Below are positions 1 to 64,000 of a stretch of 64,000 nucleotides of DNA, piece by piece. Within the stretch, counting starts at the first letter, position 1, and each line of letters starts with the position of its first letter. This DNA is from Gemmatimonas sp. (lineage in GTDB: Bacteria > Gemmatimonadota > Gemmatimonadetes > Gemmatimonadales > Gemmatimonadaceae), in assembly GCA_965279375.1 (NCBI GenBank), contig OZ257156.1:2144001-2208000 (forward strand), given 5' to 3'. The translations under genes and the position numbers were made by a program. A model generated the notes under the pieces. That model did not search any database. It was not told the origin of the DNA and worked only from the letters and a program-made list of their open reading frames with translations.

Positions 1-40
1 GCCACCACTCCGTCTCAGCCATGATTTTCTCTGTGCTCGC

Positions 41-1354
41 TCAGACGCGCGGTACGATGTGGCTGCGCGAAATCGCGGCCAGCGACGTCGTGCCACTCTG
101 CTTCATCACCACTTCGAATTCCTTGCGCAGCAGCGCGAGCACCGTCTCCACGCCTTCCTGACCAAACGCGCCGAGTCCCCAGATGTACGGCCGGCCGATG
201 CCGATCGCGGTGGCGCCGAGTGCCATCGCCTTGAAGACGTCGGTGCCGCGACGGAAACCGCCGTCGCAGATGACAGGGATGCGTCCCGCGGCGCCTTCCA
301 CGACCTCTGGAAGCGACGTCACGGTCGCGCGCTGTGAATTCTCTGCGCGTCCGCCGTGGTTGGAGACGAAGATGCCATCAACGCCATGCTGCACGGCTAG
401 CTCGGCGTCTTCCTTGGTCACGATGCCCTTGATGAGCACCTTCATCTTCGTGGCGTTCTTGAGACGATCGACGAACTCCCACGTCGGCGTGCCCTTCTCG
501 AGAATCGGCGTGCGCTTTTCGTAGCCCACAAGGTTCGGCTTGCGACGATTGTCGCGATCATCCACGCGGCCGCTCACCCCCGGCAGCGGTGCGCCACCCA
601 GATGGCACTTCACGCAGGTGCGCGTGTCCTTGCGTGCTTCGCGGATCATCGTTTCGCGGTTGCTGCCGCCGAGCAGATCGACCGTGAAGACGATCGCCGG
701 TGCGCCAGCGCGTTCGGCGCGCTCCACCATCTGCTTGGTGATCGCCCAGTCGGACTGGTGGTAGAGCTGAAACCACACAGGTCCACCGCGCGCGGCAATG
801 GCGTCTTCGATCGACGTGGTCGCAACGGTGGAGAGCACCTGCAGGTGATTGCGCGCTTTCGCCGCACGCGCGACCGCGATCTCCCCCTCGGGGTGAAACG
901 CCTTCTGACTCCCGACGGGATTGATGATGATCGGCGTGGGATACTTGGTGCCATACAGTGACACGCTCGCGTCCACGTTGCCCACATCGATCAATCGACG
1001 CGGGCGCAGCGACCACTTCTCGAATCCGTCGCGATTGGCGCGAATGGTGCCGTCGTCGTCGCTGCCGGTGGCCAGATAGCCCCAGTGCGCGACCGGAATG
1101 CGCTGTTTGGCGATCGGCTCGAAGTCGAAGACGTCGAGTGCGTCTTTCGCCGACTTAATCAGCAGCGATTGCGGTGCGCGCGTGGCGACACTGTGCTCGG
1201 CCATCTGCTGGGCCAACGAGAGCGCGTGCGCGCCGTCGCCGGATTCGCCGGTGAGTCGCGAGAACGTGCTGGCGTCGATTCCAGCGGCCGCCAGCAGGGG
1301 GCTACCGGCGAGGAACGCGAGAAACTGCCGACGAGACGGGTCGTTGTTGAGCAT
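41..1354 (-). CDS. FMN-dependent alpha-hydroxy acid dehydrogenase/oxidase with Tat signal
   Basis: SNHGGR catalytic motif, DGGFRRGTDVFKA, GRPYIWGL, WFQLY; N-terminal SRRQFL twin-arginine motif; extra CVKCH motif. Confidence 0.9.
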   Translation of the reverse strand: MLNNDPSRRQFLAFLAGSPLLAAAGIDASTFSRLTGESGDGAHALSLAQQMAEHSVATRAPQSLLIKSAKDALDVFDFEPIAKQRIPVAHWGYLATGSDDDGTIRANRDGFEKWSLRPRRLIDVGNVDASVSLYGTKYPTPIIINPVGSQKAFHPEGEIAVARAAKARNHLQVLSTVATTSIEDAIAARGGPVWFQLYHQSDWAITKQMVERAERAGAPAIVFTVDLLGGSNRETMIREARKDTRTCVKCHLGGAPLPGVSGRVDDRDNRRKPNLVGYEKRTPILEKGTPTWEFVDRLKNATKMKVLIKGIVTKEDAELAVQHGVDGIFVSNHGGRAENSQRATVTSLPEVVEGAAGRIPVICDGGFRRGTDVFKAMALGATAIGIGRPYIWGLGAFGQEGVETVLALLRKEFEVVMKQSGTTSLAAISRSHIVPRV

Positions 1355-1407
1355 GCCTCAAGTGGCAGGCAGCGCGTCCTCTTGTCCAGTCCCGGAAGAC
1401 GGAGCGG

Positions 1408-2049
1408 TCAGCTACCGTGGATCGGGGTGTCCATGTACCGGTGCAGATCCGCGAGCAGAGCATCGGCCGTCAGTGCGCCCTGCTCATGCGCGAGCAGCAG
1501 CCCCCGCAGCCACTCGCGATTCGCCACGCCGAAGCGTACGCCGTTCGTGAGCGTGATGAGCGGACCAACCAACAACTTCGCGTGCGCAGCGATAGCATCG
1601 TCGCTGTCCGTCTGGCGCTCGAACTCCGCGCGATCCTTCTCGATCGATGCGACGATTTCCCCGAATGCCGCGAGCTCGGCGTCGACGGCGCTCAGCTCTG
1701 CGGATAGCACGGACGCGAGGTCGTGCGCGTTCATTCGACTGGCGAAAAAGAGCTTGAGCAGCAATGGCTCGCGGCGCGCAACACTCGGCGCGGGCTGGGC
1801 CACCCATCGGTCGAACGCGTCGACGCCCAACGGCGTGATGTGGTACTCCTTGCGGTCGGGACGGGTCTGCTGCGCGACGCGCTCGTGGCCAACCATCGCG
1901 TCGGCTTCCAGCTCGGACAGGGTGCGGTAGATCGCGGCTTGATCGGCGCTCCAGAAGTGCCGCACCGACGCGTTGAAGAACCGCTTGATGTCGTAGCCGC
2001 TCAGCGGACGAATCGTGAGAAAACCAAGAATTGCGTACCGAAGCGACAT
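1408..2049 (-). CDS. PadR-family transcriptional regulator
   Basis: LRYAILGFL..PLSGYDIK..IYRTLSELE..RPDRKEYHITPLG wHTH pattern; LLLKLFF C-terminal domain. Confidence 0.9.
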   Translation of the reverse strand: MSLRYAILGFLTIRPLSGYDIKRFFNASVRHFWSADQAAIYRTLSELEADAMVGHERVAQQTRPDRKEYHITPLGVDAFDRWVAQPAPSVARREPLLLKLFFASRMNAHDLASVLSAELSAVDAELAAFGEIVASIEKDRAEFERQTDSDDAIAAHAKLLVGPLITLTNGVRFGVANREWLRGLLLAHEQGALTADALLADLHRYMDTPIHGS

Positions 2050-2090
2050 CGGTCCACCGGACAGGGTTGCGTTGCCAACGCTTCACGGCC

Positions 2091-2140
2091 AAATATAGGA
2101 CAACGGGTATATATGTAAAGTCTTATATCATCACAGTCCT
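2091..2140. promoter_or_regulatory. AT-rich divergent promoter region with PadR-like operator
   Basis: ATGT-aaagtctt-ATAT at 2113-2128, one mismatch to the ATGT-N8-ACAT PadR box; lies between padR and the CocE gene. Confidence 0.45.
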
Positions 2141-3832
2141 ATGAAAAACGTCGTCAGAAGAGTCGCTCGCTCGGTCGGTCGTCTCGTGGTCGCGCTACTG
2201 CCGCTCGGCGCGTGCCACTCCGTGCCCGCGTCCGTCACACGTCCTCGTATCGCCGCAACGGACAGTGTCTCCCTCGCTGCCGACGTCATAGTCCCCGTCG
2301 CGGTGCCGGAAGGCGGCGTCCCCGTGGTTCTCATCCAGACCCGGTACTGGCGCAGCTTTGCGCTGCGAGGCGGCGGCAAGGAGGGTGCGGTGCCCCTTGG
2401 TCCGCGCGAGGCAATCGTGGAGCGGCTGGTGCAAGCAGGATTCGGAGTCGTCGTCACCGATGTCCGAGGCACCGGGGCATCAGATGGCCTCTGGCCTTGG
2501 CCGTGGTCGGTCGGCGAGGTCCACGATATGGGGCCGATCATTGATTGGATCGCGGCGCAGCCATGGTCCAATGGCGTTGTAGGGGCGACCGGCGTGTCGT
2601 ACGAGGGCACCACGGCCCTCTTGTCCGCGACCGCGGGGCGACCGGCGCTGCGAGCCATTCTGGCCCGCGAGGTGGAATGGAATCTCGTCGACGAAATCAT
2701 CGCACCAGGTGCAGTCCGCAACGTGGGTTTCGTGGATGCGTGGAGTCGATCGGTCAACGCGCTCGATCACGGTAAACTGCCGGAGCTCTTCCCGCGGCTC
2801 GCGCGGCTCGGCATCAAGGGCGTGCATCCGACGGACGACGATCCACGCGCGGACATCCTTCGCGCGAGGCAGCGCGCGCGTCCGACGACGGATGTGGCCG
2901 GTCGAGTGCAAGCGGTGCGCGGCGGCAACGATCGCTTCGGTGCCGAAGGACCCGCGTCGGATTCGCTTGGGCCAGCCGGCCACGTCTCGCGCCTTGCGTC
3001 GACCACCGCCGTCGTCGGGATTTGGGGAAGCTGGTGGGATGGCGCGACCGCAGACGCGGTGTTGCGCGCCCAGGAACAGATGCCGATTCGTGAAGCGGTC
3101 ATCGGTCCGTGGTCGCACGAAGGCGATCACAATGCCAGCCCGTTGCGGCGCGACGATAGCGAACGGCCTACTGTCGATCTCGATGCCGTGGTCGGGTTCT
3201 TTCGTCGCCATCTCAGCGCGCTGGACGGTGCGCGGGCTCCGCGCAACTCGTGGTACGTCGCGGGAAGTGAACGGTGGCGCTCCGGCGAGACGTGGCCGAG
3301 CACGAAGCCGCGCACGTGGTATCTCGTTGACACACGGCTCGACGATCGTCCGAGCAGCAGTGCCCCGCGCAGCCTTTCGGTGGACTTCGCGTCGTCCACC
3401 GGCACAAAGACGCGCTGGACGACTGGACTCGCGCGACCGGTCGACGCCCCGAATCGCGCAAAAGCCCGCGGGCTCGTGTCGTGGAACTCCAGCGCGTTGT
3501 CCACGCCGCTCTCGGTGTTCGGCGCGGCGCAATTCCGGTGCAGCATAAAGCTCGATGCGCCAGAAGCGGCGCTGCATGTCTACGTGGAGTCAGTCGACCC
3601 GAAGGGGCGCGTGCGACTATTGAGTGAAGGCGTCCAGCGCGTGCAAGCAGGATCGGTGTCGGTACGCATCCGACCTGTCGCCTTTGAACTGCCTGTGGGC
3701 TGGTCCCTCCGTCTGTCGGTCGCCGGCGCTGACAGTCCGAGCTTTGAACGTGTGCCTCAGGCGGGGCCGCAACGGATCCATTTTGGTCCCGAGGGCTGTG
3801 CGCTCGCATTGCCGGTCGTTGTGGATGAGTAG
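2141..3832 (+). CDS. CocE/NonD-family serine hydrolase (peptidase S15-like), probable lipoprotein
   Basis: TRYW, DVRGTGASDG, QPWSNG, GVSYEG nucleophile, IGPWSH; LGAC lipobox-like motif. Confidence 0.85.
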   Translation: MKNVVRRVARSVGRLVVALLPLGACHSVPASVTRPRIAATDSVSLAADVIVPVAVPEGGVPVVLIQTRYWRSFALRGGGKEGAVPLGPREAIVERLVQAGFGVVVTDVRGTGASDGLWPWPWSVGEVHDMGPIIDWIAAQPWSNGVVGATGVSYEGTTALLSATAGRPALRAILAREVEWNLVDEIIAPGAVRNVGFVDAWSRSVNALDHGKLPELFPRLARLGIKGVHPTDDDPRADILRARQRARPTTDVAGRVQAVRGGNDRFGAEGPASDSLGPAGHVSRLASTTAVVGIWGSWWDGATADAVLRAQEQMPIREAVIGPWSHEGDHNASPLRRDDSERPTVDLDAVVGFFRRHLSALDGARAPRNSWYVAGSERWRSGETWPSTKPRTWYLVDTRLDDRPSSSAPRSLSVDFASSTGTKTRWTTGLARPVDAPNRAKARGLVSWNSSALSTPLSVFGAAQFRCSIKLDAPEAALHVYVESVDPKGRVRLLSEGVQRVQAGSVSVRIRPVAFELPVGWSLRLSVAGADSPSFERVPQAGPQRIHFGPEGCALALPVVVDE

Positions 3833-3923
3833 CAAACTTGCTATCGAGCGCGCGGGCCAGTGGGGAACACCGGCTCCGCTGTCCGTTTGACAACTGACAT
3901 CTCATTTCCGAAAGGACCCTCAG

Positions 3924-4502
3924 ATGCCGCACATCGATCTGCGCCCGGAACTCTTCGGCATCACCAGCCTTCTCGCCTTTCGTCCGGAGACGGCGGCGCC
4001 GCTCTGCGACCTGACGCAGGTTCTGCTGCGCGGTCCATCCACGTTGAGCGAAGCCGAGCGTGAACTCATTGCCACGTACGTGTCGCAGCGCAACGAATGC
4101 GTGTTCTGCGCAACGGCGCATGCGTCGGCCACGTGTCATCTGCCCGGCGGTGATGCGGCGCTGGTGGCCGCCGTGCGCGAGAACCTCGACACCGCGCCGG
4201 TGAGTGAGAAGCTGCGCGCCCTGCTGCGCATCGCGGGGCAGGTGCAGGTGAGCGGCCGGGCTGTGCGAGCGGAAGATGTCGCGCTGGCAAAATCCCACGG
4301 CGCGACCGATCTGGAGCTCCATGACACGGTGCTGATCGCCGCGCTCTTCAGCCTCTACAACCGCTACGTGGACGGACTGGGCACCGCGCTCCCCGAGGCG
4401 CCTGAGTTCTTCGATGCGCTGGGCGCCCGCATCACCAAACGCGGCTACACGATGCCGCCCAACGGGTATCAGCCGTTGCAGGCTGGGGCGAAACCCGCGT
4501 AG
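3924..4502 (+). CDS. AhpD/carboxymuconolactone decarboxylase-family peroxidase-related protein
   Basis: ERELIATYVSQRNECVFCATAH (ExxxxxxSxxNxCxxCxxxH); NRYVDGLG; AAGGA RBS. Confidence 0.85.
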   Translation: MPHIDLRPELFGITSLLAFRPETAAPLCDLTQVLLRGPSTLSEAERELIATYVSQRNECVFCATAHASATCHLPGGDAALVAAVRENLDTAPVSEKLRALLRIAGQVQVSGRAVRAEDVALAKSHGATDLELHDTVLIAALFSLYNRYVDGLGTALPEAPEFFDALGARITKRGYTMPPNGYQPLQAGAKPA

Positions 4503-4584
4503 CAGCGACCGGTCGTTGCCAATTCCGGGACGGGACGCAGATTCGCGGGAAGCTCTCCGCGGGAATTCCTTCACCGGTGCCTAC

Positions 4585-6549
4585 ATGCGCTTTTCGCGTC
4601 GCCTGCTCGCTGCGCTCATCGTCGCTGCTTCATTCCCTGCGGCGGTCAGCGCGCAGGGATCCAACGCATTGCCGACGGCGCATCCGCTCGACGGTCTCTC
4701 GTTGCGCGAGCACTGGGCCATCTACGACGTGCTCGTCGCCTCGGGGAAGACCGACAGCACGACGCGCTATCTGTACACGGGGTTGCACGAGCCACCCAAG
4801 GCCGAGGTGCAGGCATGGCGCGCCGGGCAATCGTTCCGGCGCGAGGCGTTGGTCCATCTGACGCAAGGGAAGCGCGGCTACGAGGCGATCGTCGACATCG
4901 CGGGCAAGAAGCTGCTCTCGTGGGTGGAAGTGCCGGGGCGTCAGTACATGACCAGTCGCGAGGAAGGCGAGAAGGCCGAAGGGCTCGTGCTCAAGGATCC
5001 TCGCGTGCGCGCCGCGATCGCCAAGCGCGGTGTGAAGGACTTCACGCACGTCGGCTGCGGTCCTGCCAATCACGGCTACTTCGATCTGCCTGAAGAGCGC
5101 AATCATCGCGTGGTGCATGTCACGTGCGGTGACGATCGAGGCCGCAACACGGGCTACGGCGGCAACTTCGATGGACTGGTGATCGTCGCCGATCTCACCG
5201 ACGACAAAATTCTGCGCATCATCGACACGGGCGTGCAGGGCGACAACGCACCGAGCGGCGATCATGACGCGGACGCAATCGGTCCGACGCGTGTGACGAA
5301 GAATCCGGTGACGATGATTCAGCCCGGCGGTCCGTCATTCACGCTCGACGGACAGCAGGTGAGCTGGCAGAACTGGAAGTTCCACTTCCGCATCGACCCG
5401 CGTCGTGGCGTGGTGCTCTCGCAGGTGCGCTATGCGGACGGCGGCAAGGACCGCTCGATCATGTATCAGGGCTCGCTATCGGAGCTGTTCGTGCCGTACA
5501 TGGACCCGCAGGATCCGTGGAACTATCAGGGCTACTTCGACCTCGGTACGTATCCGTCAGCGTTTGGCGGCATCGCCAGTACGCTCGAACCGGGGATCGA
5601 GTGCCCGACGAACGGCGTGCTGTTCAATTCGGTGGTGGTGACCGATCTCGGGCGTCCGCGTGAACGTGCGCGCACCGCGTGCTTGTTCGAGCGCTCGGCG
5701 GGTGACGTGGCGTGGCGTCATGCGCGCGACGGAGAGTTAAACCTCGAGGCGCGCGCCAAGCGCGATCTCGTGCTGCGCATGTTCATGCACGCGGGCAACT
5801 ACGACTACCTGTTCGACTGGGTGTTTCAGCAGGATGGCACCATCAAGGTGAATCTCGGCGCCACCGGCATGGATCAGGTGAAGGGTGCGACGGGCGGGGC
5901 GAATGATGAGCAGTACGGCCGATTGATTGCGCCCAAGCTGGTTGGCGTGAATCACAGCCACTTCTTCTCGTTCCGTCTCGACATGGATGTCGATGGTTCG
6001 GCCAACTCGCTGCTCGTGGACAAGCTGGCCACCGAGAAGCTGCCCGCGAGCAATCCGCGTCGCAGCATCTGGTCGGTGACCACGACCGAAGCCAAGAAGG
6101 AGTCCGACGCGCAGCGCATGTCGATGATGTCTTCGCCGGAGATCTGGCGCATCGTCAACCCCGGCGTGAAGGGCGCGTACGGCAGCCCGGTTGGCTACGA
6201 AATCGAAGCGATGGGTGCGATGACGATGCTCACGCCCGACGACTACATGCAGCGCCGCGCGGGCTTCACCAATCATACGCTGTGGGTGACGCCGTTCGCA
6301 CAGAACGAGCTGTTTGCGGCAGGCGACTATCCGTCGGTGAGCACGGCGGGCGCAGGACTCCCGACGTGGACTGCACCCAATCGCAGCGTGGCCAACACGG
6401 ACGTCGTGGCGTGGCTAACGATGGGTTTCCATCACGTGCCACGCCCGGAAGACTGGCCGATCATGCCGGTGGCGTGGCACAGCTTCGAGATCCGTCCGGT
6501 GGGCTTCTTCAATCGCAATCCGGCAATCGATCTGCCCAAGGTGCCCTGA
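4585..6549 (+). CDS. tynA: Copper amine oxidase (TPQ-dependent primary amine oxidase), secreted
   Basis: HPLDGLS, YFDLG catalytic Asp, GNYDY TPQ motif, HSH and HHVPRPEDWPIMP copper ligands; signal peptide from ATG 4585. Confidence 0.9.
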   Translation: MRFSRRLLAALIVAASFPAAVSAQGSNALPTAHPLDGLSLREHWAIYDVLVASGKTDSTTRYLYTGLHEPPKAEVQAWRAGQSFRREALVHLTQGKRGYEAIVDIAGKKLLSWVEVPGRQYMTSREEGEKAEGLVLKDPRVRAAIAKRGVKDFTHVGCGPANHGYFDLPEERNHRVVHVTCGDDRGRNTGYGGNFDGLVIVADLTDDKILRIIDTGVQGDNAPSGDHDADAIGPTRVTKNPVTMIQPGGPSFTLDGQQVSWQNWKFHFRIDPRRGVVLSQVRYADGGKDRSIMYQGSLSELFVPYMDPQDPWNYQGYFDLGTYPSAFGGIASTLEPGIECPTNGVLFNSVVVTDLGRPRERARTACLFERSAGDVAWRHARDGELNLEARAKRDLVLRMFMHAGNYDYLFDWVFQQDGTIKVNLGATGMDQVKGATGGANDEQYGRLIAPKLVGVNHSHFFSFRLDMDVDGSANSLLVDKLATEKLPASNPRRSIWSVTTTEAKKESDAQRMSMMSSPEIWRIVNPGVKGAYGSPVGYEIEAMGAMTMLTPDDYMQRRAGFTNHTLWVTPFAQNELFAAGDYPSVSTAGAGLPTWTAPNRSVANTDVVAWLTMGFHHVPRPEDWPIMPVAWHSFEIRPVGFFNRNPAIDLPKVP

Positions 6550-6567
6550 GGCGTTACGCGCGTTTGT

Positions 6568-7326
6568 TCACGCGGGCGGTCGTCCGATCGCCCGCGCACC
6601 TACCGGCGAAATCAGCGCAACTCGCCGCAGGTGCACCGAGTCTGCTGCGGCGACGAACGCCGACGTCACGCCATGTGCGGCCATCGCCCGCGACAGCTGC
6701 GTGAGACCGCCGCACAGATAGCGGTTGCACAGGTTCGAGCGCAGACTGCGCGGGAGCGTGCAGCCGCCGGTCGCATGAAAGATGCAGGAGCCGCGGTAAT
6801 GACGCGCCGGCAGTGCGGCCACATACCGCGCCTCGATCTCCTCCGGCGATGGCGACGATGCCTCCGTTGTTGCAAGATGCGCGCGCACGCGCACGAGGCT
6901 CGCCGCCTTGAGAAACGCGTGCGTCCCGCCGGCCGTGCAGCACTCGCCGCGACAGACGCCGCACCCAACACCGAGCGTCGCGCCCACGGACAGTTCAGCG
7001 GAGTCGGCGGTGGGACCCTCGTGTTCGCCCGCATCGACGCGCACGGCCTCTTCCTCTGGCGTCATGGGCAGCGTGTTGTCGCGCAGCGGAACCGCGAAGG
7101 CGCGTTTGATCTGCAATCGCAGATGTCTCAGGAATCGTTTTCGCGTCTCGGCGGGTAGCGCGGTCGCCTCGCGCGTGTTGGCGGGAAGCACGATCACCGG
7201 CAATGCGATGACAGGCAACTCGCCCGTCGTTGGCTGATGCGGCGCAGCGAGCGCCTCGGCGTGAGACTGCAGCGCCGCGTTGCGCGCACGCTGCGCTGCG
7301 ATGGGGCCGACCCCTCCACGCGTCAC
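6568..7326 (-). CDS. Cysteine-cluster protein (YkgJ/CxxCxxxCC-like, putative Zn or Fe-S binding)
   Basis: CGVCRGECC...CIFH...GCTL..LRSNLCNRYLC; start uncertain. Confidence 0.55.
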   Translation of the reverse strand: MTRGGVGPIAAQRARNAALQSHAEALAAPHQPTTGELPVIALPVIVLPANTREATALPAETRKRFLRHLRLQIKRAFAVPLRDNTLPMTPEEEAVRVDAGEHEGPTADSAELSVGATLGVGCGVCRGECCTAGGTHAFLKAASLVRVRAHLATTEASSPSPEEIEARYVAALPARHYRGSCIFHATGGCTLPRSLRSNLCNRYLCGGLTQLSRAMAAHGVTSAFVAAADSVHLRRVALISPVGARAIGRPPA

Positions 7327-7510
7327 TGCTGCACCATAGCCTGTCGCTGGAAGTGGGCCACCATGACCAACGACTGGAAGCTAGCGCGGAACGCACCGTC
7401 GACGGGCAATCGAGCACGATTCACGCGTTGACGTGTCGCTCGCGAGGGTCGAAATTCGCCCGATCCTTGGACGCAGCTTGTCCTTCGCCGTCCTCGCCTC
7501 GGGAGTCGTC

Positions 7511-8959
7511 ATGCATCGTTCGTTCGTCGGTGGCTTCGCTCTCCTCGCTTTGCTCGCGTGTCCGTTGTCGGCACAAGCGACGTACGACCTGGTGATCCGT
7601 GGTGGCCGCGCGATCGATCCCGAGTCGCACCTCGATGCGGTGCGCAATGTGGGAATCCGTGGCGGCAAGGTGGCCGCGATCAGCGCCGGCTCGCTACAAG
7701 GTCGACGTGTGATCGATGCGCGTGGACTGGTCGTCTCTCCCGGATTCATCGACCTGCATGCGCACGGACAGGACGACGAGAACTATCGCGTCTTTGCGCT
7801 CGACGGCGTCACGACCGCGTTGGAGCTCGAGGTCGGCGCCTCGGACGTACCGGCGTTCTACGCCGCACGCAGTGGCAAAGCGCTGATCAACTTCGGCGCT
7901 GCTGCCAGTCACCTCAAGGCGCGCATGGTGGTGATGCGCGATGGCGGTGTTGCGGCCGGCACGCTTCTGCCGCTCGATTCGGCCGGCTACAACGTGGCCA
8001 ACGCCGATCAGATCGCCGCGATGCGCCGCTTCATCGACGCCGGGCTCGATGCCGGCGGACTCGGCGTCGGCATGGGACTGCAGTACACACCCGCCGCCAC
8101 GAAGTACGAAGTGCTCGAGGCGTTCCGCAGCGCGGCGCGCCGGCACGCGCCCGTGTTCGTCCACACACGCTCCTGGGGCGAGACGGATCCCGGCAGTTCG
8201 GTGGAGTCGTACATGGAGGTGATCTCCGCCAGCGCGATCAGTAGCGCGCCCGTGCACATCGTGCACCTCAACTCCACCAGCCTGGTCGCCACCCCACGCA
8301 CGCTGGCCATGATCGCAGAGGCGCAGTCGCGCGGACTCGACGTGACAGCCGAAGCGTATCCGTACATCGCCGGCATGACGGAGATATCGTCGCCGCTGCT
8401 TGAGCGCTATGTCGCAGGGCCGGACAGTCTGTTCAGCACACTCATGCTGGCCCGCACCGGTGAACGGCTGACGCGCGCCACCTTTCTGGCCAATCGTAAG
8501 CCCGGCGAGCGCGTGATCCTGTTCGTCAACACGCCCGAAATGGAAGCCATGGCGATCACCAGTCCGCTCACCGCCATCGCCAGCGACGGTGGACTGCGAA
8601 ACGGCATCGGTCATCCGCGCGCCGCCGGCACCTTTGCGCGCGTGCTCGGTCATTACGTGCGTGAGTCGCACCAGCTCTCGCTGGTCGACGCCGTGCGCAA
8701 GATGACGTTGATGCCGGCGCAGCGACTCGAGCGCCTCGCGCCAGTATTTCGCAACAAGGGTCGCCTGCGCATTGGCGCCGACGCGGACATTTCCGTGTTC
8801 GATCCTGCGACCGTGAGCGATCGTTCGACCTATCAGCAACCCGCGCTGCCGTCGATCGGCTTTCGACACGTCATCGTCAACGGCGTGCCCGTAGTGCGCG
8901 ACGGGGCGATCATCGACGGCGTGTTTCCGGGCCGAGGAGCGCGCGCGCCGCAGCGCTGA
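7511..8959 (+). CDS. N-acyl-D-amino acid deacylase/dihydroorotase-like amidohydrolase, secreted
   Basis: PGFIDLHAH, ASDGG, HPRAAGTFARVLG, KGRLRIGADADI; GGAG RBS before ATG 7511; signal peptide. Confidence 0.85.
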   Translation: MHRSFVGGFALLALLACPLSAQATYDLVIRGGRAIDPESHLDAVRNVGIRGGKVAAISAGSLQGRRVIDARGLVVSPGFIDLHAHGQDDENYRVFALDGVTTALELEVGASDVPAFYAARSGKALINFGAAASHLKARMVVMRDGGVAAGTLLPLDSAGYNVANADQIAAMRRFIDAGLDAGGLGVGMGLQYTPAATKYEVLEAFRSAARRHAPVFVHTRSWGETDPGSSVESYMEVISASAISSAPVHIVHLNSTSLVATPRTLAMIAEAQSRGLDVTAEAYPYIAGMTEISSPLLERYVAGPDSLFSTLMLARTGERLTRATFLANRKPGERVILFVNTPEMEAMAITSPLTAIASDGGLRNGIGHPRAAGTFARVLGHYVRESHQLSLVDAVRKMTLMPAQRLERLAPVFRNKGRLRIGADADISVFDPATVSDRSTYQQPALPSIGFRHVIVNGVPVVRDGAIIDGVFPGRGARAPQR

Positions 8960-8970
8960 TGGTGTCGCGA

Positions 8971-9002
8971 CGGATCGCCTCGCGACAGCGCGAGGCGATC
9001 CG
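8971..9002. terminator. Perfect 14-bp hairpin between convergent genes
   Basis: CGGATCGCCTCGCG-acag-CGCGAGGCGATCCG; no U-tract. Confidence 0.6.
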
Positions 9003-9005
9003 GTA

Positions 9006-9482
9006 CTACGGCTTTCTGGCGGAGAAGACGATGTCGCGGAGGGCGTCGTCGTCCGTTGGGAGTTCCAGAGTGCCAGCCGGGAATCCGTTGACGCTCAGGA
9101 TGTAGGCAATCACGTCGGCAACGTCCTTGCGACTGTACGTGCCGGGCGTGTCCGTCGGCATGGAGGTGCGCACCCGCTCGTGCATCTCCCCAAGCGTCTG
9201 TCCGTTCCAGTTGCTCATGAACGCGCCGCCGGTGAGCGCCGGCGATTCATCCGCGCCACCCAGCGACGCCTGATGGCATCGCGAACAGGTGCGACCATAC
9301 GCCTCGAGCCCGCGCGTCACCTGTGCCGCGGTGAACACACTGTCCCACGTCGTGCGCGAGTGCAGTTTCGTCTTCCTGACACTCGACTTCGCAGGCTGGT
9401 GTGCGATCGTGTTCGCCGACGCGTACATCGGCACGAGCACGACCGCACTGAGCGCGATCCAGCGACGCAATCCGACGCTCAC
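9006..9482 (-). CDS. Monoheme cytochrome c
   Basis: Signal peptide, CSRCH, distal SMP; start overlaps the upstream stop. Confidence 0.85.
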   Translation of the reverse strand: MSVGLRRWIALSAVVLVPMYASANTIAHQPAKSSVRKTKLHSRTTWDSVFTAAQVTRGLEAYGRTCSRCHQASLGGADESPALTGGAFMSNWNGQTLGEMHERVRTSMPTDTPGTYSRKDVADVIAYILSVNGFPAGTLELPTDDDALRDIVFSARKP

Positions 9483-11560
9483 CTGGCGGCGGGGGCAGGA
9501 AGACGATACGCGATGTATTCCCCCGAGTACGGGCCGCCGCTCACCGCCACGACGATGTACTGGCGTCCGGCGAGCGTGTACGTCATCGGGGAACCGCTTT
9601 GCGGCGCGGGCATTGGCACGGTGCCGACTTCCTTGCCCGTCGCCTTGTCGTACGCACGCAGCATCGCGCCACGCGGGCGCGGTGCGACGGTCGTCACTTC
9701 AGGATCGCCCGCAATGACGAGCGTCTTGGTGACGAGCGTGCCCACGTAGCCGGACTGTCCGGTACGCGGAATCGTCATCCCCTTGAGTGCCTCGTGATTA
9801 CGCACAGCGTCGGGCGTCTCGCCGTGCGGCACCTGCCACGCGAACTCACCGGTGTTGAGGTTGATCGCGGAGATGGTGCCGTAGGGCGGCTTGAGCAGCG
9901 GAAGTCCCTGCACGCCCAGTCCGGTCAAGCGCGGCGTCCCCGGAGGAGTCGGCGCCGTACCGCGCACGAACTCCATGTCCGACGCACCTGCCGCCGGCGC
10001 GATGAGCCCCAGCAGCGACGGGGAGTAGTTGGACGCCGACACGTAGAGCAGGTGCGACTCTGGATCGTACGACCCGCCCGCCCAGTTTGCGCCACCGTTG
10101 GTGGGACCCTGCGACAACGTCGCGAGTGGACCACCCGGCTTGCTCACGATCGGCGGCGTGAAGATGGGGCCCAGTTTGAAGCGCGCGGCAGTAGCGAGGC
10201 CCGCTTCCTTGAGCGCGGGGGTGAAATCGATGATGTCATCGAGCGAGATGCCGTTGCGCGAGAATGCTTTCGGCTTGCTCGGCATGGGCTGCGTCTTGGA
10301 GTACCACTCGCCGGGCACATCGCCGATCTCCACAGGCTTCTCTTCGATCGGCCACACGGGCTTGCCGGTGACGCGATCGAATACGTACAGGATGCCCTGC
10401 TTGGTGGGCACCGCGACGGCCTTGATCGGCTTGCCGTCAACGTCGATGTCCGCGAGGATCGGCGCCGACGCGAGATCGAAATCCCAGATGGGATGATGCA
10501 CCAGTTGGAAGTGCCACTTCTTCACACCGGTTTGCAGATCGACACAGACGATGCTTTCGCCGTAGAGGTTGTCGCCCGGCCGACGGCCGCCGTAGTAGTC
10601 GCCAGTCGGCGACTCGATCGGCAGGTAGACGAGGCCCAACTCCTCATCGGCGGTGATCTGCGTCCAGACGCCGGTGTTGCCTGCAGCGTCGGCCGAGTTG
10701 TTGAGCCACGTTTCGTATCCCGGCTCACCCTTGCGCGGGATCGTGTGGAAGGTCCACAGCTTCTTGCCCGTGCGCACATCGAATCCGCGGATGTCGCCCT
10801 TGTTGTTGCGATACGACTTGGGCGCACCACCCTCGCGGAAGGCCGCGCCCACGATGACCACATTGCGCGCGACGATCGGCGCGCCCTGATAGCCGATCTC
10901 GCCCGTCACCAGATCCGGCAGCACCGGCGTGTCCATGTTCGCCTTGAGATCGACGGCGCCACTGTCACCAAAACTCAATATGCGCGCGCCACTCTTTGCA
11001 TCGAGCGCCACGAGCCGATAGCCAGGCGTCGTATAGATGATTCGCCCCTGCTTGCCGTCGGTCCAGTACGCCAGACCGCGACCGGACAACGGTCGAGGAG
11101 CAGCGGCGCCACGCTCCCCTTCGTTCTCGCTGTGGACCCAGAGCAACTCACCCGTGGCCGCGTCGAGCGCAACGACGGCACGACGCGTACCCGCGGTGGC
11201 ATACAGATCACCTCCCACCATGAGCGGCGTTCCTTCGAGCTTGAACTCAGGACGTGGGCCGAGTGCATCGGTCTTGAAGCGCCACGCGACTTCGAGCGTG
11301 CTGAAGTTCTGTGCCGATATCTGTTCGAATGGCGCGTAGCGCGTGCCGCGTGTGTCCCCGGTGTGACTCGGCCACTCGCCGGCCGCCGTGGTGAAGGGGC
11401 GAACTGGCGCGGAGGGTGGCGCAGCTTTCGCGCGTTGCGCCGACAGTGTGGACGATGGGGCCACCGCGGCACCGCACGCGAGCAGCAGATGTAGCGCTTG
11501 GCGACCATGACGGCGCGCGTTGGATACGCGCACCGATTGGTGTGACGTCACTGCAATCAT
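9479..11560 (-). CDS. PQQ-dependent (quinoprotein glucose dehydrogenase-like) dehydrogenase
   Basis: EGTPL, repeated ALDA.TG..LW propeller motifs, WHFQLVHHPIWDFD, GGANW, KPPYG; start at TGATG overlap 11560. Confidence 0.9.
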   Translation of the reverse strand: MIAVTSHQSVRVSNARRHGRQALHLLLACGAAVAPSSTLSAQRAKAAPPSAPVRPFTTAAGEWPSHTGDTRGTRYAPFEQISAQNFSTLEVAWRFKTDALGPRPEFKLEGTPLMVGGDLYATAGTRRAVVALDAATGELLWVHSENEGERGAAAPRPLSGRGLAYWTDGKQGRIIYTTPGYRLVALDAKSGARILSFGDSGAVDLKANMDTPVLPDLVTGEIGYQGAPIVARNVVIVGAAFREGGAPKSYRNNKGDIRGFDVRTGKKLWTFHTIPRKGEPGYETWLNNSADAAGNTGVWTQITADEELGLVYLPIESPTGDYYGGRRPGDNLYGESIVCVDLQTGVKKWHFQLVHHPIWDFDLASAPILADIDVDGKPIKAVAVPTKQGILYVFDRVTGKPVWPIEEKPVEIGDVPGEWYSKTQPMPSKPKAFSRNGISLDDIIDFTPALKEAGLATAARFKLGPIFTPPIVSKPGGPLATLSQGPTNGGANWAGGSYDPESHLLYVSASNYSPSLLGLIAPAAGASDMEFVRGTAPTPPGTPRLTGLGVQGLPLLKPPYGTISAINLNTGEFAWQVPHGETPDAVRNHEALKGMTIPRTGQSGYVGTLVTKTLVIAGDPEVTTVAPRPRGAMLRAYDKATGKEVGTVPMPAPQSGSPMTYTLAGRQYIVVAVSGGPYSGEYIAYRLPAPAAR

Positions 11561-13083
11561 CACTGCGGGACCACCTTGCGAGCGGCTTTCGCCTTGCGTT
11601 CTGCGACCATCTTTTCGAATTCGTCCTGTTCGAGGTAAGTGACGTCGATCCAATTGTGTGCCATCTCATCCACCGTGCGATCGCCCCAGCCCACCCACTG
11701 CGACGCATCAGGATTGAGAGGATTGGCGGTGGTGTTGTCGTGCCACGCGGTGAACACCAGCGTCGTTCCCTTGGGCATCAGTGGGGCGACGCTGTCCGCA
11801 TAGACATAGTTGATGTGCCAGTTCCACTGGAAGTTGCTGACCTGGCTGATGATTTCCTTTTTGCCGTCTGGATAGATCGCCTCGAGCGACATCGCCTTGC
11901 CGCGCATGTGCATATGCGGCTGGAAATTCTCGAGCCGTCCCGGCGCCTGCAGCACGTAGATGTTTTGTGTGATCGTCTTCTCGTTGGGCGGGATGTCCAG
12001 ATCGGAGCCACGCGCCACGTTGAACATCGTCAGTACGGTCCGATGCTTGGGCACATAGCCCTTCGGATACAAGTAGACGGCCATCTCCACCTGACTGTCC
12101 TTGTACTCCTCGCCGTTCGCGTGCATGTGCACTTCCCAGCGAATGCGCGAGCCGGGGAGCATCAACTTGCCTGCGTCGTCGTTGAAGATCTGTCCTGTCT
12201 TGCCCACCGCCCATTCCATGAACAGGCCGGCGTTGGACTGATGATCGTGCGCCGAGCTGGCCAATCCCGTCACCCCCTTTTCGTCCTGCAGCAGGTAGGC
12301 GAGCACATGGTGCACGATCTTCCGATCGCCGTCTCTCGCCGGCTTGACTTCGATCGCACGCACCCAGCGCGGCTCGGTGAGCCCCGTTTCCACCACGGGA
12401 CGGAACCACTTGTCCTGCGTGTGCGCGGCGAGCGTATACGGCTTGGACTTGATGATGAGGTCCGGCTGCTGCCCGATCTTCTCGGCGATCTGCCAACGGT
12501 TCGGGTCGGGGAACTTCATCGCGGGTGGCATGTCCTTGGGGTCGCCGAGCGGCGTGCCACCGTCCACCCAATTCACGATCGTCGCGATCTGCGCCTCGCT
12601 CAGGCTGCGATCGTTCTTGAACAGCTGAATGCCCACCGTCTTGTCGATGTGCCACGGCGGCATGAGGCGCTGCGAGACCTTCGCGCGAATCTCGTCGGCG
12701 TATTCCTTCGCCTGCTCGTACGTGAGCAGCGACATCGGCGCGATCGATCCGGGCTGGTGGCACTGCTGACAGTTCTGCTGCAGGATCGGCGCGATGTCCT
12801 TTGTGTACGTGACGGCGCGTGGCGCGACCTTGCCCGGTGCGTTTGGCGACGCGACTGTGCCCGCTTTCGCAGGCGACGTGGGTGCCGCTGTGCGTGCATA
12901 CATGCGCGTGTGCACTGGCGTCTGCGACGGCGTCTGTGCCAGCAGCGCACTACTCACCGACATGGATACCACCGCGCCAAGCAGCGTGTGCATGCGTGCA
13001 CGTGACGCGGAGATCGAACGGCGATTGCTCGGGCGATTGCTCAGGCGATTGTTCATCAGATGCCTCGGCATGCGGAAGGTCAT
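11560..13083 (-). CDS. Cytochrome c fused to Cu type II (PHM/DBH-like) monooxygenase-like domains
   Basis: CQQCH and MPPW heme domain; HH, HMH, PHMHMRG and DEM copper-ligand pattern; ATGA overlap at 13080-13083. Confidence 0.75.
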   Translation of the reverse strand: MTFRMPRHLMNNRLSNRPSNRRSISASRARMHTLLGAVVSMSVSSALLAQTPSQTPVHTRMYARTAAPTSPAKAGTVASPNAPGKVAPRAVTYTKDIAPILQQNCQQCHQPGSIAPMSLLTYEQAKEYADEIRAKVSQRLMPPWHIDKTVGIQLFKNDRSLSEAQIATIVNWVDGGTPLGDPKDMPPAMKFPDPNRWQIAEKIGQQPDLIIKSKPYTLAAHTQDKWFRPVVETGLTEPRWVRAIEVKPARDGDRKIVHHVLAYLLQDEKGVTGLASSAHDHQSNAGLFMEWAVGKTGQIFNDDAGKLMLPGSRIRWEVHMHANGEEYKDSQVEMAVYLYPKGYVPKHRTVLTMFNVARGSDLDIPPNEKTITQNIYVLQAPGRLENFQPHMHMRGKAMSLEAIYPDGKKEIISQVSNFQWNWHINYVYADSVAPLMPKGTTLVFTAWHDNTTANPLNPDASQWVGWGDRTVDEMAHNWIDVTYLEQDEFEKMVAERKAKAARKVVPQ

Positions 13084-13916
13084 GGGGTCACCGTCACGCG
13101 CAGAAATCCATTGGTCCAGCAGCACTGCGAATGTCCCGCACTCACGACTGGTGAGTCGTTGGCACGTACACGCAGCAGATACTCGCCCGGCTTGCTGAAG
13201 GTTGCCGTCACATTCCCCGTGCCGCCGGTTGCGGTGAGCCGTGTCGTTGGTGGTGTGAACGTCACGACTCCGGGGCCCTGGTGCTGAAACCACGTGAGAT
13301 CCACCGGCGTCGCGGCGCGCGCAACTGGCTCGGCTTTTCCGTCGTCTTTCACGAACACCGACACGCTGAGTGGTGCGCCGACGGCCACACGCATTGGCCC
13401 TGCGGTGACGCCGAGCGGACCTTGTCCGGCTGCGCCGTCGGCGGTGAAGCGTACCTCGGGCGGCGTGTTGTCGGCCGACGCTTCACCTTCGATGGCATCG
13501 ATCTGCCAGTCAGGGTGCAGACTGCCGGGGACGGCATAGACCTGACCGCCGACCTTGATCGACCACGTGACTTTCTGCTTGCCGAAATCCGCTGGCACAA
13601 CGACGGCGAATACGCCCCAATGCCGTCGTGGGTTAAAGTGCGTCGGTTGCCCCTGATTCGGTTTGCCGGGCGCTACGAAGTTTTCCGCGCCGACCGGCAC
13701 GTCCACGACTTCGGTCGTGTTGCGATTGAGATAGCCGAACGACAGGCTGTACGTGCCATCGTGATTGCGATACCAGCCTTCGTAGACCGGTGTGACCGAT
13801 TGGCCAGCCGGACTGAGTGGCGCGAGTGAGCGTTGTGCGGTGGCCGCCTGCGGCACCGCCAGTGCGGCGACGCAGAGCGGAACGAGCAGGAGGAGTGGGG
13901 CGAGCGTGCGGCGCAT
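13080..13916 (-). CDS. Secreted hypothetical protein with C-terminal Ig/PKD-like domain
   Basis: Signal peptide, PVYEGWY..SFGYLNRN, ATFSKPGEYLLRVRAND, QCCWTN. Confidence 0.7.
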   Translation of the reverse strand: MRRTLAPLLLLVPLCVAALAVPQAATAQRSLAPLSPAGQSVTPVYEGWYRNHDGTYSLSFGYLNRNTTEVVDVPVGAENFVAPGKPNQGQPTHFNPRRHWGVFAVVVPADFGKQKVTWSIKVGGQVYAVPGSLHPDWQIDAIEGEASADNTPPEVRFTADGAAGQGPLGVTAGPMRVAVGAPLSVSVFVKDDGKAEPVARAATPVDLTWFQHQGPGVVTFTPPTTRLTATGGTGNVTATFSKPGEYLLRVRANDSPVVSAGHSQCCWTNGFLRVTVTP

Positions 13917-14034
13917 GCAGTCTCAGCCTGGGTGGGAGGTGGGTCGCCCCAATTACGGACGTATCGGCGCGGGCCGCAAGCGCACTGGGGACCCCGGGGT
14001 ATCGCGCTCGACACAAGCGCACCACTTTCTGCGC

Positions 14035-16350
14035 ATGACTGCACGCCTCTCCTTCACGTTCGCTGCCGCACTGGCCCTCGCTCTCCCCCTCGCCTCCCTG
14101 CGCGCGCAATCCAACACCGTGATCGCCGGTCCGGCGGCTCCGGTGGCCCCGGCGGTGATCACCCGCGATTCCGCGCAGCACGCCACGGTTCGCGCCATCA
14201 AGCTTTCCGCGCCGCTCACGCTCGACGGCGTGCTCGACGAGGTGGTGTACACCAAGGAAGTGCCGTTCGGCGGACTGATTCAGGTGGCACCCAATGCCGG
14301 TGCACCGGCGACCGAGCGCAGCGACATCTGGATCACGTATGATGATCGCAACATTTACCTGTCCTGTCGCTGCTACGACGCGTCGCCGTCCGCCGAATGG
14401 ATCGTGAATGAACTGCGCCGCGACACCGGTGGCCTGCGCAACAACGAACACATCGGCGTCCTGTTCGACACGTTCTACGATCGCCGCAGTGGCTTTGCCT
14501 TCTACACCAATCCGCTTGGCGCGCGCGCCGATTACTCCATTGTCGATGAAGGCCAGTCCAACACCGATTGGAATCCGGTGTGGACGTCCAAGACCGGTCG
14601 CTTCGATGGCGGCTGGACCGTCGAGATGGCCATTCCCTTCAAGTCGCTGCGCTATCGCGCAGGCACGGATCAAGTGTGGGGGATGCAGATCCGTCGCTCG
14701 GTGCGACACAAGAATGAGTGGGACTATCTCACGCCGGTGCCGCGCATCCTGGCGGGTCCGCAGGCGCTCAACCGCGTGTCGGCAGGTGGCACGCTGGTTG
14801 GACTCGATCTCCCCGAGACAGGCAAGAACATCGAGATCAAGCCATACGTCGTGGCGCGAACAACGACGGACCGTGTGCGCACGCCCAAGATCAGCAACGA
14901 TGTCGGCAGCGAGATCGGCGGCGATATCAAGTACGCCGTCACGCCCAATCTCACGGCAGACCTCACGGTCAATACGGATTTCGCGCAGGTGGAGGCCGAT
15001 GAGCAACAGGTCAACCTGACGCGATTCAATCTGTTCTTTCCCGAGAAGCGCGAATTCTTTCTCGAGGGGCGCGGCATCTTTGATTTTGCGCGCGGCGGCA
15101 ATGGCGCGTTTGGCGGAAACGGCGGCGCCGACACGCCGCAGCTGTTCTATACGCGACGCATCGGGCTCGACAACGGTGGCGTCGTGCCGATCAACGTGGG
15201 CGGCCGACTCACCGGCAAGCTGGGCAAGTACGCGCTCGGTCTGATGAACATCGGCACGTCGGGCGACCCGGCATTCAAGGCCGAGCCGACCAACTTCACC
15301 GTGCTGCGTGTGAAGCGTGATGTGCTGCAGCGCAGCTCGGTCGGCGCGATGTATACCAACCGATCGGTCGGCGCATCGGGCACCGGTTCCAACGCCGTGT
15401 ACGGCCTCGACGGGGCGTTCCTGCTCACACAGGCGTTGACCGCCGGCGTGTACTGGGCGCAGAGTCAAACCACGCGCGTCGCTGGAGAGAATCAGAGCTA
15501 TCAGGGGCGGCTCGACTACAGCGTCGACAAGTACGGCGCGAAGGCGGAGTATCTCTCGGTGGGCCGCAACTTCGATCCGCAGGTCGGCTTCCGTCGCCGC
15601 TTCGACATCGGTCGGTCGTTCGGCGAGCTGCGCTTCTCGCCCCGCCCAGCGAATCAGACGATCGTGCGGAAGTTCACGGGCACCGCGTCGGGCGAGTACG
15701 TCGAGAACGGTCTGGGCATCGTGGAAACGCGCATCTGGCGCGGGCACTTCGACACCGAGTTCGCGAGCAGTGACGTGGTGGGCTTTGACGTGACGCGAAA
15801 CTACGAGTTCCTGCGCCAGCCGTTCACGCCCTCGGGTGCATCGGTGCCCATCGCGCCGGGCGGCTATGGCTTCTCGGATGTAGCCCTTTCGTATTCCTTC
15901 GGCGCGCAGCGGCGAGCGTCGGGCACCGTCCGCGTGCAAGCCGGCCAGTTCTACGACGGCACGATCCGCAGCATCACCATCGGGCCGAGCACCACCGGTT
16001 CGTCAGCCCGTATCGCCATCATGAAGCGGCTCGCCGTCGAGCCCACGTTTTCGATCACGCGTGTTGAGCGACCCAACTCGTCGTTTACCACTCGGCTTGC
16101 CCGGGCACGTGTGGACTACGGGTTCACACCGCTGATGTTTGCGAGTGGGCTCGTGCAATGGAACTCGGCCGACCGTGCGTTCAGCACGAACCTGCGTTTT
16201 CGCTGGGAGTATGCGCCGGGCAGCGAAGTCTTTCTCGTGTACACCGACGAGCGCGACATCCGCGACGATCGCTATGCGACGCCGACCACCGTGCGCGGCC
16301 TCAAGAATCGCGCATTGGTGGTGAAGTTCAATCGGCTGTTCAGATATTGA
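14035..16350 (+). CDS. CBM9-like + DUF5916 outer-membrane protein
   Basis: LDGVLDE, FDTFYD, DLTVNTDFAQVEAD..VNLTRF.LFFPEKREFFLEG, LFYTRRIG; aromatic C-terminus. Confidence 0.85.
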   Translation: MTARLSFTFAAALALALPLASLRAQSNTVIAGPAAPVAPAVITRDSAQHATVRAIKLSAPLTLDGVLDEVVYTKEVPFGGLIQVAPNAGAPATERSDIWITYDDRNIYLSCRCYDASPSAEWIVNELRRDTGGLRNNEHIGVLFDTFYDRRSGFAFYTNPLGARADYSIVDEGQSNTDWNPVWTSKTGRFDGGWTVEMAIPFKSLRYRAGTDQVWGMQIRRSVRHKNEWDYLTPVPRILAGPQALNRVSAGGTLVGLDLPETGKNIEIKPYVVARTTTDRVRTPKISNDVGSEIGGDIKYAVTPNLTADLTVNTDFAQVEADEQQVNLTRFNLFFPEKREFFLEGRGIFDFARGGNGAFGGNGGADTPQLFYTRRIGLDNGGVVPINVGGRLTGKLGKYALGLMNIGTSGDPAFKAEPTNFTVLRVKRDVLQRSSVGAMYTNRSVGASGTGSNAVYGLDGAFLLTQALTAGVYWAQSQTTRVAGENQSYQGRLDYSVDKYGAKAEYLSVGRNFDPQVGFRRRFDIGRSFGELRFSPRPANQTIVRKFTGTASGEYVENGLGIVETRIWRGHFDTEFASSDVVGFDVTRNYEFLRQPFTPSGASVPIAPGGYGFSDVALSYSFGAQRRASGTVRVQAGQFYDGTIRSITIGPSTTGSSARIAIMKRLAVEPTFSITRVERPNSSFTTRLARARVDYGFTPLMFASGLVQWNSADRAFSTNLRFRWEYAPGSEVFLVYTDERDIRDDRYATPTTVRGLKNRALVVKFNRLFRY

Positions 16351-16663
16351 GAAATTCTCGATCCAAGAGTACATGACCGCACAAACAGTCCGTCTCAAAG
16401 TGGCCATCGACGAGCGATGTCGCATCGTCACCGATGGCTATCGAACAAGCGCAGATAGAACGCTCGATACCACAGTAATTTCTGGTTAATCTGGATCCTG
16501 TCCGTTGCATTTTCGGCAATCCCTCACGCGTAGGTGCTGAGCACCTCGCGTCGTTTGACAAGTCCGATGCATGGCGACACCGTACCACCTGTCGCCGCGT
16601 GAGCATTGCTGAGGCAGTTGTACCGGCGCACGTACTCCATGAACCATCGCGCCTGCGCCAACG

Positions 16664-19417
16664 ATGCCCGGTCCATTTCGTCTTCGTGTGTTCGGTGGCA
16701 TGCAGCTGCTCGCGCCACTCGCCCCCACAGACGATGAGCTGACACGCGCCGAGCTGCTCGAGAATCGGCGACGGGTGCTCGCTGTGCTGACGCTCCTCGC
16801 CCTGTCGCCGCGTCCGCTCACCCGCGACCAGCTGGCTGACCACTTCTGGCGCGACAGCGAACCGGCCCGCGCTCGGCATTCGGTGACCGAGTCGTTGCGC
16901 ATGCTGCGGCGCGTGCTGGGGGAAGACGCGGTTGCATCGCGAGCGGCGCACCTGTCGCTCGATCCAGACGTCCCGCTCGAGTCGGACGTCGCGCAATTTC
17001 TCGCAGCACACGCCGCCGCAGACCACGCGACCGCGGTGTCCCTCTACACCGGCGATTTCCTCGACGGGATCTACGTCGAGCGCGCCCCCCGCTTTGATGA
17101 GTGGGTGGACCGGCAGCGTCAGTCGCTGCGCGACGCGTTCGTTGCATCATGCGCAGCCGAGTGCGGTCGCCTCGCCGGCGAGGGCGCGCACGCAGAGGCC
17201 GCACCTATCGCTCGGCGATGGCTCGATGTGGCGCCGTTGTCCACCGAAGCCGCAGAGGCATGGTTTCGCGCATTGCTCGCGCCGGGCAGCAGCGAGGCAG
17301 TGCGCACGGCGCGCGAACGCTTCACGGCCTACGCCGCATCGCTCGAGGCGGAGTACGACACGCCCCCCGATCGGCGTCTGGTGCAGCTGTTCGACGACGC
17401 CGAGCAGGTACTCGCGTCTCGGTCCGCCGCAGTGCCGGAGCCAGTCAAACCGCGCGCCCTGGTGGAGCCGCCCACGGTGTCGGAACTCAGCACGGCCGAC
17501 GCACCTGTCGTCGGGGCGCCCGCCTCGAGTCGCACGACAGCTGACGACCGCGCCCAGTCGCCCGTTGCTGTCCCGCGTCGAAGCCGGATCGCGTTGGCCA
17601 TCCTGATGCTGCTCGTCGTGGCCCCAGTGGTCGCGTGGCGCTTCGGATTGTTTGGCTCAGGTCGCTCCGCGATCGCTGACTCGGACCAGGTCGCGTCGAT
17701 GGTCGTCGCCGACGCCGAGAACGCGAGCCCGGACTCGCTGTTGGGCTACATGGTGACGTTGGCCGTGACCACGGCGCTTCGGGAAGCAGATGCCGTACAG
17801 CCGCTGTCGGCAAGCCGGGTGCGCGAACTGCGGCGACTCACCACATCGCCCACGGATACGGCGGCACTGCGCGGACCGCTGACGGAGCCGATCGCCCGCA
17901 CGGTCGCTGTTCGCGCCGGCGCTGGCGCGGTCGCCATCCCTGTGATCGTCACGCTTGGCGACCAGTATCGTGTGGCGCTGCGCGTGGTGCGGACGAGCGA
18001 TGGTGCGACGGTCTCCAGCGCGCAGTCCGCGATCGTTGCGCCGGCTGGCCTGCTGAGCGCGATCGATGACGTGGTGCAGCGTACGCGACGACAACTGCCC
18101 GATCGTGGTCGCACGGCGGCACCGCGCGCACTTCCCGACTACACCACGGCATCCTTGGCGGCGTTGCGCCTCTACGCCCAAGGGGCACAGGCGTTCGACC
18201 GGAATGATCCGGTCAGTGCACTCGAGTATTACCGCCAGTCGGTCGCGACGGACTCCACCTTCGCGCTCGCCTGGACCGCGCTTGGTCGCGTGCTGTCGTT
18301 CGCCAATCGTCCCATGGCCGCCGACAGTGCGTTTGCGGCGGCTCTGCGGCACTCGGCCCATCTGACTGAGCGCGAGCGCATGATCGTGCGCGCCGCTGCG
18401 TTTCGCGCGCGCGGATTCGCCGACAGTGCCATCGCCGTCCGTGCAGCGTGGATCGCCGCGCACCCCGACGACGTGGAGCAGTTGCGCGTGCAGCTCTACG
18501 ATCTGATTTCGGCGTCGCGCAATGTCGAAGCAGTGGCGCTGGGTGAGGCGCTCGTTCGTCGGGATTCAACCAACGAGAACGTGCTGTACAATCTGGCACT
18601 GGCGTACCGGGCCGACGATCTGCCGACGCGTCGCCGGGCGGCCGAAACCTACGCGCGCGGTTTGCGCCTGGACCCGACGCATCGACGGAACCCGATGCTT
18701 CCGCAGCTGTTCGGCGGACTGCTGGCCCGCGCGCAGATGTACGACAGTGCGGCGCGGTTCCTTGAGTCATTCGGGCCAGAAGACCAGCGCGTGTACGGGC
18801 GCGCGATGCGGGCCTACGGACAGATGGAGCTGCTGCGGAATCAGCCTCGTGCGGCGATCGTCCCGTTTGAGCGCGCCATCTCGGCGGGACAGGCGATGCA
18901 CGACACCCTCACCTGGGTTCGCGCACGGCTGTGGCTGGCGAACACGCTGGCTGCCGCCGGGGAGAGCGACCGGGCTCGCGCGCACGCGGACACCCTCGCC
19001 AAGGAAGCCACCTGGTTGCACGAGCCCCCGATCCAGTACTGGATCGGGCTGCATCTGTCCCGGCTCGGCCGAGTGAACGACGCGCAGTCGGTGCTCAAGG
19101 CGCTGGAGCGCTCGATGGTCGCGACCTCGCGGGTGCATGCGGCCGACCAGGCCTTGCTCAAGGCTGAGATCGCCACAGCGCTCGGGCGGGCGACCTCTGT
19201 GTTGCCGACGCTGCAGGGCGCCATGCGGGGCGACAGCACCGCCATCAGCCTGGAAACCGTCGCGTGGGCGAGTCTGCAGTCCGGCGATTCGGCGACGGCC
19301 CGGACCTTGGCGCCCGCCATTTTGGGCGCCCGCGACTCCTTCGGCTTCGAAGGTTGGCTCGCGATGGAGCGGACGAAGGCGTGGTCTGCACGGCTGGGGA
19401 CTGAAACGCGGCGCTGA
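16664..19417 (+). CDS. Membrane-anchored SARP/BTAD-domain transcriptional regulator with extracytoplasmic TPR region
   Basis: TRDQLADHFW wHTH, DVAQF, LYTGDFLDG, FDEW (BTAD); TM segment IALAILMLLVVAPVVAW; TTASLAALRLY and DSTFALAW TPR repeats. Confidence 0.8.
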   Translation: MPGPFRLRVFGGMQLLAPLAPTDDELTRAELLENRRRVLAVLTLLALSPRPLTRDQLADHFWRDSEPARARHSVTESLRMLRRVLGEDAVASRAAHLSLDPDVPLESDVAQFLAAHAAADHATAVSLYTGDFLDGIYVERAPRFDEWVDRQRQSLRDAFVASCAAECGRLAGEGAHAEAAPIARRWLDVAPLSTEAAEAWFRALLAPGSSEAVRTARERFTAYAASLEAEYDTPPDRRLVQLFDDAEQVLASRSAAVPEPVKPRALVEPPTVSELSTADAPVVGAPASSRTTADDRAQSPVAVPRRSRIALAILMLLVVAPVVAWRFGLFGSGRSAIADSDQVASMVVADAENASPDSLLGYMVTLAVTTALREADAVQPLSASRVRELRRLTTSPTDTAALRGPLTEPIARTVAVRAGAGAVAIPVIVTLGDQYRVALRVVRTSDGATVSSAQSAIVAPAGLLSAIDDVVQRTRRQLPDRGRTAAPRALPDYTTASLAALRLYAQGAQAFDRNDPVSALEYYRQSVATDSTFALAWTALGRVLSFANRPMAADSAFAAALRHSAHLTERERMIVRAAAFRARGFADSAIAVRAAWIAAHPDDVEQLRVQLYDLISASRNVEAVALGEALVRRDSTNENVLYNLALAYRADDLPTRRRAAETYARGLRLDPTHRRNPMLPQLFGGLLARAQMYDSAARFLESFGPEDQRVYGRAMRAYGQMELLRNQPRAAIVPFERAISAGQAMHDTLTWVRARLWLANTLAAAGESDRARAHADTLAKEATWLHEPPIQYWIGLHLSRLGRVNDAQSVLKALERSMVATSRVHAADQALLKAEIATALGRATSVLPTLQGAMRGDSTAISLETVAWASLQSGDSATARTLAPAILGARDSFGFEGWLAMERTKAWSARLGTETRR

Positions 19418-19478
19418 TGCGCGCGCGCGGGGCTCAAGGGGAGCGTTTCCGGGCCGATTTCTGAGAGAGAGGCCCCGT

Positions 19479-19497
19479 TTGAGGACCACTTGAGGAC
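19479..19497 (+). promoter_or_regulatory. Direct repeat TTGAGGAC x2 with 11-bp period (candidate SARP-type site)
   Basis: TTGAGGAC at 19479 and 19490, upstream of the PEP-CTERM gene. Confidence 0.5.
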
Positions 19498-19592
19498 GGC
19501 GTGATGCGGTCGGCCGAAGATCCGCGCGTGAGTCGGCGTGTCTGGTCAACGAGCGCCAATCAGCGCCCACCAATACTCAAGGAGTTCCCCGA

Positions 19593-20606
19593 ATGCATCG
19601 CGTCACTCGACCGTTTCCGACCGCGAAGGTCTGGCTCTTGGCATTCACCGTGGCGGCCGGGCAGACGCCGTCAGCGGCAAGCGCGCAGACGTACAAGGCG
19701 GACGCGTGGGCGTCCGCCCGCGCATGGAATTCGGCGTTGCTGCCACCGAATTCGATCTTCGACGCCAACGGCAACACCAATTCGACAGGGACCTCGTCGA
19801 ATGCGCAGGCGTCGATGGTGGACGGCACCATTTCAGGGGCGGCGCGTGCCAGCGCTCAGGCAGCCGGTCAAGGGGTCCTGCGCGCCGGCGCATACGTCGA
19901 CCTTTCCTTCGGCGGCACCGAGAGCGGACAAGCCGAAGGGTCCGCCTTCTCGCTGGCCACCTCCTCGGTTGGGTTCAACTTCTTCGACGCATCGGTGCCC
20001 ATCGGGGATCCCGTGGTCTTCACGGCGCAGTCGCTGGTGTCCGGTGGATACCTGCTGAGCGCCCCCCCGAGCAACGGCGCCAGCTACGCTGTCGGCGGCA
20101 TTGGGGTCCAGATGGGGACGAGCGTGTATGGCCCTGCCGGTCAGGGGATCTCGCCCCTGCTCGGCTGGTGGGGACAGGGCTTCTCCTCCGAGCTGAGGTC
20201 CAACGGTCAGATCTTCGACCAGGGATCGGTCAGCACAGGCCCGCAGTCGTTCGACGTGCACGTGTTTAACGGGCAGCTGCTGTACCTGAACATGTTTGTG
20301 GAGGTTTCGGCCGGCTACAACCTGCAACTCGCGGCCAACGGTACGCCGGCCACCGCGCAGGCATGGTCGGACTACACGCGCACCCTGCGATGGGGCGGAA
20401 TCACGGCGGCGCGACGTCTGGATGGCACCGCGCTGTCGAACTACACGGCGTTCGGTGTCGATGGCTTCGACTACGTGAATGCCGCCGGTACCGTGACCAC
20501 GGTGCCGGAACCTTCGACGACGGTGTTGGTGGCGGTTGGCGCGCTCCTGCTCGTACTCGAGCGAAAGCGGCGCACGCATGTTCGCGCGGCTCGCGCTGCG
20601 GCCTGA
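19593..20606 (+). CDS. PEP-CTERM sorting-domain surface protein
   Basis: AAGGAG RBS, signal peptide, VPEPST-hydrophobic-RKRR C-terminus. Confidence 0.88.
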   Translation: MHRVTRPFPTAKVWLLAFTVAAGQTPSAASAQTYKADAWASARAWNSALLPPNSIFDANGNTNSTGTSSNAQASMVDGTISGAARASAQAAGQGVLRAGAYVDLSFGGTESGQAEGSAFSLATSSVGFNFFDASVPIGDPVVFTAQSLVSGGYLLSAPPSNGASYAVGGIGVQMGTSVYGPAGQGISPLLGWWGQGFSSELRSNGQIFDQGSVSTGPQSFDVHVFNGQLLYLNMFVEVSAGYNLQLAANGTPATAQAWSDYTRTLRWGGITAARRLDGTALSNYTAFGVDGFDYVNAAGTVTTVPEPSTTVLVAVGALLLVLERKRRTHVRAARAAA

Positions 20607-20749
20607 GCGCCAGACATTCGGCGATCCGGTCCGCGTTCAGCCGGTCGTGAGGGTGGTATTCGCCGGCACGAGACCGACACCTGCCCGTCACCCGTAGCAC
20701 GTCGCCTCAACTCGGGGCGGCCTCTCCTCTTCCTCCATCAATCGGATCC

Positions 20750-21424
20750 ATGCGCACCATGACAGCACACAACCGCTGGCCATTCGCGAAGCTCGTGACA
20801 CAGTGTGCCATCCTGTTCCTCACCGCGTCGATGACGCTGGCTCCGCGAGCGCAGGCCCAGTTCATCTACAGCTACACGGGGAAAAACTTCACGCAGACCA
20901 ATGTCATCGGCCCGACGAGCCCACCGAACGTATTTAGCACCAACAACAGCGTGTCGGGTTTCCTTCAGTTGTCCGCGCTGCTTGGAAGCAACCTCGTGGT
21001 CAATACGCGTGGGAGCACCGTCACCCCTGTATCGTTTCGCTTCACGGACGGTCTCAACACGTTTACCGACGCAAACGTCACCAGTTCGTTTTTCTCGTTC
21101 AGTACGGACGCGTTGGGGAACATCACGGAATGGGTGGCTAGAGCAACACTCTTCAATGGAGCGGCAGGCGGAGGATATGCCAGGGAGTTTACCACGTTTA
21201 GTGGCACGTACAGCTCGGACCGTGGCGTCGAGACCGTCTGCGGCCCGACATCCACCGCTTCTATTTGCGCTTATTTCGGAGACCCGTTCTATCAGGTGTC
21301 CGGATCCAACTACGATGCACCAGGAACGTGGCAGGTGCAGACCACCGTCCCCGAGCCAAGCTCAGTACTTCTGGTCGGTGTTGGCTTGGTTTGTTGCGCC
21401 ATTCGTCTGCGTCGTCGGGCCTAA
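20750..21424 (+). CDS. PEP-CTERM sorting-domain surface protein
   Basis: Signal peptide (AQA), VPEPSS-hydrophobic-RLRRR; visibly more AT-rich than its neighbours. Confidence 0.88.
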   Translation: MRTMTAHNRWPFAKLVTQCAILFLTASMTLAPRAQAQFIYSYTGKNFTQTNVIGPTSPPNVFSTNNSVSGFLQLSALLGSNLVVNTRGSTVTPVSFRFTDGLNTFTDANVTSSFFSFSTDALGNITEWVARATLFNGAAGGGYAREFTTFSGTYSSDRGVETVCGPTSTASICAYFGDPFYQVSGSNYDAPGTWQVQTTVPEPSSVLLVGVGLVCCAIRLRRRA

Positions 21425-21601
21425 TCGTTCCCCTCTCGTGATTCACACGGGCCGCGCTGCACGATTGGGCGCGGCATTCGTGTGTGCGGGGGAATAGCCA
21501 AGACCCTTTCGCCCATGCGCACGCCACGACTGTCAGAGTCGGTTGGAGAGGGCGACTCTTCGGGAGCAGCATCGTGATCGGGGTCGATCGACGTCGTGCC
21601 G

Positions 21602-23395
21602 CTACGGCTTCGTGTACACCACCTTCCCATCAAACACCGTCAACTCACAGGTCATGTCCTTGAGCGCTTCGGTCTTCACGGCGTAGGGATCGCGGTCCCA
21701 CACGGCGAGGTCGGCGTATTTGCCTACCTCGATGGAGCCGATCTTCTTCTCCATGAACATCTGGCGTGCGGCCCAGATGGTGACCGCGCGCAGCGCGACG
21801 TGCACATCCACCGATTCCGTGCGCCCGAAGGGATCGGTGGTGCCGTTTGACAAGAGCGTCTGCCGTGCCACCGCCGACCAGATGCCGTAGCGCGCCGCAA
21901 AGGGCGTGACGCCAAAGTCCGAGCCGTTGGCCCACGTCATGCCGCGCTTGAGAAACGTCGCAAAGGGATTGAGACGCAGCGACCGCGCCGGCCCAAAGTT
22001 CGCGGCATAGGTATCGCCCAACCACCAGGCAAAGGTCGCCGACGGCTCCGGATACCCCGCGTCAAAGTCATGCTGCAGGCGCGCCATCACGTCGATCGCG
22101 TGATCGCTCGGGATGTTGGCGTGAATGATCCCGTGACGCAGTCCCTTCTTCGGGTTGGCCGCGATCGCCTGCGCGTAGCTGTCCACCGTGTAGTCGATCG
22201 CCTGATCGCCGATGGAGTGCACGCTCACGTGCATGCCCGCATCGTGAAAGAGGCGAATCATTGCGCGAATGGTGTCCGGATTGGACGCGGGATAGCCCTT
22301 GTTGCCCACGTCGATCTCGGTGCCGTTCTTGTTCCAGTCGTCGTAGAGCCACGCGGTACGCGCACCGCCGCTGCCGTCCATATACAGCTTCGCGCCGCCG
22401 GCGATCACATGATCGTCACCGGTGCTTTCGTACGGCCGAGTGGTGGCGGCGCGTTCGGCGATGAGCGTACGCGCTGATGCCGTCGTGCTGCCCCCGCGCC
22501 ACAGCGCAAACACGCGCACGGGGAGTTTGCCTTCGGCGGCCACGCGCTTGTATGCGTCGAACGTCGCGCCATTCATGCCAGGGTCCTTGAGTCCCGTCAT
22601 CCCTTCGGCCACGAACGCCTGCGCAAGATCGCGCAGGCCGGCCTCGGTCTGCTGGATGCTGCGCCCGGGAATGAGACGACGCACGAGTCCCTGCGCGGAC
22701 TCCTTGAGAATGCCGGTGGGCGTGCCATCCGGATTGCGGTCGATCGTTCCGTTGGGTGGATCGCGCGTGTCCTTGGTGATGCCCGCCTTGGCCAGTGCGA
22801 CACTGTTGGCCACGCCGTAGTGGCCCGTGGTCTGCTGCAGCCACACGGGATTGTCCGGCGAACTCGCATCGAGGTCTTTCGCCGTGGGCAGGCGACGTTC
22901 GGCGAACTTGCCTTCATCCCAGCCACGCCCTTCCACCCAAGCACCCGCGCCGACCTTTCTGGCCTGCGCGGCAACGGCGGTCGCCATGTCAGCGATGCTC
23001 TTGGCCGCGGGGTAACCCACATCCACCACGAACAGTCGATCGCCTCCGCCGCCCGAGAAGTGATTGTGCGCGTCGAGCAGCCCTGGCGTGACGCTCCGCC
23101 CCTTGAGATCGATGCGCTGCGTTGATGGACCCGCGAGTCGCAGAATCTGCGCGTCGGTGCCCACGGCCACGATCTTATTGCCGCGAACGGCAATCGCTTG
23201 CGCAATGCGATCCTTTGCATCGACGGTGATCACGTGCCCGTGCAGGAGCACGAGATCGGCGCGCGGCGCCTGCTGCGCGCCGATCTCGAGAGACGCGGTG
23301 CCCAGGGCGCATGCAGCAAACGCGGCCAGCACCCAGGGTGCCGCCGCGTTCGTGTGTAACCGCCTGTGGATTCGTTGACCTGTGGAACGGACCAT
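21602..23395 (-). CDS. Amidohydrolase 3 family (YtcJ-like), secreted
   Basis: PGLLDAHNH, KLYMDGS, VHSIGD, GSD, GSIEVGKYADL; TAATG overlap with kinase stop. Confidence 0.88.
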   Translation of the reverse strand: MVRSTGQRIHRRLHTNAAAPWVLAAFAACALGTASLEIGAQQAPRADLVLLHGHVITVDAKDRIAQAIAVRGNKIVAVGTDAQILRLAGPSTQRIDLKGRSVTPGLLDAHNHFSGGGGDRLFVVDVGYPAAKSIADMATAVAAQARKVGAGAWVEGRGWDEGKFAERRLPTAKDLDASSPDNPVWLQQTTGHYGVANSVALAKAGITKDTRDPPNGTIDRNPDGTPTGILKESAQGLVRRLIPGRSIQQTEAGLRDLAQAFVAEGMTGLKDPGMNGATFDAYKRVAAEGKLPVRVFALWRGGSTTASARTLIAERAATTRPYESTGDDHVIAGGAKLYMDGSGGARTAWLYDDWNKNGTEIDVGNKGYPASNPDTIRAMIRLFHDAGMHVSVHSIGDQAIDYTVDSYAQAIAANPKKGLRHGIIHANIPSDHAIDVMARLQHDFDAGYPEPSATFAWWLGDTYAANFGPARSLRLNPFATFLKRGMTWANGSDFGVTPFAARYGIWSAVARQTLLSNGTTDPFGRTESVDVHVALRAVTIWAARQMFMEKKIGSIEVGKYADLAVWDRDPYAVKTEALKDMTCELTVFDGKVVYTKP

Positions 23396-25653
23396 TATTG
23401 CGGCCTCGCGATCGCGTCGCGCCAAGGGGCGAAGTCATCGTACAGACGGCGCACGAGGCCGTCGCTCAGGGCAATCCGCGTGATGGCGCTGCCGCGTGCG
23501 GCATCCCGCACCACCACTTCGATCTTGGGGAGTGAACCATCCTCTCGCGGCATGAACGCTGCGGGCGACACCAGCGCGACGATCTCGTTGGGCACCGGCT
23601 TTCCGGCGGCGAGATGCGCCGGCACGTTGGCCAACGCCGGAATGCGCGACGATTGCTCGAGCGCCACCGCCACGCCATCGCGCAGCAGCTCCACCGACTC
23701 CACATCACCGCGACGAATATCCAACACCTTGTCCGGCACATACGAAGGCCACGGCGCCTTTTCGGGCGTGACTTCCAGCACGTACATCGCGCGACGCGAC
23801 GACACCACTGATTTCCACGCGCCCCACCCCTCGATGGGATCCACCATCGGATACGGTTCCCCCGACGCACTCGTCTTGCCGTTGCGCCACGCGTCACCCT
23901 GTTCGGCGCGCCACACAAACACCGGCGTGGGCATGATCACGGCCCGCACGTCGCCATTGCGCACGATACGCGCCTTGCCGTCGACGCCACGAGCAATCAT
24001 CGCACGCGCGGCTGCTTCCGGATATCGCGCACGGACACTGGCCACGCGCGCGATGCTGTCGGCGCGTTCCTTCTTGCTGCGCTGCTCTGCCAACCTCGCC
24101 GAATCCCGCTGTGCGCGCTTGATGCTGTCGGCCTTGGCGGCAGCAGAACCTTTCGCGGCGACGGCTGCGGGCGTCGCAGATGCCCCGGACGGCGCAGGTG
24201 CCCCGGGCGGCGTTGGTGTGGCCGGCGGAGAGGTCTGTGTAGCACCTGTTGAGGTCGCGCCGTTCGGCGACGACGGTGCGTTAGGCGCTGCGGGCGACGG
24301 CACGACGGCGACACGAGCGGCGCTATCGGCAAGCGCGCTGTCGGCCGATGTGCGGAATGCGGCCTCGCCACTGCCTGGGGCACTGCCTGCGGAACCTCGA
24401 CCGAACGCGAGCCACAGCGCGCCGGCCACGAGCACTGCGCCGCCTGCCAGCATGCCCGCGCGAGAGGAGCCGGATGAGGTCAGGCGCACCTGCTCCTGCG
24501 TCACCCCGCTGGTGATCGCGGCCGGGGCACCCGCGCTCGACGCGGATTCCACGCCGCTGCCGACGGTGTTGGTGCGAATCGCGCTGACAGCGGCACTGTT
24601 GCGCAACCCTTCGCTGACCGAGTGCGGCGTGCGCGCGGCCACATTCGCCACGCGCGTGTCGAGCGCACGGCGATACAGCTCCGCGGTTTGCGTCGGCGTC
24701 ATGCTGCTGATCGCGCCGGAGAGCGCATGCGCAAAGTCGGAGACCGTCTCGAAGCGTTCCGCAGCATCCGGCGCCAACGCGCGATCGAAGATCTCCTGCA
24801 GCGACTGCGGCCACTCCACGTCCTCACGCGCCTTCTGCAGCGTTTGCGGACGACTGGTGAGCCGCAAGATGAGCGATTCCTTGGACGACTCCGCCGGAAA
24901 TGCCTGCTTGCCGGTGAGCGCGTAGAACGCCACCAGCGCGAGGGCGTACTGATCGCTGCGCGGGTCGAGCGTGTCTCCCGCCAGCTGCTCGGGCGACATG
25001 TACTGCGGCGTGCCGATTGCGAAGCCGGTACGGGTCACGCGCGTATTGCTCGTGTCCATCGTGCGCGCGATGCCGAAGTCCACGAGCTTCACCATGAACG
25101 TGCCATCGCTGCGAAGACCAAGCATGATGTTGTCCGGCTTGATGTCGCGGTGCAGCATGTTCAGGTCGTGCGCGGCCTGCAGCGCGTCGGCGGCCTGGCC
25201 GAGGATGTCTGCGGCGATATCCGGATGCAGCGCCGACTCACGATCCAGCTTGGCCGCCAGCGATTCGCCGTCCACATACTCCATCGCCAGATACACAATG
25301 CCGTCGGCGGTTTCGCCGAAATCGAAAATCGCCGCGATGTTGGGGTGCGACAGCTGGCTCGCGTTTTCTGCCTCGCGTGTGAAGCGTTGCAGCGCTTCCA
25401 CGTCACCAACGAGCGCAGGTCGCATGATCTTAATCGCGCTCTTGCGCTTCATGCGCACGTGTTCGCCGAGGTACACCTGTCCCATGCCACCTTCGCCGAT
25501 CCGCGAGGTGATGCGATAGCGGTCGGCGACAACCGTACCGATCAGGTCGGCGGTCTGGCCGGCGCTGACGAGCCGAGTCCCGTCCTTCGCACAGAACGCG
25601 ACGCCGTCTTCGTAGGCGTCGCCGCAGCGGGGGCAGATATTCGTCGGAGGCAC
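23395..25653 (-). CDS. Hanks-type Ser/Thr protein kinase (Zn ribbon, kinase, TM, extracytoplasmic domain)
   Basis: CPRC..FCAKDG; GEGGMGQV, AIK, HRDIKPDN, DFG, GTPQYMSPE; TM segment; Pro/Ala linker; probable GTG start. Confidence 0.92.
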   Translation of the reverse strand: MPPTNICPRCGDAYEDGVAFCAKDGTRLVSAGQTADLIGTVVADRYRITSRIGEGGMGQVYLGEHVRMKRKSAIKIMRPALVGDVEALQRFTREAENASQLSHPNIAAIFDFGETADGIVYLAMEYVDGESLAAKLDRESALHPDIAADILGQAADALQAAHDLNMLHRDIKPDNIMLGLRSDGTFMVKLVDFGIARTMDTSNTRVTRTGFAIGTPQYMSPEQLAGDTLDPRSDQYALALVAFYALTGKQAFPAESSKESLILRLTSRPQTLQKAREDVEWPQSLQEIFDRALAPDAAERFETVSDFAHALSGAISSMTPTQTAELYRRALDTRVANVAARTPHSVSEGLRNSAAVSAIRTNTVGSGVESASSAGAPAAITSGVTQEQVRLTSSGSSRAGMLAGGAVLVAGALWLAFGRGSAGSAPGSGEAAFRTSADSALADSAARVAVVPSPAAPNAPSSPNGATSTGATQTSPPATPTPPGAPAPSGASATPAAVAAKGSAAAKADSIKRAQRDSARLAEQRSKKERADSIARVASVRARYPEAAARAMIARGVDGKARIVRNGDVRAVIMPTPVFVWRAEQGDAWRNGKTSASGEPYPMVDPIEGWGAWKSVVSSRRAMYVLEVTPEKAPWPSYVPDKVLDIRRGDVESVELLRDGVAVALEQSSRIPALANVPAHLAAGKPVPNEIVALVSPAAFMPREDGSLPKIEVVVRDAARGSAITRIALSDGLVRRLYDDFAPWRDAIARPQ

Positions 25654-25752
25654 GCGGTCGGCGGAGGGTGTGCGATACGGAAGCGTCCGGCAGTGAGGTA
25701 AAACTACCACCCGCACGATTGCCGGGCGCAACACTACCGTTCAGAATGCAGC

Positions 25753-27444
25753 ATGCCCACCGCACGCACGCTTCCGCTCCACGTCTCGCTGCTGCTCGGC
25801 GCTGCACCGCTGGCCGCGCAGACTCCGTGCGACGGCAAGACCGTCAGCCGGGTCGAGATTGTGCGGTCAACGCGGACGATCGTGGACAAGATGCGTGCGC
25901 CGGGGTGGAGCCGCCCGATTCTGCAGCCGCTTTTGGTAGGCGTGCCCACACGCGAAAGTGCGATCCGTCCGTTTCTGCAGCTCGCCGTCGGAAAGTCATG
26001 CTCGGAGATTCGTCGAGCGGAGTCGGAGCGGCTCCTGCGTCTGCAGCCGTACCTGGCCGACGCCACAGTACGCGTGGTGGACGAGACCGACGGATCGGTG
26101 CGCGTCGAGGTCGAAACGATCGACGACCAGCGGCCGATCATCGGCGTGGGACTGCGCGAGTCGTCGCTCAGCTACCTCGAGCTGGGCAACAGCAACATCT
26201 CCGGTTCAGGTCATCTGGCCGCGGTGGGTTGGCGCGACGGCCGCGCCTTTCGCGACGGTATCGGCGGTCGCTATACCGACTACCACGTGCTGGGCCGACC
26301 GGTGCGCGCCAACGTCGCGTACGCCCGCTTTCCGCTGGGCTCCTTCGCACTCGCATCACTGTCTGAACCGTTCTTCACGGACCTGCAGCGCACGGCCAGC
26401 TACGCCGGATACCTGCGGGACGACGGCTATCAGCGCTTCGTGCGGCCCTCAGGGGACGCGCTGTCGCTCAACACCATTCGCGAGCGCGCCGACGCCGGGA
26501 TCGCCTGGCGGCTCGGCTCCGGCGGATCGGCGAGATATCTCCTGGGCGTGCTCGGGAGCGTCGAGCGCCGTCGGCAGCCCAGCGCGCCGGTCATCTTCGC
26601 CGACTCGGGGCTCGTCGCCACCAACGACAGCACGCTACGCGGACGTTATCGCACCACGGATGCCACACGACTTGGCGTGGTTGCCGGCGTCCGCGCCGTG
26701 ACGTTCGTGAAGGTGAAGGGCTTCGACGCGCTCGAGGGCGTGCAGGACATCGGACGCGGCATGCAGTTCGCCGCGACGATCGGCTCCAGCATCAGCGGCT
26801 CGGTGCGCGGTCCGTTCGTCTCGGCCGACTTCTACACTGGCGTGGGTGCCGAACGCTCGTTTCTCGGCCTGCGCACCCAGGTGGAGACGCGACGTGACGC
26901 GGGGAGGTGGGCCAACATCGTGGGGAGCGGCCGATTGGCGTGGTACTCACGCCCCAGCGCGAAGCAGACTCGCCTCTGGAGCCTCGAGTACGTCGGCGCC
27001 GGTCGCCACGACGTCCCGTACCAGCTGACGATGGACGATCCGCAAAGCGGCATCCGCGGCTACGCGGGGTCGCGTGTGGTTGGCGCACGTCGTCTGTTGT
27101 TGCGCGCCGAGCGCCGTGTCGTGATGCCGGGGATTTCGCGATACCTCGGCTGGGGCGTGGCCGGCTTTGCCGATGCAGCGCAGATGTGGAAGGGGACCGT
27201 TCCGTATGGTCGCAACGGAACGCGCGGCAGCGTCGGCCTCAGTCTGCTGGCCGCCGTGCCGCGCGAGTCGCGCTCACTGGCGCGCGTGGATTTTGCGTTT
27301 CCCTTCGTGCCCGACGACAACGCGAAGGATTTCTCCGTGCGCTTCACCTACACCGTTGCCGGCCGCTCCTTCTGGCGCGAGCCCTGGCAACTCGCCCGCG
27401 CCCGACTCGGCGCCGTGGCCAGCGACATCTTCACGTGGCCGTAA
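25753..27444 (+). CDS. Outer-membrane POTRA/Omp85(BamA/TamA)-like beta-barrel protein; island insertion target
   Basis: Signal peptide, ESERLLR..PYLADA POTRA-like segment, GIRGY loop motif, amphipathic strands, ARVDFAFP. Confidence 0.65.
   Translation: MPTARTLPLHVSLLLGAAPLAAQTPCDGKTVSRVEIVRSTRTIVDKMRAPGWSRPILQPLLVGVPTRESAIRPFLQLAVGKSCSEIRRAESERLLRLQPYLADATVRVVDETDGSVRVEVETIDDQRPIIGVGLRESSLSYLELGNSNISGSGHLAAVGWRDGRAFRDGIGGRYTDYHVLGRPVRANVAYARFPLGSFALASLSEPFFTDLQRTASYAGYLRDDGYQRFVRPSGDALSLNTIRERADAGIAWRLGSGGSARYLLGVLGSVERRRQPSAPVIFADSGLVATNDSTLRGRYRTTDATRLGVVAGVRAVTFVKVKGFDALEGVQDIGRGMQFAATIGSSISGSVRGPFVSADFYTGVGAERSFLGLRTQVETRRDAGRWANIVGSGRLAWYSRPSAKQTRLWSLEYVGAGRHDVPYQLTMDDPQSGIRGYAGSRVVGARRLLLRAERRVVMPGISRYLGWGVAGFADAAQMWKGTVPYGRNGTRGSVGLSLLAAVPRESRSLARVDFAFPFVPDDNAKDFSVRFTYTVAGRSFWREPWQLARARLGAVASDIFTWP
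27376..27444 (+). repeat. Left copy of 69-nt direct repeat (3' end of OMP gene, REPWQLARARLGAVASDIFTWP*)
   Basis: 62/69 identical to 38720-38788 by manual alignment. Confidence 0.95.
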
Positions 27445-27574
27445 ACCGACGCATGGTGGTCTGAGCGCGCACCGCCCAAGGCAGTGCTGGGCGTGAGTGG
27501 GTAGAGTCTGGGAGATGCCCTCGCCACCAAGCGCATATAGCACACACGAGCACGACTGCGCGTGCTCTCACGAC

Positions 27575-29221
27575 CTATGCCTGTGATGGATCGACATCCC
27601 CTGTCGGAAGCAGAGGCAATCCCAGCTCTCGCAGGAATCCATTGTGTGTGTCCCGCGCCTTCCTAATCTCCTTCTCGATCGCCATGAGTGCCTGGTTCGT
27701 GGCCGTCAGATCAATCTCCTCCTCACCAACCGCTGTGCTGATGTAGCGGGAGATGTTGAGGTTGAAATCGTTTTTCTCGATCTCCGCCATCTCTACCCGG
27801 CGGGCGTATCGCTCGATGGGCTTCTCAGGTCGCTGTTGATACGTGTCGACGATCTTCGCAATGTGCGCGGCGCTGAGCTGGTTCTGGCGCTTGCCCTTCT
27901 CGAAATGTTCGGCGGCGTTGATGAACAGCACATCGTCTGGCTTCTTGCACTTCTTGAGCACGAGGATGCAGACCGGAATGCCCGTCGAGTAGAATAGATT
28001 GGCGGGCAGGCCGATCACGGTATCGATGTGACCGTCCTTAAGCAGCTTCGTACGAATGCGTTCCTCGGCGCCGCCCCTGAACAGCACGCCATGGGGCAGG
28101 ATGATGGCCATGACGCCTTCGTCCTTGAGGAAGTGGAAGCCGTGCAGCAGGAAGGCGAAATCGGCGGCTGACTTGGGTGCGAGGCCGTGGCTCTTGAAGC
28201 GCACGTCGTCGCCCATGCTCTCGCCGGCGTCCCAGCGGTAGCTGAACGGCGGATTGGCGACGATGGCGTCGAAGAGCGGCTTCCTGGCCGGGTTCGGCTC
28301 GCGCAACATGTCCCACTCGTTGAGCAGTGTATCGCCGTGGAAGATCTCGAACTCCGTGTCCTTCACCCCGTGCAGCAGCATGTTCATGCGTGCCAGGTTG
28401 TAGGTGGTGATGTTCTTCTCCTGGCCGAAGATCTTGCCGATCGTGCCGCCGTCTTTGGTCACGCGCTTCCGCACGTTGAGCAGCAGCGAGCCGGAACCGC
28501 AGGCGAAGTCCATTACCCGTTCCAGCCGCTTCTTCGTACCGGTATTGGGCTCCTGACTGTCCAGCGTCACGATGGCGGAGAGGATGTCGGAGATCTGCTG
28601 CGGCGTGTAGAACTCGCCCGCCTTCTTGCCGGACCCCGCGGCAAACTGGCCGATCAGGTATTCGTAGGCGTCGCCGAGCGCGTCGATGTCCGTCGAGAAC
28701 TCGTTGAGCCCTTCGGCGATCTTCTGGATGACGGTGCAGAGCTTTGCATTCTTTTCGGCCTGAGTCTTGCCCAGCTTGGGCGAATGCAGGTCGATCTCCG
28801 AGAACAAACCCTGAAAGGTGCTCTCGAACGATTCCGTCTCGATGTACTTGAAACCGTCCTGCAACGTGCCCAGCAGCTCGCCGTTCTGCGTGCGGGCCAG
28901 ATTGGCGATACTGTTCCATAGGTGTTCCGGTTTGATGACATAGTGCACCTTGCGCCGCATCTGCTTCTCGAACTCCGGGATGTCATCCACGTTGTTCGCG
29001 TACCACAGCGCCAGCGGCACCTTACGGGCTTCGCCGCCGGTGTCGGGGTAATCCTTGCCCAGTTCCTTCTTCGCCGCCGTCTCGTAGTTGTCGGAGAGGT
29101 AGCGCAGGAAGAGAAACGAGAGCATGTAGTCGCGGAAATCGTCCGCATCCATCGCCCCGCGCAGTTGATCGGCGATGCTCCAGAGCGTATTGCCGAGTTG
29201 CTTCTGAGTGGTCTCGCTCAT
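27575..29221 (-). CDS. hsdM: Type I R-M methyltransferase subunit M (m6A)
   Basis: LWSIADQLRG, GEFYTP, DFACGSG (motif I), NPPF (motif IV), PHGVLFRG. Confidence 0.96.
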   Translation of the reverse strand: MSETTQKQLGNTLWSIADQLRGAMDADDFRDYMLSFLFLRYLSDNYETAAKKELGKDYPDTGGEARKVPLALWYANNVDDIPEFEKQMRRKVHYVIKPEHLWNSIANLARTQNGELLGTLQDGFKYIETESFESTFQGLFSEIDLHSPKLGKTQAEKNAKLCTVIQKIAEGLNEFSTDIDALGDAYEYLIGQFAAGSGKKAGEFYTPQQISDILSAIVTLDSQEPNTGTKKRLERVMDFACGSGSLLLNVRKRVTKDGGTIGKIFGQEKNITTYNLARMNMLLHGVKDTEFEIFHGDTLLNEWDMLREPNPARKPLFDAIVANPPFSYRWDAGESMGDDVRFKSHGLAPKSAADFAFLLHGFHFLKDEGVMAIILPHGVLFRGGAEERIRTKLLKDGHIDTVIGLPANLFYSTGIPVCILVLKKCKKPDDVLFINAAEHFEKGKRQNQLSAAHIAKIVDTYQQRPEKPIERYARRVEMAEIEKNDFNLNISRYISTAVGEEEIDLTATNQALMAIEKEIRKARDTHNGFLRELGLPLLPTGDVDPSQA

Positions 29222-30228
29222 GGCTTGGTGCGTCGCTTGATAGTGGACTCCAGCGCATCGAGGTCAGCGGCGTCTTGCTGGTCGGCCTGCTGTGCTTCGC
29301 GTGTTCTGCGCTGCAGGTCGAACGCGAGATAGAGCTCGCCGGTACGAGCTTCCATGTGTTCGTGACTGATGGAGCCAGCGTGCGTGAGCAACGGGAATCC
29401 GTTCGAGCTGATGATCTGATCCACGTTATGCTTCCAGAATTCCATGCGCGTGTCCTGTTTGGACTTGGCGCGGAGCTCGGCGGTTTCCAGAAAGATGACC
29501 ACCAGCCGGTTCAGCGTATCGATCTCGTCTTCGGTCAGGTAGTTCTTCGCGACGACGATGTCGGTCTTTCGCACTTTGTCGCCCTTCCAGGCGAGCAGCC
29601 CGAAATGCGGATCGTCGGGATTGGCGCGAGCGGTAATGAGTTCAGCGGCGGTCTTGCGTGTTACTGCAAATATCAGAACGTTCTGCACGGTCGCAAAGAA
29701 CTGCTGTGTTGCTGAGTCGGTCTTGTCGTAGTCGCTGGACAGCGCGAAGAGATCGCGCACTTTCTGATAGAATCGCTTTTCCGAGGCGCGGATGTCCCGG
29801 ATGCGCTCCAGCATCTCATCGAAGTAATCCGGTCGGCCGTCCGGGTTCTTCAAGCGTTCGTCGTCCATGACGAAGCCCTTGATGAGGTATTCCTTGAGGA
29901 CGGTGGAGGCCCAGCGCCGGAACTGCACCCCACGCGGCGAGCGCACGCGGTAGCCCACGGCAAGAATGGCGTCGAGGCTGTAGAGGGTGACCGGGCGCTG
30001 CACCTCGCGGTTGCCCTCGGTTTGAACTACCGAGGATTCCTCGGTAGTTGCCGTCCGGTCCAACTCCCCTTCCTCGAAGATGTTCTTCAGATGCAGCCCG
30101 ACATTGTCGGAGCTGACATTGAACAACTCCGCCATGTCTTTCTGCGTCAGCCAGACAGTTTCGTCTTTGGCCCGCAGCTTGATCTGGCTGCGACCATCGT
30201 CGGTGGTGTAGAGGATCAAGTCGTTCAC
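29218..30228 (-). CDS. rhuM: RhuM-family (virulence RhuM) DNA-binding protein
   Basis: ETVWLTQ..MAELF, HLKNIFEEGEL, YSLDAILAVGYRVRS.RG.QFR.WA, KGF.MDDERLK, IRDIRASEKRFYQ. Confidence 0.9.
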   Translation of the reverse strand: MNDLILYTTDDGRSQIKLRAKDETVWLTQKDMAELFNVSSDNVGLHLKNIFEEGELDRTATTEESSVVQTEGNREVQRPVTLYSLDAILAVGYRVRSPRGVQFRRWASTVLKEYLIKGFVMDDERLKNPDGRPDYFDEMLERIRDIRASEKRFYQKVRDLFALSSDYDKTDSATQQFFATVQNVLIFAVTRKTAAELITARANPDDPHFGLLAWKGDKVRKTDIVVAKNYLTEDEIDTLNRLVVIFLETAELRAKSKQDTRMEFWKHNVDQIISSNGFPLLTHAGSISHEHMEARTGELYLAFDLQRRTREAQQADQQDAADLDALESTIKRRTKP

Positions 30229-31460
30229 GGGGGCGTGACCGGCGTTGCTGAAACGGCTCCGCGAACCGCTGGAGCGATGTCCGGCAGCGAGAACTGAAAC
30301 TTGGTGGTGAAGTCCCGAAGGATGCGGCGGAACAACTCCTGGTTGTCCTCGCCCATCTCGGTCGGCTCGTGAATGGCGTACTTGCCGTGACTCAGAAGAT
30401 TCAGAGCGCGGTTGTAAAGCGCGAGGTCTTCCTCGTTGTCCAGTGCCTTGAGGCAGAACCCAATGTCAGCGTGCCCGAAGAACGACGCGGTCTTCTCCAG
30501 GATGCTTCGCAGGGCGTTGAAATGAAACGTGTAGAGCTTGCCAGTGGCGGGATCTGCGGCCAGCTGCAGCTCTGCCATCGTTGCAACGTGATGGAAAAAC
30601 GGCGTGTCCTCTGTGGCGCGGAGTGTGTACGTCCCATCCGAGTTCGGACGGTGCAGGAAATAGCGCTTGTGCCTCACTGCCGGCGCGCCCTCCTTGGACC
30701 TGCCGATCTCATTGCACATCACGTTGAAGAACAGCGCATGGTGGGATGAAAACACCACCTTGATGGGAGCGTCGTTGCCATCCGCGCCCGTCCGGCTCGC
30801 GGCCCGGCGCACAAGGTTGGCAAGGTCACAGGCGACGGCGATGGCGTTGTTGTCGTCCAAGGACGAGATCGGGTCGTCTATATAGAGGTATTTCACGGCC
30901 GGAAACGCGCCGGGAAATTTCAGAACCTGTTCAGCAATGGCCATGAACACGCACCAGATGAAGATGTTCTGCTCACCACGCGAAATCTTTATCTGCGACT
31001 GATCACCTTTACCGAAACTGACGAAAACGGGCCTGGAGAACGACTCACTTCCCCGCTGCACTACCTCGTACGTGAAATCAAAGCTGAAGTCCGCGTAGCG
31101 CTTCAGGTATTCATCTATGACGGGCTCCAGAGGCTCATTCTTGAATGCATCAAAGAAACGCGACCCTTGGTTGATATTGAGACCGCGAGCGGTGTCGTTC
31201 TCAAGGTCGTTGTCCCAAGTGAAGAGATCCTCGGTGAAGGCATTGAAGTAGAGACAGTCAGCGATACCCTGCGGATTCTTCTTGCTCTTGCGTTTTGCGG
31301 CGTTTTTGAACTCCATGGACAGTCGCGTCTTACCGGTGCGGTTGTACGCGAAAATGAGCACAAGCTCTAGGGGACTCGTCGGATTGTTTAGATCATCCCG
31401 CAGCCTGGTCGCCAACATTCGGAGATTCGACAAGCGATGAATCCTTGGCTTTGCTCTCAT
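30225..31460 (-). CDS. prrC: PrrC-type anticodon nuclease (ABC ATPase + HEPN)
   Basis: AYNRTGKTRLS, NAFTEDLF.WDND PrrC box, ISRGEQ signature, IDDPISSLD Walker B, SHH H-loop, RSILE and RALNLLSH HEPN residues. Confidence 0.85.
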   Translation of the reverse strand: MRAKPRIHRLSNLRMLATRLRDDLNNPTSPLELVLIFAYNRTGKTRLSMEFKNAAKRKSKKNPQGIADCLYFNAFTEDLFTWDNDLENDTARGLNINQGSRFFDAFKNEPLEPVIDEYLKRYADFSFDFTYEVVQRGSESFSRPVFVSFGKGDQSQIKISRGEQNIFIWCVFMAIAEQVLKFPGAFPAVKYLYIDDPISSLDDNNAIAVACDLANLVRRAASRTGADGNDAPIKVVFSSHHALFFNVMCNEIGRSKEGAPAVRHKRYFLHRPNSDGTYTLRATEDTPFFHHVATMAELQLAADPATGKLYTFHFNALRSILEKTASFFGHADIGFCLKALDNEEDLALYNRALNLLSHGKYAIHEPTEMGEDNQELFRRILRDFTTKFQFSLPDIAPAVRGAVSATPVTPP

Positions 31461-32749
31461 GCCTCAACCTCTGCCGATGTTGGGAAAAGCCGCTGCATCA
31501 GCCCGCGCTTGTGGCGCTTCAGGGCTCCGAGTCCTCGCGCTTCGGCGGTGATTAGGGCGTCGACTACGCCGAGGCAGGTGCCTATGCGTTGTTGCTCGGC
31601 AGGCGAGGGGAAAGACACCTCCATGTCAAGTATGTCGGTCCGGGACAACCCGGGTATCAGGTTTCCCGAACCCAAGTCTGCGAAGCGTCTCCTCTTCGTG
31701 AGCAGGAATTGAAAAATGAACTGGCTCGATCCTCGTTTGGCGCGAATGGCCATGAGTTGGCGTCCCAACGCTACCGCCGGCAGAGTCGAAAACCACACTT
31801 CTCCAACGCCGCTTCCCTTTACCGTGATCAACGTGTCGTTAGGCGCTGCCACGTTCGCTGACCGTTTCGTCCACTTACAAACGTTCTCCACGTCATTGGT
31901 AAAGTCGGAAGGACCCGTGAAGTAGGGTACTTCTCCCGTTGTGCTGTATTGGTTGGGCGACAAATGCAATCCCGAGATCAAATGAACTTCGCTGGACAGG
32001 CGTTTCTCTGCCCACGCTGCGACGCTTCCGAATTCGGAGAAGCGGAGTCGCGGTTGGGTTTCCCCTTCGCGAGGGAACAGCTGCTGCATCAGCCATTTCT
32101 TGTGGGTCTTCAGCGCGTCCACTTTCCGCGCTTGCGCCGCGATCACGTCGTCCACAGAACCCAGGCACTCGGCGATTTTTTGTTGCTCTGCGAGGGATGT
32201 CCTTCCGCTTGGAACCGGCACAGGAAGAGCAAGAAGATCGTCTTCGTTGATGCTTAGCGAGCCGTGCGCACGAGCACCGACCTCAATAAACTTTTGCAGC
32301 CACCGGCCATGCAGATTGCCGAGGAACAAGTAGTTGAGATACTGCGGAACTGGTGAATCGCCCGCGATGCGGAAACATGTGAAAATGCTGTTCGGGACTG
32401 CCGCCAGCTCGTCTCCGGAATACATCGCGATGAACCCTTCGGGATTCTCCTTGGTGGCGCTTTTGTTGTAGGCGAAGTCGTGCTTCTTCAGCAGCAGGTA
32501 GTTGGAATAGGAGTTTCCGGCGATGATCCGCCCGAACTTATTCATCTGACTTACCAGTCCGACTCCTGATGTGATGCTCATCGGGATCGCGGTCCGATCG
32601 CCAACTTTCTCTGTGCTGATTCTGGCGACCGACCCAAGTGTTTCTGTGGTCCACTCCCCAGCACCGCGAAACTCCGGAAACCGTAGCTTCGGCACCGACG
32701 CGACCTTACCGACAGCCTTCGCGCTTTGGGTTTTCGCCTTACTGCTCAT
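31457..32749 (-). CDS. hsdS: Type I R-M specificity subunit S
   Basis: Two TRDs with duplicated conserved regions PKLRFPEF/PRLRFSEF, EQQKIA/EQQRIG, LMQQLFP/LMQRLFP. Confidence 0.93.
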   Translation of the reverse strand: MSSKAKTQSAKAVGKVASVPKLRFPEFRGAGEWTTETLGSVARISTEKVGDRTAIPMSITSGVGLVSQMNKFGRIIAGNSYSNYLLLKKHDFAYNKSATKENPEGFIAMYSGDELAAVPNSIFTCFRIAGDSPVPQYLNYLFLGNLHGRWLQKFIEVGARAHGSLSINEDDLLALPVPVPSGRTSLAEQQKIAECLGSVDDVIAAQARKVDALKTHKKWLMQQLFPREGETQPRLRFSEFGSVAAWAEKRLSSEVHLISGLHLSPNQYSTTGEVPYFTGPSDFTNDVENVCKWTKRSANVAAPNDTLITVKGSGVGEVWFSTLPAVALGRQLMAIRAKRGSSQFIFQFLLTKRRRFADLGSGNLIPGLSRTDILDMEVSFPSPAEQQRIGTCLGVVDALITAEARGLGALKRHKRGLMQRLFPTSAEVEA

Positions 32750-35700
32750 AGGCACTCAATCCTGAGATCTCGCGTCCCTGCGCACGCTTGGTGAGCAGCG
32801 GGTACAGTTCCGCCATGAGGGCGAGTTCGGCGTCCTTGCGCGCCTTCCAGCCAAGGTCGAGCGAGACGAAAAGATCACCGAGCTGTTCGGCGTCAAAGAT
32901 CATGCGATCGAGAATGGCGTCCACGAATCCTTGCAGGGCGACAGTGGTGAGGCCGTGCTTCTGCGCGACGGCAGCGAGTTCCGCCGCGCTCTTCTCGCTT
33001 TTGAAGCGCGTGTAACCCTCCCGGATGGCGGCTTCGCTCAAACCCTCCCCCGCCTTGAGCGTTTCGATGTAGGCGGCGATGCCCTCGCGCTCGTCCATGA
33101 ACTTGGCGTCCGAGCTGATCAGTCCTATCAGCTGCTCTCGGGTCATCTTCGACTTGCCGGGCCCTTTCTCCGAGAATCTGGCAATGAGCCCCATGATGTA
33201 GTCGTAGTCGATGACGGCCGAAGCGAAGAGCACGAACTCGAAATCGAGCTGGTCGCCGGCGTCAGCGTCGGGCTTGTCGTTGCCTCCGCCTTTGCCCTGC
33301 TGCTCGCGCAGGCGCTGGGCTGTCTCCAGGTACGCGCCCTTAAAGCCACGATGCTGTTCGTTCGGCAACACCTGCTCGATGGCGGCCTTATCGTCGTTAG
33401 TCAGGTCGGTGTACTGATCGAGCTGGGTCTTGAGCCGCTGCACTTCCTTAAAGCACTCAATGAAGCCGGCGCGAGCGGCGTCGCCCTTGAGGTTCGGCAC
33501 GGCCTCCGGCGCGGTATCGAGCCCCTGTGACTTCATAAAGCTTTCGAGCTGCTGCACGGCGGCCTGCAGCTTCTGAATGACGACCGGCGCCTTGTCCACG
33601 AGCCAGATCTCCCGCGCTTCCTCACGGGTCTTCTTGCCGGAGAACATGGCGATCGCGGCATCCACCTCGTCCCGCTGCTGGCGGAAGTCGAGGATGTTGC
33701 CATACGGCTTGGTGCCATTGAGCACGCGGTTGGTGCGAGAGAACGCCTGAATGAGCCCGTGGTGCCGCAGATTCTTGTCGACGTAGAGCGTGTTGAGATA
33801 CTTGGAATCGAATCCCGTCAGCAGCATGTCCACCACGATGGCGATGTCGATCTTGTTCGCGTGCGGGAAGTCGGCATTGGGCCATTGCTGGTCCTTGATG
33901 CGCTTCTGCACGTCCTGGTAGTAGAGATCGAACTCGCTGAGCTTGTGGTTGGCGCCGTAGCGCGCATTGTAGTCCGCAAGAATGCTGTTCAGCGCTGCCT
34001 TCTTGCCTTCCGGGTCCTGCTCGTTGTCAGCCCTTTCCTGCGGCAGGTCTTCTTGGATCTGCTGCACGTCCCGGTTGCCCTCGGCGGGCGGCGAAAACAC
34101 GCACGCGATGTTCAGCGGTTCGAACTCAGGATCCGCGACTTGCTTCTCCGCCTGCAGCGTCTTGAACAGGCCGTAGTACTCGATGGCATCGTTGATAGAC
34201 GCGGTGGCGAGGATGGCATTGAAGCGGCGTCCCGCGGTGGCGACATCGTGCTTGTCCAGAATGGCTTCAACGACAGAGCGCTTGGGCGTTCCCTCGCCCG
34301 GCTTGGGTGTCTTCTTTCCTGCGTCTTCCTTGGGTCCAAAGTAGTCCACGTGGAAGCGCAGCACGTTCCGGTCTTCGATGGCGTTCGTGATGGTGTAGGC
34401 ATGTAGCTGCTTCTGGAACAGATCCTCCGTCGTGCGCATGGAGGCCATGCCGTCTTCGATCTTCTGCTGACGAGAGTTCTCCTCAAAGATTGGCGTGCCC
34501 GTGAAGCCGAACAGCTGGGCTTTCGGGAAGAACTCCGTGATCGCCTTGTGGTTGTCGCCGAACTGCGAGCGATGACATTCGTCAAAGATGAAGACGATGC
34601 GCTTGTCCTTGAGCGGCTCCAGCAGCTCCTTGAACGTGGGTTGGTCGTTTCGCTTCCGCTGCTTGTTGCGCTTGCTGTCTTCGTCCAGCGCGAGACCGAG
34701 CTTTTGGATGGTGGTGACGATGACCTTGTCGGCGTAGTCCTCTGAGCGCAAACGGCGAACGAGGGCGGCCGTGTTGGTGTTTTCCTCGACACTGCCTTCC
34801 TGAAATCGATTGAACTCCTCGCGCGTCTGCCGGTCGAGATCTTTGCGGTCCACAACAAACAGGCACTTGTGAATGTGCTCGTTCTGCTTGAGCAGCGTCG
34901 ACGCCTTGAACGAGGTCAGCGTCTTACCGCTGCCGGTGGTGTGCCAGATGTAGCCGTTGCCCGCGTCGTCTTCGATGCACTGCATGATCTGCTGCACGGC
35001 ATAGACCTGATACGGGCGCATGATCATGAGCTTCTGCTCGCTCTGGATCAGCACCATGTAGCGGCTGATTGTCTTGCCGAGTGCGCACTTTTGCAGGAAG
35101 CGGGCAGCGAAGTCGTCGATGTGCGTGATCTTCTTATTGGCCTCGTCGGCAAACTCGTAGATGGGCAGGAACCGTTCTTCGGCGTTGAAGGCGAAGTGGC
35201 GGGCGTTGTTATTGGCGAAGTAGTAGGTGCGGTTGCGGTTGCTGACGATGAAGAGCTGGAGGAAGCAGAGCAGCGTCCTGGTGTAACCGTTGCCGGGATC
35301 GTTCTTGTAGTCGACGATCTGCTCCATCGCTCGGCGCGGGCTGATTTCGAGCGTCTTGAGCTCGACCTGCACGCAGGGCACGCCGTTGATGAGCAGAATG
35401 ACGTCGTAGCGGTGGTGGCTATTGTCCGTGTTGATGCGGAGCTGATTGACGACCTCGAAGGTGTTCTTGCACCAGTCCTTCAGGTTCACCAGTGTGAAGT
35501 TCAGCGGTGTTCCGTCTTCGCGGGTGAACGCATTGATCTCCCGCAGGGTCTTCGCGGCGGTGAAGACATCGGCGGTGACGATCTCGTCGAGCAGGCGCGC
35601 GAACTCGCTGTCGGTGAGGTGAACGCGATTGAGGGCCTCAAACTTCTCGCGGAAGTTCTTCTCCAGCGCGGCGCGGTCGCGGATTTCCGGGCGATACGTG

Positions 35701-35810
35701 TACTTCAGCCCCTGGAGCGTGCCGATGAAGCCGTATTCGATCGTGTCCTCACGGAGGACCGAGGGCTCAAGGTCGTCGGAAGGGTAGATGCTATCAGAGA
35801 TGCTGTTCAT
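32739..35810 (-). CDS. hsdR: Type I R-M restriction subunit R
   Basis: RYDV..LING.P.VQVELK nuclease motif, HTTGSGKT, DECH, FTGTP, MLLTGFD, QAFSRTNR; start may be 35852. Confidence 0.96.
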   Translation of the reverse strand: MNSISDSIYPSDDLEPSVLREDTIEYGFIGTLQGLKYTYRPEIRDRAALEKNFREKFEALNRVHLTDSEFARLLDEIVTADVFTAAKTLREINAFTREDGTPLNFTLVNLKDWCKNTFEVVNQLRINTDNSHHRYDVILLINGVPCVQVELKTLEISPRRAMEQIVDYKNDPGNGYTRTLLCFLQLFIVSNRNRTYYFANNNARHFAFNAEERFLPIYEFADEANKKITHIDDFAARFLQKCALGKTISRYMVLIQSEQKLMIMRPYQVYAVQQIMQCIEDDAGNGYIWHTTGSGKTLTSFKASTLLKQNEHIHKCLFVVDRKDLDRQTREEFNRFQEGSVEENTNTAALVRRLRSEDYADKVIVTTIQKLGLALDEDSKRNKQRKRNDQPTFKELLEPLKDKRIVFIFDECHRSQFGDNHKAITEFFPKAQLFGFTGTPIFEENSRQQKIEDGMASMRTTEDLFQKQLHAYTITNAIEDRNVLRFHVDYFGPKEDAGKKTPKPGEGTPKRSVVEAILDKHDVATAGRRFNAILATASINDAIEYYGLFKTLQAEKQVADPEFEPLNIACVFSPPAEGNRDVQQIQEDLPQERADNEQDPEGKKAALNSILADYNARYGANHKLSEFDLYYQDVQKRIKDQQWPNADFPHANKIDIAIVVDMLLTGFDSKYLNTLYVDKNLRHHGLIQAFSRTNRVLNGTKPYGNILDFRQQRDEVDAAIAMFSGKKTREEAREIWLVDKAPVVIQKLQAAVQQLESFMKSQGLDTAPEAVPNLKGDAARAGFIECFKEVQRLKTQLDQYTDLTNDDKAAIEQVLPNEQHRGFKGAYLETAQRLREQQGKGGGNDKPDADAGDQLDFEFVLFASAVIDYDYIMGLIARFSEKGPGKSKMTREQLIGLISSDAKFMDEREGIAAYIETLKAGEGLSEAAIREGYTRFKSEKSAAELAAVAQKHGLTTVALQGFVDAILDRMIFDAEQLGDLFVSLDLGWKARKDAELALMAELYPLLTKRAQGREISGLSAYEQ

Positions 35811-35971
35811 GATGATCGCAGAAGTCTCGGAGCGCGCGATGGCGTGCAGCATAGCACAACGACGCCACGGATGGCCCGGTGGTTCAGTCGTGGGGTCAAT
35901 GGCGCATTTTGCTTCAACGGCTACAGCAAACTAGCCGCTGATAGCGGAGTGCGCGCCGACGTCCGGAGGGC

Positions 35972-36580
35972 TCACGGTTCGCCCTCGATGCAGATCACAG
36001 CGCCTGGAATCGTCGCACCAACAGTGGTTGGGAAGCTGCCGCCCAACCGATTCCGTATCTCGTCGATGATTGCGATGGTCCGGATGCGACTGTCAGCGAA
36101 GGAGATCGCCGACCCTGCGTCGACAAGATCGGACGCATGATTGAGGCAGCCGACACTCCAGGCATAGCCCATTCCTGGATGAAGCAGGATGGCTGTGCGC
36201 TGGCCCGTCTGCTTCAAGAGCAGACCCGGTCGCGGGAGCGCAGTATGGCTCGCGCTCGAAGAGTAGCCGGCGGTCCGGTACTTTGGGCCAGCATGGACGG
36301 CCAGAGGGTACGTTCCGGCCGCGATGCGGCGATCCCTCAGGTCTCCAATGGCAGTCGAGTTATCTCCCGGTCCGCCACGTTCAACAGTCTGGCCATGCAG
36401 GCCTGCGATAGGCGCTCCGTTCCAATGGCAAGAGTAGTTGCTGACGGTCCGAGGAAACGCCTTGTCGGAACGAAGTTCTTGTCGAACGCGCTGAACCAAG
36501 AGGCAGAAGCCGGTAGCCGGAACAGGCATGCGCACTATCTCCGTGTCGGTCGATACGTGAAGCTGCGGTAGGTGCGGCAC
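35972..36580 (-). CDS. DUF5675/L,D-transpeptidase-like protein
   Basis: TVE..IAAGTYPL and RTAILLHPG....SVGC (His...Cys dyad); GTG start directly follows upstream TGA. Confidence 0.55.
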   Translation of the reverse strand: MPHLPQLHVSTDTEIVRMPVPATGFCLLVQRVRQELRSDKAFPRTVSNYSCHWNGAPIAGLHGQTVERGGPGDNSTAIGDLRDRRIAAGTYPLAVHAGPKYRTAGYSSSASHTALPRPGLLLKQTGQRTAILLHPGMGYAWSVGCLNHASDLVDAGSAISFADSRIRTIAIIDEIRNRLGGSFPTTVGATIPGAVICIEGEP

Positions 36581-38566
36581 TCACCGAGGCAGATACGCAA
36601 CCGATAGCGTGAAGTATCTGTTGCCCGGTGCGGCAAAGCCGCCAGAGCGCCGACTAAACTCGCTGCCGCGCCAGATGCTCTGAAAGCCGAGGCGGGCTCG
36701 AGCAACCTCGATCTCGCCGCCGAAGGCGGCCTCCGCGTATCCTGATCGCAACCGAAGGTCACTGTCGCTGACAGGTACGCCTGCCGCCGGCAGTACGGGA
36801 GCGCTATGACCACCGGTGATTGTCTCGTTTCGCGCCGTTGCTCGGAGCATCGCGGTGGCGATAAGCGCGTACCGTACCCGAGGACGGGCTTCCTTTGCGT
36901 CAACGGGCGGGCGCTGAGCCGTGGGTTGGCCCGGCTCGAACGTGTCGCGAGGCCCTCCGCGAACCAGAGGACTGTTCAAAGTGTCAGCCTCCGCCAGCCT
37001 GACTTGGATCACAGGACCGATGGCCCGAAACAGGGGCGAGCCCGGAAGGCGATGCCTGTTGTGGGCCCACCTACCAGAGACTCCCAACGACGCGCGGTGG
37101 AAGACCGATCCGACGGCCATACCCGCGTGAAGGGCCACGTCGGCCCCGTCCAGAGGGACAAGCAGGTCACAGAACTTCCCTGATCCGCACGAATCCCTCA
37201 ACACGGCGCCAGTCGTGGCACTCGGTCGATACCACAGATCGGCGAGTGCCTGGACATAAGGTCGACCTGGAGTCTGAAAGCGCCAGCCGCTGGGCCTCTC
37301 CGCCGTCGTCGCAATCGCCCAATGCGCCATCCGCTGCGTCTCACGCGCTTGAGCGGTCGGCCCAATCACCCCCAACTGCGCTTCAAGTCCGACAATGAAG
37401 TCTCCGTCCCCCCAACTCGCCTTCTGCCCCTTGTCGAAGAATTCGCGTCGCATGACCTCCCAGCGGGCAGAGCCGTAGAGCAGTCCCGCGAACGGTCGGT
37501 CGAAACGCTGTACCGTGTCGGCATACTGATCCGTGGGAGTGTACATGGTCTGCTGGACTGCGGCGCTGGTGCGAATGCACGTGACCACTGACGTCGAATC
37601 GGCAACGGTGTACTTCGCGCACTCCGGCAGCTTTGCGCCGAGTGCGCTGACGATGCCATACAGCCCCACAGACTCGTGAAGCTGCAGTCGAACGCCGTTC
37701 GTGTAGGCGCGATCAGTCCAGATTAGGTCGTTCTCGAGCGTCAACTCCACCGATCGAGCCGATGCACTTCGTAGATCTCCCGAACTTCTGACATCCTCGG
37801 CCTTCGCATCAAATCGTCGATCGAGCGGAATCGAGATTCGTGCGAAGTACTTCGCGCCGCTTCCTCGGAGCGCGCGGGCAGGTCCGGCTGCTCCCAGGGA
37901 GTCCAGCACATTGTAGCTGGCATCGAACAAGTGCTCGGCCCCCACGGCGACTGACGGCCATATCCCTTTCGCGGGCAGGCGCAGAGCAAGTCCGACCGCT
38001 GGGTGTACTGCGACGCGATCAACGAGCCCTCCTGACTCACGACGCTCGACTGCCCGTCTCGTCGCACCCAAGGCCACTTCCGCCGACAAGTCACGGTACG
38101 TCGGGAAGCTCAGCCAGCCACGCGCAGACGCGTCTCCGACCGAAAGATCGGGTTGTCGACGGGACACACGATCAATGGGGTCGCCAAGCAGCCGATCTGA
38201 GACTCCTCCCAGCGTGCTGAGAACGAGCCCAGCGTCGAATCCGAAACGCCATCGAGCAACGAGTTGACGATTGACACGAAGTCCGACGCCGCTCCCGGTC
38301 TGCGTCCGCAAAGCGTCGGTTCGGAGGTTCTCACCCGCATCCAGGAGGTGACTCTCCAGAAGCCACTCCAGCTGGGTCTTGGGTCGCGACGCAGCTGACG
38401 TCTGTGCCTCCGCCTCGGAAGCGGCACCCGCGGACACAAGCGCGAAAGCAAGAACGACTTGCGAAGCTGCGTGAACGACGCGGGCGTCGTCGAGTCGCCC
38501 GGGGCGGAGCTGTGGGAGCAGATGCGCCCCACGACGCTTCTGAAATGACACAGAGATTACTCGCAC
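36581..38566 (-). CDS. LpxR (lipid A 3'-O-deacylase, DUF2219)-like barrel with extra N-terminal beta domain
   Basis: ENDL..DRAYTNG, QTMYTP, DRPFAGLLY, LGVIGP, QRMAH, GW; start uncertain. Confidence 0.7.
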   Translation of the reverse strand: MRVISVSFQKRRGAHLLPQLRPGRLDDARVVHAASQVVLAFALVSAGAASEAEAQTSAASRPKTQLEWLLESHLLDAGENLRTDALRTQTGSGVGLRVNRQLVARWRFGFDAGLVLSTLGGVSDRLLGDPIDRVSRRQPDLSVGDASARGWLSFPTYRDLSAEVALGATRRAVERRESGGLVDRVAVHPAVGLALRLPAKGIWPSVAVGAEHLFDASYNVLDSLGAAGPARALRGSGAKYFARISIPLDRRFDAKAEDVRSSGDLRSASARSVELTLENDLIWTDRAYTNGVRLQLHESVGLYGIVSALGAKLPECAKYTVADSTSVVTCIRTSAAVQQTMYTPTDQYADTVQRFDRPFAGLLYGSARWEVMRREFFDKGQKASWGDGDFIVGLEAQLGVIGPTAQARETQRMAHWAIATTAERPSGWRFQTPGRPYVQALADLWYRPSATTGAVLRDSCGSGKFCDLLVPLDGADVALHAGMAVGSVFHRASLGVSGRWAHNRHRLPGSPLFRAIGPVIQVRLAEADTLNSPLVRGGPRDTFEPGQPTAQRPPVDAKEARPRVRYALIATAMLRATARNETITGGHSAPVLPAAGVPVSDSDLRLRSGYAEAAFGGEIEVARARLGFQSIWRGSEFSRRSGGFAAPGNRYFTLSVAYLPR

Positions 38567-38719
38567 ATTTTCCTCGCTCTGCGGACGGATAACGGCAGTC
38601 CTTCCAGTGCGCGACGATTGGCTGTCCCGGATTTCCGGCTACTCGCCGCTCATTTGTAACGTCCAGGCGAACAGATACTCAGACAGAGTAGAAGGAAAAT
38701 AGATCGTGGTCAGTCGCCG

Positions 38720-38788
38720 CGCGAGCCGTGGCAGCTCGCCCGCGCCCGACTCGGCGCGGTGGCGAGCGACATTTTCACCTGGCCGTAG
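38720..38788 (+). repeat. Right copy of 69-nt direct repeat: orphan 3' end of OMP gene
   Basis: Encodes the identical 22 aa plus stop; 7 synonymous differences from 27376-27444. Confidence 0.95.
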
Positions 38789-38838
38789 TATCCCGTTTCC
38801 ACGCCGTTCACAACGAACCGCTAAGCGTTTCCCGCAGT

Positions 38839-38996
38839 ATCCGCGAGCCGTTTCCGCGCGTTTCAGCTCCTATCCGTGGCCGAGCAGTTCGTCCGTTCCT
38901 ATCCGCCGTGCAAATCCCGTGGATTGGTTTGGATCATAGCGGATGAACTGCCTTGCCACGGATACCAACGGAAACGCGCGGAAGAAGCGCGCGGAT
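38839..38996. repeat. 158-nt imperfect inverted repeat / rod-like hairpin (MITE/REP-like element or structured RNA)
   Basis: Stems 38839-45/38990-96, 38852-64/38971-83, 38871-80/38955-64, 38884-97/38938-51, 38901-04/38931-34. Confidence 0.8.
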
Positions 38997-39077
38997 CAGA
39001 CCTGAGCGTGCACCAGGCGCGAGCGCGGATTAGGTCGAAGCGAGTCGCGAGTTCCTAACGCTTTGTTGAAATAGGGG

Positions 39078-40607
39078 TCAGGGCACACTGCCCTTGCGGT
39101 AGTCGAGCTGCGGCTTCTGCGTGCCCAGTACGGTGCTGTACACGAAGTTCGCACCGCGACGCTTCTGCAGTTCGGCCTTGGCCGCTTCGATCGTGGCAGG
39201 TGTCGCGAAGAGATCCGCACCCGTGAGCGCCATCGTCTTGGCGGCCACCATCATCCCCTTGGCGCCGATGCTCATGCCGCCGGCAGCAACGGCTTGCCAG
39301 GAATGCGCCGCGGTGCCGGGCACCCAGGTGGCCGCCGAGAGCTGCACCGTGGGGACGTTCCAGCTGATGTCGCCCACGTCCGTGGAGCCTGCGCCCGCCT
39401 GATCGAGCACCAGCGGCTTGATCAGTGACGTGCTGGCCAGCGGACGCGCCACGAAGTTGGGGGTCTTCTGCAACTGTTCGGCAAAGGCGCGCTCCTCCGC
39501 AGTGTAGGTGAAGCCGCCCACTCGCTCGAGCGCGCGCTGCTGCACGCGCGCGAGGGTTTCGTTGGGGAGCAGCGCGTACACCGAGCCGATGAGCTGCAGG
39601 TCGTACGTGGTGCCGGTGCCGATCGCAGCGCCCTTGGCGGCGTTGACCACGCGTGACCAGACATCGTTGACGACGTTCATGTCCACGTGGCGCACGTAGT
39701 AGTACACCTCCGCTTCATCGGGCACGACGTTCGGCGCCTTGCCGCCATCCGTGATCACGTAGTGGATGCGCGTTCCGTCGGGGATGTGTTCGCGCAGGTA
39801 GTTGGTCATCACGTCCATCACTTCCACGCCATCGAGTGCGGAGCGGCCACGCTCCGGTGCCGCGGCTGCGTGTGAGCTGATGCCGTGAAAACGGAACTTG
39901 CCGGTGATGTTGGCCATCGTGCGTTCGCCGGTGACGCTGTTGTCGTCGCCCGGATGCCACGCGATCACCGCGTCCACGTCGTTGAAGATCCCGTCACGCA
40001 CCATGTACACCTTGCCCGAACCACCTTCTTCGGCGGGGGTGCCGATCATGCGCAAGGTGCCCTTCACCTTGTTGGCGATCATCCATTCCTTGAGCGCGAT
40101 CGCGGCGGCGGTGCTGGCCGTGCCAAACAAATGATGGCCGCAGCCGTGTCCTGGTCCGCCCGCGATGAGTGTCTTGCGAGTGGGCGACGCGTCCTGTGAA
40201 AGCCCCGGCAATGCATCGAATTCGCCGAGCAAGGCGATCACGGGCTTTCCGCTGCCGTACTCGGCGATGAACGCGGTGGGTTCACCGGCGATCCCCGCAG
40301 TCACCGTGAAGCCGGCCGTTTTGAGTTCGCTTTGCAGCAACGCCGACGACTTCACCTCCATGTAGCCCACCTCCGCGAAGCCCCAGATCCGCTTCGCCAC
40401 GTCGGCGTAGTGCGCAGCGCCGTTGTCCAGCGCGGCCAGCATGGGCGTGGTGTTGAGGGCGGCCTTGGCCAGTGGCGCGGGCGGGGCTGACTGCGCGGTG
40501 AGCGTCGTGCTGAGGGGCGCGGCAATCAGCGACGAAGCCAGCACTGACAACGCGCGAGCGACGCCGGGGGCGAGCCAGCGGGGCGAAGAGGACTTTGGCA
40601 GGGGCAT
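39078..40607 (-). CDS. M20 amidohydrolase (AbgB, aminobenzoyl-glutamate hydrolase B-like), secreted
   Basis: GEFDALPG, GHGCGHH, GTPAEEGG, WHP, HAAAAP.RGRSALD, GSTDVGD. Confidence 0.9.
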   Translation of the reverse strand: MPLPKSSSPRWLAPGVARALSVLASSLIAAPLSTTLTAQSAPPAPLAKAALNTTPMLAALDNGAAHYADVAKRIWGFAEVGYMEVKSSALLQSELKTAGFTVTAGIAGEPTAFIAEYGSGKPVIALLGEFDALPGLSQDASPTRKTLIAGGPGHGCGHHLFGTASTAAAIALKEWMIANKVKGTLRMIGTPAEEGGSGKVYMVRDGIFNDVDAVIAWHPGDDNSVTGERTMANITGKFRFHGISSHAAAAPERGRSALDGVEVMDVMTNYLREHIPDGTRIHYVITDGGKAPNVVPDEAEVYYYVRHVDMNVVNDVWSRVVNAAKGAAIGTGTTYDLQLIGSVYALLPNETLARVQQRALERVGGFTYTAEERAFAEQLQKTPNFVARPLASTSLIKPLVLDQAGAGSTDVGDISWNVPTVQLSAATWVPGTAAHSWQAVAAGGMSIGAKGMMVAAKTMALTGADLFATPATIEAAKAELQKRRGANFVYSTVLGTQKPQLDYRKGSVP

Positions 40608-40745
40608 GGCGAGGCGGCGAAAGGGTTCGTCACGAGATCGTTGCGCAATAACAGTGCATCTGGAACCGAAGCGTGGGGAGACTGTGCTTGAGTTCGCCGA
40701 CCCTTCAGAGCGGGCAATGTCGGACTCCCGCAACCACGAGGTTTC

Positions 40746-41633
40746 GTGCCCGCGACCCTGTTGTCGCATCAGGCGTTGGTGCTTCCGCTCAAAATGCGCT
40801 GGCCGCGTGTCTTCTCCGGGCTTGCGCTCTGCATTGGCAGCATGGCCCCCGATCTCGAGTTCATCGGGCGCATGACCGACGATTGGCTGTACAGCCACAC
40901 GCTCGTCGCGCAGCTCTGGTTCACCGTTCCCGTGACCCTGCTGCTGGTTTGGATCATCGCGGCGCTGCTCGTGCCCACGCTGTTGCCGTATCTGCGCGAG
41001 GTGCGCTGGCTTCGTTTGCACGATCTCGCCGCGCTGTCGCCGCCCACAGGCGTGCGTGGCTGGCTGGGCGCCGCCGCCTCGGCGTGGATTGGTGGCATGT
41101 CGCACGTGCTGCTCGACGCCATCACGCATGGCAATCACTCCGGGTGGCTGGTGCCGCACTTTCCCGTGCTGCGAACGCTCGTGCCGCACATCGGTGGCGC
41201 GGTCCCGTTGCACGACGCGCTTCAGTGCTGGTTGACGGTGCTGCTGGCGATCGGATCGGTCGTGATGTGGCGGACCATCGCGCGCAAACGATTGCTCTGG
41301 CATTGGCGCTCGCTTCCGGCCGTCGATGCGATCAAGATGTCCCGCGCATCAGGCGTTCGATTGGCGTCGGCGTGCGCAATCGCCGCGGTGCAAGGCGCGT
41401 TCGTTGGGAGTTCGCTGTACCATGCGGGATCCGCTGCAGTGAATACCGCCACCGCGCGTGGCATCACCTCGAGCGCGAAGGGAGTGGCCGCCGCGGTGTC
41501 ATTCGGCGCGATCGACTTCGTCTTTCTCGCGCTCGTGCTGGCTGCGCTGTGCGTGCGAGTGGGAGTGGCTAGCTTTGAGCATGAGAGTCTTCGCCCTGGT
41601 CGCCGTACTCAGCTTCGTCCGTCCAACGCATGA
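40746..41633 (+). CDS. DUF4184-family membrane protein (metal-dependent hydrolase-like)
   Basis: SH..LVLP, GSMAPD, SHT, SHVLLDAITH; several TM segments. Confidence 0.8.
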   Translation: MPATLLSHQALVLPLKMRWPRVFSGLALCIGSMAPDLEFIGRMTDDWLYSHTLVAQLWFTVPVTLLLVWIIAALLVPTLLPYLREVRWLRLHDLAALSPPTGVRGWLGAAASAWIGGMSHVLLDAITHGNHSGWLVPHFPVLRTLVPHIGGAVPLHDALQCWLTVLLAIGSVVMWRTIARKRLLWHWRSLPAVDAIKMSRASGVRLASACAIAAVQGAFVGSSLYHAGSAAVNTATARGITSSAKGVAAAVSFGAIDFVFLALVLAALCVRVGVASFEHESLRPGRRTQLRPSNA

Positions 41634-42540
41634 GCCACTCACCGCGCGCCGAACGGAGATAGCGCGTGCACGCGCATCGGAGACGGCTGACTCGCTGGCC
41701 GTCTTCCCGCGCGGTCTCGCGCCAGATGCGTCACGCGCCGAACGCACCACTGTCGTTCTGATTCCAGGGCCCGTTGGCTCGGCGTTTTCCATGCGCCACA
41801 TCACGGCGGCGCTGGCCGCGCAGGGCGTACCGTCAGTCGTCATCGATCCGCTGGGGATGGGCTCGTCGCTGCGTCCCGAAAAGGCCGACTACACGCTTAC
41901 GCGACAGGCGCTACGCATCGCGGCGGTACTCGACACGCTGCATGTCGGGCGCGTGTTGCTGGTAGGGCAGGGAACGAGCGCGACGGTAGCGCTGCATCTC
42001 GCCGCGGACAAATCGGCGCGAGTCGTGGGGGTTATTTCGCTGGCCGGTGGACCGGTCGATCAGCAGGGCACCAAAGGCGTCAAGCTGGCGCTCACCCTCG
42101 CGCCGTTGCTCGACAACGCCATCGGGCGCTCACTCGGTCGACGCAAATTCGTGGGCGCCGTGCGCGATCAGAGCGCCAGCGATGTCTGGTGCACGCCCGA
42201 GGTCGTGAAGGAGTATCTCCGCCCGTATGAACAGAATCTGCGTGGCTCGCTGCGCGCCTTGCGCGCGATGAGTGAAAGCGTGGAGCCCGCACCGATCGCG
42301 TCGCGCCTGCCGAGTGTGCGTGCGCCGGTGCGGTTGCTGGTGGGTGACAAGAAGTCCGCCAACTCGCCCACCGATGAACAGATTCGCGTGCTGCAGCGTG
42401 GACTCACGCAGTTTCGCGCGGACACCGTCCGACACGCCGGCACCATGCTCCAGGAAGAAGGTGCCGACGCGGTACTTCTCGCGATCAGTGAGATGCTGGC
42501 GGCGTCTCGTCTACCAGCTGCGCAGGAACTCCGCCGCTGA
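41581..42540 (+). CDS. Alpha/beta-hydrolase fold protein, catalytic residues apparently degenerate
   Basis: IDPLGMGSS, DYTL..QA; GQGTS in place of GxSxG and AGT in place of AGH. Confidence 0.7.
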   Translation: MRVFALVAVLSFVRPTHEPLTARRTEIARARASETADSLAVFPRGLAPDASRAERTTVVLIPGPVGSAFSMRHITAALAAQGVPSVVIDPLGMGSSLRPEKADYTLTRQALRIAAVLDTLHVGRVLLVGQGTSATVALHLAADKSARVVGVISLAGGPVDQQGTKGVKLALTLAPLLDNAIGRSLGRRKFVGAVRDQSASDVWCTPEVVKEYLRPYEQNLRGSLRALRAMSESVEPAPIASRLPSVRAPVRLLVGDKKSANSPTDEQIRVLQRGLTQFRADTVRHAGTMLQEEGADAVLLAISEMLAASRLPAAQELRR

Positions 42541-45051
42541 CATGCGCGTGGGGCCCGGGTACGGCACCTTGGGCCCCTTGATCGTCGCCCAGAGGATCTT
42601 GTTGAAGAGTGCCTCGTCCGCCACGTCTTCGTAGCGCAGGTCGAGCTTGCGAGAGTCCAGCGCGCCGGTGCCGCGCTGCGGATTGCGGTCGGTGAGCGGG
42701 ACGGTCGGACGCAGCGCCAGATACGGGCGTGTGTCCGGCGTCTCTCGCCAGATCTCGCGCAGTACGCGGCCGTAGTGATCGAACGGCGACAGTGCATCCA
42801 GACCAAGCAGCGCCTCCATCGTGGCGATGACGTCCGTGGTGTTCACGAAGCGATGCTGCACGCCGGCGCGCGTCCACGGCGAGATCACCATCAGCACCGA
42901 GCGGTGCGAGTCCACGTGATCGGGCCCTGCCTGCGCATCGTCTTCCAGCACGAACACTGCCGTCTTCTCCCAGAAGCGCGTCCTGGACAGCGCCTCGATC
43001 ATGCGCCCTAACGCCAGATCGTTGTCGGCCATGTAGGCTTGCGGCGTTGGCTTGCCGGCCGCTGCGCCCGAGGTGTGATCGTTGGGCAGCCGCACGATCT
43101 GCAGCTGCGGCATCGCGCCCTTGGCGTCGAACTGCTGCAGCTCGGAGATCCAGACATCGGCACGGCGCTGATCGCTGATGTCCATGTCGAAGCCCGGGAA
43201 CTCTCGGCTCGTGTTCTTGCGCAGGAACGGCTTGAGGCCGCTGTAGCCAGCGGGCGCCTCACCCTTCGCACCTTCGGGCTTCACGAACTCACCGTAGTTG
43301 CGGAAGGTGATCCCTTTGCGCTGCGCGAGGTCCCACAGATAGCCGTTTGCTGGCTCGGAGGCATCCTCATCGCCATCGTCCATCGGTACGCGACCACGAT
43401 TGGTCCCTTCGTAGTCATACGTGCGACCGCGCCCGCCGTAGTTGCTGCTGACGGTGCGCTGCAGATAGTCGGTAGTGTACGCGGCCATGCTCCAGTTGTG
43501 GCCGTCGGCGCTCACCTCGGCGTTCACGAAGAAGCGGTCGTAGAGCCCGAAGCGATCGGCGAGCGCGTGATGATTGGGCGAATTACTGCGCGGAAAGAAG
43601 AGCAACGTCGTGTCGCCATCGCCCTGCGGCATGTCGGCGAAAACCTGGTCGTACGTGCGATTCTCCTTGATCACGTAGATCACATGCTCGATGGGCGGCA
43701 TGCCGCTGCGGATGCTCGGCGCGTCCCAGTTGTTGGCGCGGGCGACGCGCGCCGAGAGCGCACTCAGCGACGCGCTGTCGAACATGGCCAGCGGCACGCG
43801 CGACAGCGTGCCGTCGTTCTGGGCCAGACTGTAGTTGAGGTTCCGCGCCGGTGTGGTGTTCCCCGTCGCGTTGGGCTGCGGCAATCCGGCGTTAGCGCGG
43901 GTACCGCGTCCCTTGGCGTCCACCACCATCAGGGTGTCGTTGACCAGGGCCAGCGCCGACGGATACCAGCCGACAGGAATCCGCCCCAGCAGTGAGTCGC
44001 GTGTGGCCGCGCCCGTCCCGGCCGTCGCGGCGCTGAGTTGAAAGAGGGCGACCGCGTTGTTGTCCCCTTCGCTCACGAAGAGTCGCGTGCCGTCGCGCGA
44101 GAGCTGCAGGGCGAGTGGCGTGCTGCCCTGGCCCAGGTTGGCGGGCGTGGGATCGTGCAGGGTGCTGACAACTTTCTGTGCGCGCGTGTCGATCACGCTG
44201 ATCGCGTCGGTGGAGGCGGATGCGGCAAAGAGGCGCGAACCATCAGCGTTGAGCAGCAGCGTGGATGGATGCCGACCCACATCGATGGGAGCGGTCTGAC
44301 GAATCCTCCCAGCGCCATCCGGCTCGTAGCGATGGACCTGTCGCGCGCCCCAGCTGGAGACGTAAACCGTGCTGTCCGGAGCCACCGCGATTGCGTACGG
44401 GTAGCGTCCCGCCATCAGTCGCTGTACCACCTTCCGCGTCGCAATTTCGACGACCGCGAGCGAGTCACTCAGGTTTTCGGCGACGAATAGGAATCGCCCA
44501 TCACGGCTCATCGCCAAACCGGCCGGGTAGCTCGTGCCCGCATCACGTGGCTTTTGTTTGGTACGCAGCACGATCGAGTCGCGCAGCGAGAGTCGCGCCG
44601 ATCGCCAGTCGTACGCGTAGACGACGTCGGTGTTGCCGCCGGACGCATACACGCTGCGGCCGTCTGGCGAGAAGGCGATGCCAATGAACGCCGCCGGTTG
44701 TTCCACCGTTTGCAGCACGCGTCCCGTGCGACGATCCACCACTTGCACGCCCTGCTGCCGCCATCCATTCAACACGAGCAGCAGCTGCGCCGAATCGGGC
44801 GAGAGCACGGCCGCCAGCGGGAAATTGCCAACGTCGGTGCGGGTGCCGACCGGATCGAGGCGCGCGCCGGTCGGCAGCCGTTTGGCCTCGTTGGCCGCAT
44901 CGGTGGAGGAGGCTGGTGCCGGCCGACAGCTGGCGAATGCGCTTATCAGGGTGAGCGTCGCAAGGGTGTGCGCAAGCAGGCGTCGGGTGCGCGCAGCGGC
45001 GCCGAACGGGAGGGCACGCGCAGGGCGCGGAGCGGACGAGAGTCTTTGCAT
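42511..45051 (-). CDS. YncE/YVTN beta-propeller + phosphoesterase (alkaline phosphatase superfamily), lipoprotein
   Basis: Propeller repeats (VG..P, SPDG), IKENRTYDQ, SADGHNW, LPNDHT, EDDAQ.GPDHVDSHR. Confidence 0.88.
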   Translation of the reverse strand: MQRLSSAPRPARALPFGAAARTRRLLAHTLATLTLISAFASCRPAPASSTDAANEAKRLPTGARLDPVGTRTDVGNFPLAAVLSPDSAQLLLVLNGWRQQGVQVVDRRTGRVLQTVEQPAAFIGIAFSPDGRSVYASGGNTDVVYAYDWRSARLSLRDSIVLRTKQKPRDAGTSYPAGLAMSRDGRFLFVAENLSDSLAVVEIATRKVVQRLMAGRYPYAIAVAPDSTVYVSSWGARQVHRYEPDGAGRIRQTAPIDVGRHPSTLLLNADGSRLFAASASTDAISVIDTRAQKVVSTLHDPTPANLGQGSTPLALQLSRDGTRLFVSEGDNNAVALFQLSAATAGTGAATRDSLLGRIPVGWYPSALALVNDTLMVVDAKGRGTRANAGLPQPNATGNTTPARNLNYSLAQNDGTLSRVPLAMFDSASLSALSARVARANNWDAPSIRSGMPPIEHVIYVIKENRTYDQVFADMPQGDGDTTLLFFPRSNSPNHHALADRFGLYDRFFVNAEVSADGHNWSMAAYTTDYLQRTVSSNYGGRGRTYDYEGTNRGRVPMDDGDEDASEPANGYLWDLAQRKGITFRNYGEFVKPEGAKGEAPAGYSGLKPFLRKNTSREFPGFDMDISDQRRADVWISELQQFDAKGAMPQLQIVRLPNDHTSGAAAGKPTPQAYMADNDLALGRMIEALSRTRFWEKTAVFVLEDDAQAGPDHVDSHRSVLMVISPWTRAGVQHRFVNTTDVIATMEALLGLDALSPFDHYGRVLREIWRETPDTRPYLALRPTVPLTDRNPQRGTGALDSRKLDLRYEDVADEALFNKILWATIKGPKVPYPGPTRMSAAEFLRSW

Positions 45052-45141
45052 ACTGGAAGCTGCACTCGTCACGGCACCATCGTCGAGCGCGACCGCCATC
45101 CCGTGACCCGATTGGTCAACACGTGATAGAATTCCGATCCC

Positions 45142-45687
45142 ATGACCAGACCAGATGTGAATCGAACGGCCGCCCCGAACTCGAGGGGAAACAGTGCCGG
45201 AAGCAGTGCGGGAAAGTCTGCCGGTGCGGCGACCCGGTCCGCGCCGCCCAATTTGTCGCGCGCGACGCCGCTGCGACCCGCCACCTACGCGGGCATTGCT
45301 GCCGCAGTCACATCCATAGCCGCGGCGATCGTCATACGCGTCTCGCCGTCGGCCGAGTCGATTGTCGTACCAGCGCATCTGGCGCTGACCGTGCTGTTCT
45401 ATGCGACCGGTGGTGCGTTGGCCGCGCGACTGGGCGCCGACGGCTGGCGTGCCGGTCTGTTCGCCGGATTGCTGGATGCACTCATCGGGCATGCCATCGC
45501 GTTCTTCATTGCGGCGCCTCCCGAGGCCGGACGCGTGTCACTCCCGAACGGTGTCCAACCGACGCCGCAGGTCTTGGCCGGCGTGCAGCTCTGGGGCGCT
45601 GTACTGGGCGCCGCGATGGCGGTCGCCTTCGCGGCGGCGGCCGGCGCCGTTGGCGGCTGGTACGCAAAGCGAGCCCGCGCCAAGTAA
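45142..45687 (+). CDS. Hypothetical membrane protein (about 4 TM)
   Basis: Hydrophobic segments; extended -10-like TGaTAGAAT at 45124-45132. Confidence 0.6.
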   Translation: MTRPDVNRTAAPNSRGNSAGSSAGKSAGAATRSAPPNLSRATPLRPATYAGIAAAVTSIAAAIVIRVSPSAESIVVPAHLALTVLFYATGGALAARLGADGWRAGLFAGLLDALIGHAIAFFIAAPPEAGRVSLPNGVQPTPQVLAGVQLWGAVLGAAMAVAFAAAAGAVGGWYAKRARAK

Positions 45688-45759
45688 CGCCAGTCGACGC
45701 CGTCGTCGCGACTGCTGATGCTGGCCGAGCGATGCCTGATCGATGGCCGAATAGAGACG

Positions 45760-46356
45760 ATGCACGAATCCGATTCCGCAGTGGAACCACTTGAGTCCCC
45801 CGCCAAGCGTCGGTGGCCGCACTGGACCACCCTGCTCGCGATCGGCGTAGGCCTCTGGGCGACCCCTCGACTGCTGCCGCACGTGGGCGCGCTGTTCGGC
45901 GTGCGTGCGGCCCAGACAATCGAACCACAGTTCAGCGTGCGCACGCTCACGGGAGACACGCTGTCCACCGCGCAGTGGCGCGGGCGCGTGGTGCTGGTGA
46001 ACGTCTGGGCGACATGGTGTCTGCCTTGTCGCGCCGAGATGCCGATGCTGGAGGCGACCTGGCAGCGGCATCGTGAGGCGGGGCTCCTGGTACTCGGCGC
46101 CTCGGTGGACAAGACCGGTGAAGACGGTGTGCGCGCCTTCGTGGAAGAGCGGGGAATCAGCTATCCGATCGCGGTGGTGGACGACGCCGTGGTCGGCGCG
46201 CTGGGCGGCGTGCTTGGTTATCCGACCTCGGTGTTGATCGGCCGCGATGGCCGCGTACGACATCGGGTGATGGGGCCGATCGGACCGCTGTCGCTGGAAC
46301 CGGCGATCCGGCGTGCGCTCGCCGAGCCGGTGCCGGTCGCAGACTCGACGCGCTGA
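45760..46356 (+). CDS. TlpA/ResA-family thiol-disulfide oxidoreductase
   Basis: N-terminal TM, VNVWATWCLPCRAEMP, YPTS.LI.RDG. Confidence 0.92.
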   Translation: MHESDSAVEPLESPAKRRWPHWTTLLAIGVGLWATPRLLPHVGALFGVRAAQTIEPQFSVRTLTGDTLSTAQWRGRVVLVNVWATWCLPCRAEMPMLEATWQRHREAGLLVLGASVDKTGEDGVRAFVEERGISYPIAVVDDAVVGALGGVLGYPTSVLIGRDGRVRHRVMGPIGPLSLEPAIRRALAEPVPVADSTR

Positions 46357-46464
46357 CCAAGGGCACTCGCTCGGCGTCTGGCCGTTCGTCATCTTGAGCG
46401 GGTCATCGTGCATCATTCTGAACGCGTGACCGCCGTACCCAGAAGACAGCCTACGTCTCCACGC

Positions 46465-47127
46465 ATGCCAGCAAAGAAAGTCAGCGCGAAACCCAAGTCG
46501 GTCGCAAAGAAGTCGGCGGCCGGCAAGGCATCGGCGAAAACCGCTGCCTCGGCCCCCAAGGCCAAGACGCCAACGGCCAAGGCGCCCGCAGCGAAGAAGC
46601 CGCCGCAGTCGATGCCATATGATCAGGGGAAGTGGGCGCATGTTTTCGCGCGCACGGCCGGCGAGCGCCGCTACTGGCTCATCAAGTCCGAGCCCGACGT
46701 CTTTTCGTTCGACGATCTGCGTGCCGCCCCCCAGCAGACCACCTGCTGGGACAGCGTACGCAACACCGGCGCTCGCAACTTCCTGCGCGACGGCATGAAG
46801 CTCGGCGATCTCGCGTTCTACTACCACTCCAACGCGGAGCCGTCAGCGATCGTGGGCGTCTGCGAAGTGGTGCGCGAAGGCTATCCCGACGCGACCGCGT
46901 TCGATCCGTCGCACGACTACTACGACGCGGCATCAGATCCCGCGACGCCCACCTGGTTCATGGTGGACGTGAAGGCCGTCTCAGCGCTCAAGCGCCCAGT
47001 CACTCTGCCAGAGATCAAGGCCAGCACCGTGCTGGCTGAAATGGCGCTGATCAAGGTTGGCCGACTGTCTGTTGTGCCGGTGACCGAGGCCGAGTGGAAG
47101 ATCGTGCTGGAGATGAGCGAGAGCTAA
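46465..47127 (+). CDS. EVE-domain protein with Lys/Ala/Pro-rich N-terminal tail
   Basis: YWLIKSEP, W..VRN..ARN, GD.AFYYHSN, YPD.TAFD, RLSV.PV. Confidence 0.92.
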   Translation: MPAKKVSAKPKSVAKKSAAGKASAKTAASAPKAKTPTAKAPAAKKPPQSMPYDQGKWAHVFARTAGERRYWLIKSEPDVFSFDDLRAAPQQTTCWDSVRNTGARNFLRDGMKLGDLAFYYHSNAEPSAIVGVCEVVREGYPDATAFDPSHDYYDAASDPATPTWFMVDVKAVSALKRPVTLPEIKASTVLAEMALIKVGRLSVVPVTEAEWKIVLEMSES

Positions 47128-47161
47128 GCCTGTTGCAGTCGCAGTTGTCGTTCGCGTACGC

Positions 47162-49294
47162 CTACGGCAACGCAAACGCCACGTACGTCCCGCCGCTCGG
47201 CGCGCCGTTCTTGCCGCCGCCGCACGCAATCACGATGTACTGCTTGCCGTCCACGATGTACGTGGATGGCGTCGCGTTTCCTGCAGCAGGCAACGTCGTC
47301 TGCCACAATAGCCGCCCTGTCGCCTTGTCGAATGCGCGGAACTTGTTGTCGTAGGTCGTCGCGCCAATCAGCAGCAGACCGTTCTCGGTGACGATGGCGC
47401 CGCCGTAGTTGTCTGTGCCGGTGTTGCGCACACCTTTGGCCGCCAGTTTCGGATACTCGCCGAAGGGAATCGACCAGCGAATCTTCCCCGCGTTCAAGTC
47501 GATTGCGTTGAGAGTGCCCCAGGGCGGCTTGATCCCCGGATAGCCTTCGTGGTCGAGGAAGATGTCGAAGTACGCCGTGCGATACGGCAGCGTGAACGGG
47601 CTCGTACCCACCGTCTTCACCGAGGAGTCCTTGCCCGTGATCAGGTAGTTCACGATGTCATTGATCGCACCGCCGTCCACCGCGCTCGCAAAGCCCGGCA
47701 TGCGTGCGCTGCCTTCACGAATGATCTTGAGCAGATCCTCGCGAGAGCGACGCGCGATGATGTTCTCGAGCGTGGGGCCGATCGCCGTGCCCTTGCGATT
47801 GTCGCCGTGACAGCCGGCGCAATTGGCCGCGTACAACGACTCGTCGCTGCGCGGCACCAGCTTGAGCAGCCACGCCATCTCGATCGAGTTCACGTACAGC
47901 AACCCCGTCTTGGGGTCGTACGCAGGGCCGCCCCACTCGCCGCCGCCGTCCACGCCGGGAAAGAGAATCGTCCCCTTGAGATTGGGCGGCTGAAACGGGT
48001 CGTCCGTCTTGTACTCGCTGAACGTCTTGAGCGCGGCGGCGTGCGCGGCCGGCGTGCGATTGGTGAGCTCAGCTCGCGTCAACTTCTGTCGCGCGAACGG
48101 TGGCGGTGACACCGGAAACGGCTGCGTCTTGCTCGGCACTTCACCGGGAAGACCGTTCGTCGGCACCGCGCGCTCTTCGATCGGAAAGAGTGGCGTCCCC
48201 TTCTCGCGCTCAAAGAGATAGACGTGCCCAGTCTTCGTGATCTGCGCGACGGCGTCCACCGGCTTGCCGTCGCGCTGCACCGTCACCAGCGTCGGCGCCG
48301 CGGGAAAATCACGGTCCCACAGATCGTGATGCAGCCCCTGGAAATGCCAGATGCGCTTGCCCGTGCGCGCATCGAGTGCGAGCACTGTGTTGGCAAACAG
48401 ATTGTCGCCCACGCGATTGGCGCCGTAGAAGTCGTACGACGCCGAGCCCGTGGCGGCAAAGACCATCGCGCGCTTGGGGTCGATCGTAACGCCACTCCAT
48501 GCGTTCGCGCCGCCAGAAATCTTGTACGCCTCGCTCGGCCACGTGTCGTAGCCAAATTCGCCCGGACGCGGGATCGTGTGAAAACTCCAGCGCAGCTTGC
48601 CCGTGCTGATGTCGTACGCGCGAATGTCGCCCGGCGCACTGGGCAACGCCTCGGGCACCGTGCTGCCGATGATCAGCATGTCTTCGAAGACCACGCCCGG
48701 CGTGCTCGCACTCACCGACAGTCCTTCGATCGGGCGATCGAGCCCCACGCGCAGGTCCACCCAGCCGCTGTCCCCGAAGGTTAGGATCGGTCGTCCTGTG
48801 GTGCGATTGAGCGCGTAGAGACGGTTGCGATAGTTGAAGATCACGCGGTCGCCCGTCACCACCACGCCGCGATGACGGAAGCGCGCGAGAGTGGGGCCCC
48901 CGTTCTGTGGATCGAAGCGCCAGAGCTGCTTGCCCGTGGCCGCATTGAGCGCGAACACCTGCATCTTGGGCGTGGTGGCATACAGAACGCCGTCGATCAC
49001 GATCGGATTCGCCTGCATCTCCGATCCCGGGAACTCGTCGTGTGTCTCGTACGTCCACGCCACTTTCAGACGACGCACATTGGCCGGCGTGATCTGGCTC
49101 AGCGTGCTGTAGTGGGTATGGTCATCGTTGCCGTGATACACGGGCCAGTCCGCTGACTGCACGGCGGCCTTGGGCGATGGTGCAGCGACTGGCTTGCCAC
49201 CCCGCTGCGCGTGGGCCAGTGCGGCGCAGGACGCCACCGCCAGAAGCGCAATACCGACGGGCGAACGGTGCGGTCGAAGACACGGGACGGGCAT
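47162..49294 (-). CDS. PQQ-dependent dehydrogenase with inserted cytochrome c domain
   Basis: Propeller motifs, HHDLWDRD, GGGEWGG, CAGCHG...MPGF, KPPWG. Confidence 0.9.
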   Translation of the reverse strand: MPVPCLRPHRSPVGIALLAVASCAALAHAQRGGKPVAAPSPKAAVQSADWPVYHGNDDHTHYSTLSQITPANVRRLKVAWTYETHDEFPGSEMQANPIVIDGVLYATTPKMQVFALNAATGKQLWRFDPQNGGPTLARFRHRGVVVTGDRVIFNYRNRLYALNRTTGRPILTFGDSGWVDLRVGLDRPIEGLSVSASTPGVVFEDMLIIGSTVPEALPSAPGDIRAYDISTGKLRWSFHTIPRPGEFGYDTWPSEAYKISGGANAWSGVTIDPKRAMVFAATGSASYDFYGANRVGDNLFANTVLALDARTGKRIWHFQGLHHDLWDRDFPAAPTLVTVQRDGKPVDAVAQITKTGHVYLFEREKGTPLFPIEERAVPTNGLPGEVPSKTQPFPVSPPPFARQKLTRAELTNRTPAAHAAALKTFSEYKTDDPFQPPNLKGTILFPGVDGGGEWGGPAYDPKTGLLYVNSIEMAWLLKLVPRSDESLYAANCAGCHGDNRKGTAIGPTLENIIARRSREDLLKIIREGSARMPGFASAVDGGAINDIVNYLITGKDSSVKTVGTSPFTLPYRTAYFDIFLDHEGYPGIKPPWGTLNAIDLNAGKIRWSIPFGEYPKLAAKGVRNTGTDNYGGAIVTENGLLLIGATTYDNKFRAFDKATGRLLWQTTLPAAGNATPSTYIVDGKQYIVIACGGGKNGAPSGGTYVAFALP

Positions 49295-49454
49295 GTTCGG
49301 AGATGCTCGGAGATGGTGAGAGCAGGGCGGAGCGCGACGCTGACGGCGGGGAAATATGCGTCTCGTACCGGATTCGGCACCTTCGACACGTTTGGTACAG
49401 ACCGACGCGAAACGGGGAGGTGTACGGGGGCGCATGTCGTGCACATCATTCGGC

Positions 49455-50576
49455 ATGCTTACCACCAATGAACTCGCGCGCCGCGCGATCGGATCCTTAG
49501 GGCTGGTCGCCCTCGTCGCTTGCGACAAGCAGCCCGCGCCCGACGCTACGTCGTCAGGCGCTGACACCGCGGCACCCGGCGCCCTCGCCGCCGATGCGCT
49601 CAAGCCGACCGTCGTGACGCAAACGACGGCGAACGATTCTGACGATCCCGCCATCTGGATCGACACCGTCGACGCCAGCCGGTCACTCATCGTCGGCACC
49701 GACAAGGGCGACACCACCGGCGGCCTCTACGTCTTCACTCTCGATGGTCGCATCGACTCGGCGCGCACCCGTCGGCCGATGAAGCGTACCAACAACGTCG
49801 ACATCATCAGCGGCGTGAAGCTGGGCGGCGGCCTGATCGACATCGCCGTCACGACGGAACGTGGCGCGCAGGCGCTGCGGATCTTCCGGTTGCCCGACAT
49901 GACGCCCATCGACGGCGGCGGCATTCGCGTATTTGACGGTGACTCAACGCGGGCACCGATGGGCATCGCGCTGTACAAACGGGCGACTGACGGCACGGTG
50001 TTCGCGATCGTTGGCGGCAAGAGCGGCCCCGCCGACGGCTACCTGTGGCAGTACCGCTTGGTGGATGCTGGCAACGGTACACTGCGTGGCGAGAAAGCGC
50101 GTGCCTTCGGTGCCTACAGCGGCAAGAAGGAGATCGAGTCCATCGCCGTTGATCAGCAGTTGGGCTACGTGTACTACTCCGACGAAACGATGGGCATCCG
50201 GAAGTACTGGGCCGATCCTGATCACGCCGACGCCAGCAAGGAACTCGCGCTCTTCGCGACGACTGGCTACGTGCAGGATCACGAGGGGCTCGCCATCTAT
50301 CCCACCAGCGACTCCACGGGATTCCTGCTGGGTTCGGATCAGCAGGGACGCCGCTTGCAGGTATTTCGGCGTGAAGGTGACGCCGGCAACAAGCACGCGC
50401 ACACGGTCATCGCAACGATCCCCGTTTCGGCGGAGGAAACCGATGGGCTCGACGTGACGTCGCACGCACTCGGCCCCAAGTTTCCCGAAGGCATTCTCGT
50501 CATGATGTCCACCGACAAGACCTTCCACATCTACGATTGGCGCGACGTCGCCAAGCGTATCGCTGCCGGGAAATAG
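49455..50576 (+). CDS. Beta-propeller phytase (3-phytase), lipoprotein
   Basis: DSDDPAIW, GTDK, NNVD, EIESIAVD, DHEGLAIY, SDQ, ETDGLDV; LVAC lipobox. Confidence 0.9.
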   Translation: MLTTNELARRAIGSLGLVALVACDKQPAPDATSSGADTAAPGALAADALKPTVVTQTTANDSDDPAIWIDTVDASRSLIVGTDKGDTTGGLYVFTLDGRIDSARTRRPMKRTNNVDIISGVKLGGGLIDIAVTTERGAQALRIFRLPDMTPIDGGGIRVFDGDSTRAPMGIALYKRATDGTVFAIVGGKSGPADGYLWQYRLVDAGNGTLRGEKARAFGAYSGKKEIESIAVDQQLGYVYYSDETMGIRKYWADPDHADASKELALFATTGYVQDHEGLAIYPTSDSTGFLLGSDQQGRRLQVFRREGDAGNKHAHTVIATIPVSAEETDGLDVTSHALGPKFPEGILVMMSTDKTFHIYDWRDVAKRIAAGK

Positions 50577-50584
50577 TCTCCTTG

Positions 50585-51913
50585 ATGCACCGATCGTCGT
50601 TGGCCGTGCTGGGTGTGACGCGTCGTGTTGCGGTAGCGGCCGCCGTCTGCGGTGCGCTGCCCATTTGTTCGGTGGCTGCACAAGTCGCCGACAGTGCCGT
50701 GAAGCTTGCCGTCACGCTCGATCGCGCCGATTGGGTCTATCGCATCGGCGACAGCGCCACGTTTCGCGTGACGCTGCAGCGCAACGGGCGTGACATCCCC
50801 AACGCGCAGGTGGTCGTGTCGATGGCGCAGGAGCGCATGAAGCCGATGCGTGTGGACACGGTGCGTGGTACGAACGAGGGCGTCATGCTGCGCGGCGCGC
50901 TCGGTGTGCCTGGTTTTCTGCGTGCGACGGCGACGGCCAGGGTGGATGGCGCGACGTACACCGGCATGGCGACCGCAGGCTTCAACGTGGAGGCGATCGA
51001 TGCCAGCATCGCGATGCCCGACGACTTCATGGCGTTCTGGCAGCAGGCCATCGCCGACGCCCGGCGGACGCCACTCGCGCCCATCATGACGCGTCGCGCG
51101 GATTGGAGTACGCCGGAGGTGGATGTGTACCACATCTCCTTTCAGAACCAGAAGCCGACGAGTCGCATCTACGGCATGCTGAGTGTGCCCACCAAGCCCG
51201 GGAAGTACCCCGCGATTCTGCAGGTGCCGGGCGCTGGCGTGCGACCCTACTACCCGAGCGTGGAAACGGCGCGTAAGGGTGTCATCTATCTGTCGATTGG
51301 TATTCACGGCATTCCCGTGGACCGTGATTCGCTGCTCTACAACGAACTCCGTGCGACGGCGCTCGAGTCGTATTTCGCGGCGGGTATCGAAGATCGCGAC
51401 AGGTACTACTACAAGCGCGTGTTCGTGGGCGTGGTGCGCGCTGGCGATTTTCTCTTTTCGCTTCCGCAGTTTGATGGCAGCAACTATGCGGTCACTGGCG
51501 GCAGTCAGGGCGGCGCGCTCACCATCATGGCCGGTGTACTCGATCCTCGGGTGAAGGCGATCGCGGCCAGCTATCCCGCCATGTCCGATCAGTTGGGCTA
51601 CCTGCGTGGCCGAGCCGGCGGATGGCCGCATCTCTTCGCCGACACCAGCAAGATGCAGGCGATGAAGGAGAAGCTCGTCGCGCTCGGATACTACGACACC
51701 GACAACTTCGCACGTCTGCTGAAAGTGCCCGGGATCTATGCCTGGGGTTACAACGATACGACCGTCCCGCCTACCACCTCGTATGCCGTGTACAACCTGA
51801 TCACGGCCCAAAAGGAAAAGGTGATCACGGTGGAGATGGGGCACCTGCGTTCGGCCGAGCAGGTTCGCGTGATGGACAGGTGGTTGATGCACAAACTCGG
51901 CGTTGGCAAATAG
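50585..51913 (+). CDS. Acetylxylan esterase/cephalosporin-C deacetylase (CE7-like), secreted
   Basis: PDDF.AFW, PGAG, GGSQGG, D..VPP, MGH. Confidence 0.85.
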   Translation: MHRSSLAVLGVTRRVAVAAAVCGALPICSVAAQVADSAVKLAVTLDRADWVYRIGDSATFRVTLQRNGRDIPNAQVVVSMAQERMKPMRVDTVRGTNEGVMLRGALGVPGFLRATATARVDGATYTGMATAGFNVEAIDASIAMPDDFMAFWQQAIADARRTPLAPIMTRRADWSTPEVDVYHISFQNQKPTSRIYGMLSVPTKPGKYPAILQVPGAGVRPYYPSVETARKGVIYLSIGIHGIPVDRDSLLYNELRATALESYFAAGIEDRDRYYYKRVFVGVVRAGDFLFSLPQFDGSNYAVTGGSQGGALTIMAGVLDPRVKAIAASYPAMSDQLGYLRGRAGGWPHLFADTSKMQAMKEKLVALGYYDTDNFARLLKVPGIYAWGYNDTTVPPTTSYAVYNLITAQKEKVITVEMGHLRSAEQVRVMDRWLMHKLGVGK

Positions 51914-51974
51914 CAGCTGTGCCGCTGGATCGTAGCTCACGTATTCGCATACCTAACCAACGGAGACTTCGCAC

Positions 51975-52802
51975 ATGTCCTACGTGAATGTTGATGCCGA
52001 ACCGGCGACGGAGTTGTTCTACGTGGACATCGGCGAAGGACAGCCGGTGGTGCTCATTCACGGGTGGCCGCTGAGTCACCGCATGTGGGAGCGCCAGATC
52101 GATGCGCTGGTGGACGCGGGCTATCGCTGCATCGCGTACGATCGTCGCGGCTTCGGAGACAGCGGCAAGCCCGCCGGTGGCTACGACTACGACACCTTCG
52201 CGTCCGATCTCAATGACCTGATGCTCGCGCTCGATCTGTCCGAGGCGGTGCTGGTGGGCTTCTCGATGGGTGGTGGTGAAGTGGCGCGCTACATCGGCAC
52301 CTATGGCACCGAGCGTGTAGCCAAGGCGATCCTGTTGGGTGCGGTGCCGCCGTTCCTGCTGCAAACGGAGGACAATCCACAGGGTGCGCCGCAGGCCGTG
52401 TTTGACGGCATGATCGCGGGGGTCAAGCGCGATCGCTTGGGCTTCCTCGATGCGTTTTTCGCCAACTTCTACAACAGTGACGCCAACTATCCGGGCGTGA
52501 GTGCGGACCTCATCCCGTACAGCAAGTCCATCGCGTGGATCGCCTCGCCCATGGGGACCGCGGACTGCATCACAGCCTTTGGAACCACCGATTTCCGTGA
52601 CGACCTCGCGCAGATGGACGTGCCGCTGCTGGTGGTGCACGGTGACGCCGATCGCATCGTGCCCATCGATATCTCCGGCAGGAAGTCGGCAGCCATGGTG
52701 GAAGGCAGCCGGTTTGAAGTGCTCGCCGGTGCGCCGCACGGTTTTGCTGCCACGCACGCTGATCAGCTTAACGCGTTGATGCTCGATTTCCTGAAGAGCT
52801 AG
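51975..52802 (+). CDS. Non-heme chloroperoxidase/arylesterase-type alpha/beta-hydrolase
   Basis: HGWPL, YDRRGFG.S, GFSMGGGE, HGDAD.IVP, GAPHG. Confidence 0.92.
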   Translation: MSYVNVDAEPATELFYVDIGEGQPVVLIHGWPLSHRMWERQIDALVDAGYRCIAYDRRGFGDSGKPAGGYDYDTFASDLNDLMLALDLSEAVLVGFSMGGGEVARYIGTYGTERVAKAILLGAVPPFLLQTEDNPQGAPQAVFDGMIAGVKRDRLGFLDAFFANFYNSDANYPGVSADLIPYSKSIAWIASPMGTADCITAFGTTDFRDDLAQMDVPLLVVHGDADRIVPIDISGRKSAAMVEGSRFEVLAGAPHGFAATHADQLNALMLDFLKS

Positions 52803-52846
52803 ATTCTCCCATCCCCAGCGATCCGCTCCCACCACTCTCGCCGCTC

Positions 52847-53398
52847 ATGCCTGACCAAAAAGTCCGCTCCTTCGTTGCTGCCTCCGCACTCGCGGCAGCT
52901 GCGGCGCTGCTGTTCATGCCGCGTGTCGTCCTGTCGCAGGGCGCCCCCGATCCCGCCATCAGCGCCATTCGCACCCAGTGGCAGGGGGCCATCGACAACA
53001 TCACCAAGGCCGCCGAGGAACTCACCGACGCGGAGTATGCGTATCGCCCGATCGCCGGTGTGCGTTCGTTCGGCGAGTTGGTGGGGCATGTCGCCGGCAC
53101 GCAAAACATGATCTGCGCGGCGGTATTGGGCGACAAGCAGCCCGCCGAAGACGCCATCGAGAAGTCGGCCAAGACCAAGGCCGCGCTGGTGGCGGCGCTC
53201 AAGGCATCTACGGCCTACTGCAACAAAGCCTACGCCATCACGGCGGCGCAGGGCACGGCGATGGTGGACATGTTCGGCGACAAGAGCACGAAGGTTGGCG
53301 CGTTGGCGCTCAACGCCGTGCACGACGGTGAGCACTACGGCAACATCGTCACGTACATGCGTATGCAGGGGAAGGTGCCGCCCAGCAGCAAGCGGTAG
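52847..53398 (+). CDS. DinB-family protein, secreted
   Basis: RSFGELVGH, HDGEHYG, Y.R..G.VPPSS. Confidence 0.85.
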   Translation: MPDQKVRSFVAASALAAAAALLFMPRVVLSQGAPDPAISAIRTQWQGAIDNITKAAEELTDAEYAYRPIAGVRSFGELVGHVAGTQNMICAAVLGDKQPAEDAIEKSAKTKAALVAALKASTAYCNKAYAITAAQGTAMVDMFGDKSTKVGALALNAVHDGEHYGNIVTYMRMQGKVPPSSKR

Positions 53399-53417
53399 GA
53401 GCTGTCGTGCGATCGAC

Positions 53418-53453
53418 AAAGCGCCCTGACGCAGCTCGCGTCAGGGCGCTTTT
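53418..53453. terminator. Intrinsic terminator, possibly bidirectional
   Basis: AAAGCGCCCTGACGC-agctc-GCGTCAGGGCGCTTTT between convergent genes. Confidence 0.8.
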
Positions 53454-53498
53454 GCTAGTTCCGCACTGTCTAACCGCGCTCTGCAGCGGGGGTCGCGC

Positions 53499-53891
53499 TC
53501 ACGGCATCAACCGCGCCCACTGCTCCGTGTCGGTGTACTGCTGGAACGACACGATGTGTCCGCCCTCGAAGCGATACGCGTGTGCGAACTGCGCGTCGAG
53601 CTTGGCACCACTGTGCTTCATCGTGCCGCCGTAGCGTCCGTACACGATGACATCATCGCCGCCATCCACGAAGCGGTTTGGCACGGCCGAGAATCCGTCG
53701 ATTGCCGCGAGCAGCCGACCAAAGACACCGCCGCCGATTGCCTCGGCGCCGACGTACGGGTTGCGATCGGCCAGCGGATTACCCTCCGCCTCATGCCAGT
53801 GAATGTCGGGCGCCATCGCGCCGAACAGTACGGAGGGATCATTCTTCGCGAAGGCCGCGTACGCAGCCTGGATCGTTTCGAAGTTGGACAT
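53499..53891 (-). CDS. SnoaL/NTF2-like protein
   Basis: AYAAF..D, APDIHW.EAEG, FQQYTDT. Confidence 0.85.
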   Translation of the reverse strand: MSNFETIQAAYAAFAKNDPSVLFGAMAPDIHWHEAEGNPLADRNPYVGAEAIGGGVFGRLLAAIDGFSAVPNRFVDGGDDVIVYGRYGGTMKHSGAKLDAQFAHAYRFEGGHIVSFQQYTDTEQWARLMP

Positions 53892-54032
53892 GGGCAAGTC
53901 CTGTCGCTTGGCGAAACGTGATATCGATGTCATGCGCGCGCATGACTTGCGTCACGGAGGGTCCGTAGTTCGCGCGGGGTAATTGACTCGTGCTGGCGGT
54001 GGGCGCAAGAAGGACACCGCCGTACGAGGTCT

Positions 54033-54476
54033 CTACTCCAACAACGCCCGCTCCGCCGCCGCCAGCTCCTGCAGAAACGCCGTCGCCTGCGTCCCCGTCA
54101 TCTGCCCGGGATCGAACACCGTCGACCCCGAGTGCTTGAGCAGCATCACCTCACGCGCCTTGCTCGCACTCGCCGCATCCGTCCAGTCGATGATCTTCAT
54201 CGACCACTCGGCGAAGTCACGCGTGCTGATCTCATCCACGCACAACAACGTGCACGCCGTGTGGCGCGCGTCGCGCGCGATGTGGTGGTAGAGCGCGTTC
54301 ACCGCCCCCCGCTCACCCTCGAGTGCCTGCAGGAACTGCCCGCCGCCGTAGCAAAGCATCCCCGTGATGCCACGCGCGCGGTTCTGCTCCGCCGCCTTCT
54401 CCATGATCGTGAGAAAGTCGCGGTAGCCCAGCCCGTCCACCGCAGTGCTCGAATAGATCAGTCGGATCGTATGCAT
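54033..54476 (-). CDS. Stand-alone BLUF blue-light sensor
   Basis: LIYSS (Tyr), N...GITGML, FLQALEG (Gln), I.RD.RH, F..WSM. Confidence 0.92.
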   Translation of the reverse strand: MHTIRLIYSSTAVDGLGYRDFLTIMEKAAEQNRARGITGMLCYGGGQFLQALEGERGAVNALYHHIARDARHTACTLLCVDEISTRDFAEWSMKIIDWTDAASASKAREVMLLKHSGSTVFDPGQMTGTQATAFLQELAAAERALLE

Positions 54477-54589
54477 GGGTGCAATGAAGGTACGCCGACA
54501 GTCATCGGCAACCCTGTGCGAGCGCCCCTGAAATGGGCGCCGCCGAGGCCTCCCTCGTGGACGAGACACTGGAGTCGCTACCTTCCAGC

Positions 54590-54964
54590 ATGGAGATCTT
54601 CAAGGAATTTACCCTCGAGGCCGCCCACCGCCTCCCTAACGTGCCGCCCGGACACAAGTGTGCCCGTCTGCACGGCCACTCGTTTCGCGTTGCGGTCTAC
54701 GTGGGTGGCGCCGTCGGCGCAGACTCGGGCTGGGTGCTCGACTTCGCCGACCTCAAGGCTGCCTTCGCGCCCATCGACGCCCAGCTCGATCACCACTACC
54801 TCAACGACGTCCCCGGCCTCGAGAACCCAACCAGTGAGAACCTTGCACGCTGGATCTGGGATCGGCTGATCGACGCACTCCCGGGCCTCTCGCGTGTAGT
54901 CGTGCGCGAGACGTGCACCTCTGGCTGTGAGTACCGCGGCCCCCGCGGCCACTCACCAGCGTGA
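54590..54964 (+). CDS. queD: 6-carboxy-5,6,7,8-tetrahydropterin synthase
   Basis: [37 protein letters not shown]. Confidence 0.95.
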
Positions 54965-56046
54965 CTCGCGTGGCGCGACCACGCGGTGCGGTGTCACGCA
55001 GTGTTGCCGCGCTCTGCGTAGCCGCCTCGCTCGTCGCCTCGACAGTCGCGTCGTCGACGCTCTCTGCGCAGCGCCCGAGCGCTCCGGCCGGCACCGATAC
55101 CCGCAACACGCCACCCGCCCCCCGTAACAAGTCCTGGCGTCTCACCTGGCGCGATGAGTTTTCCGCGCGCCGCCTCGACACCACGCGCTGGGCCCACGAC
55201 ACAGGCAACGGGTTCTATCTCCCGAGTGAATCACGCTTCGTTTCCGGCTGGGGAAACGACGAGTTAGAGTGCTACACGCGCGACAGCGCGAACGCGTTCG
55301 TCCAAGGCGGCCTGCTGCATCTCCGCGCGATCGCCAGCGCCCGGCCCGGCTGCGCGTACACCTCGGCGCGACTCAAGACGCGCCACCCTGATGGCCACGC
55401 GCTCTTCGCGCAGCGCTACGGACGCTTCGAGTTCCGCGCCAAGCTGCCGCTCGGCCAAGGCCTGTGGTCCGCACTCTGGATGCTCCCGCTGCGCGATACG
55501 TACGACACCTGGGCGGCCTCCGGCGAAATCGACATCATGGAAGCGCGTGGTCAGGAACCTGGACGCGTGCTAGGCACCCTCCACTACGGCGCGCCGTCGC
55601 CCGCCAACGCCTTCACCGAGGGGCACTACGACTTCTCGCGAGGGAAGGGCATCGGTGACTGGCACGTGTACGCTGTGGAGTGGGAGCCGGGGCGCATACG
55701 CTGGCTCATCGACGACGTGGTCTACCAGACGCAGGATTTCTGGTGGAGCGCGAGCACTCGCGAGTCCAAGCTGGACGCTGGCAGCCGAGCGCCCCTTGGC
55801 CGCTCCCCGCGCGACAGCAGCGAACTCAACGCGTGGCCCGCGCCCTTCGACCAGCCTTTCTACCTGGTCATGAATCTCGCGGTCGGCGGACGCTTCCTCG
55901 GCAATCCCGACTCGACGACGGTTTTCCCCGCCGAGATGCTGGTGGACTACGTGCGTGTCTATCAGCGCCGACCGACAACTTCCACACGCGCCACAGACGT
56001 GCCCCCTCGAGGCACCGGCACACTGCCGTATAACAAGCGGCCATAG
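54961..56046 (+). CDS. Glycoside hydrolase family 16 (laminarinase-like)
   Basis: [32 protein letters not shown] catalytic motif, [16 protein letters not shown]. Confidence 0.92.
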
Positions 56047-56211
56047 CCGTCACTCGTCGCTCGCACCGGTCGCTCGCAGCCGTAGGTCAGTCGGCCCATG
56101 GGTCAATCAGATCGTGCGCTCTCGACCGACAGCGCGCATATTCTGCGCGCCGGGACAAGTTGCTCGCGATGTGGCGGGTTCCCGGTGTCGGGCCCCTCAA
56201 CAGGAGCAGGT

Positions 56212-58362
56212 GTGGAGTACATCGATTTCGAGCTGCGGATTTCGGGCAGTGCAGCGACCGGTTATCCCGTCGAGGTCACGCGCGCGCCAGCCGGCGAGGA
56301 CGCGAAGGGCACGCTTACGCTGCCGTACGATGAGCAGGCGCTCAACTACACACTCCTCGGCCTCAAGCTGGCCGTCCAAAGCTCTGGCTCCACGCGGCGC
56401 AGCGGTGGTGTCGATGAAGACGCCGTCTCCCCCAAGGATTTCGGACATGCGCTGTACAACGCGCTGACGCAATCCGCCGACATCAAGGGAGCCATCGCGC
56501 GCAGCAAGGACGTCGCGCGCGAGCGTGGGCAGGGGCTCCGCATCCGGCTCCGCATCGAGTCGCCCGAGTTGGCCGCGCTGCCGTGGGAATTTCTCAAGGA
56601 TCCCAACGAGCGCGAGTTCATGGCGCTCTCCCAGTGGTCACCGGTCGTCCGCTACATCCGCACCGACGATGCCACGCGCACGAGTGCCGTCACCGGCGCG
56701 GTTCGCGTGCTCGCGATGATCTCGTCCCCGTCAGACGAGCCCACGCTCGACGTCGAGGCCGAGAAGGCGCGCATCATGAGTGCGACGGCCGATCTGCGGC
56801 AACGTGGCCTGCTCGATATTCAGTGGATGACCGGCTCCACTTGGGGCGACCTGCAGGACAAGTTGATGAGCGAAGATCCGCACATCTTCCACTACATCGG
56901 TCACGGCGGCTTCGACAGGAAGCGCGGCGAAGGCGTCCTCGTCTTCACCGATGAACGCGGCCGCTCCGCACAGATGGGCGCTGCCGAAGTGGCGCGCCTG
57001 CTCGCCGACGAACGCTCGCTCCGGCTGGTGGTGCTCAACTCATGTCTCGGCGCACTCGGCGATCGTACCAATCTCTTCTCCAGCACCGCCGCCACGCTGG
57101 TCGATCGCGGTATCCCGGCCGTCATCGCCATGCAGTACGAAATCAGCGACGACGCCGCCAAGCGCTTTTCCGAAGTGCTCTACAAGGCCATCGCCACAGG
57201 CCTGCCGGTAGATGCGGCGATGTCGGAAGCGCGCAAGGCGGTCAGTGTGCACAAGCGCGACTCCATCGAGTGGGCCACGCCGGTGCTGCACATGCGTGCG
57301 CCGACGGGACGGCTGTTCGACGTGAGTGCGAGTGCGATCGCACATCAGCAGACCACGCCGTCAGTTGAGGTACCCGCAGTTTCGCTTCCGGTCGCTCTGG
57401 GATCGTCGAGCGCGCCACCGTCAACGCAAGCGGCCAACTTTGCGGCGGTTGCGTCGACGCCAGGCGCGCCCGCTCCCGAGGCGCCCAAGCCCAAGCCCGC
57501 GCTCGACACCAAGGAGTTCGAGAAGCGTGTGCGTGAGGAAGTCGCAGTGCGAACGGCGACTCCGGCGAAGCCCGTCGCACCAGCAAAGGCGAATGACGGC
57601 CCAACACGCCTCAATATCGAAGCCAACGTCAACACGTCGGCGCTCGGCAGCTGGGCCAAGCGCATCGCGATCGGCGTGGGCGTTGTGGCGACGCTGATCG
57701 TCGGCGCTGCGTTGATGTCGGACTCCGATCCGGCCGCTGCTGATCAGGGCGCTGCTCCGGCTACCGATGCTGCGGCGCCTCCATCCACCACCGCCGCCTC
57801 GACGGAAGCGTTTGAGTGGATCAACGACGGCTTCGAAGGCACGTGGGCGATGTCAGCCTTCGACAAGGATGGCTGCGCGCTCGAGCATCGCTCCCCGGGC
57901 TATCATCTCACCGCAAGAATCGAAGACGGCTGCAGCGTACCACTCGGTACCGAGCTCCCGGAGCGCGTGCGGCTCTCCGTCGTGCTGGAGCAGGAAGAGC
58001 GCGACATGGTCGGCGGCATCCGACTCGGTATCGACAGCGATACGGTGGGCTTCATCGCCGTTTCGATGGATTCGCGAAATCGTGCACTGCGGGTGGATGA
58101 GCTGGACAACAAGGGCCAGTGGTCTACCGTCGGACCGCGGGGGCAGACGATCACCGAGGCGATTGCCATGAACAAGAATGCGTTGGTGATCGACGTGCTC
58201 AACGACACGATCGCCATCGCGATCAATGGCAAACCGGTGTTCAGGCAGGTTGCCAAGTCGAGGATTTCCGGTTTGGCGGAAGTCTTCGTGATGGGGGCGA
58301 CGGGTCAGATGACGCGACGAGACATCTTCTTCTCCAACATCAAGGCCGTCTCTCTCCCCTAG
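56212..58362 (+). CDS. CHAT (caspase-like) domain protein with TM helix and C-terminal beta domain
   Basis: LPWEFL, HIFHYIGHG (His), LVVLNSC (Cys), AVIAMQY.I.D, EWATPVL; AGGAG RBS before GTG 56212. Confidence 0.88.
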   Translation: MEYIDFELRISGSAATGYPVEVTRAPAGEDAKGTLTLPYDEQALNYTLLGLKLAVQSSGSTRRSGGVDEDAVSPKDFGHALYNALTQSADIKGAIARSKDVARERGQGLRIRLRIESPELAALPWEFLKDPNEREFMALSQWSPVVRYIRTDDATRTSAVTGAVRVLAMISSPSDEPTLDVEAEKARIMSATADLRQRGLLDIQWMTGSTWGDLQDKLMSEDPHIFHYIGHGGFDRKRGEGVLVFTDERGRSAQMGAAEVARLLADERSLRLVVLNSCLGALGDRTNLFSSTAATLVDRGIPAVIAMQYEISDDAAKRFSEVLYKAIATGLPVDAAMSEARKAVSVHKRDSIEWATPVLHMRAPTGRLFDVSASAIAHQQTTPSVEVPAVSLPVALGSSSAPPSTQAANFAAVASTPGAPAPEAPKPKPALDTKEFEKRVREEVAVRTATPAKPVAPAKANDGPTRLNIEANVNTSALGSWAKRIAIGVGVVATLIVGAALMSDSDPAAADQGAAPATDAAAPPSTTAASTEAFEWINDGFEGTWAMSAFDKDGCALEHRSPGYHLTARIEDGCSVPLGTELPERVRLSVVLEQEERDMVGGIRLGIDSDTVGFIAVSMDSRNRALRVDELDNKGQWSTVGPRGQTITEAIAMNKNALVIDVLNDTIAIAINGKPVFRQVAKSRISGLAEVFVMGATGQMTRRDIFFSNIKAVSLP

Positions 58363-61300
58363 CCAGTCGCGCCAACACGCGCGACTCCACGCTCGTAGCC
58401 GCCGCCCGCGCGCGCATATCGATCATCCACGCGCGTGCGGCCGCACTCGGCTCGTCCTGCGCGCCGCCCCGTGCGCTGGCAACGCGCGACAGCCAGTCCT
58501 CCAGCCGCTCGTCGCGGTTCGCATCGTACGGCTTGCCGGCGCCCAGTCGCTCCGGCCACTCGCGCGCTGCTGCAATCAATCGCGCTGCCTCATCCCAGCG
58601 TTGCGCCGCCATGGCATCCACCGCCAGCATCAGCTTGGCCTCGCGGTACAGCGCATGCCCCTCAGCGGCGCCCTCGTACGGTAGTACCGCAAGCGTAGAC
58701 AGCAGCGCATCCGCCTCCGAATAACGCTCGGCTGCAATCTGCGCACGCACCATCGTGAGTCCGAGGATGTAGCTGGACGGAATCTTGGTGTAGTACGCAC
58801 GTGCCGTGCTCACCGCGCCAGCCGCATCACCCGCCGCCAGTCGTCGCTCGGTCAGCAGCTTGCCGTAACGCCACGACGACGGGTCCAGCGCTGCCGCGCG
58901 CTCCAGGTCCGCGAGCTGCGCGCGGACCTCGCGCCCGGGTAGCGTCGCACGCGCGGCATACATCGGCGCATACATGGGCGTATTGCCCAATGCGTCCAGC
59001 AATCGCGCCGCTTCCGGTGCACGGCCGACGCCCCAATAGCCGAGCGCGAGGTAGTATCGCGGTTGCCAGTCGCTGCTCTCCAACGCAGCACCTTCGAGCG
59101 CCTCGATCACCTCCGCACGAAACGGGAACACGAGTGCCGATGAGAGCGCATTCGCGCGGGCGATCAGCGCAGCCGATTCGGCGTTCTGCGTCGGGCCGCG
59201 CGCCGCGGGCGTGCTCATCTCGCGCGACATCGTGCCGAGCAACGCCGCGCGCCAGTACAAGGCTTCGGGCTGCTCTCCCACCACCTCCAGCACGCGCAGT
59301 GCCAGCGTCCGTTCGCCGATGCCCTGATACCACGACGCAATCTGAAACAGCTGCTGCTCCGGCAACTCACTGCGCACACCCGCACGCAACTGCGCCCCTG
59401 CGTTCCGGGCGCCAGCCATCATCAATCGCTCGAATCGTGCGAGATGACTCAGCGGGTCCGCACGTTCGAGCGCACCGATCGCGGCGCGCAACGCCAGCGC
59501 ATCACCACGTCGGCGTGCAACGGCGACGCGTGCCCCGAGGGCATCGAGCGTACCCGGGTCGAGCGCGATCGCCTTGCGCGCATAAGACTCCGCCTTGCCC
59601 AAATCGCCTTCGGCGAGCCACAGCGTCGCCAGCTCTGTCCACGCGGCCGCGCGATACTCCAACGACTGCGAAGCAATTTCGAAGCCGTCGCGTGCATCGG
59701 CGAAGCGCCCAAGCCGACGGTTGGCCAGTCCGTAGTAGAAGTTCGACGCGCCGTCGTAGGTATCCACCGACAGCGCGATGCGTGCGTAGGCGCGCGCCGA
59801 GTCGTAGCGCAGCGAACGCAGCGCGATTGCGGCCCGGTCGGCGAGCGCCGGTACGTAGTGCGGATCACGTACCAGTGCGCTGTCCAGCAGCGGGAGTGCG
59901 CGATCATACTCGCGCTGCCGCATCAGCTCCTTGCCCTTGAGATGGAACCCGTAGGCAGAACTCCAGTCGAAGGTCTTGGGCGTCTCGAGCGGGCGATCAA
60001 GCGCGACGGTCGACGTGTCGCCGCGCCAACTCAATCGGTTCGCGCCGAGCGTCACGGCCAGGGACGCGAGCGACGCGCCAGCAACGTTGATGGTGTCGGC
60101 AAATGACTGCAGCGGCGATCGCCGCACACGGCGCGCGCGCAGCACACGCGAGCCGTTCATCACACGCAGCGTGTCGTCGATCGCGTTCACAGGCGAAATC
60201 GCGACGATCAGGCGATCGCCCGACTGCGTCACGTTGAGCGCGCCCACGTCACTCGCCGTCACGAACCCCTTCGTGCCGACGACAGGCATCCATCGCTCGG
60301 TCCAGCGATCAACCGTCTGCGGCGCAAAGCCGCGATGCTTGAACGGCGTGAAGGTGCTCCCTTCTGCGGACTGATTGAACAGTCGCCCTGATTGCAGCTC
60401 GGAGTACTGCCCGTCAGTGTCGGTGAGCAGATCTTCCCAGATCATCCCTTGGCGGGAGAGTCCCCAGATCCAGATCTTCTGCCCCGGCTTCTCGTCGCGC
60501 GGCGACACGCGCGCCATGCCGAAGTCCTGCTCGTGCCAGTACGCGCCGAAGAAGTCGCCCGCTCCGCCCAACACGTGATACGACTTGTAGCCACCAAAGT
60601 CGTTCTTCTCATACCACGACACATCGCGCGCGAGCGTCTTGTTGATCGGCCAGTCGCCCTTCTCGCCGTCATGCCCGATGAAGGCGTTCCCCGGAAACAC
60701 GTACTGCAGATTGTCTTTGGTCGGGATGCCTGCCGTCATCCACGTGTAGTACGGCTGCTCGAGCGAAGAGCCGTTGTACCACGTCGACGTGGTGGTGAAT
60801 GAAGCGTCGCCGGGTACGAGCTTCGTCTCCAACCGCCACGTGGTGTTGGTGAGCAGGTCCAGCGCGCCGGTGATGCAACTGACCGAGCCATCGGCGTTGC
60901 GACGCACTGTGTAGTCCACCGGCGTGGAGACATTCGGCGTGTGCCCGATGATGCCGTAGTTGGCTTCGATGCCACCGCTGGTCCACGGCCCACGCATCGC
61001 GATGTCGCGAAACTTGACGGCGTGGTTGTAGTAGATGAACGGCCGACCGCTTCGCTTCTCGATCGCAGCCCAGATCTTCCCGCCGATCTCGGGCAGAATC
61101 AGCACACGCACGTACTCGTTCTCGAGCTCCACCACCTTCCACTGCTTCGGCGTGGAGGTCGCGCTGAAGCCGTCGAACCGGAAGTACGGATAGATGCGCC
61201 CGACGACGGGAATGGGGTTCGGATCGCTGAACGGGTACGTCGGGAACGACTGTTCGTACTCACGCACGCGCGCGGTGCCGGCGGGCAGTCGTTGCGCCGG

Positions 61301-61384
61301 CTGCGCGACGAGGTCCCGAGGCAGCAGTGGCGATGCGACGGCGATGGCCAGCGCGCTACAGATCAGGCGAAGGGGTCGGCTCAT
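58340..61384 (-). CDS. DUF5107-domain protein with TPR repeats, secreted
   Basis: IYPYF, LENEY....LPE.GG.I, GPW.SGGIE.N, G.K.W.WG, Y.ELQSG; C-terminal TPR-like helices. Confidence 0.8.
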   Translation of the reverse strand: MSRPLRLICSALAIAVASPLLPRDLVAQPAQRLPAGTARVREYEQSFPTYPFSDPNPIPVVGRIYPYFRFDGFSATSTPKQWKVVELENEYVRVLILPEIGGKIWAAIEKRSGRPFIYYNHAVKFRDIAMRGPWTSGGIEANYGIIGHTPNVSTPVDYTVRRNADGSVSCITGALDLLTNTTWRLETKLVPGDASFTTTSTWYNGSSLEQPYYTWMTAGIPTKDNLQYVFPGNAFIGHDGEKGDWPINKTLARDVSWYEKNDFGGYKSYHVLGGAGDFFGAYWHEQDFGMARVSPRDEKPGQKIWIWGLSRQGMIWEDLLTDTDGQYSELQSGRLFNQSAEGSTFTPFKHRGFAPQTVDRWTERWMPVVGTKGFVTASDVGALNVTQSGDRLIVAISPVNAIDDTLRVMNGSRVLRARRVRRSPLQSFADTINVAGASLASLAVTLGANRLSWRGDTSTVALDRPLETPKTFDWSSAYGFHLKGKELMRQREYDRALPLLDSALVRDPHYVPALADRAAIALRSLRYDSARAYARIALSVDTYDGASNFYYGLANRRLGRFADARDGFEIASQSLEYRAAAWTELATLWLAEGDLGKAESYARKAIALDPGTLDALGARVAVARRRGDALALRAAIGALERADPLSHLARFERLMMAGARNAGAQLRAGVRSELPEQQLFQIASWYQGIGERTLALRVLEVVGEQPEALYWRAALLGTMSREMSTPAARGPTQNAESAALIARANALSSALVFPFRAEVIEALEGAALESSDWQPRYYLALGYWGVGRAPEAARLLDALGNTPMYAPMYAARATLPGREVRAQLADLERAAALDPSSWRYGKLLTERRLAAGDAAGAVSTARAYYTKIPSSYILGLTMVRAQIAAERYSEADALLSTLAVLPYEGAAEGHALYREAKLMLAVDAMAAQRWDEAARLIAAAREWPERLGAGKPYDANRDERLEDWLSRVASARGGAQDEPSAAARAWMIDMRARAAATSVESRVLARLARGERRP

Positions 61385-61474
61385 GGTCGGAAGCTACGAT
61401 CGCAGCCGACCCTCGAAAGAGCGCCTGCACGCGCAGCGGCTCGCTGGCGAGCGCTCGCCACGGCAGCCCGGGAG

Positions 61475-61507
61475 TTGCAGCTGCAAGTATTAATCGCTAT
61501 TCTTGCA
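61475..61507 (+). promoter_or_regulatory. Sigma70-like promoter with overlapping inverted-repeat operator of the TA operon
   Basis: TTGCAG-17 nt-TATTCT; TGCAAG-N14-CTTGCA at 61482-61507. Confidence 0.6.
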
Positions 61508-61511
61508 AAAC

Positions 61512-61889
61512 ATGCCAGCGCTTACCAGTGCACGCACGCAGCCCGATCCGGCCGCGGTGGTCGCCAAGGCGACCCTCTCCGCAGCGGAACGGCTCGGACT
61601 CAGCAATCGCCATCTCGCCTCCGTCATCGGGCTGAGCGAGGCGTCCGTTTCGCGGATGCAGCGCAGTCGCGGAGTAGACCCGGCCAGCAAGGAGGGGGAG
61701 CTCGCCCTCATGCTCGTGCGGCTCTATCGCTCGCTCGATGCCCTGGTCGGTGGCGACGATGTGCAGGCGCGGGCCTGGATGCACGCCATGAATGACCATC
61801 TGGGCGGCATTCCTGCCGAACGCATTCGCACCGTGGAGGGGCTCGTCGATGTCGTCCAGTATCTGGATGCAATGCGAGGGCGCCTCTAA
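61512..61889 (+). CDS. Xre/MbcA/ParS-type antitoxin
   Basis: HTH LGLS...LA.VIG.SEASVSR; R.YRSLDAL.G....AR.W....N..LG..P; V..YLDA.RG. Confidence 0.9.
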   Translation: MPALTSARTQPDPAAVVAKATLSAAERLGLSNRHLASVIGLSEASVSRMQRSRGVDPASKEGELALMLVRLYRSLDALVGGDDVQARAWMHAMNDHLGGIPAERIRTVEGLVDVVQYLDAMRGRL

Positions 61890-62607
61890 CCTCCGCTCGC
61901 TTCGGCTGGCGCCTTGGCGCGTCGTTGAGTCGCAGCACGAAGTCTCCACGCGCAAACTCGTGGACAACGCCGCCGAGCAGTCGCTGTTGGAGGAGTTGGT
62001 AGATGGTGTGAAGCCGCCGGTGTCTGTGGGTGGCAAGCTGCACTATCTGCTGTTCACGCCCTTTCGCTATCCACCGCTCCGCTACGGCTCACGCTTTGGC
62101 GCGCGCCACGAACGCGGCATCTGGTACGGTGCAGAGCAACAGCGCACGGCCTTCGCCGAGGTCGCCTACTACCGACTGCTGTTTCTCGACGGCACGCACG
62201 CCGAGTTGGATGTACTCGCGACCGAGCTCACCGCATTCACTGTACGCATGCGCTCCGCCCGCGGGATCGATCTCGATGCACCGCCGTTCGCTGCGCATCG
62301 CGCAGTGCTCGCGTCACCTGTCTCGTACGTCGCCACGCAGCAGCTTGGCGCGGAGATGCGTGCCGCCGGCGTCGAGCTCTTTCGCTTCTCCTCCGCGCGT
62401 GACGCTGACGGTGGCACGAACGTGGGTGCCTTCACACCGGCGGTCTTTCATCAGGCGCAGCCTCAGCATTTCGAGCGCTGGCACTGCACGGCCACGCGAG
62501 ATCACTTGGAGCTGACACGCGGTGATCTCACACGAAAGCCAGACACGCATCACTTCCCGCGAGCGCAGTTTCTTGTGCACGGCGCACTCCCAAAGCCGGC
62601 CATCTAG
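61849..62607 (+). CDS. RES-domain toxin (NAD+ phosphorylase-like)
   Basis: WRVVE (R), TPFRYPP..GSRF, AE.AYY (E), Y..TQ, SAR (S); GGAGG RBS inside the antitoxin gene. Confidence 0.9.
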   Translation: MSSSIWMQCEGASNLRSLRLAPWRVVESQHEVSTRKLVDNAAEQSLLEELVDGVKPPVSVGGKLHYLLFTPFRYPPLRYGSRFGARHERGIWYGAEQQRTAFAEVAYYRLLFLDGTHAELDVLATELTAFTVRMRSARGIDLDAPPFAAHRAVLASPVSYVATQQLGAEMRAAGVELFRFSSARDADGGTNVGAFTPAVFHQAQPQHFERWHCTATRDHLELTRGDLTRKPDTHHFPRAQFLVHGALPKPAI

Positions 62608-62682
62608 TTGTCGACGTGCGGTTGCGGGCTCGAGGCGATACAATTGCGCAGCGCGTCTTCCCCTCTCAACGGAGCATGACGA

Positions 62683-63579
62683 ATGGGTGTTGTACGATGG
62701 ATCGGCCGCGGTGCAATTGGACTGGTCGGGCTTGTCGCCCTAACCGCGGGTGGCGTCTACGCGAAGTCCAGTCGGGATCTCTCGCGCAAAGGCACGCCGC
62801 CGAGTCGCCCCGCACCGACGATCCTCACCGATTCTGCGACGCTCGAGCGAGGGCACAAACTCACGACGGTCAACGGCTGCCGCGAATGCCACGGGGAAAA
62901 TCTCGGCGGCAAGGTGATGGCCGACGATCCGGCCTTCGCGCGACTCGTTGCACCCAACCTCACCAGCGGCGAGGGCGGGGTGCTGCCTCGCTACGACGAT
63001 CGTGCGCTCGACGCGGCCATACGTGATGGCGTGGGCGCGGACGGCCACAAGCTCTTCATCATGCCGTCGGCGGAGTTCGCGGGACTGGCCGACGCCGACG
63101 TCGCGGCCATCATCGCCGACATTCGCGCGAGTCCACCGGTGAATAACACGGTCCCGCCGCTCGAAGTGCGTCCGGTCGCTCGTGCGCTGATCGCCACGGG
63201 GGTGATCAAGTTCGGGTACGACGAAATCGATCACGCGCGCGCCCTGCTACCGGTTGCGCCGACGGGGGGCACGGTCGAACATGGTCGCTACATCGCGGCC
63301 GGATGTGTTGGGTGCCATGCCAAGGATTTCGGCGGCGGCGCGGTACCGGGCGCTCCCTCGGGCTCAAAGCCGTCGAGCAACCTGACGCCGAGTGGCAACG
63401 TCGGAAAGTGGACGCAGGCGGAATTCATTCGCACGTTCCGCGATGGCACACGGCCCGATGGCACGAAGCTCGATCCACTGATGCCGTGGCAGATTCTTGG
63501 CAAGTTGAGCGACGAAGAGTTGCGGGGCGTCTATCTGTACCTGCGTTCGCTGCCGCCGAAGGCTGTCGACTCGAAGTAG
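62683..63579 (+). CDS. Membrane-anchored diheme cytochrome c
   Basis: CRECHG and CVGCH, APNLT/NLTP, MP ligands. Confidence 0.9.
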   Translation: MGVVRWIGRGAIGLVGLVALTAGGVYAKSSRDLSRKGTPPSRPAPTILTDSATLERGHKLTTVNGCRECHGENLGGKVMADDPAFARLVAPNLTSGEGGVLPRYDDRALDAAIRDGVGADGHKLFIMPSAEFAGLADADVAAIIADIRASPPVNNTVPPLEVRPVARALIATGVIKFGYDEIDHARALLPVAPTGGTVEHGRYIAAGCVGCHAKDFGGGAVPGAPSGSKPSSNLTPSGNVGKWTQAEFIRTFRDGTRPDGTKLDPLMPWQILGKLSDEELRGVYLYLRSLPPKAVDSK

Positions 63580-63610
63580 TCGCGGCGCGGTCGTCGCCTC
63601 GCGCGGTGGG

Positions 63611-64000
63611 TCAGCTCGCCTGCCGATCCGTTGGGAACGATGCTCGAAACACCGTGCGGCCGGGGCGCGATTCCGCCAACTCCAGGCGCCCCGCATGCAA
63701 CTCGGCAATGCGTCTGGCGATGGCCAGCCCTAACCCGGCGCCGCTTGTAGCGCTGTGCTCGGTCCGCGATCGGGCGGAGTCCACGCGGAAGAACCGCTCG
63801 AAGACGCGCTCGTGTGCGTCCGCTGGTATGCCCGGCCCTTCGTCTGCCACGTCGATCGTGTAACTATCGGCGGTGCGCGCCATCGACACGGTCACCGTGG
63901 TCCCACTCGGCGAGTACTTGATCGCGTTGTCGATCAGGTTGAGCACGAGCCGGCCGAGCAGGTCCGCGTCGCCATGGAATGGTGCTTCGACGATCTCGCC
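63611..64000 (-). CDS. Sensor histidine kinase, C-terminal HATPase domain (runs off window)
   Basis: NLIDNAIKY (N box), DEGPGI (G1), FERFFR (F), GAGLGLAI (G2). Confidence 0.92.
   Translation of the reverse strand, partial: GEIVEAPFHGDADLLGRLVLNLIDNAIKYSPSGTTVTVSMARTADSYTIDVADEGPGIPADAHERVFERFFRVDSARSRTEHSATSGAGLGLAIARRIAELHAGRLELAESRPGRTVFRASFPTDRQAS

Follow-up and report, generated by a model that had tools for sequence, protein, structure and literature searches.

Restriction-modification (R-M) blocks that are bounded by long, imperfect repeats spanning a stop codon, and that carry no mobility genes, form an already described class (Furuta, Abe & Kobayashi 2010, PMC2853133). The repeats of this class often cover a start or stop site (imperfect ones match at 57/64, 59/64 and 83/96 positions), its members include a type I block of Haemophilus influenzae that is interrupted by other genes, and DNA breakage has been suggested as the common cause of the R-M-linked duplications (PMC2853133). 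Gene-end duplications of 109-950 bp have been obtained in Escherichia coli by a single crossover of recircularised linear DNA (PMC3240628), and at T6SS/Rhs loci displaced 3' fragments stay behind the new DNA (PMC5361080). Here we describe an island of about 11 kb, comprising seven ORFs on the minus strand, that lies between two copies of a gene end in the 5.31-Mb genome of a Gemmatimonas sp.; the window is the whole stretch of 64,000 nucleotides that was analysed. The initial annotation presented the arrangement as if it were new, which the published class contradicts (PMC2853133). The features of the locus are summarized in Table 1.

Table 1. Features of the island and its flanks (positions within the window)
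Feature	Position	Strand	Remarks
Target gene	25753..27444	+	563 aa; no direct Pfam match; putatively Omp85/BamA-like from cluster context
Left copy of gene end	27376..27444	+	working last 22 codons and TAA
Left spacer	27445..27574		130 bp; no further copy in genome; too short for a recombinase gene
hsdM, type I methyltransferase	27575..29221	-	PF02384, PF12161; TIGR00497 above cut-off
RhuM-family protein, PADLOC candidate PDC-S05	29218..30228	-	PF13310 (E 3e-109); PDC-S05 (E 5e-149)
PrrC-like anticodon nuclease, predicted	30225..31460	-	PADLOC PrrC (E 5.7e-125); AAA_13
hsdS, type I specificity subunit	31457..32755	-	PF01420; PADLOC Specificity_I
hsdR, type I restriction subunit with EcoR124_C domain	32739..35852	-	PF12008, PF04313; TIGR00348 above cut-off
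DUF5675-like protein	35972..36580	-	ORF of 202 aa; 42 homologs, several with PF18925
LpxR-family outer-membrane protein	36581..38566	-	PF09982 (E 5.7e-29)
Right spacer	38567..38718		152 bp; upstream region of LpxR-like gene; no target-gene match
Right copy of gene end	38720..38788	+	orphan last 22 codons and TAG; outside any gene
REP-like hairpin repeat of the host	38831..39000		66-nt arms; z -5.55; native neighbour of gene end
M20 peptidase gene	39078..40700	-	start approximate; PF01546; native downstream neighbour

The target protein yielded zero matches in Pfam and NCBIfam. A lead to an Omp85/BamA-like outer-membrane protein comes from PF01103, which occurs in 18-30% of the members of the Atlas clusters matching the protein at a score of 0.99 and in 13 of its 120 homologs among the matches listed. 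The gene is accessory in the genus, its C-terminal 59 aa having close homologs in 19 of the 86 other genus genomes. Comparison of the two copies confirmed the description in the initial annotation: both translate as REPWQLARARLGAVASDIFTWP* and are identical at 62 of 69 nt, the seven differences (codons 3, 5, 13, 15, 18, 20 and 23) are all synonymous and at third positions, and the perfect core comprises 23 nt (nt 16-38). Identity reaches one base further on the 5' side (a repeat of 69-70 nt), beyond which the flanking sequences are unrelated; the copies are 11,344 bp apart, and the reading frame of the right copy meets a stop 20 codons upstream. Searching the genome with both copies by blastn returned two loci only (E 1.8e-21; next best 0.005), which excludes the multi-copy repeat that had been named as an alternative. 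Synonymous options make up 51 of the 207 single changes in the gene end, and seven out of seven would be synonymous by chance with p ~5.5e-5. By this measure coding selection acted on both copies until recently, as had been proposed, and one of them was probably imported rather than copied from the target; the left copy would be wholly or partly of foreign origin.

The genes hsdM, hsdS, hsdR and prrC stand together in one operon according to profile matches (Pfam, PADLOC, TIGRFAM); the PrrC-like protein had no match in the PDB. Protection against phages by its type I R-M genes together with the PrrC nuclease is probably what has kept the block in place. The last two genes of the insert lie outside the known defence genes: homologs of the DUF5675-like protein are mostly of ~185 aa, as against 202 aa here, and the LpxR-family gene is rare, with weak matches in three of 200 family genomes. 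The three spacers of the insert measure 130, 119 and 152 bp, the island ends in clean intergenic sequence on both sides with zero genes cut, and promoter scans at both ends found none. No recombinase or transposase family was matched in Pfam by the seven co-oriented genes, in agreement with the initial annotation; tblastn of the insert revealed no recombinase remnant, and those of the five neighbours per side that were scanned against Pfam included no integrase, transposase, resolvase or phage gene. The whole genome holds four PF00589 proteins, zero of them within the window, and no PF07508 or PF00239 protein; the recombinase search proposed earlier thus located no candidate at the locus. The appearance and the gene neighbours of the four suggest XerC, XerD, an integron integrase and the integrase of a prophage at tRNA-Thr. 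Among 87 genus genomes, 18 have PF07508 matches, none of which shares a contig with a close ortholog of the target gene. One such match lies on a contig of genome G027, ~43 kb from a distant homolog of the target gene.

The empty site that was expected in relatives, with a single gene end and no insert, is present in L039 and L041, both of other species; there the M20 peptidase gene directly follows the target gene, and in L039 the hairpin repeat (13 loci in the present genome, mainly between convergent genes) comes after the stop codon. L039, the closer of the two to the present genome, was used as the outgroup allele. It shares the right-copy letter at five of the seven variable sites and the left-copy letter at two, and differs from the right copy at three positions and from the left copy at six, so that the right copy is most likely the displaced native gene end, which is the allele that the initial annotation had predicted for the empty site. 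The three differences compare with 7.8 expected (P 0.016; five would give P 0.13) and lean towards a wholly native right copy, with the caveat that the 69 nt upstream also show only four. The pattern would be fitted equally by a crossover at the 5' edge and by one inside the 23-nt core. Since left and right copies diverge (7/69) about as much as the present genome and L039 would at synonymous sites (7.8 differences expected), the donor looks like a sister lineage; of the earlier proposal that a block from a related strain displaced the native end, the displacement is supported, whereas a close strain looks less likely as the source. The left copy could mark the end of a homologous anchor; synonymous divergence from L039 showed no step, and no long donor tract was visible upstream of the left copy against L039 or L041.

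Searches among other genomes gave no second instance at this gene. None of the 19 orthologous loci (11 with at least 9 kb downstream) carries a duplicated tail or a tyrosine recombinase, and the suggestion that the gene end is a hotspot for defence cassettes was rejected on that count; in 18 of them the orthologous tail shows 17-32 differences over the 69 nt. A scan of the genome collection returned two loci, and neither it nor the metagenome scans found a donor or conspecific with the gene end joined to the cargo: querying metagenomes with the protein yielded 120 candidate stretches, 0 confirmed, and a degenerate pattern of the shared tail had no match in metagenomes or viral contigs. Related R-M cassettes (71-86% identical) occur at different sites in G011, G061, G032 and G096, their similarity ending at gene ends. 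L039 holds a broken piece of ~7 kb of the present locus, which indicates that fragments of it do move.

Orphan copies of the 3962 predicted gene ends of the genome were searched for downstream and upstream. Convincing downstream copies were found at three unrelated genes (70 nt with 7 differences, 42 with 1 and 43 with 9), and no convincing ones upstream. The three inserts contain no tyrosine recombinase, one of them consists of 712 bp with a single gene, and motifs for arm sites shared across the three sites were limited to matches of 7-11 nt, as expected by chance in GC-rich DNA. A duplicated tail was absent from all 31 loci of other genomes that correspond to the second site, five of which had inserts of 0.5-4.3 kb there; for the third case no empty site was shown. 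Elsewhere in the genus, an orphan asparaginase tail in G066 is joined to a segment from inside the asparaginase gene, from which it follows that longer duplicates get trimmed, and in G070 a 38-kb defence island with a tyrosine recombinase lies between ~105-nt copies of the end of an ABC-F gene, so that gene ends of the genus do also harbour islands with an integrase.

We favour, with a probability of roughly 0.6, a 'long target duplication' formed by recombinase-free, homology-driven capture of DNA from a sister lineage. In a related Gemmatimonas lineage, the R-M/PrrC block and the two further genes would have stood behind the end of the orthologous Omp85-like gene, and a fragment with all of these would have entered the chromosome with the gene end as its sole homology. 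Either the ends of the fragment were joined into a circle that recombined by a single crossover inside the shared tail, or one end paired by homology and the other was joined illegitimately, in which case a longer displaced piece may have been trimmed afterwards. The reading frame of the host gene would thereby have stayed intact, its tail now being the imported one, and the native tail, the hairpin and the M20 gene would have been shifted 11.3 kb downstream. Genes for ComEC and DprA are present; as they also occur in 10 and 11, respectively, of 14 control genomes, they are no proof of competence. Several observations count against such a capture: the island ends are intergenic and all genes are whole, an outcome that random breakage would not favour, a donor in which the cargo adjoins the gene end was not found, no Ku gene for end-joining was detected, and there is no upstream donor-tract step relative to L039. 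A match of 69 bp with seven mismatches is also short for a RecA-dependent crossover. That 'tail swapping' is a routine way for Gemmatimonas to acquire genes appears unlikely to us; it would be a host-encoded and sequence-general process, needing neither integrase nor R-M enzyme, that pairs mismatched gene ends of 40-100 nt from sister lineages and installs what follows, always at intergenic boundaries, 'long target duplications' being imported orthologous tails and not copies.

An integrative element of the e14/icd type, with a recoded 3' end in its attP and an integrase that was later deleted or acted in trans, is possible, if on the unlikely side. Defence cargo is typical of integrative elements, the 5' edge is sharp with nine identical bases, both ends are intergenic, and the anatomy is that of icd/icdC around e14 (PMC13626634). 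The G070 island carries a tyrosine recombinase, a point for such an element and against homology-driven capture, but the gene sits mid-island and adjoins neither repeat. No integrase remnant was found at the present locus and the spacers (119-152 bp) leave no room for one; the four PF00589 proteins lie outside the window. No excision joint between the copies was seen in the contigs of four sequencing runs from one sample, where rare forms are dropped, so that stability is not thereby proven. The reading would further require three separate integrase losses in one genome; the three integrase-free displaced tails, together with the lack of an element at all 19 orthologous loci, favour homology-driven capture. 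An accessory target with a divergent tail would moreover make a poor target for a dedicated integrase.

A true target duplication, in which the host gene end was copied during double-strand break repair as in the R-M-linked model and the copies diverged later, is very unlikely, even though an R-M system forms the cargo and R-M genes are where the class is enriched. Changes confined to synonymous positions are not what a copy released from coding selection would accumulate (p ~5.5e-5), and with L039 as outgroup the non-coding right copy has two of the seven changes (p ~0.06 alone) and the coding left copy five, the opposite of neutral decay; a later replacement of the allele would have to be added. 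The other displaced tails also have cargo without R-M genes, which suggests that the R-M enzymes are passengers rather than drivers. There is next to no likelihood that the assembly merged two strains, or that the repeat arose by chance or is multi-copy. The four runs with the stretch do look like one mixed sample, which may be the source of the assembly, yet each of them contains a 64,137-bp contig across 24500-28361 and a 3,968-bp contig across 34932-38899, both identical there to the present sequence, and depth inside the insert is similar to that outside. Contigs of one sample thus bridge both junctions, which supplies the junction support that had been at issue, and with a repeat of two copies in the genome the reading as an artefact was rejected.

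With homology-driven capture as the preferred reading, the locus can be set beside the known systems. Its operon presumably corresponds to the type I R-M system with PrrC of the E. coli prr locus (hsdM, hsdS and hsdR with an embedded gene of the PrrC family), differing in that prrC, of predicted activity, stands here between hsdS and rhuM/hsdM. Prophage e14, which encodes its own integrase and resides in a conserved core gene, is matched in that the incoming tail restores the target gene, but no tyrosine or serine integrase is encoded here and the site is not used by related elements (0/19 loci, 11 with at least 9 kb downstream). In icd/icdC as here, a working gene has the element-side tail while the displaced one is left at the far end, and synonymous changes are among the differences; e14, however, excises on SOS induction (PMC13626634), whereas the present island has no recombinase and an accessory target. 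Homology-facilitated illegitimate recombination and single-crossover capture import non-homologous cargo through one-sided homology, as would be the case here, and a circle with a single crossover leaves a gene-end duplication, although the laboratory duplications of 109-950 bp had identical homology, as against 69 nt with seven differences here (PMC3240628). The classical illegitimate process has a microhomology of 3-10 bp at its illegitimate joint and mostly deletes recipient DNA; here no deletion of insert-like size is seen and nothing of note was lost, the hairpin and the M20 gene being arranged as at the empty site.

Closest is the R-M 'insertion with long target duplication', to which the island, judged from its sequence, belongs by all published criteria (PMC2853133). 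Homologs of R and M genes are present in the insert (hsdR, hsdM and hsdS), its length of 11,344 bp between the copies is below 20 kb, the direct repeat of 69-70 nt exceeds 30 bp and is unique with its two copies, no mobility gene was found in the insert or among those of the five neighbours per side that were scanned, and empty sites exist in L039 and L041, which here are other species. It differs in belonging to another phylum and in a 62/69 repeat with synonymous differences only, a point that is not known to be raised in the published description of the class (PMC2853133). The known class of recombinase-free R-M insertions is thus extended to Gemmatimonas by a clean example, whose purely synonymous differences point to an imported repeat and bear on how 'long target duplications' form; such islands would be invisible to island finders anchored on integrases.

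The last 69 nt of the Omp85-like outer-membrane protein gene recur on the far side of an 11.3-kb island, and the two copies encode an identical peptide and differ at seven positions, all of them third codon positions. Their flanks do not match each other. The 3'-end duplicate with only synonymous differences described in the initial annotation is thus real and correctly described, and the multi-copy repeat weighed there is contradicted by the lack of a third copy in the genome. Because only 51 of the 207 possible single changes in the repeat are synonymous, the seven of seven (p ~5.5e-5) are not due to chance. Regarding the target gene, no direct family match was obtained, and its homologs indicate Omp85; the host is placed in Gemmatimonas by its relatives.

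The stretch is present in four runs, all of one sample, from which the assembly may derive. In each run, the left junction and the right copy are bridged by single contigs without a differing letter, and depth inside the island is similar to that outside, which argues strongly against an assembly artefact, including the strain chimera that the initial annotation had considered. A contig joining the two copies was not found in these four runs of one sample, where contigs hide rare forms.

Locations of the duplicated gene end, of comparable cases and of neighboring observations (G000, genome under study; other G and L numbers, other genomes of the genus and stretches of genomes)
Location	Feature	Observation
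Window 25753-27444	Target gene	
Window 27376-27444	Left copy	
Window 38720-38788	Right copy	
Window 24500-28361	Contig, left junction	
Window 34932-38899	Contig, right copy	
Window 38831-39000	REP-like long hairpin	z -5.55
L039:4686-12530	Locus in a relative (G070)	~7-kb similarity island with truncated ends; transposase-like insertions in kinase gene; in-frame TAG near codon 205 of Omp85-like gene
G000:C1:2328819-2332809 (L073)	End of 283-aa gene	Last 42 nt repeated 3,139 bp downstream
G000:C1:587625-589122 (L074)	End of DnaJ-domain gene	43-nt orphan copy 712 bp downstream
L046:8717-12946 (G066)	End of asparaginase gene	47-nt tail copy 2,810 bp downstream
G070:C1:3692194-3732469 (L151, L152, L154)	End of ABC-F ATPase gene	Two displaced tails (103-107 nt), 877 bp and 38.4 kb downstream
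G000:C1:2703694-2704419	~687-bp tandem-like repeat unit	Holds 130-aa gene; copy overlaps its stop codon
G000:C1:1245979-1382000	Integron-like integrase, then ~135 kb rich in related 105-125-nt repeats	Looks like a large cassette array in the chromosome
G000:C1:4274283-4349632	75-kb element between perfect 35-bp repeats at tRNA-Thr	Tyrosine integrase beside; probable prophage or island
G011:C9:61220-74835	289-bp direct repeat (93% identical) around 13-kb block	Efflux-like genes; directly upstream of related hsdR
G061:C1:97855-99350	Decayed copy (79-81%) of the 3' part of a gene	~1 kb downstream of that gene; 35 bp from end of related hsdM

The island holds seven minus-strand genes (hsdM, rhuM, a PrrC-like gene, hsdS, hsdR, a DUF5675-like gene and an LpxR-family gene), with spacers of only 130, 119 and 152 bp. 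GC between the copies is 0.597 versus 0.654 for the genome; GC3 of hsdS, the DUF5675-like gene and the LpxR-family gene lies at about the 0.2nd percentile, and hsdM and hsdR look host-like.

The empty site predicted initially was found in two relatives of other species. In L039, whose target-gene protein is 89% identical, the hairpin repeat and an M20 peptidase gene come immediately after the gene, as they come after the right copy in the window; in L041 (G086) the target gene adjoins M20. The hairpin is a host repeat of 13 loci, each just past the end of a plus-strand gene and 10 of the 13 between convergent genes. As also anticipated, the L039 tail resembles the right copy (3/69 differences) more than the left (6/69), with 7.8 synonymous differences expected from the remainder of the gene; the right copy is therefore most likely the native end in a displaced position, and the left copy appears to be imported from a lineage whose distance is similar to that of L039. 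Crossovers at the 5' edge of the repeat and within its 23-nt core both fit and cannot be told apart.

The target has close homologs at 20 loci, spread over 19 of 86 other genus genomes. Of these loci, 19 were examined for cargo, 11 of them over 9 kb or more of downstream sequence; none showed a duplicated tail or a tyrosine recombinase, and downstream neighbors vary. Related R-M cassettes lie at other sites in G011, G061, G032 and G096, with similarity that stops at coding ends among the matches listed.

Orphan copies were sought up to 60 kb from each of 3962 predicted gene ends, excluding the integron array and any copy that itself forms the end of another predicted gene. Five downstream matches resulted, of which three are convincing and two contain internal stops, along with a single upstream match that is unconvincing. 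The 42-nt copy has one change, synonymous; its integrase-free 3.1-kb block carries a 505-aa membrane-protein-like gene, a BlaI-type repressor and DUF5694, and most relatives have an empty site there, next to a phytoene synthase-like gene. The DnaJ-domain candidate, with nine differences and three amino-acid changes, encloses one 152-aa gene. In 1.31 Mb of selected, non-random genus stretches (919 predicted genes), displaced tails were found at two more genes. The asparaginase insert contains one 861-aa gene and no recombinase; its tail copy runs through a short overlap into a 53-nt piece identical to an internal part of the gene, so a longer duplicate was trimmed. The ABC-F ATPase is presumably EttA-like, and its larger island carries type I R-M, SMODS nucleotidyltransferase, OLD-like, HipA and Fic genes, with a tyrosine recombinase mid-island.

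Homology-driven capture is favored as the route (probability about 0.6). A donor fragment comprising an orthologous tail and cargo would either circularize and integrate by a single crossover, or recombine by homology at one end and be joined illegitimately at the far end. In PMC3240628, 56 of 60 E. coli clones from one-sided integration were single crossovers of recircularized DNA, which left 109-950-bp duplications, and PMC5361080 attributes 3' ends displaced at T6SS and Rhs loci to homology-facilitated illegitimate recombination. Against such capture, the island ends are clean and intergenic, the homology is short and mismatched, and searches revealed no Ku gene, donor tract or donor. An integrase lost or acting in trans, as the initial annotation allowed, is a tentative alternative: it has a precedent in icd/icdC (PMC13626634), and the recombinase-bearing ABC-F island keeps it alive, whereas local support is lacking. 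The recombinase search of the genome returned four PF00589 proteins, all outside the window, and nothing for PF07508 or PF00239; by sequence and neighbors, the four are probably XerD, XerC, an integron integrase that precedes a large cassette array and the integrase of a prophage at tRNA-Thr. Copying of the target followed by decay is at odds with the synonymous pattern and very improbable.

In a literature search on horizontal gene transfer and restriction-modification in Gemmatimonas, no report of such an insertion came up. That the two copies diverged only synonymously, and that cargo without R-M genes also occurs in comparable cases, points to imported tails and to a route that is general to the host. 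The island is real and belongs to an already described class, the 'insertion with long target duplication' of Furuta, Abe and Kobayashi (PMC2853133), which is defined by R and M genes, an insert of <20 kb, a repeat of >30 bp, the absence of other mobile genes and an empty site, and in which repeats may be imperfect (e.g., 57/64) and frequently extend across a start or stop site. Every one of the defining features is found in the island, whereas it falls outside the integrase-encoding elements.
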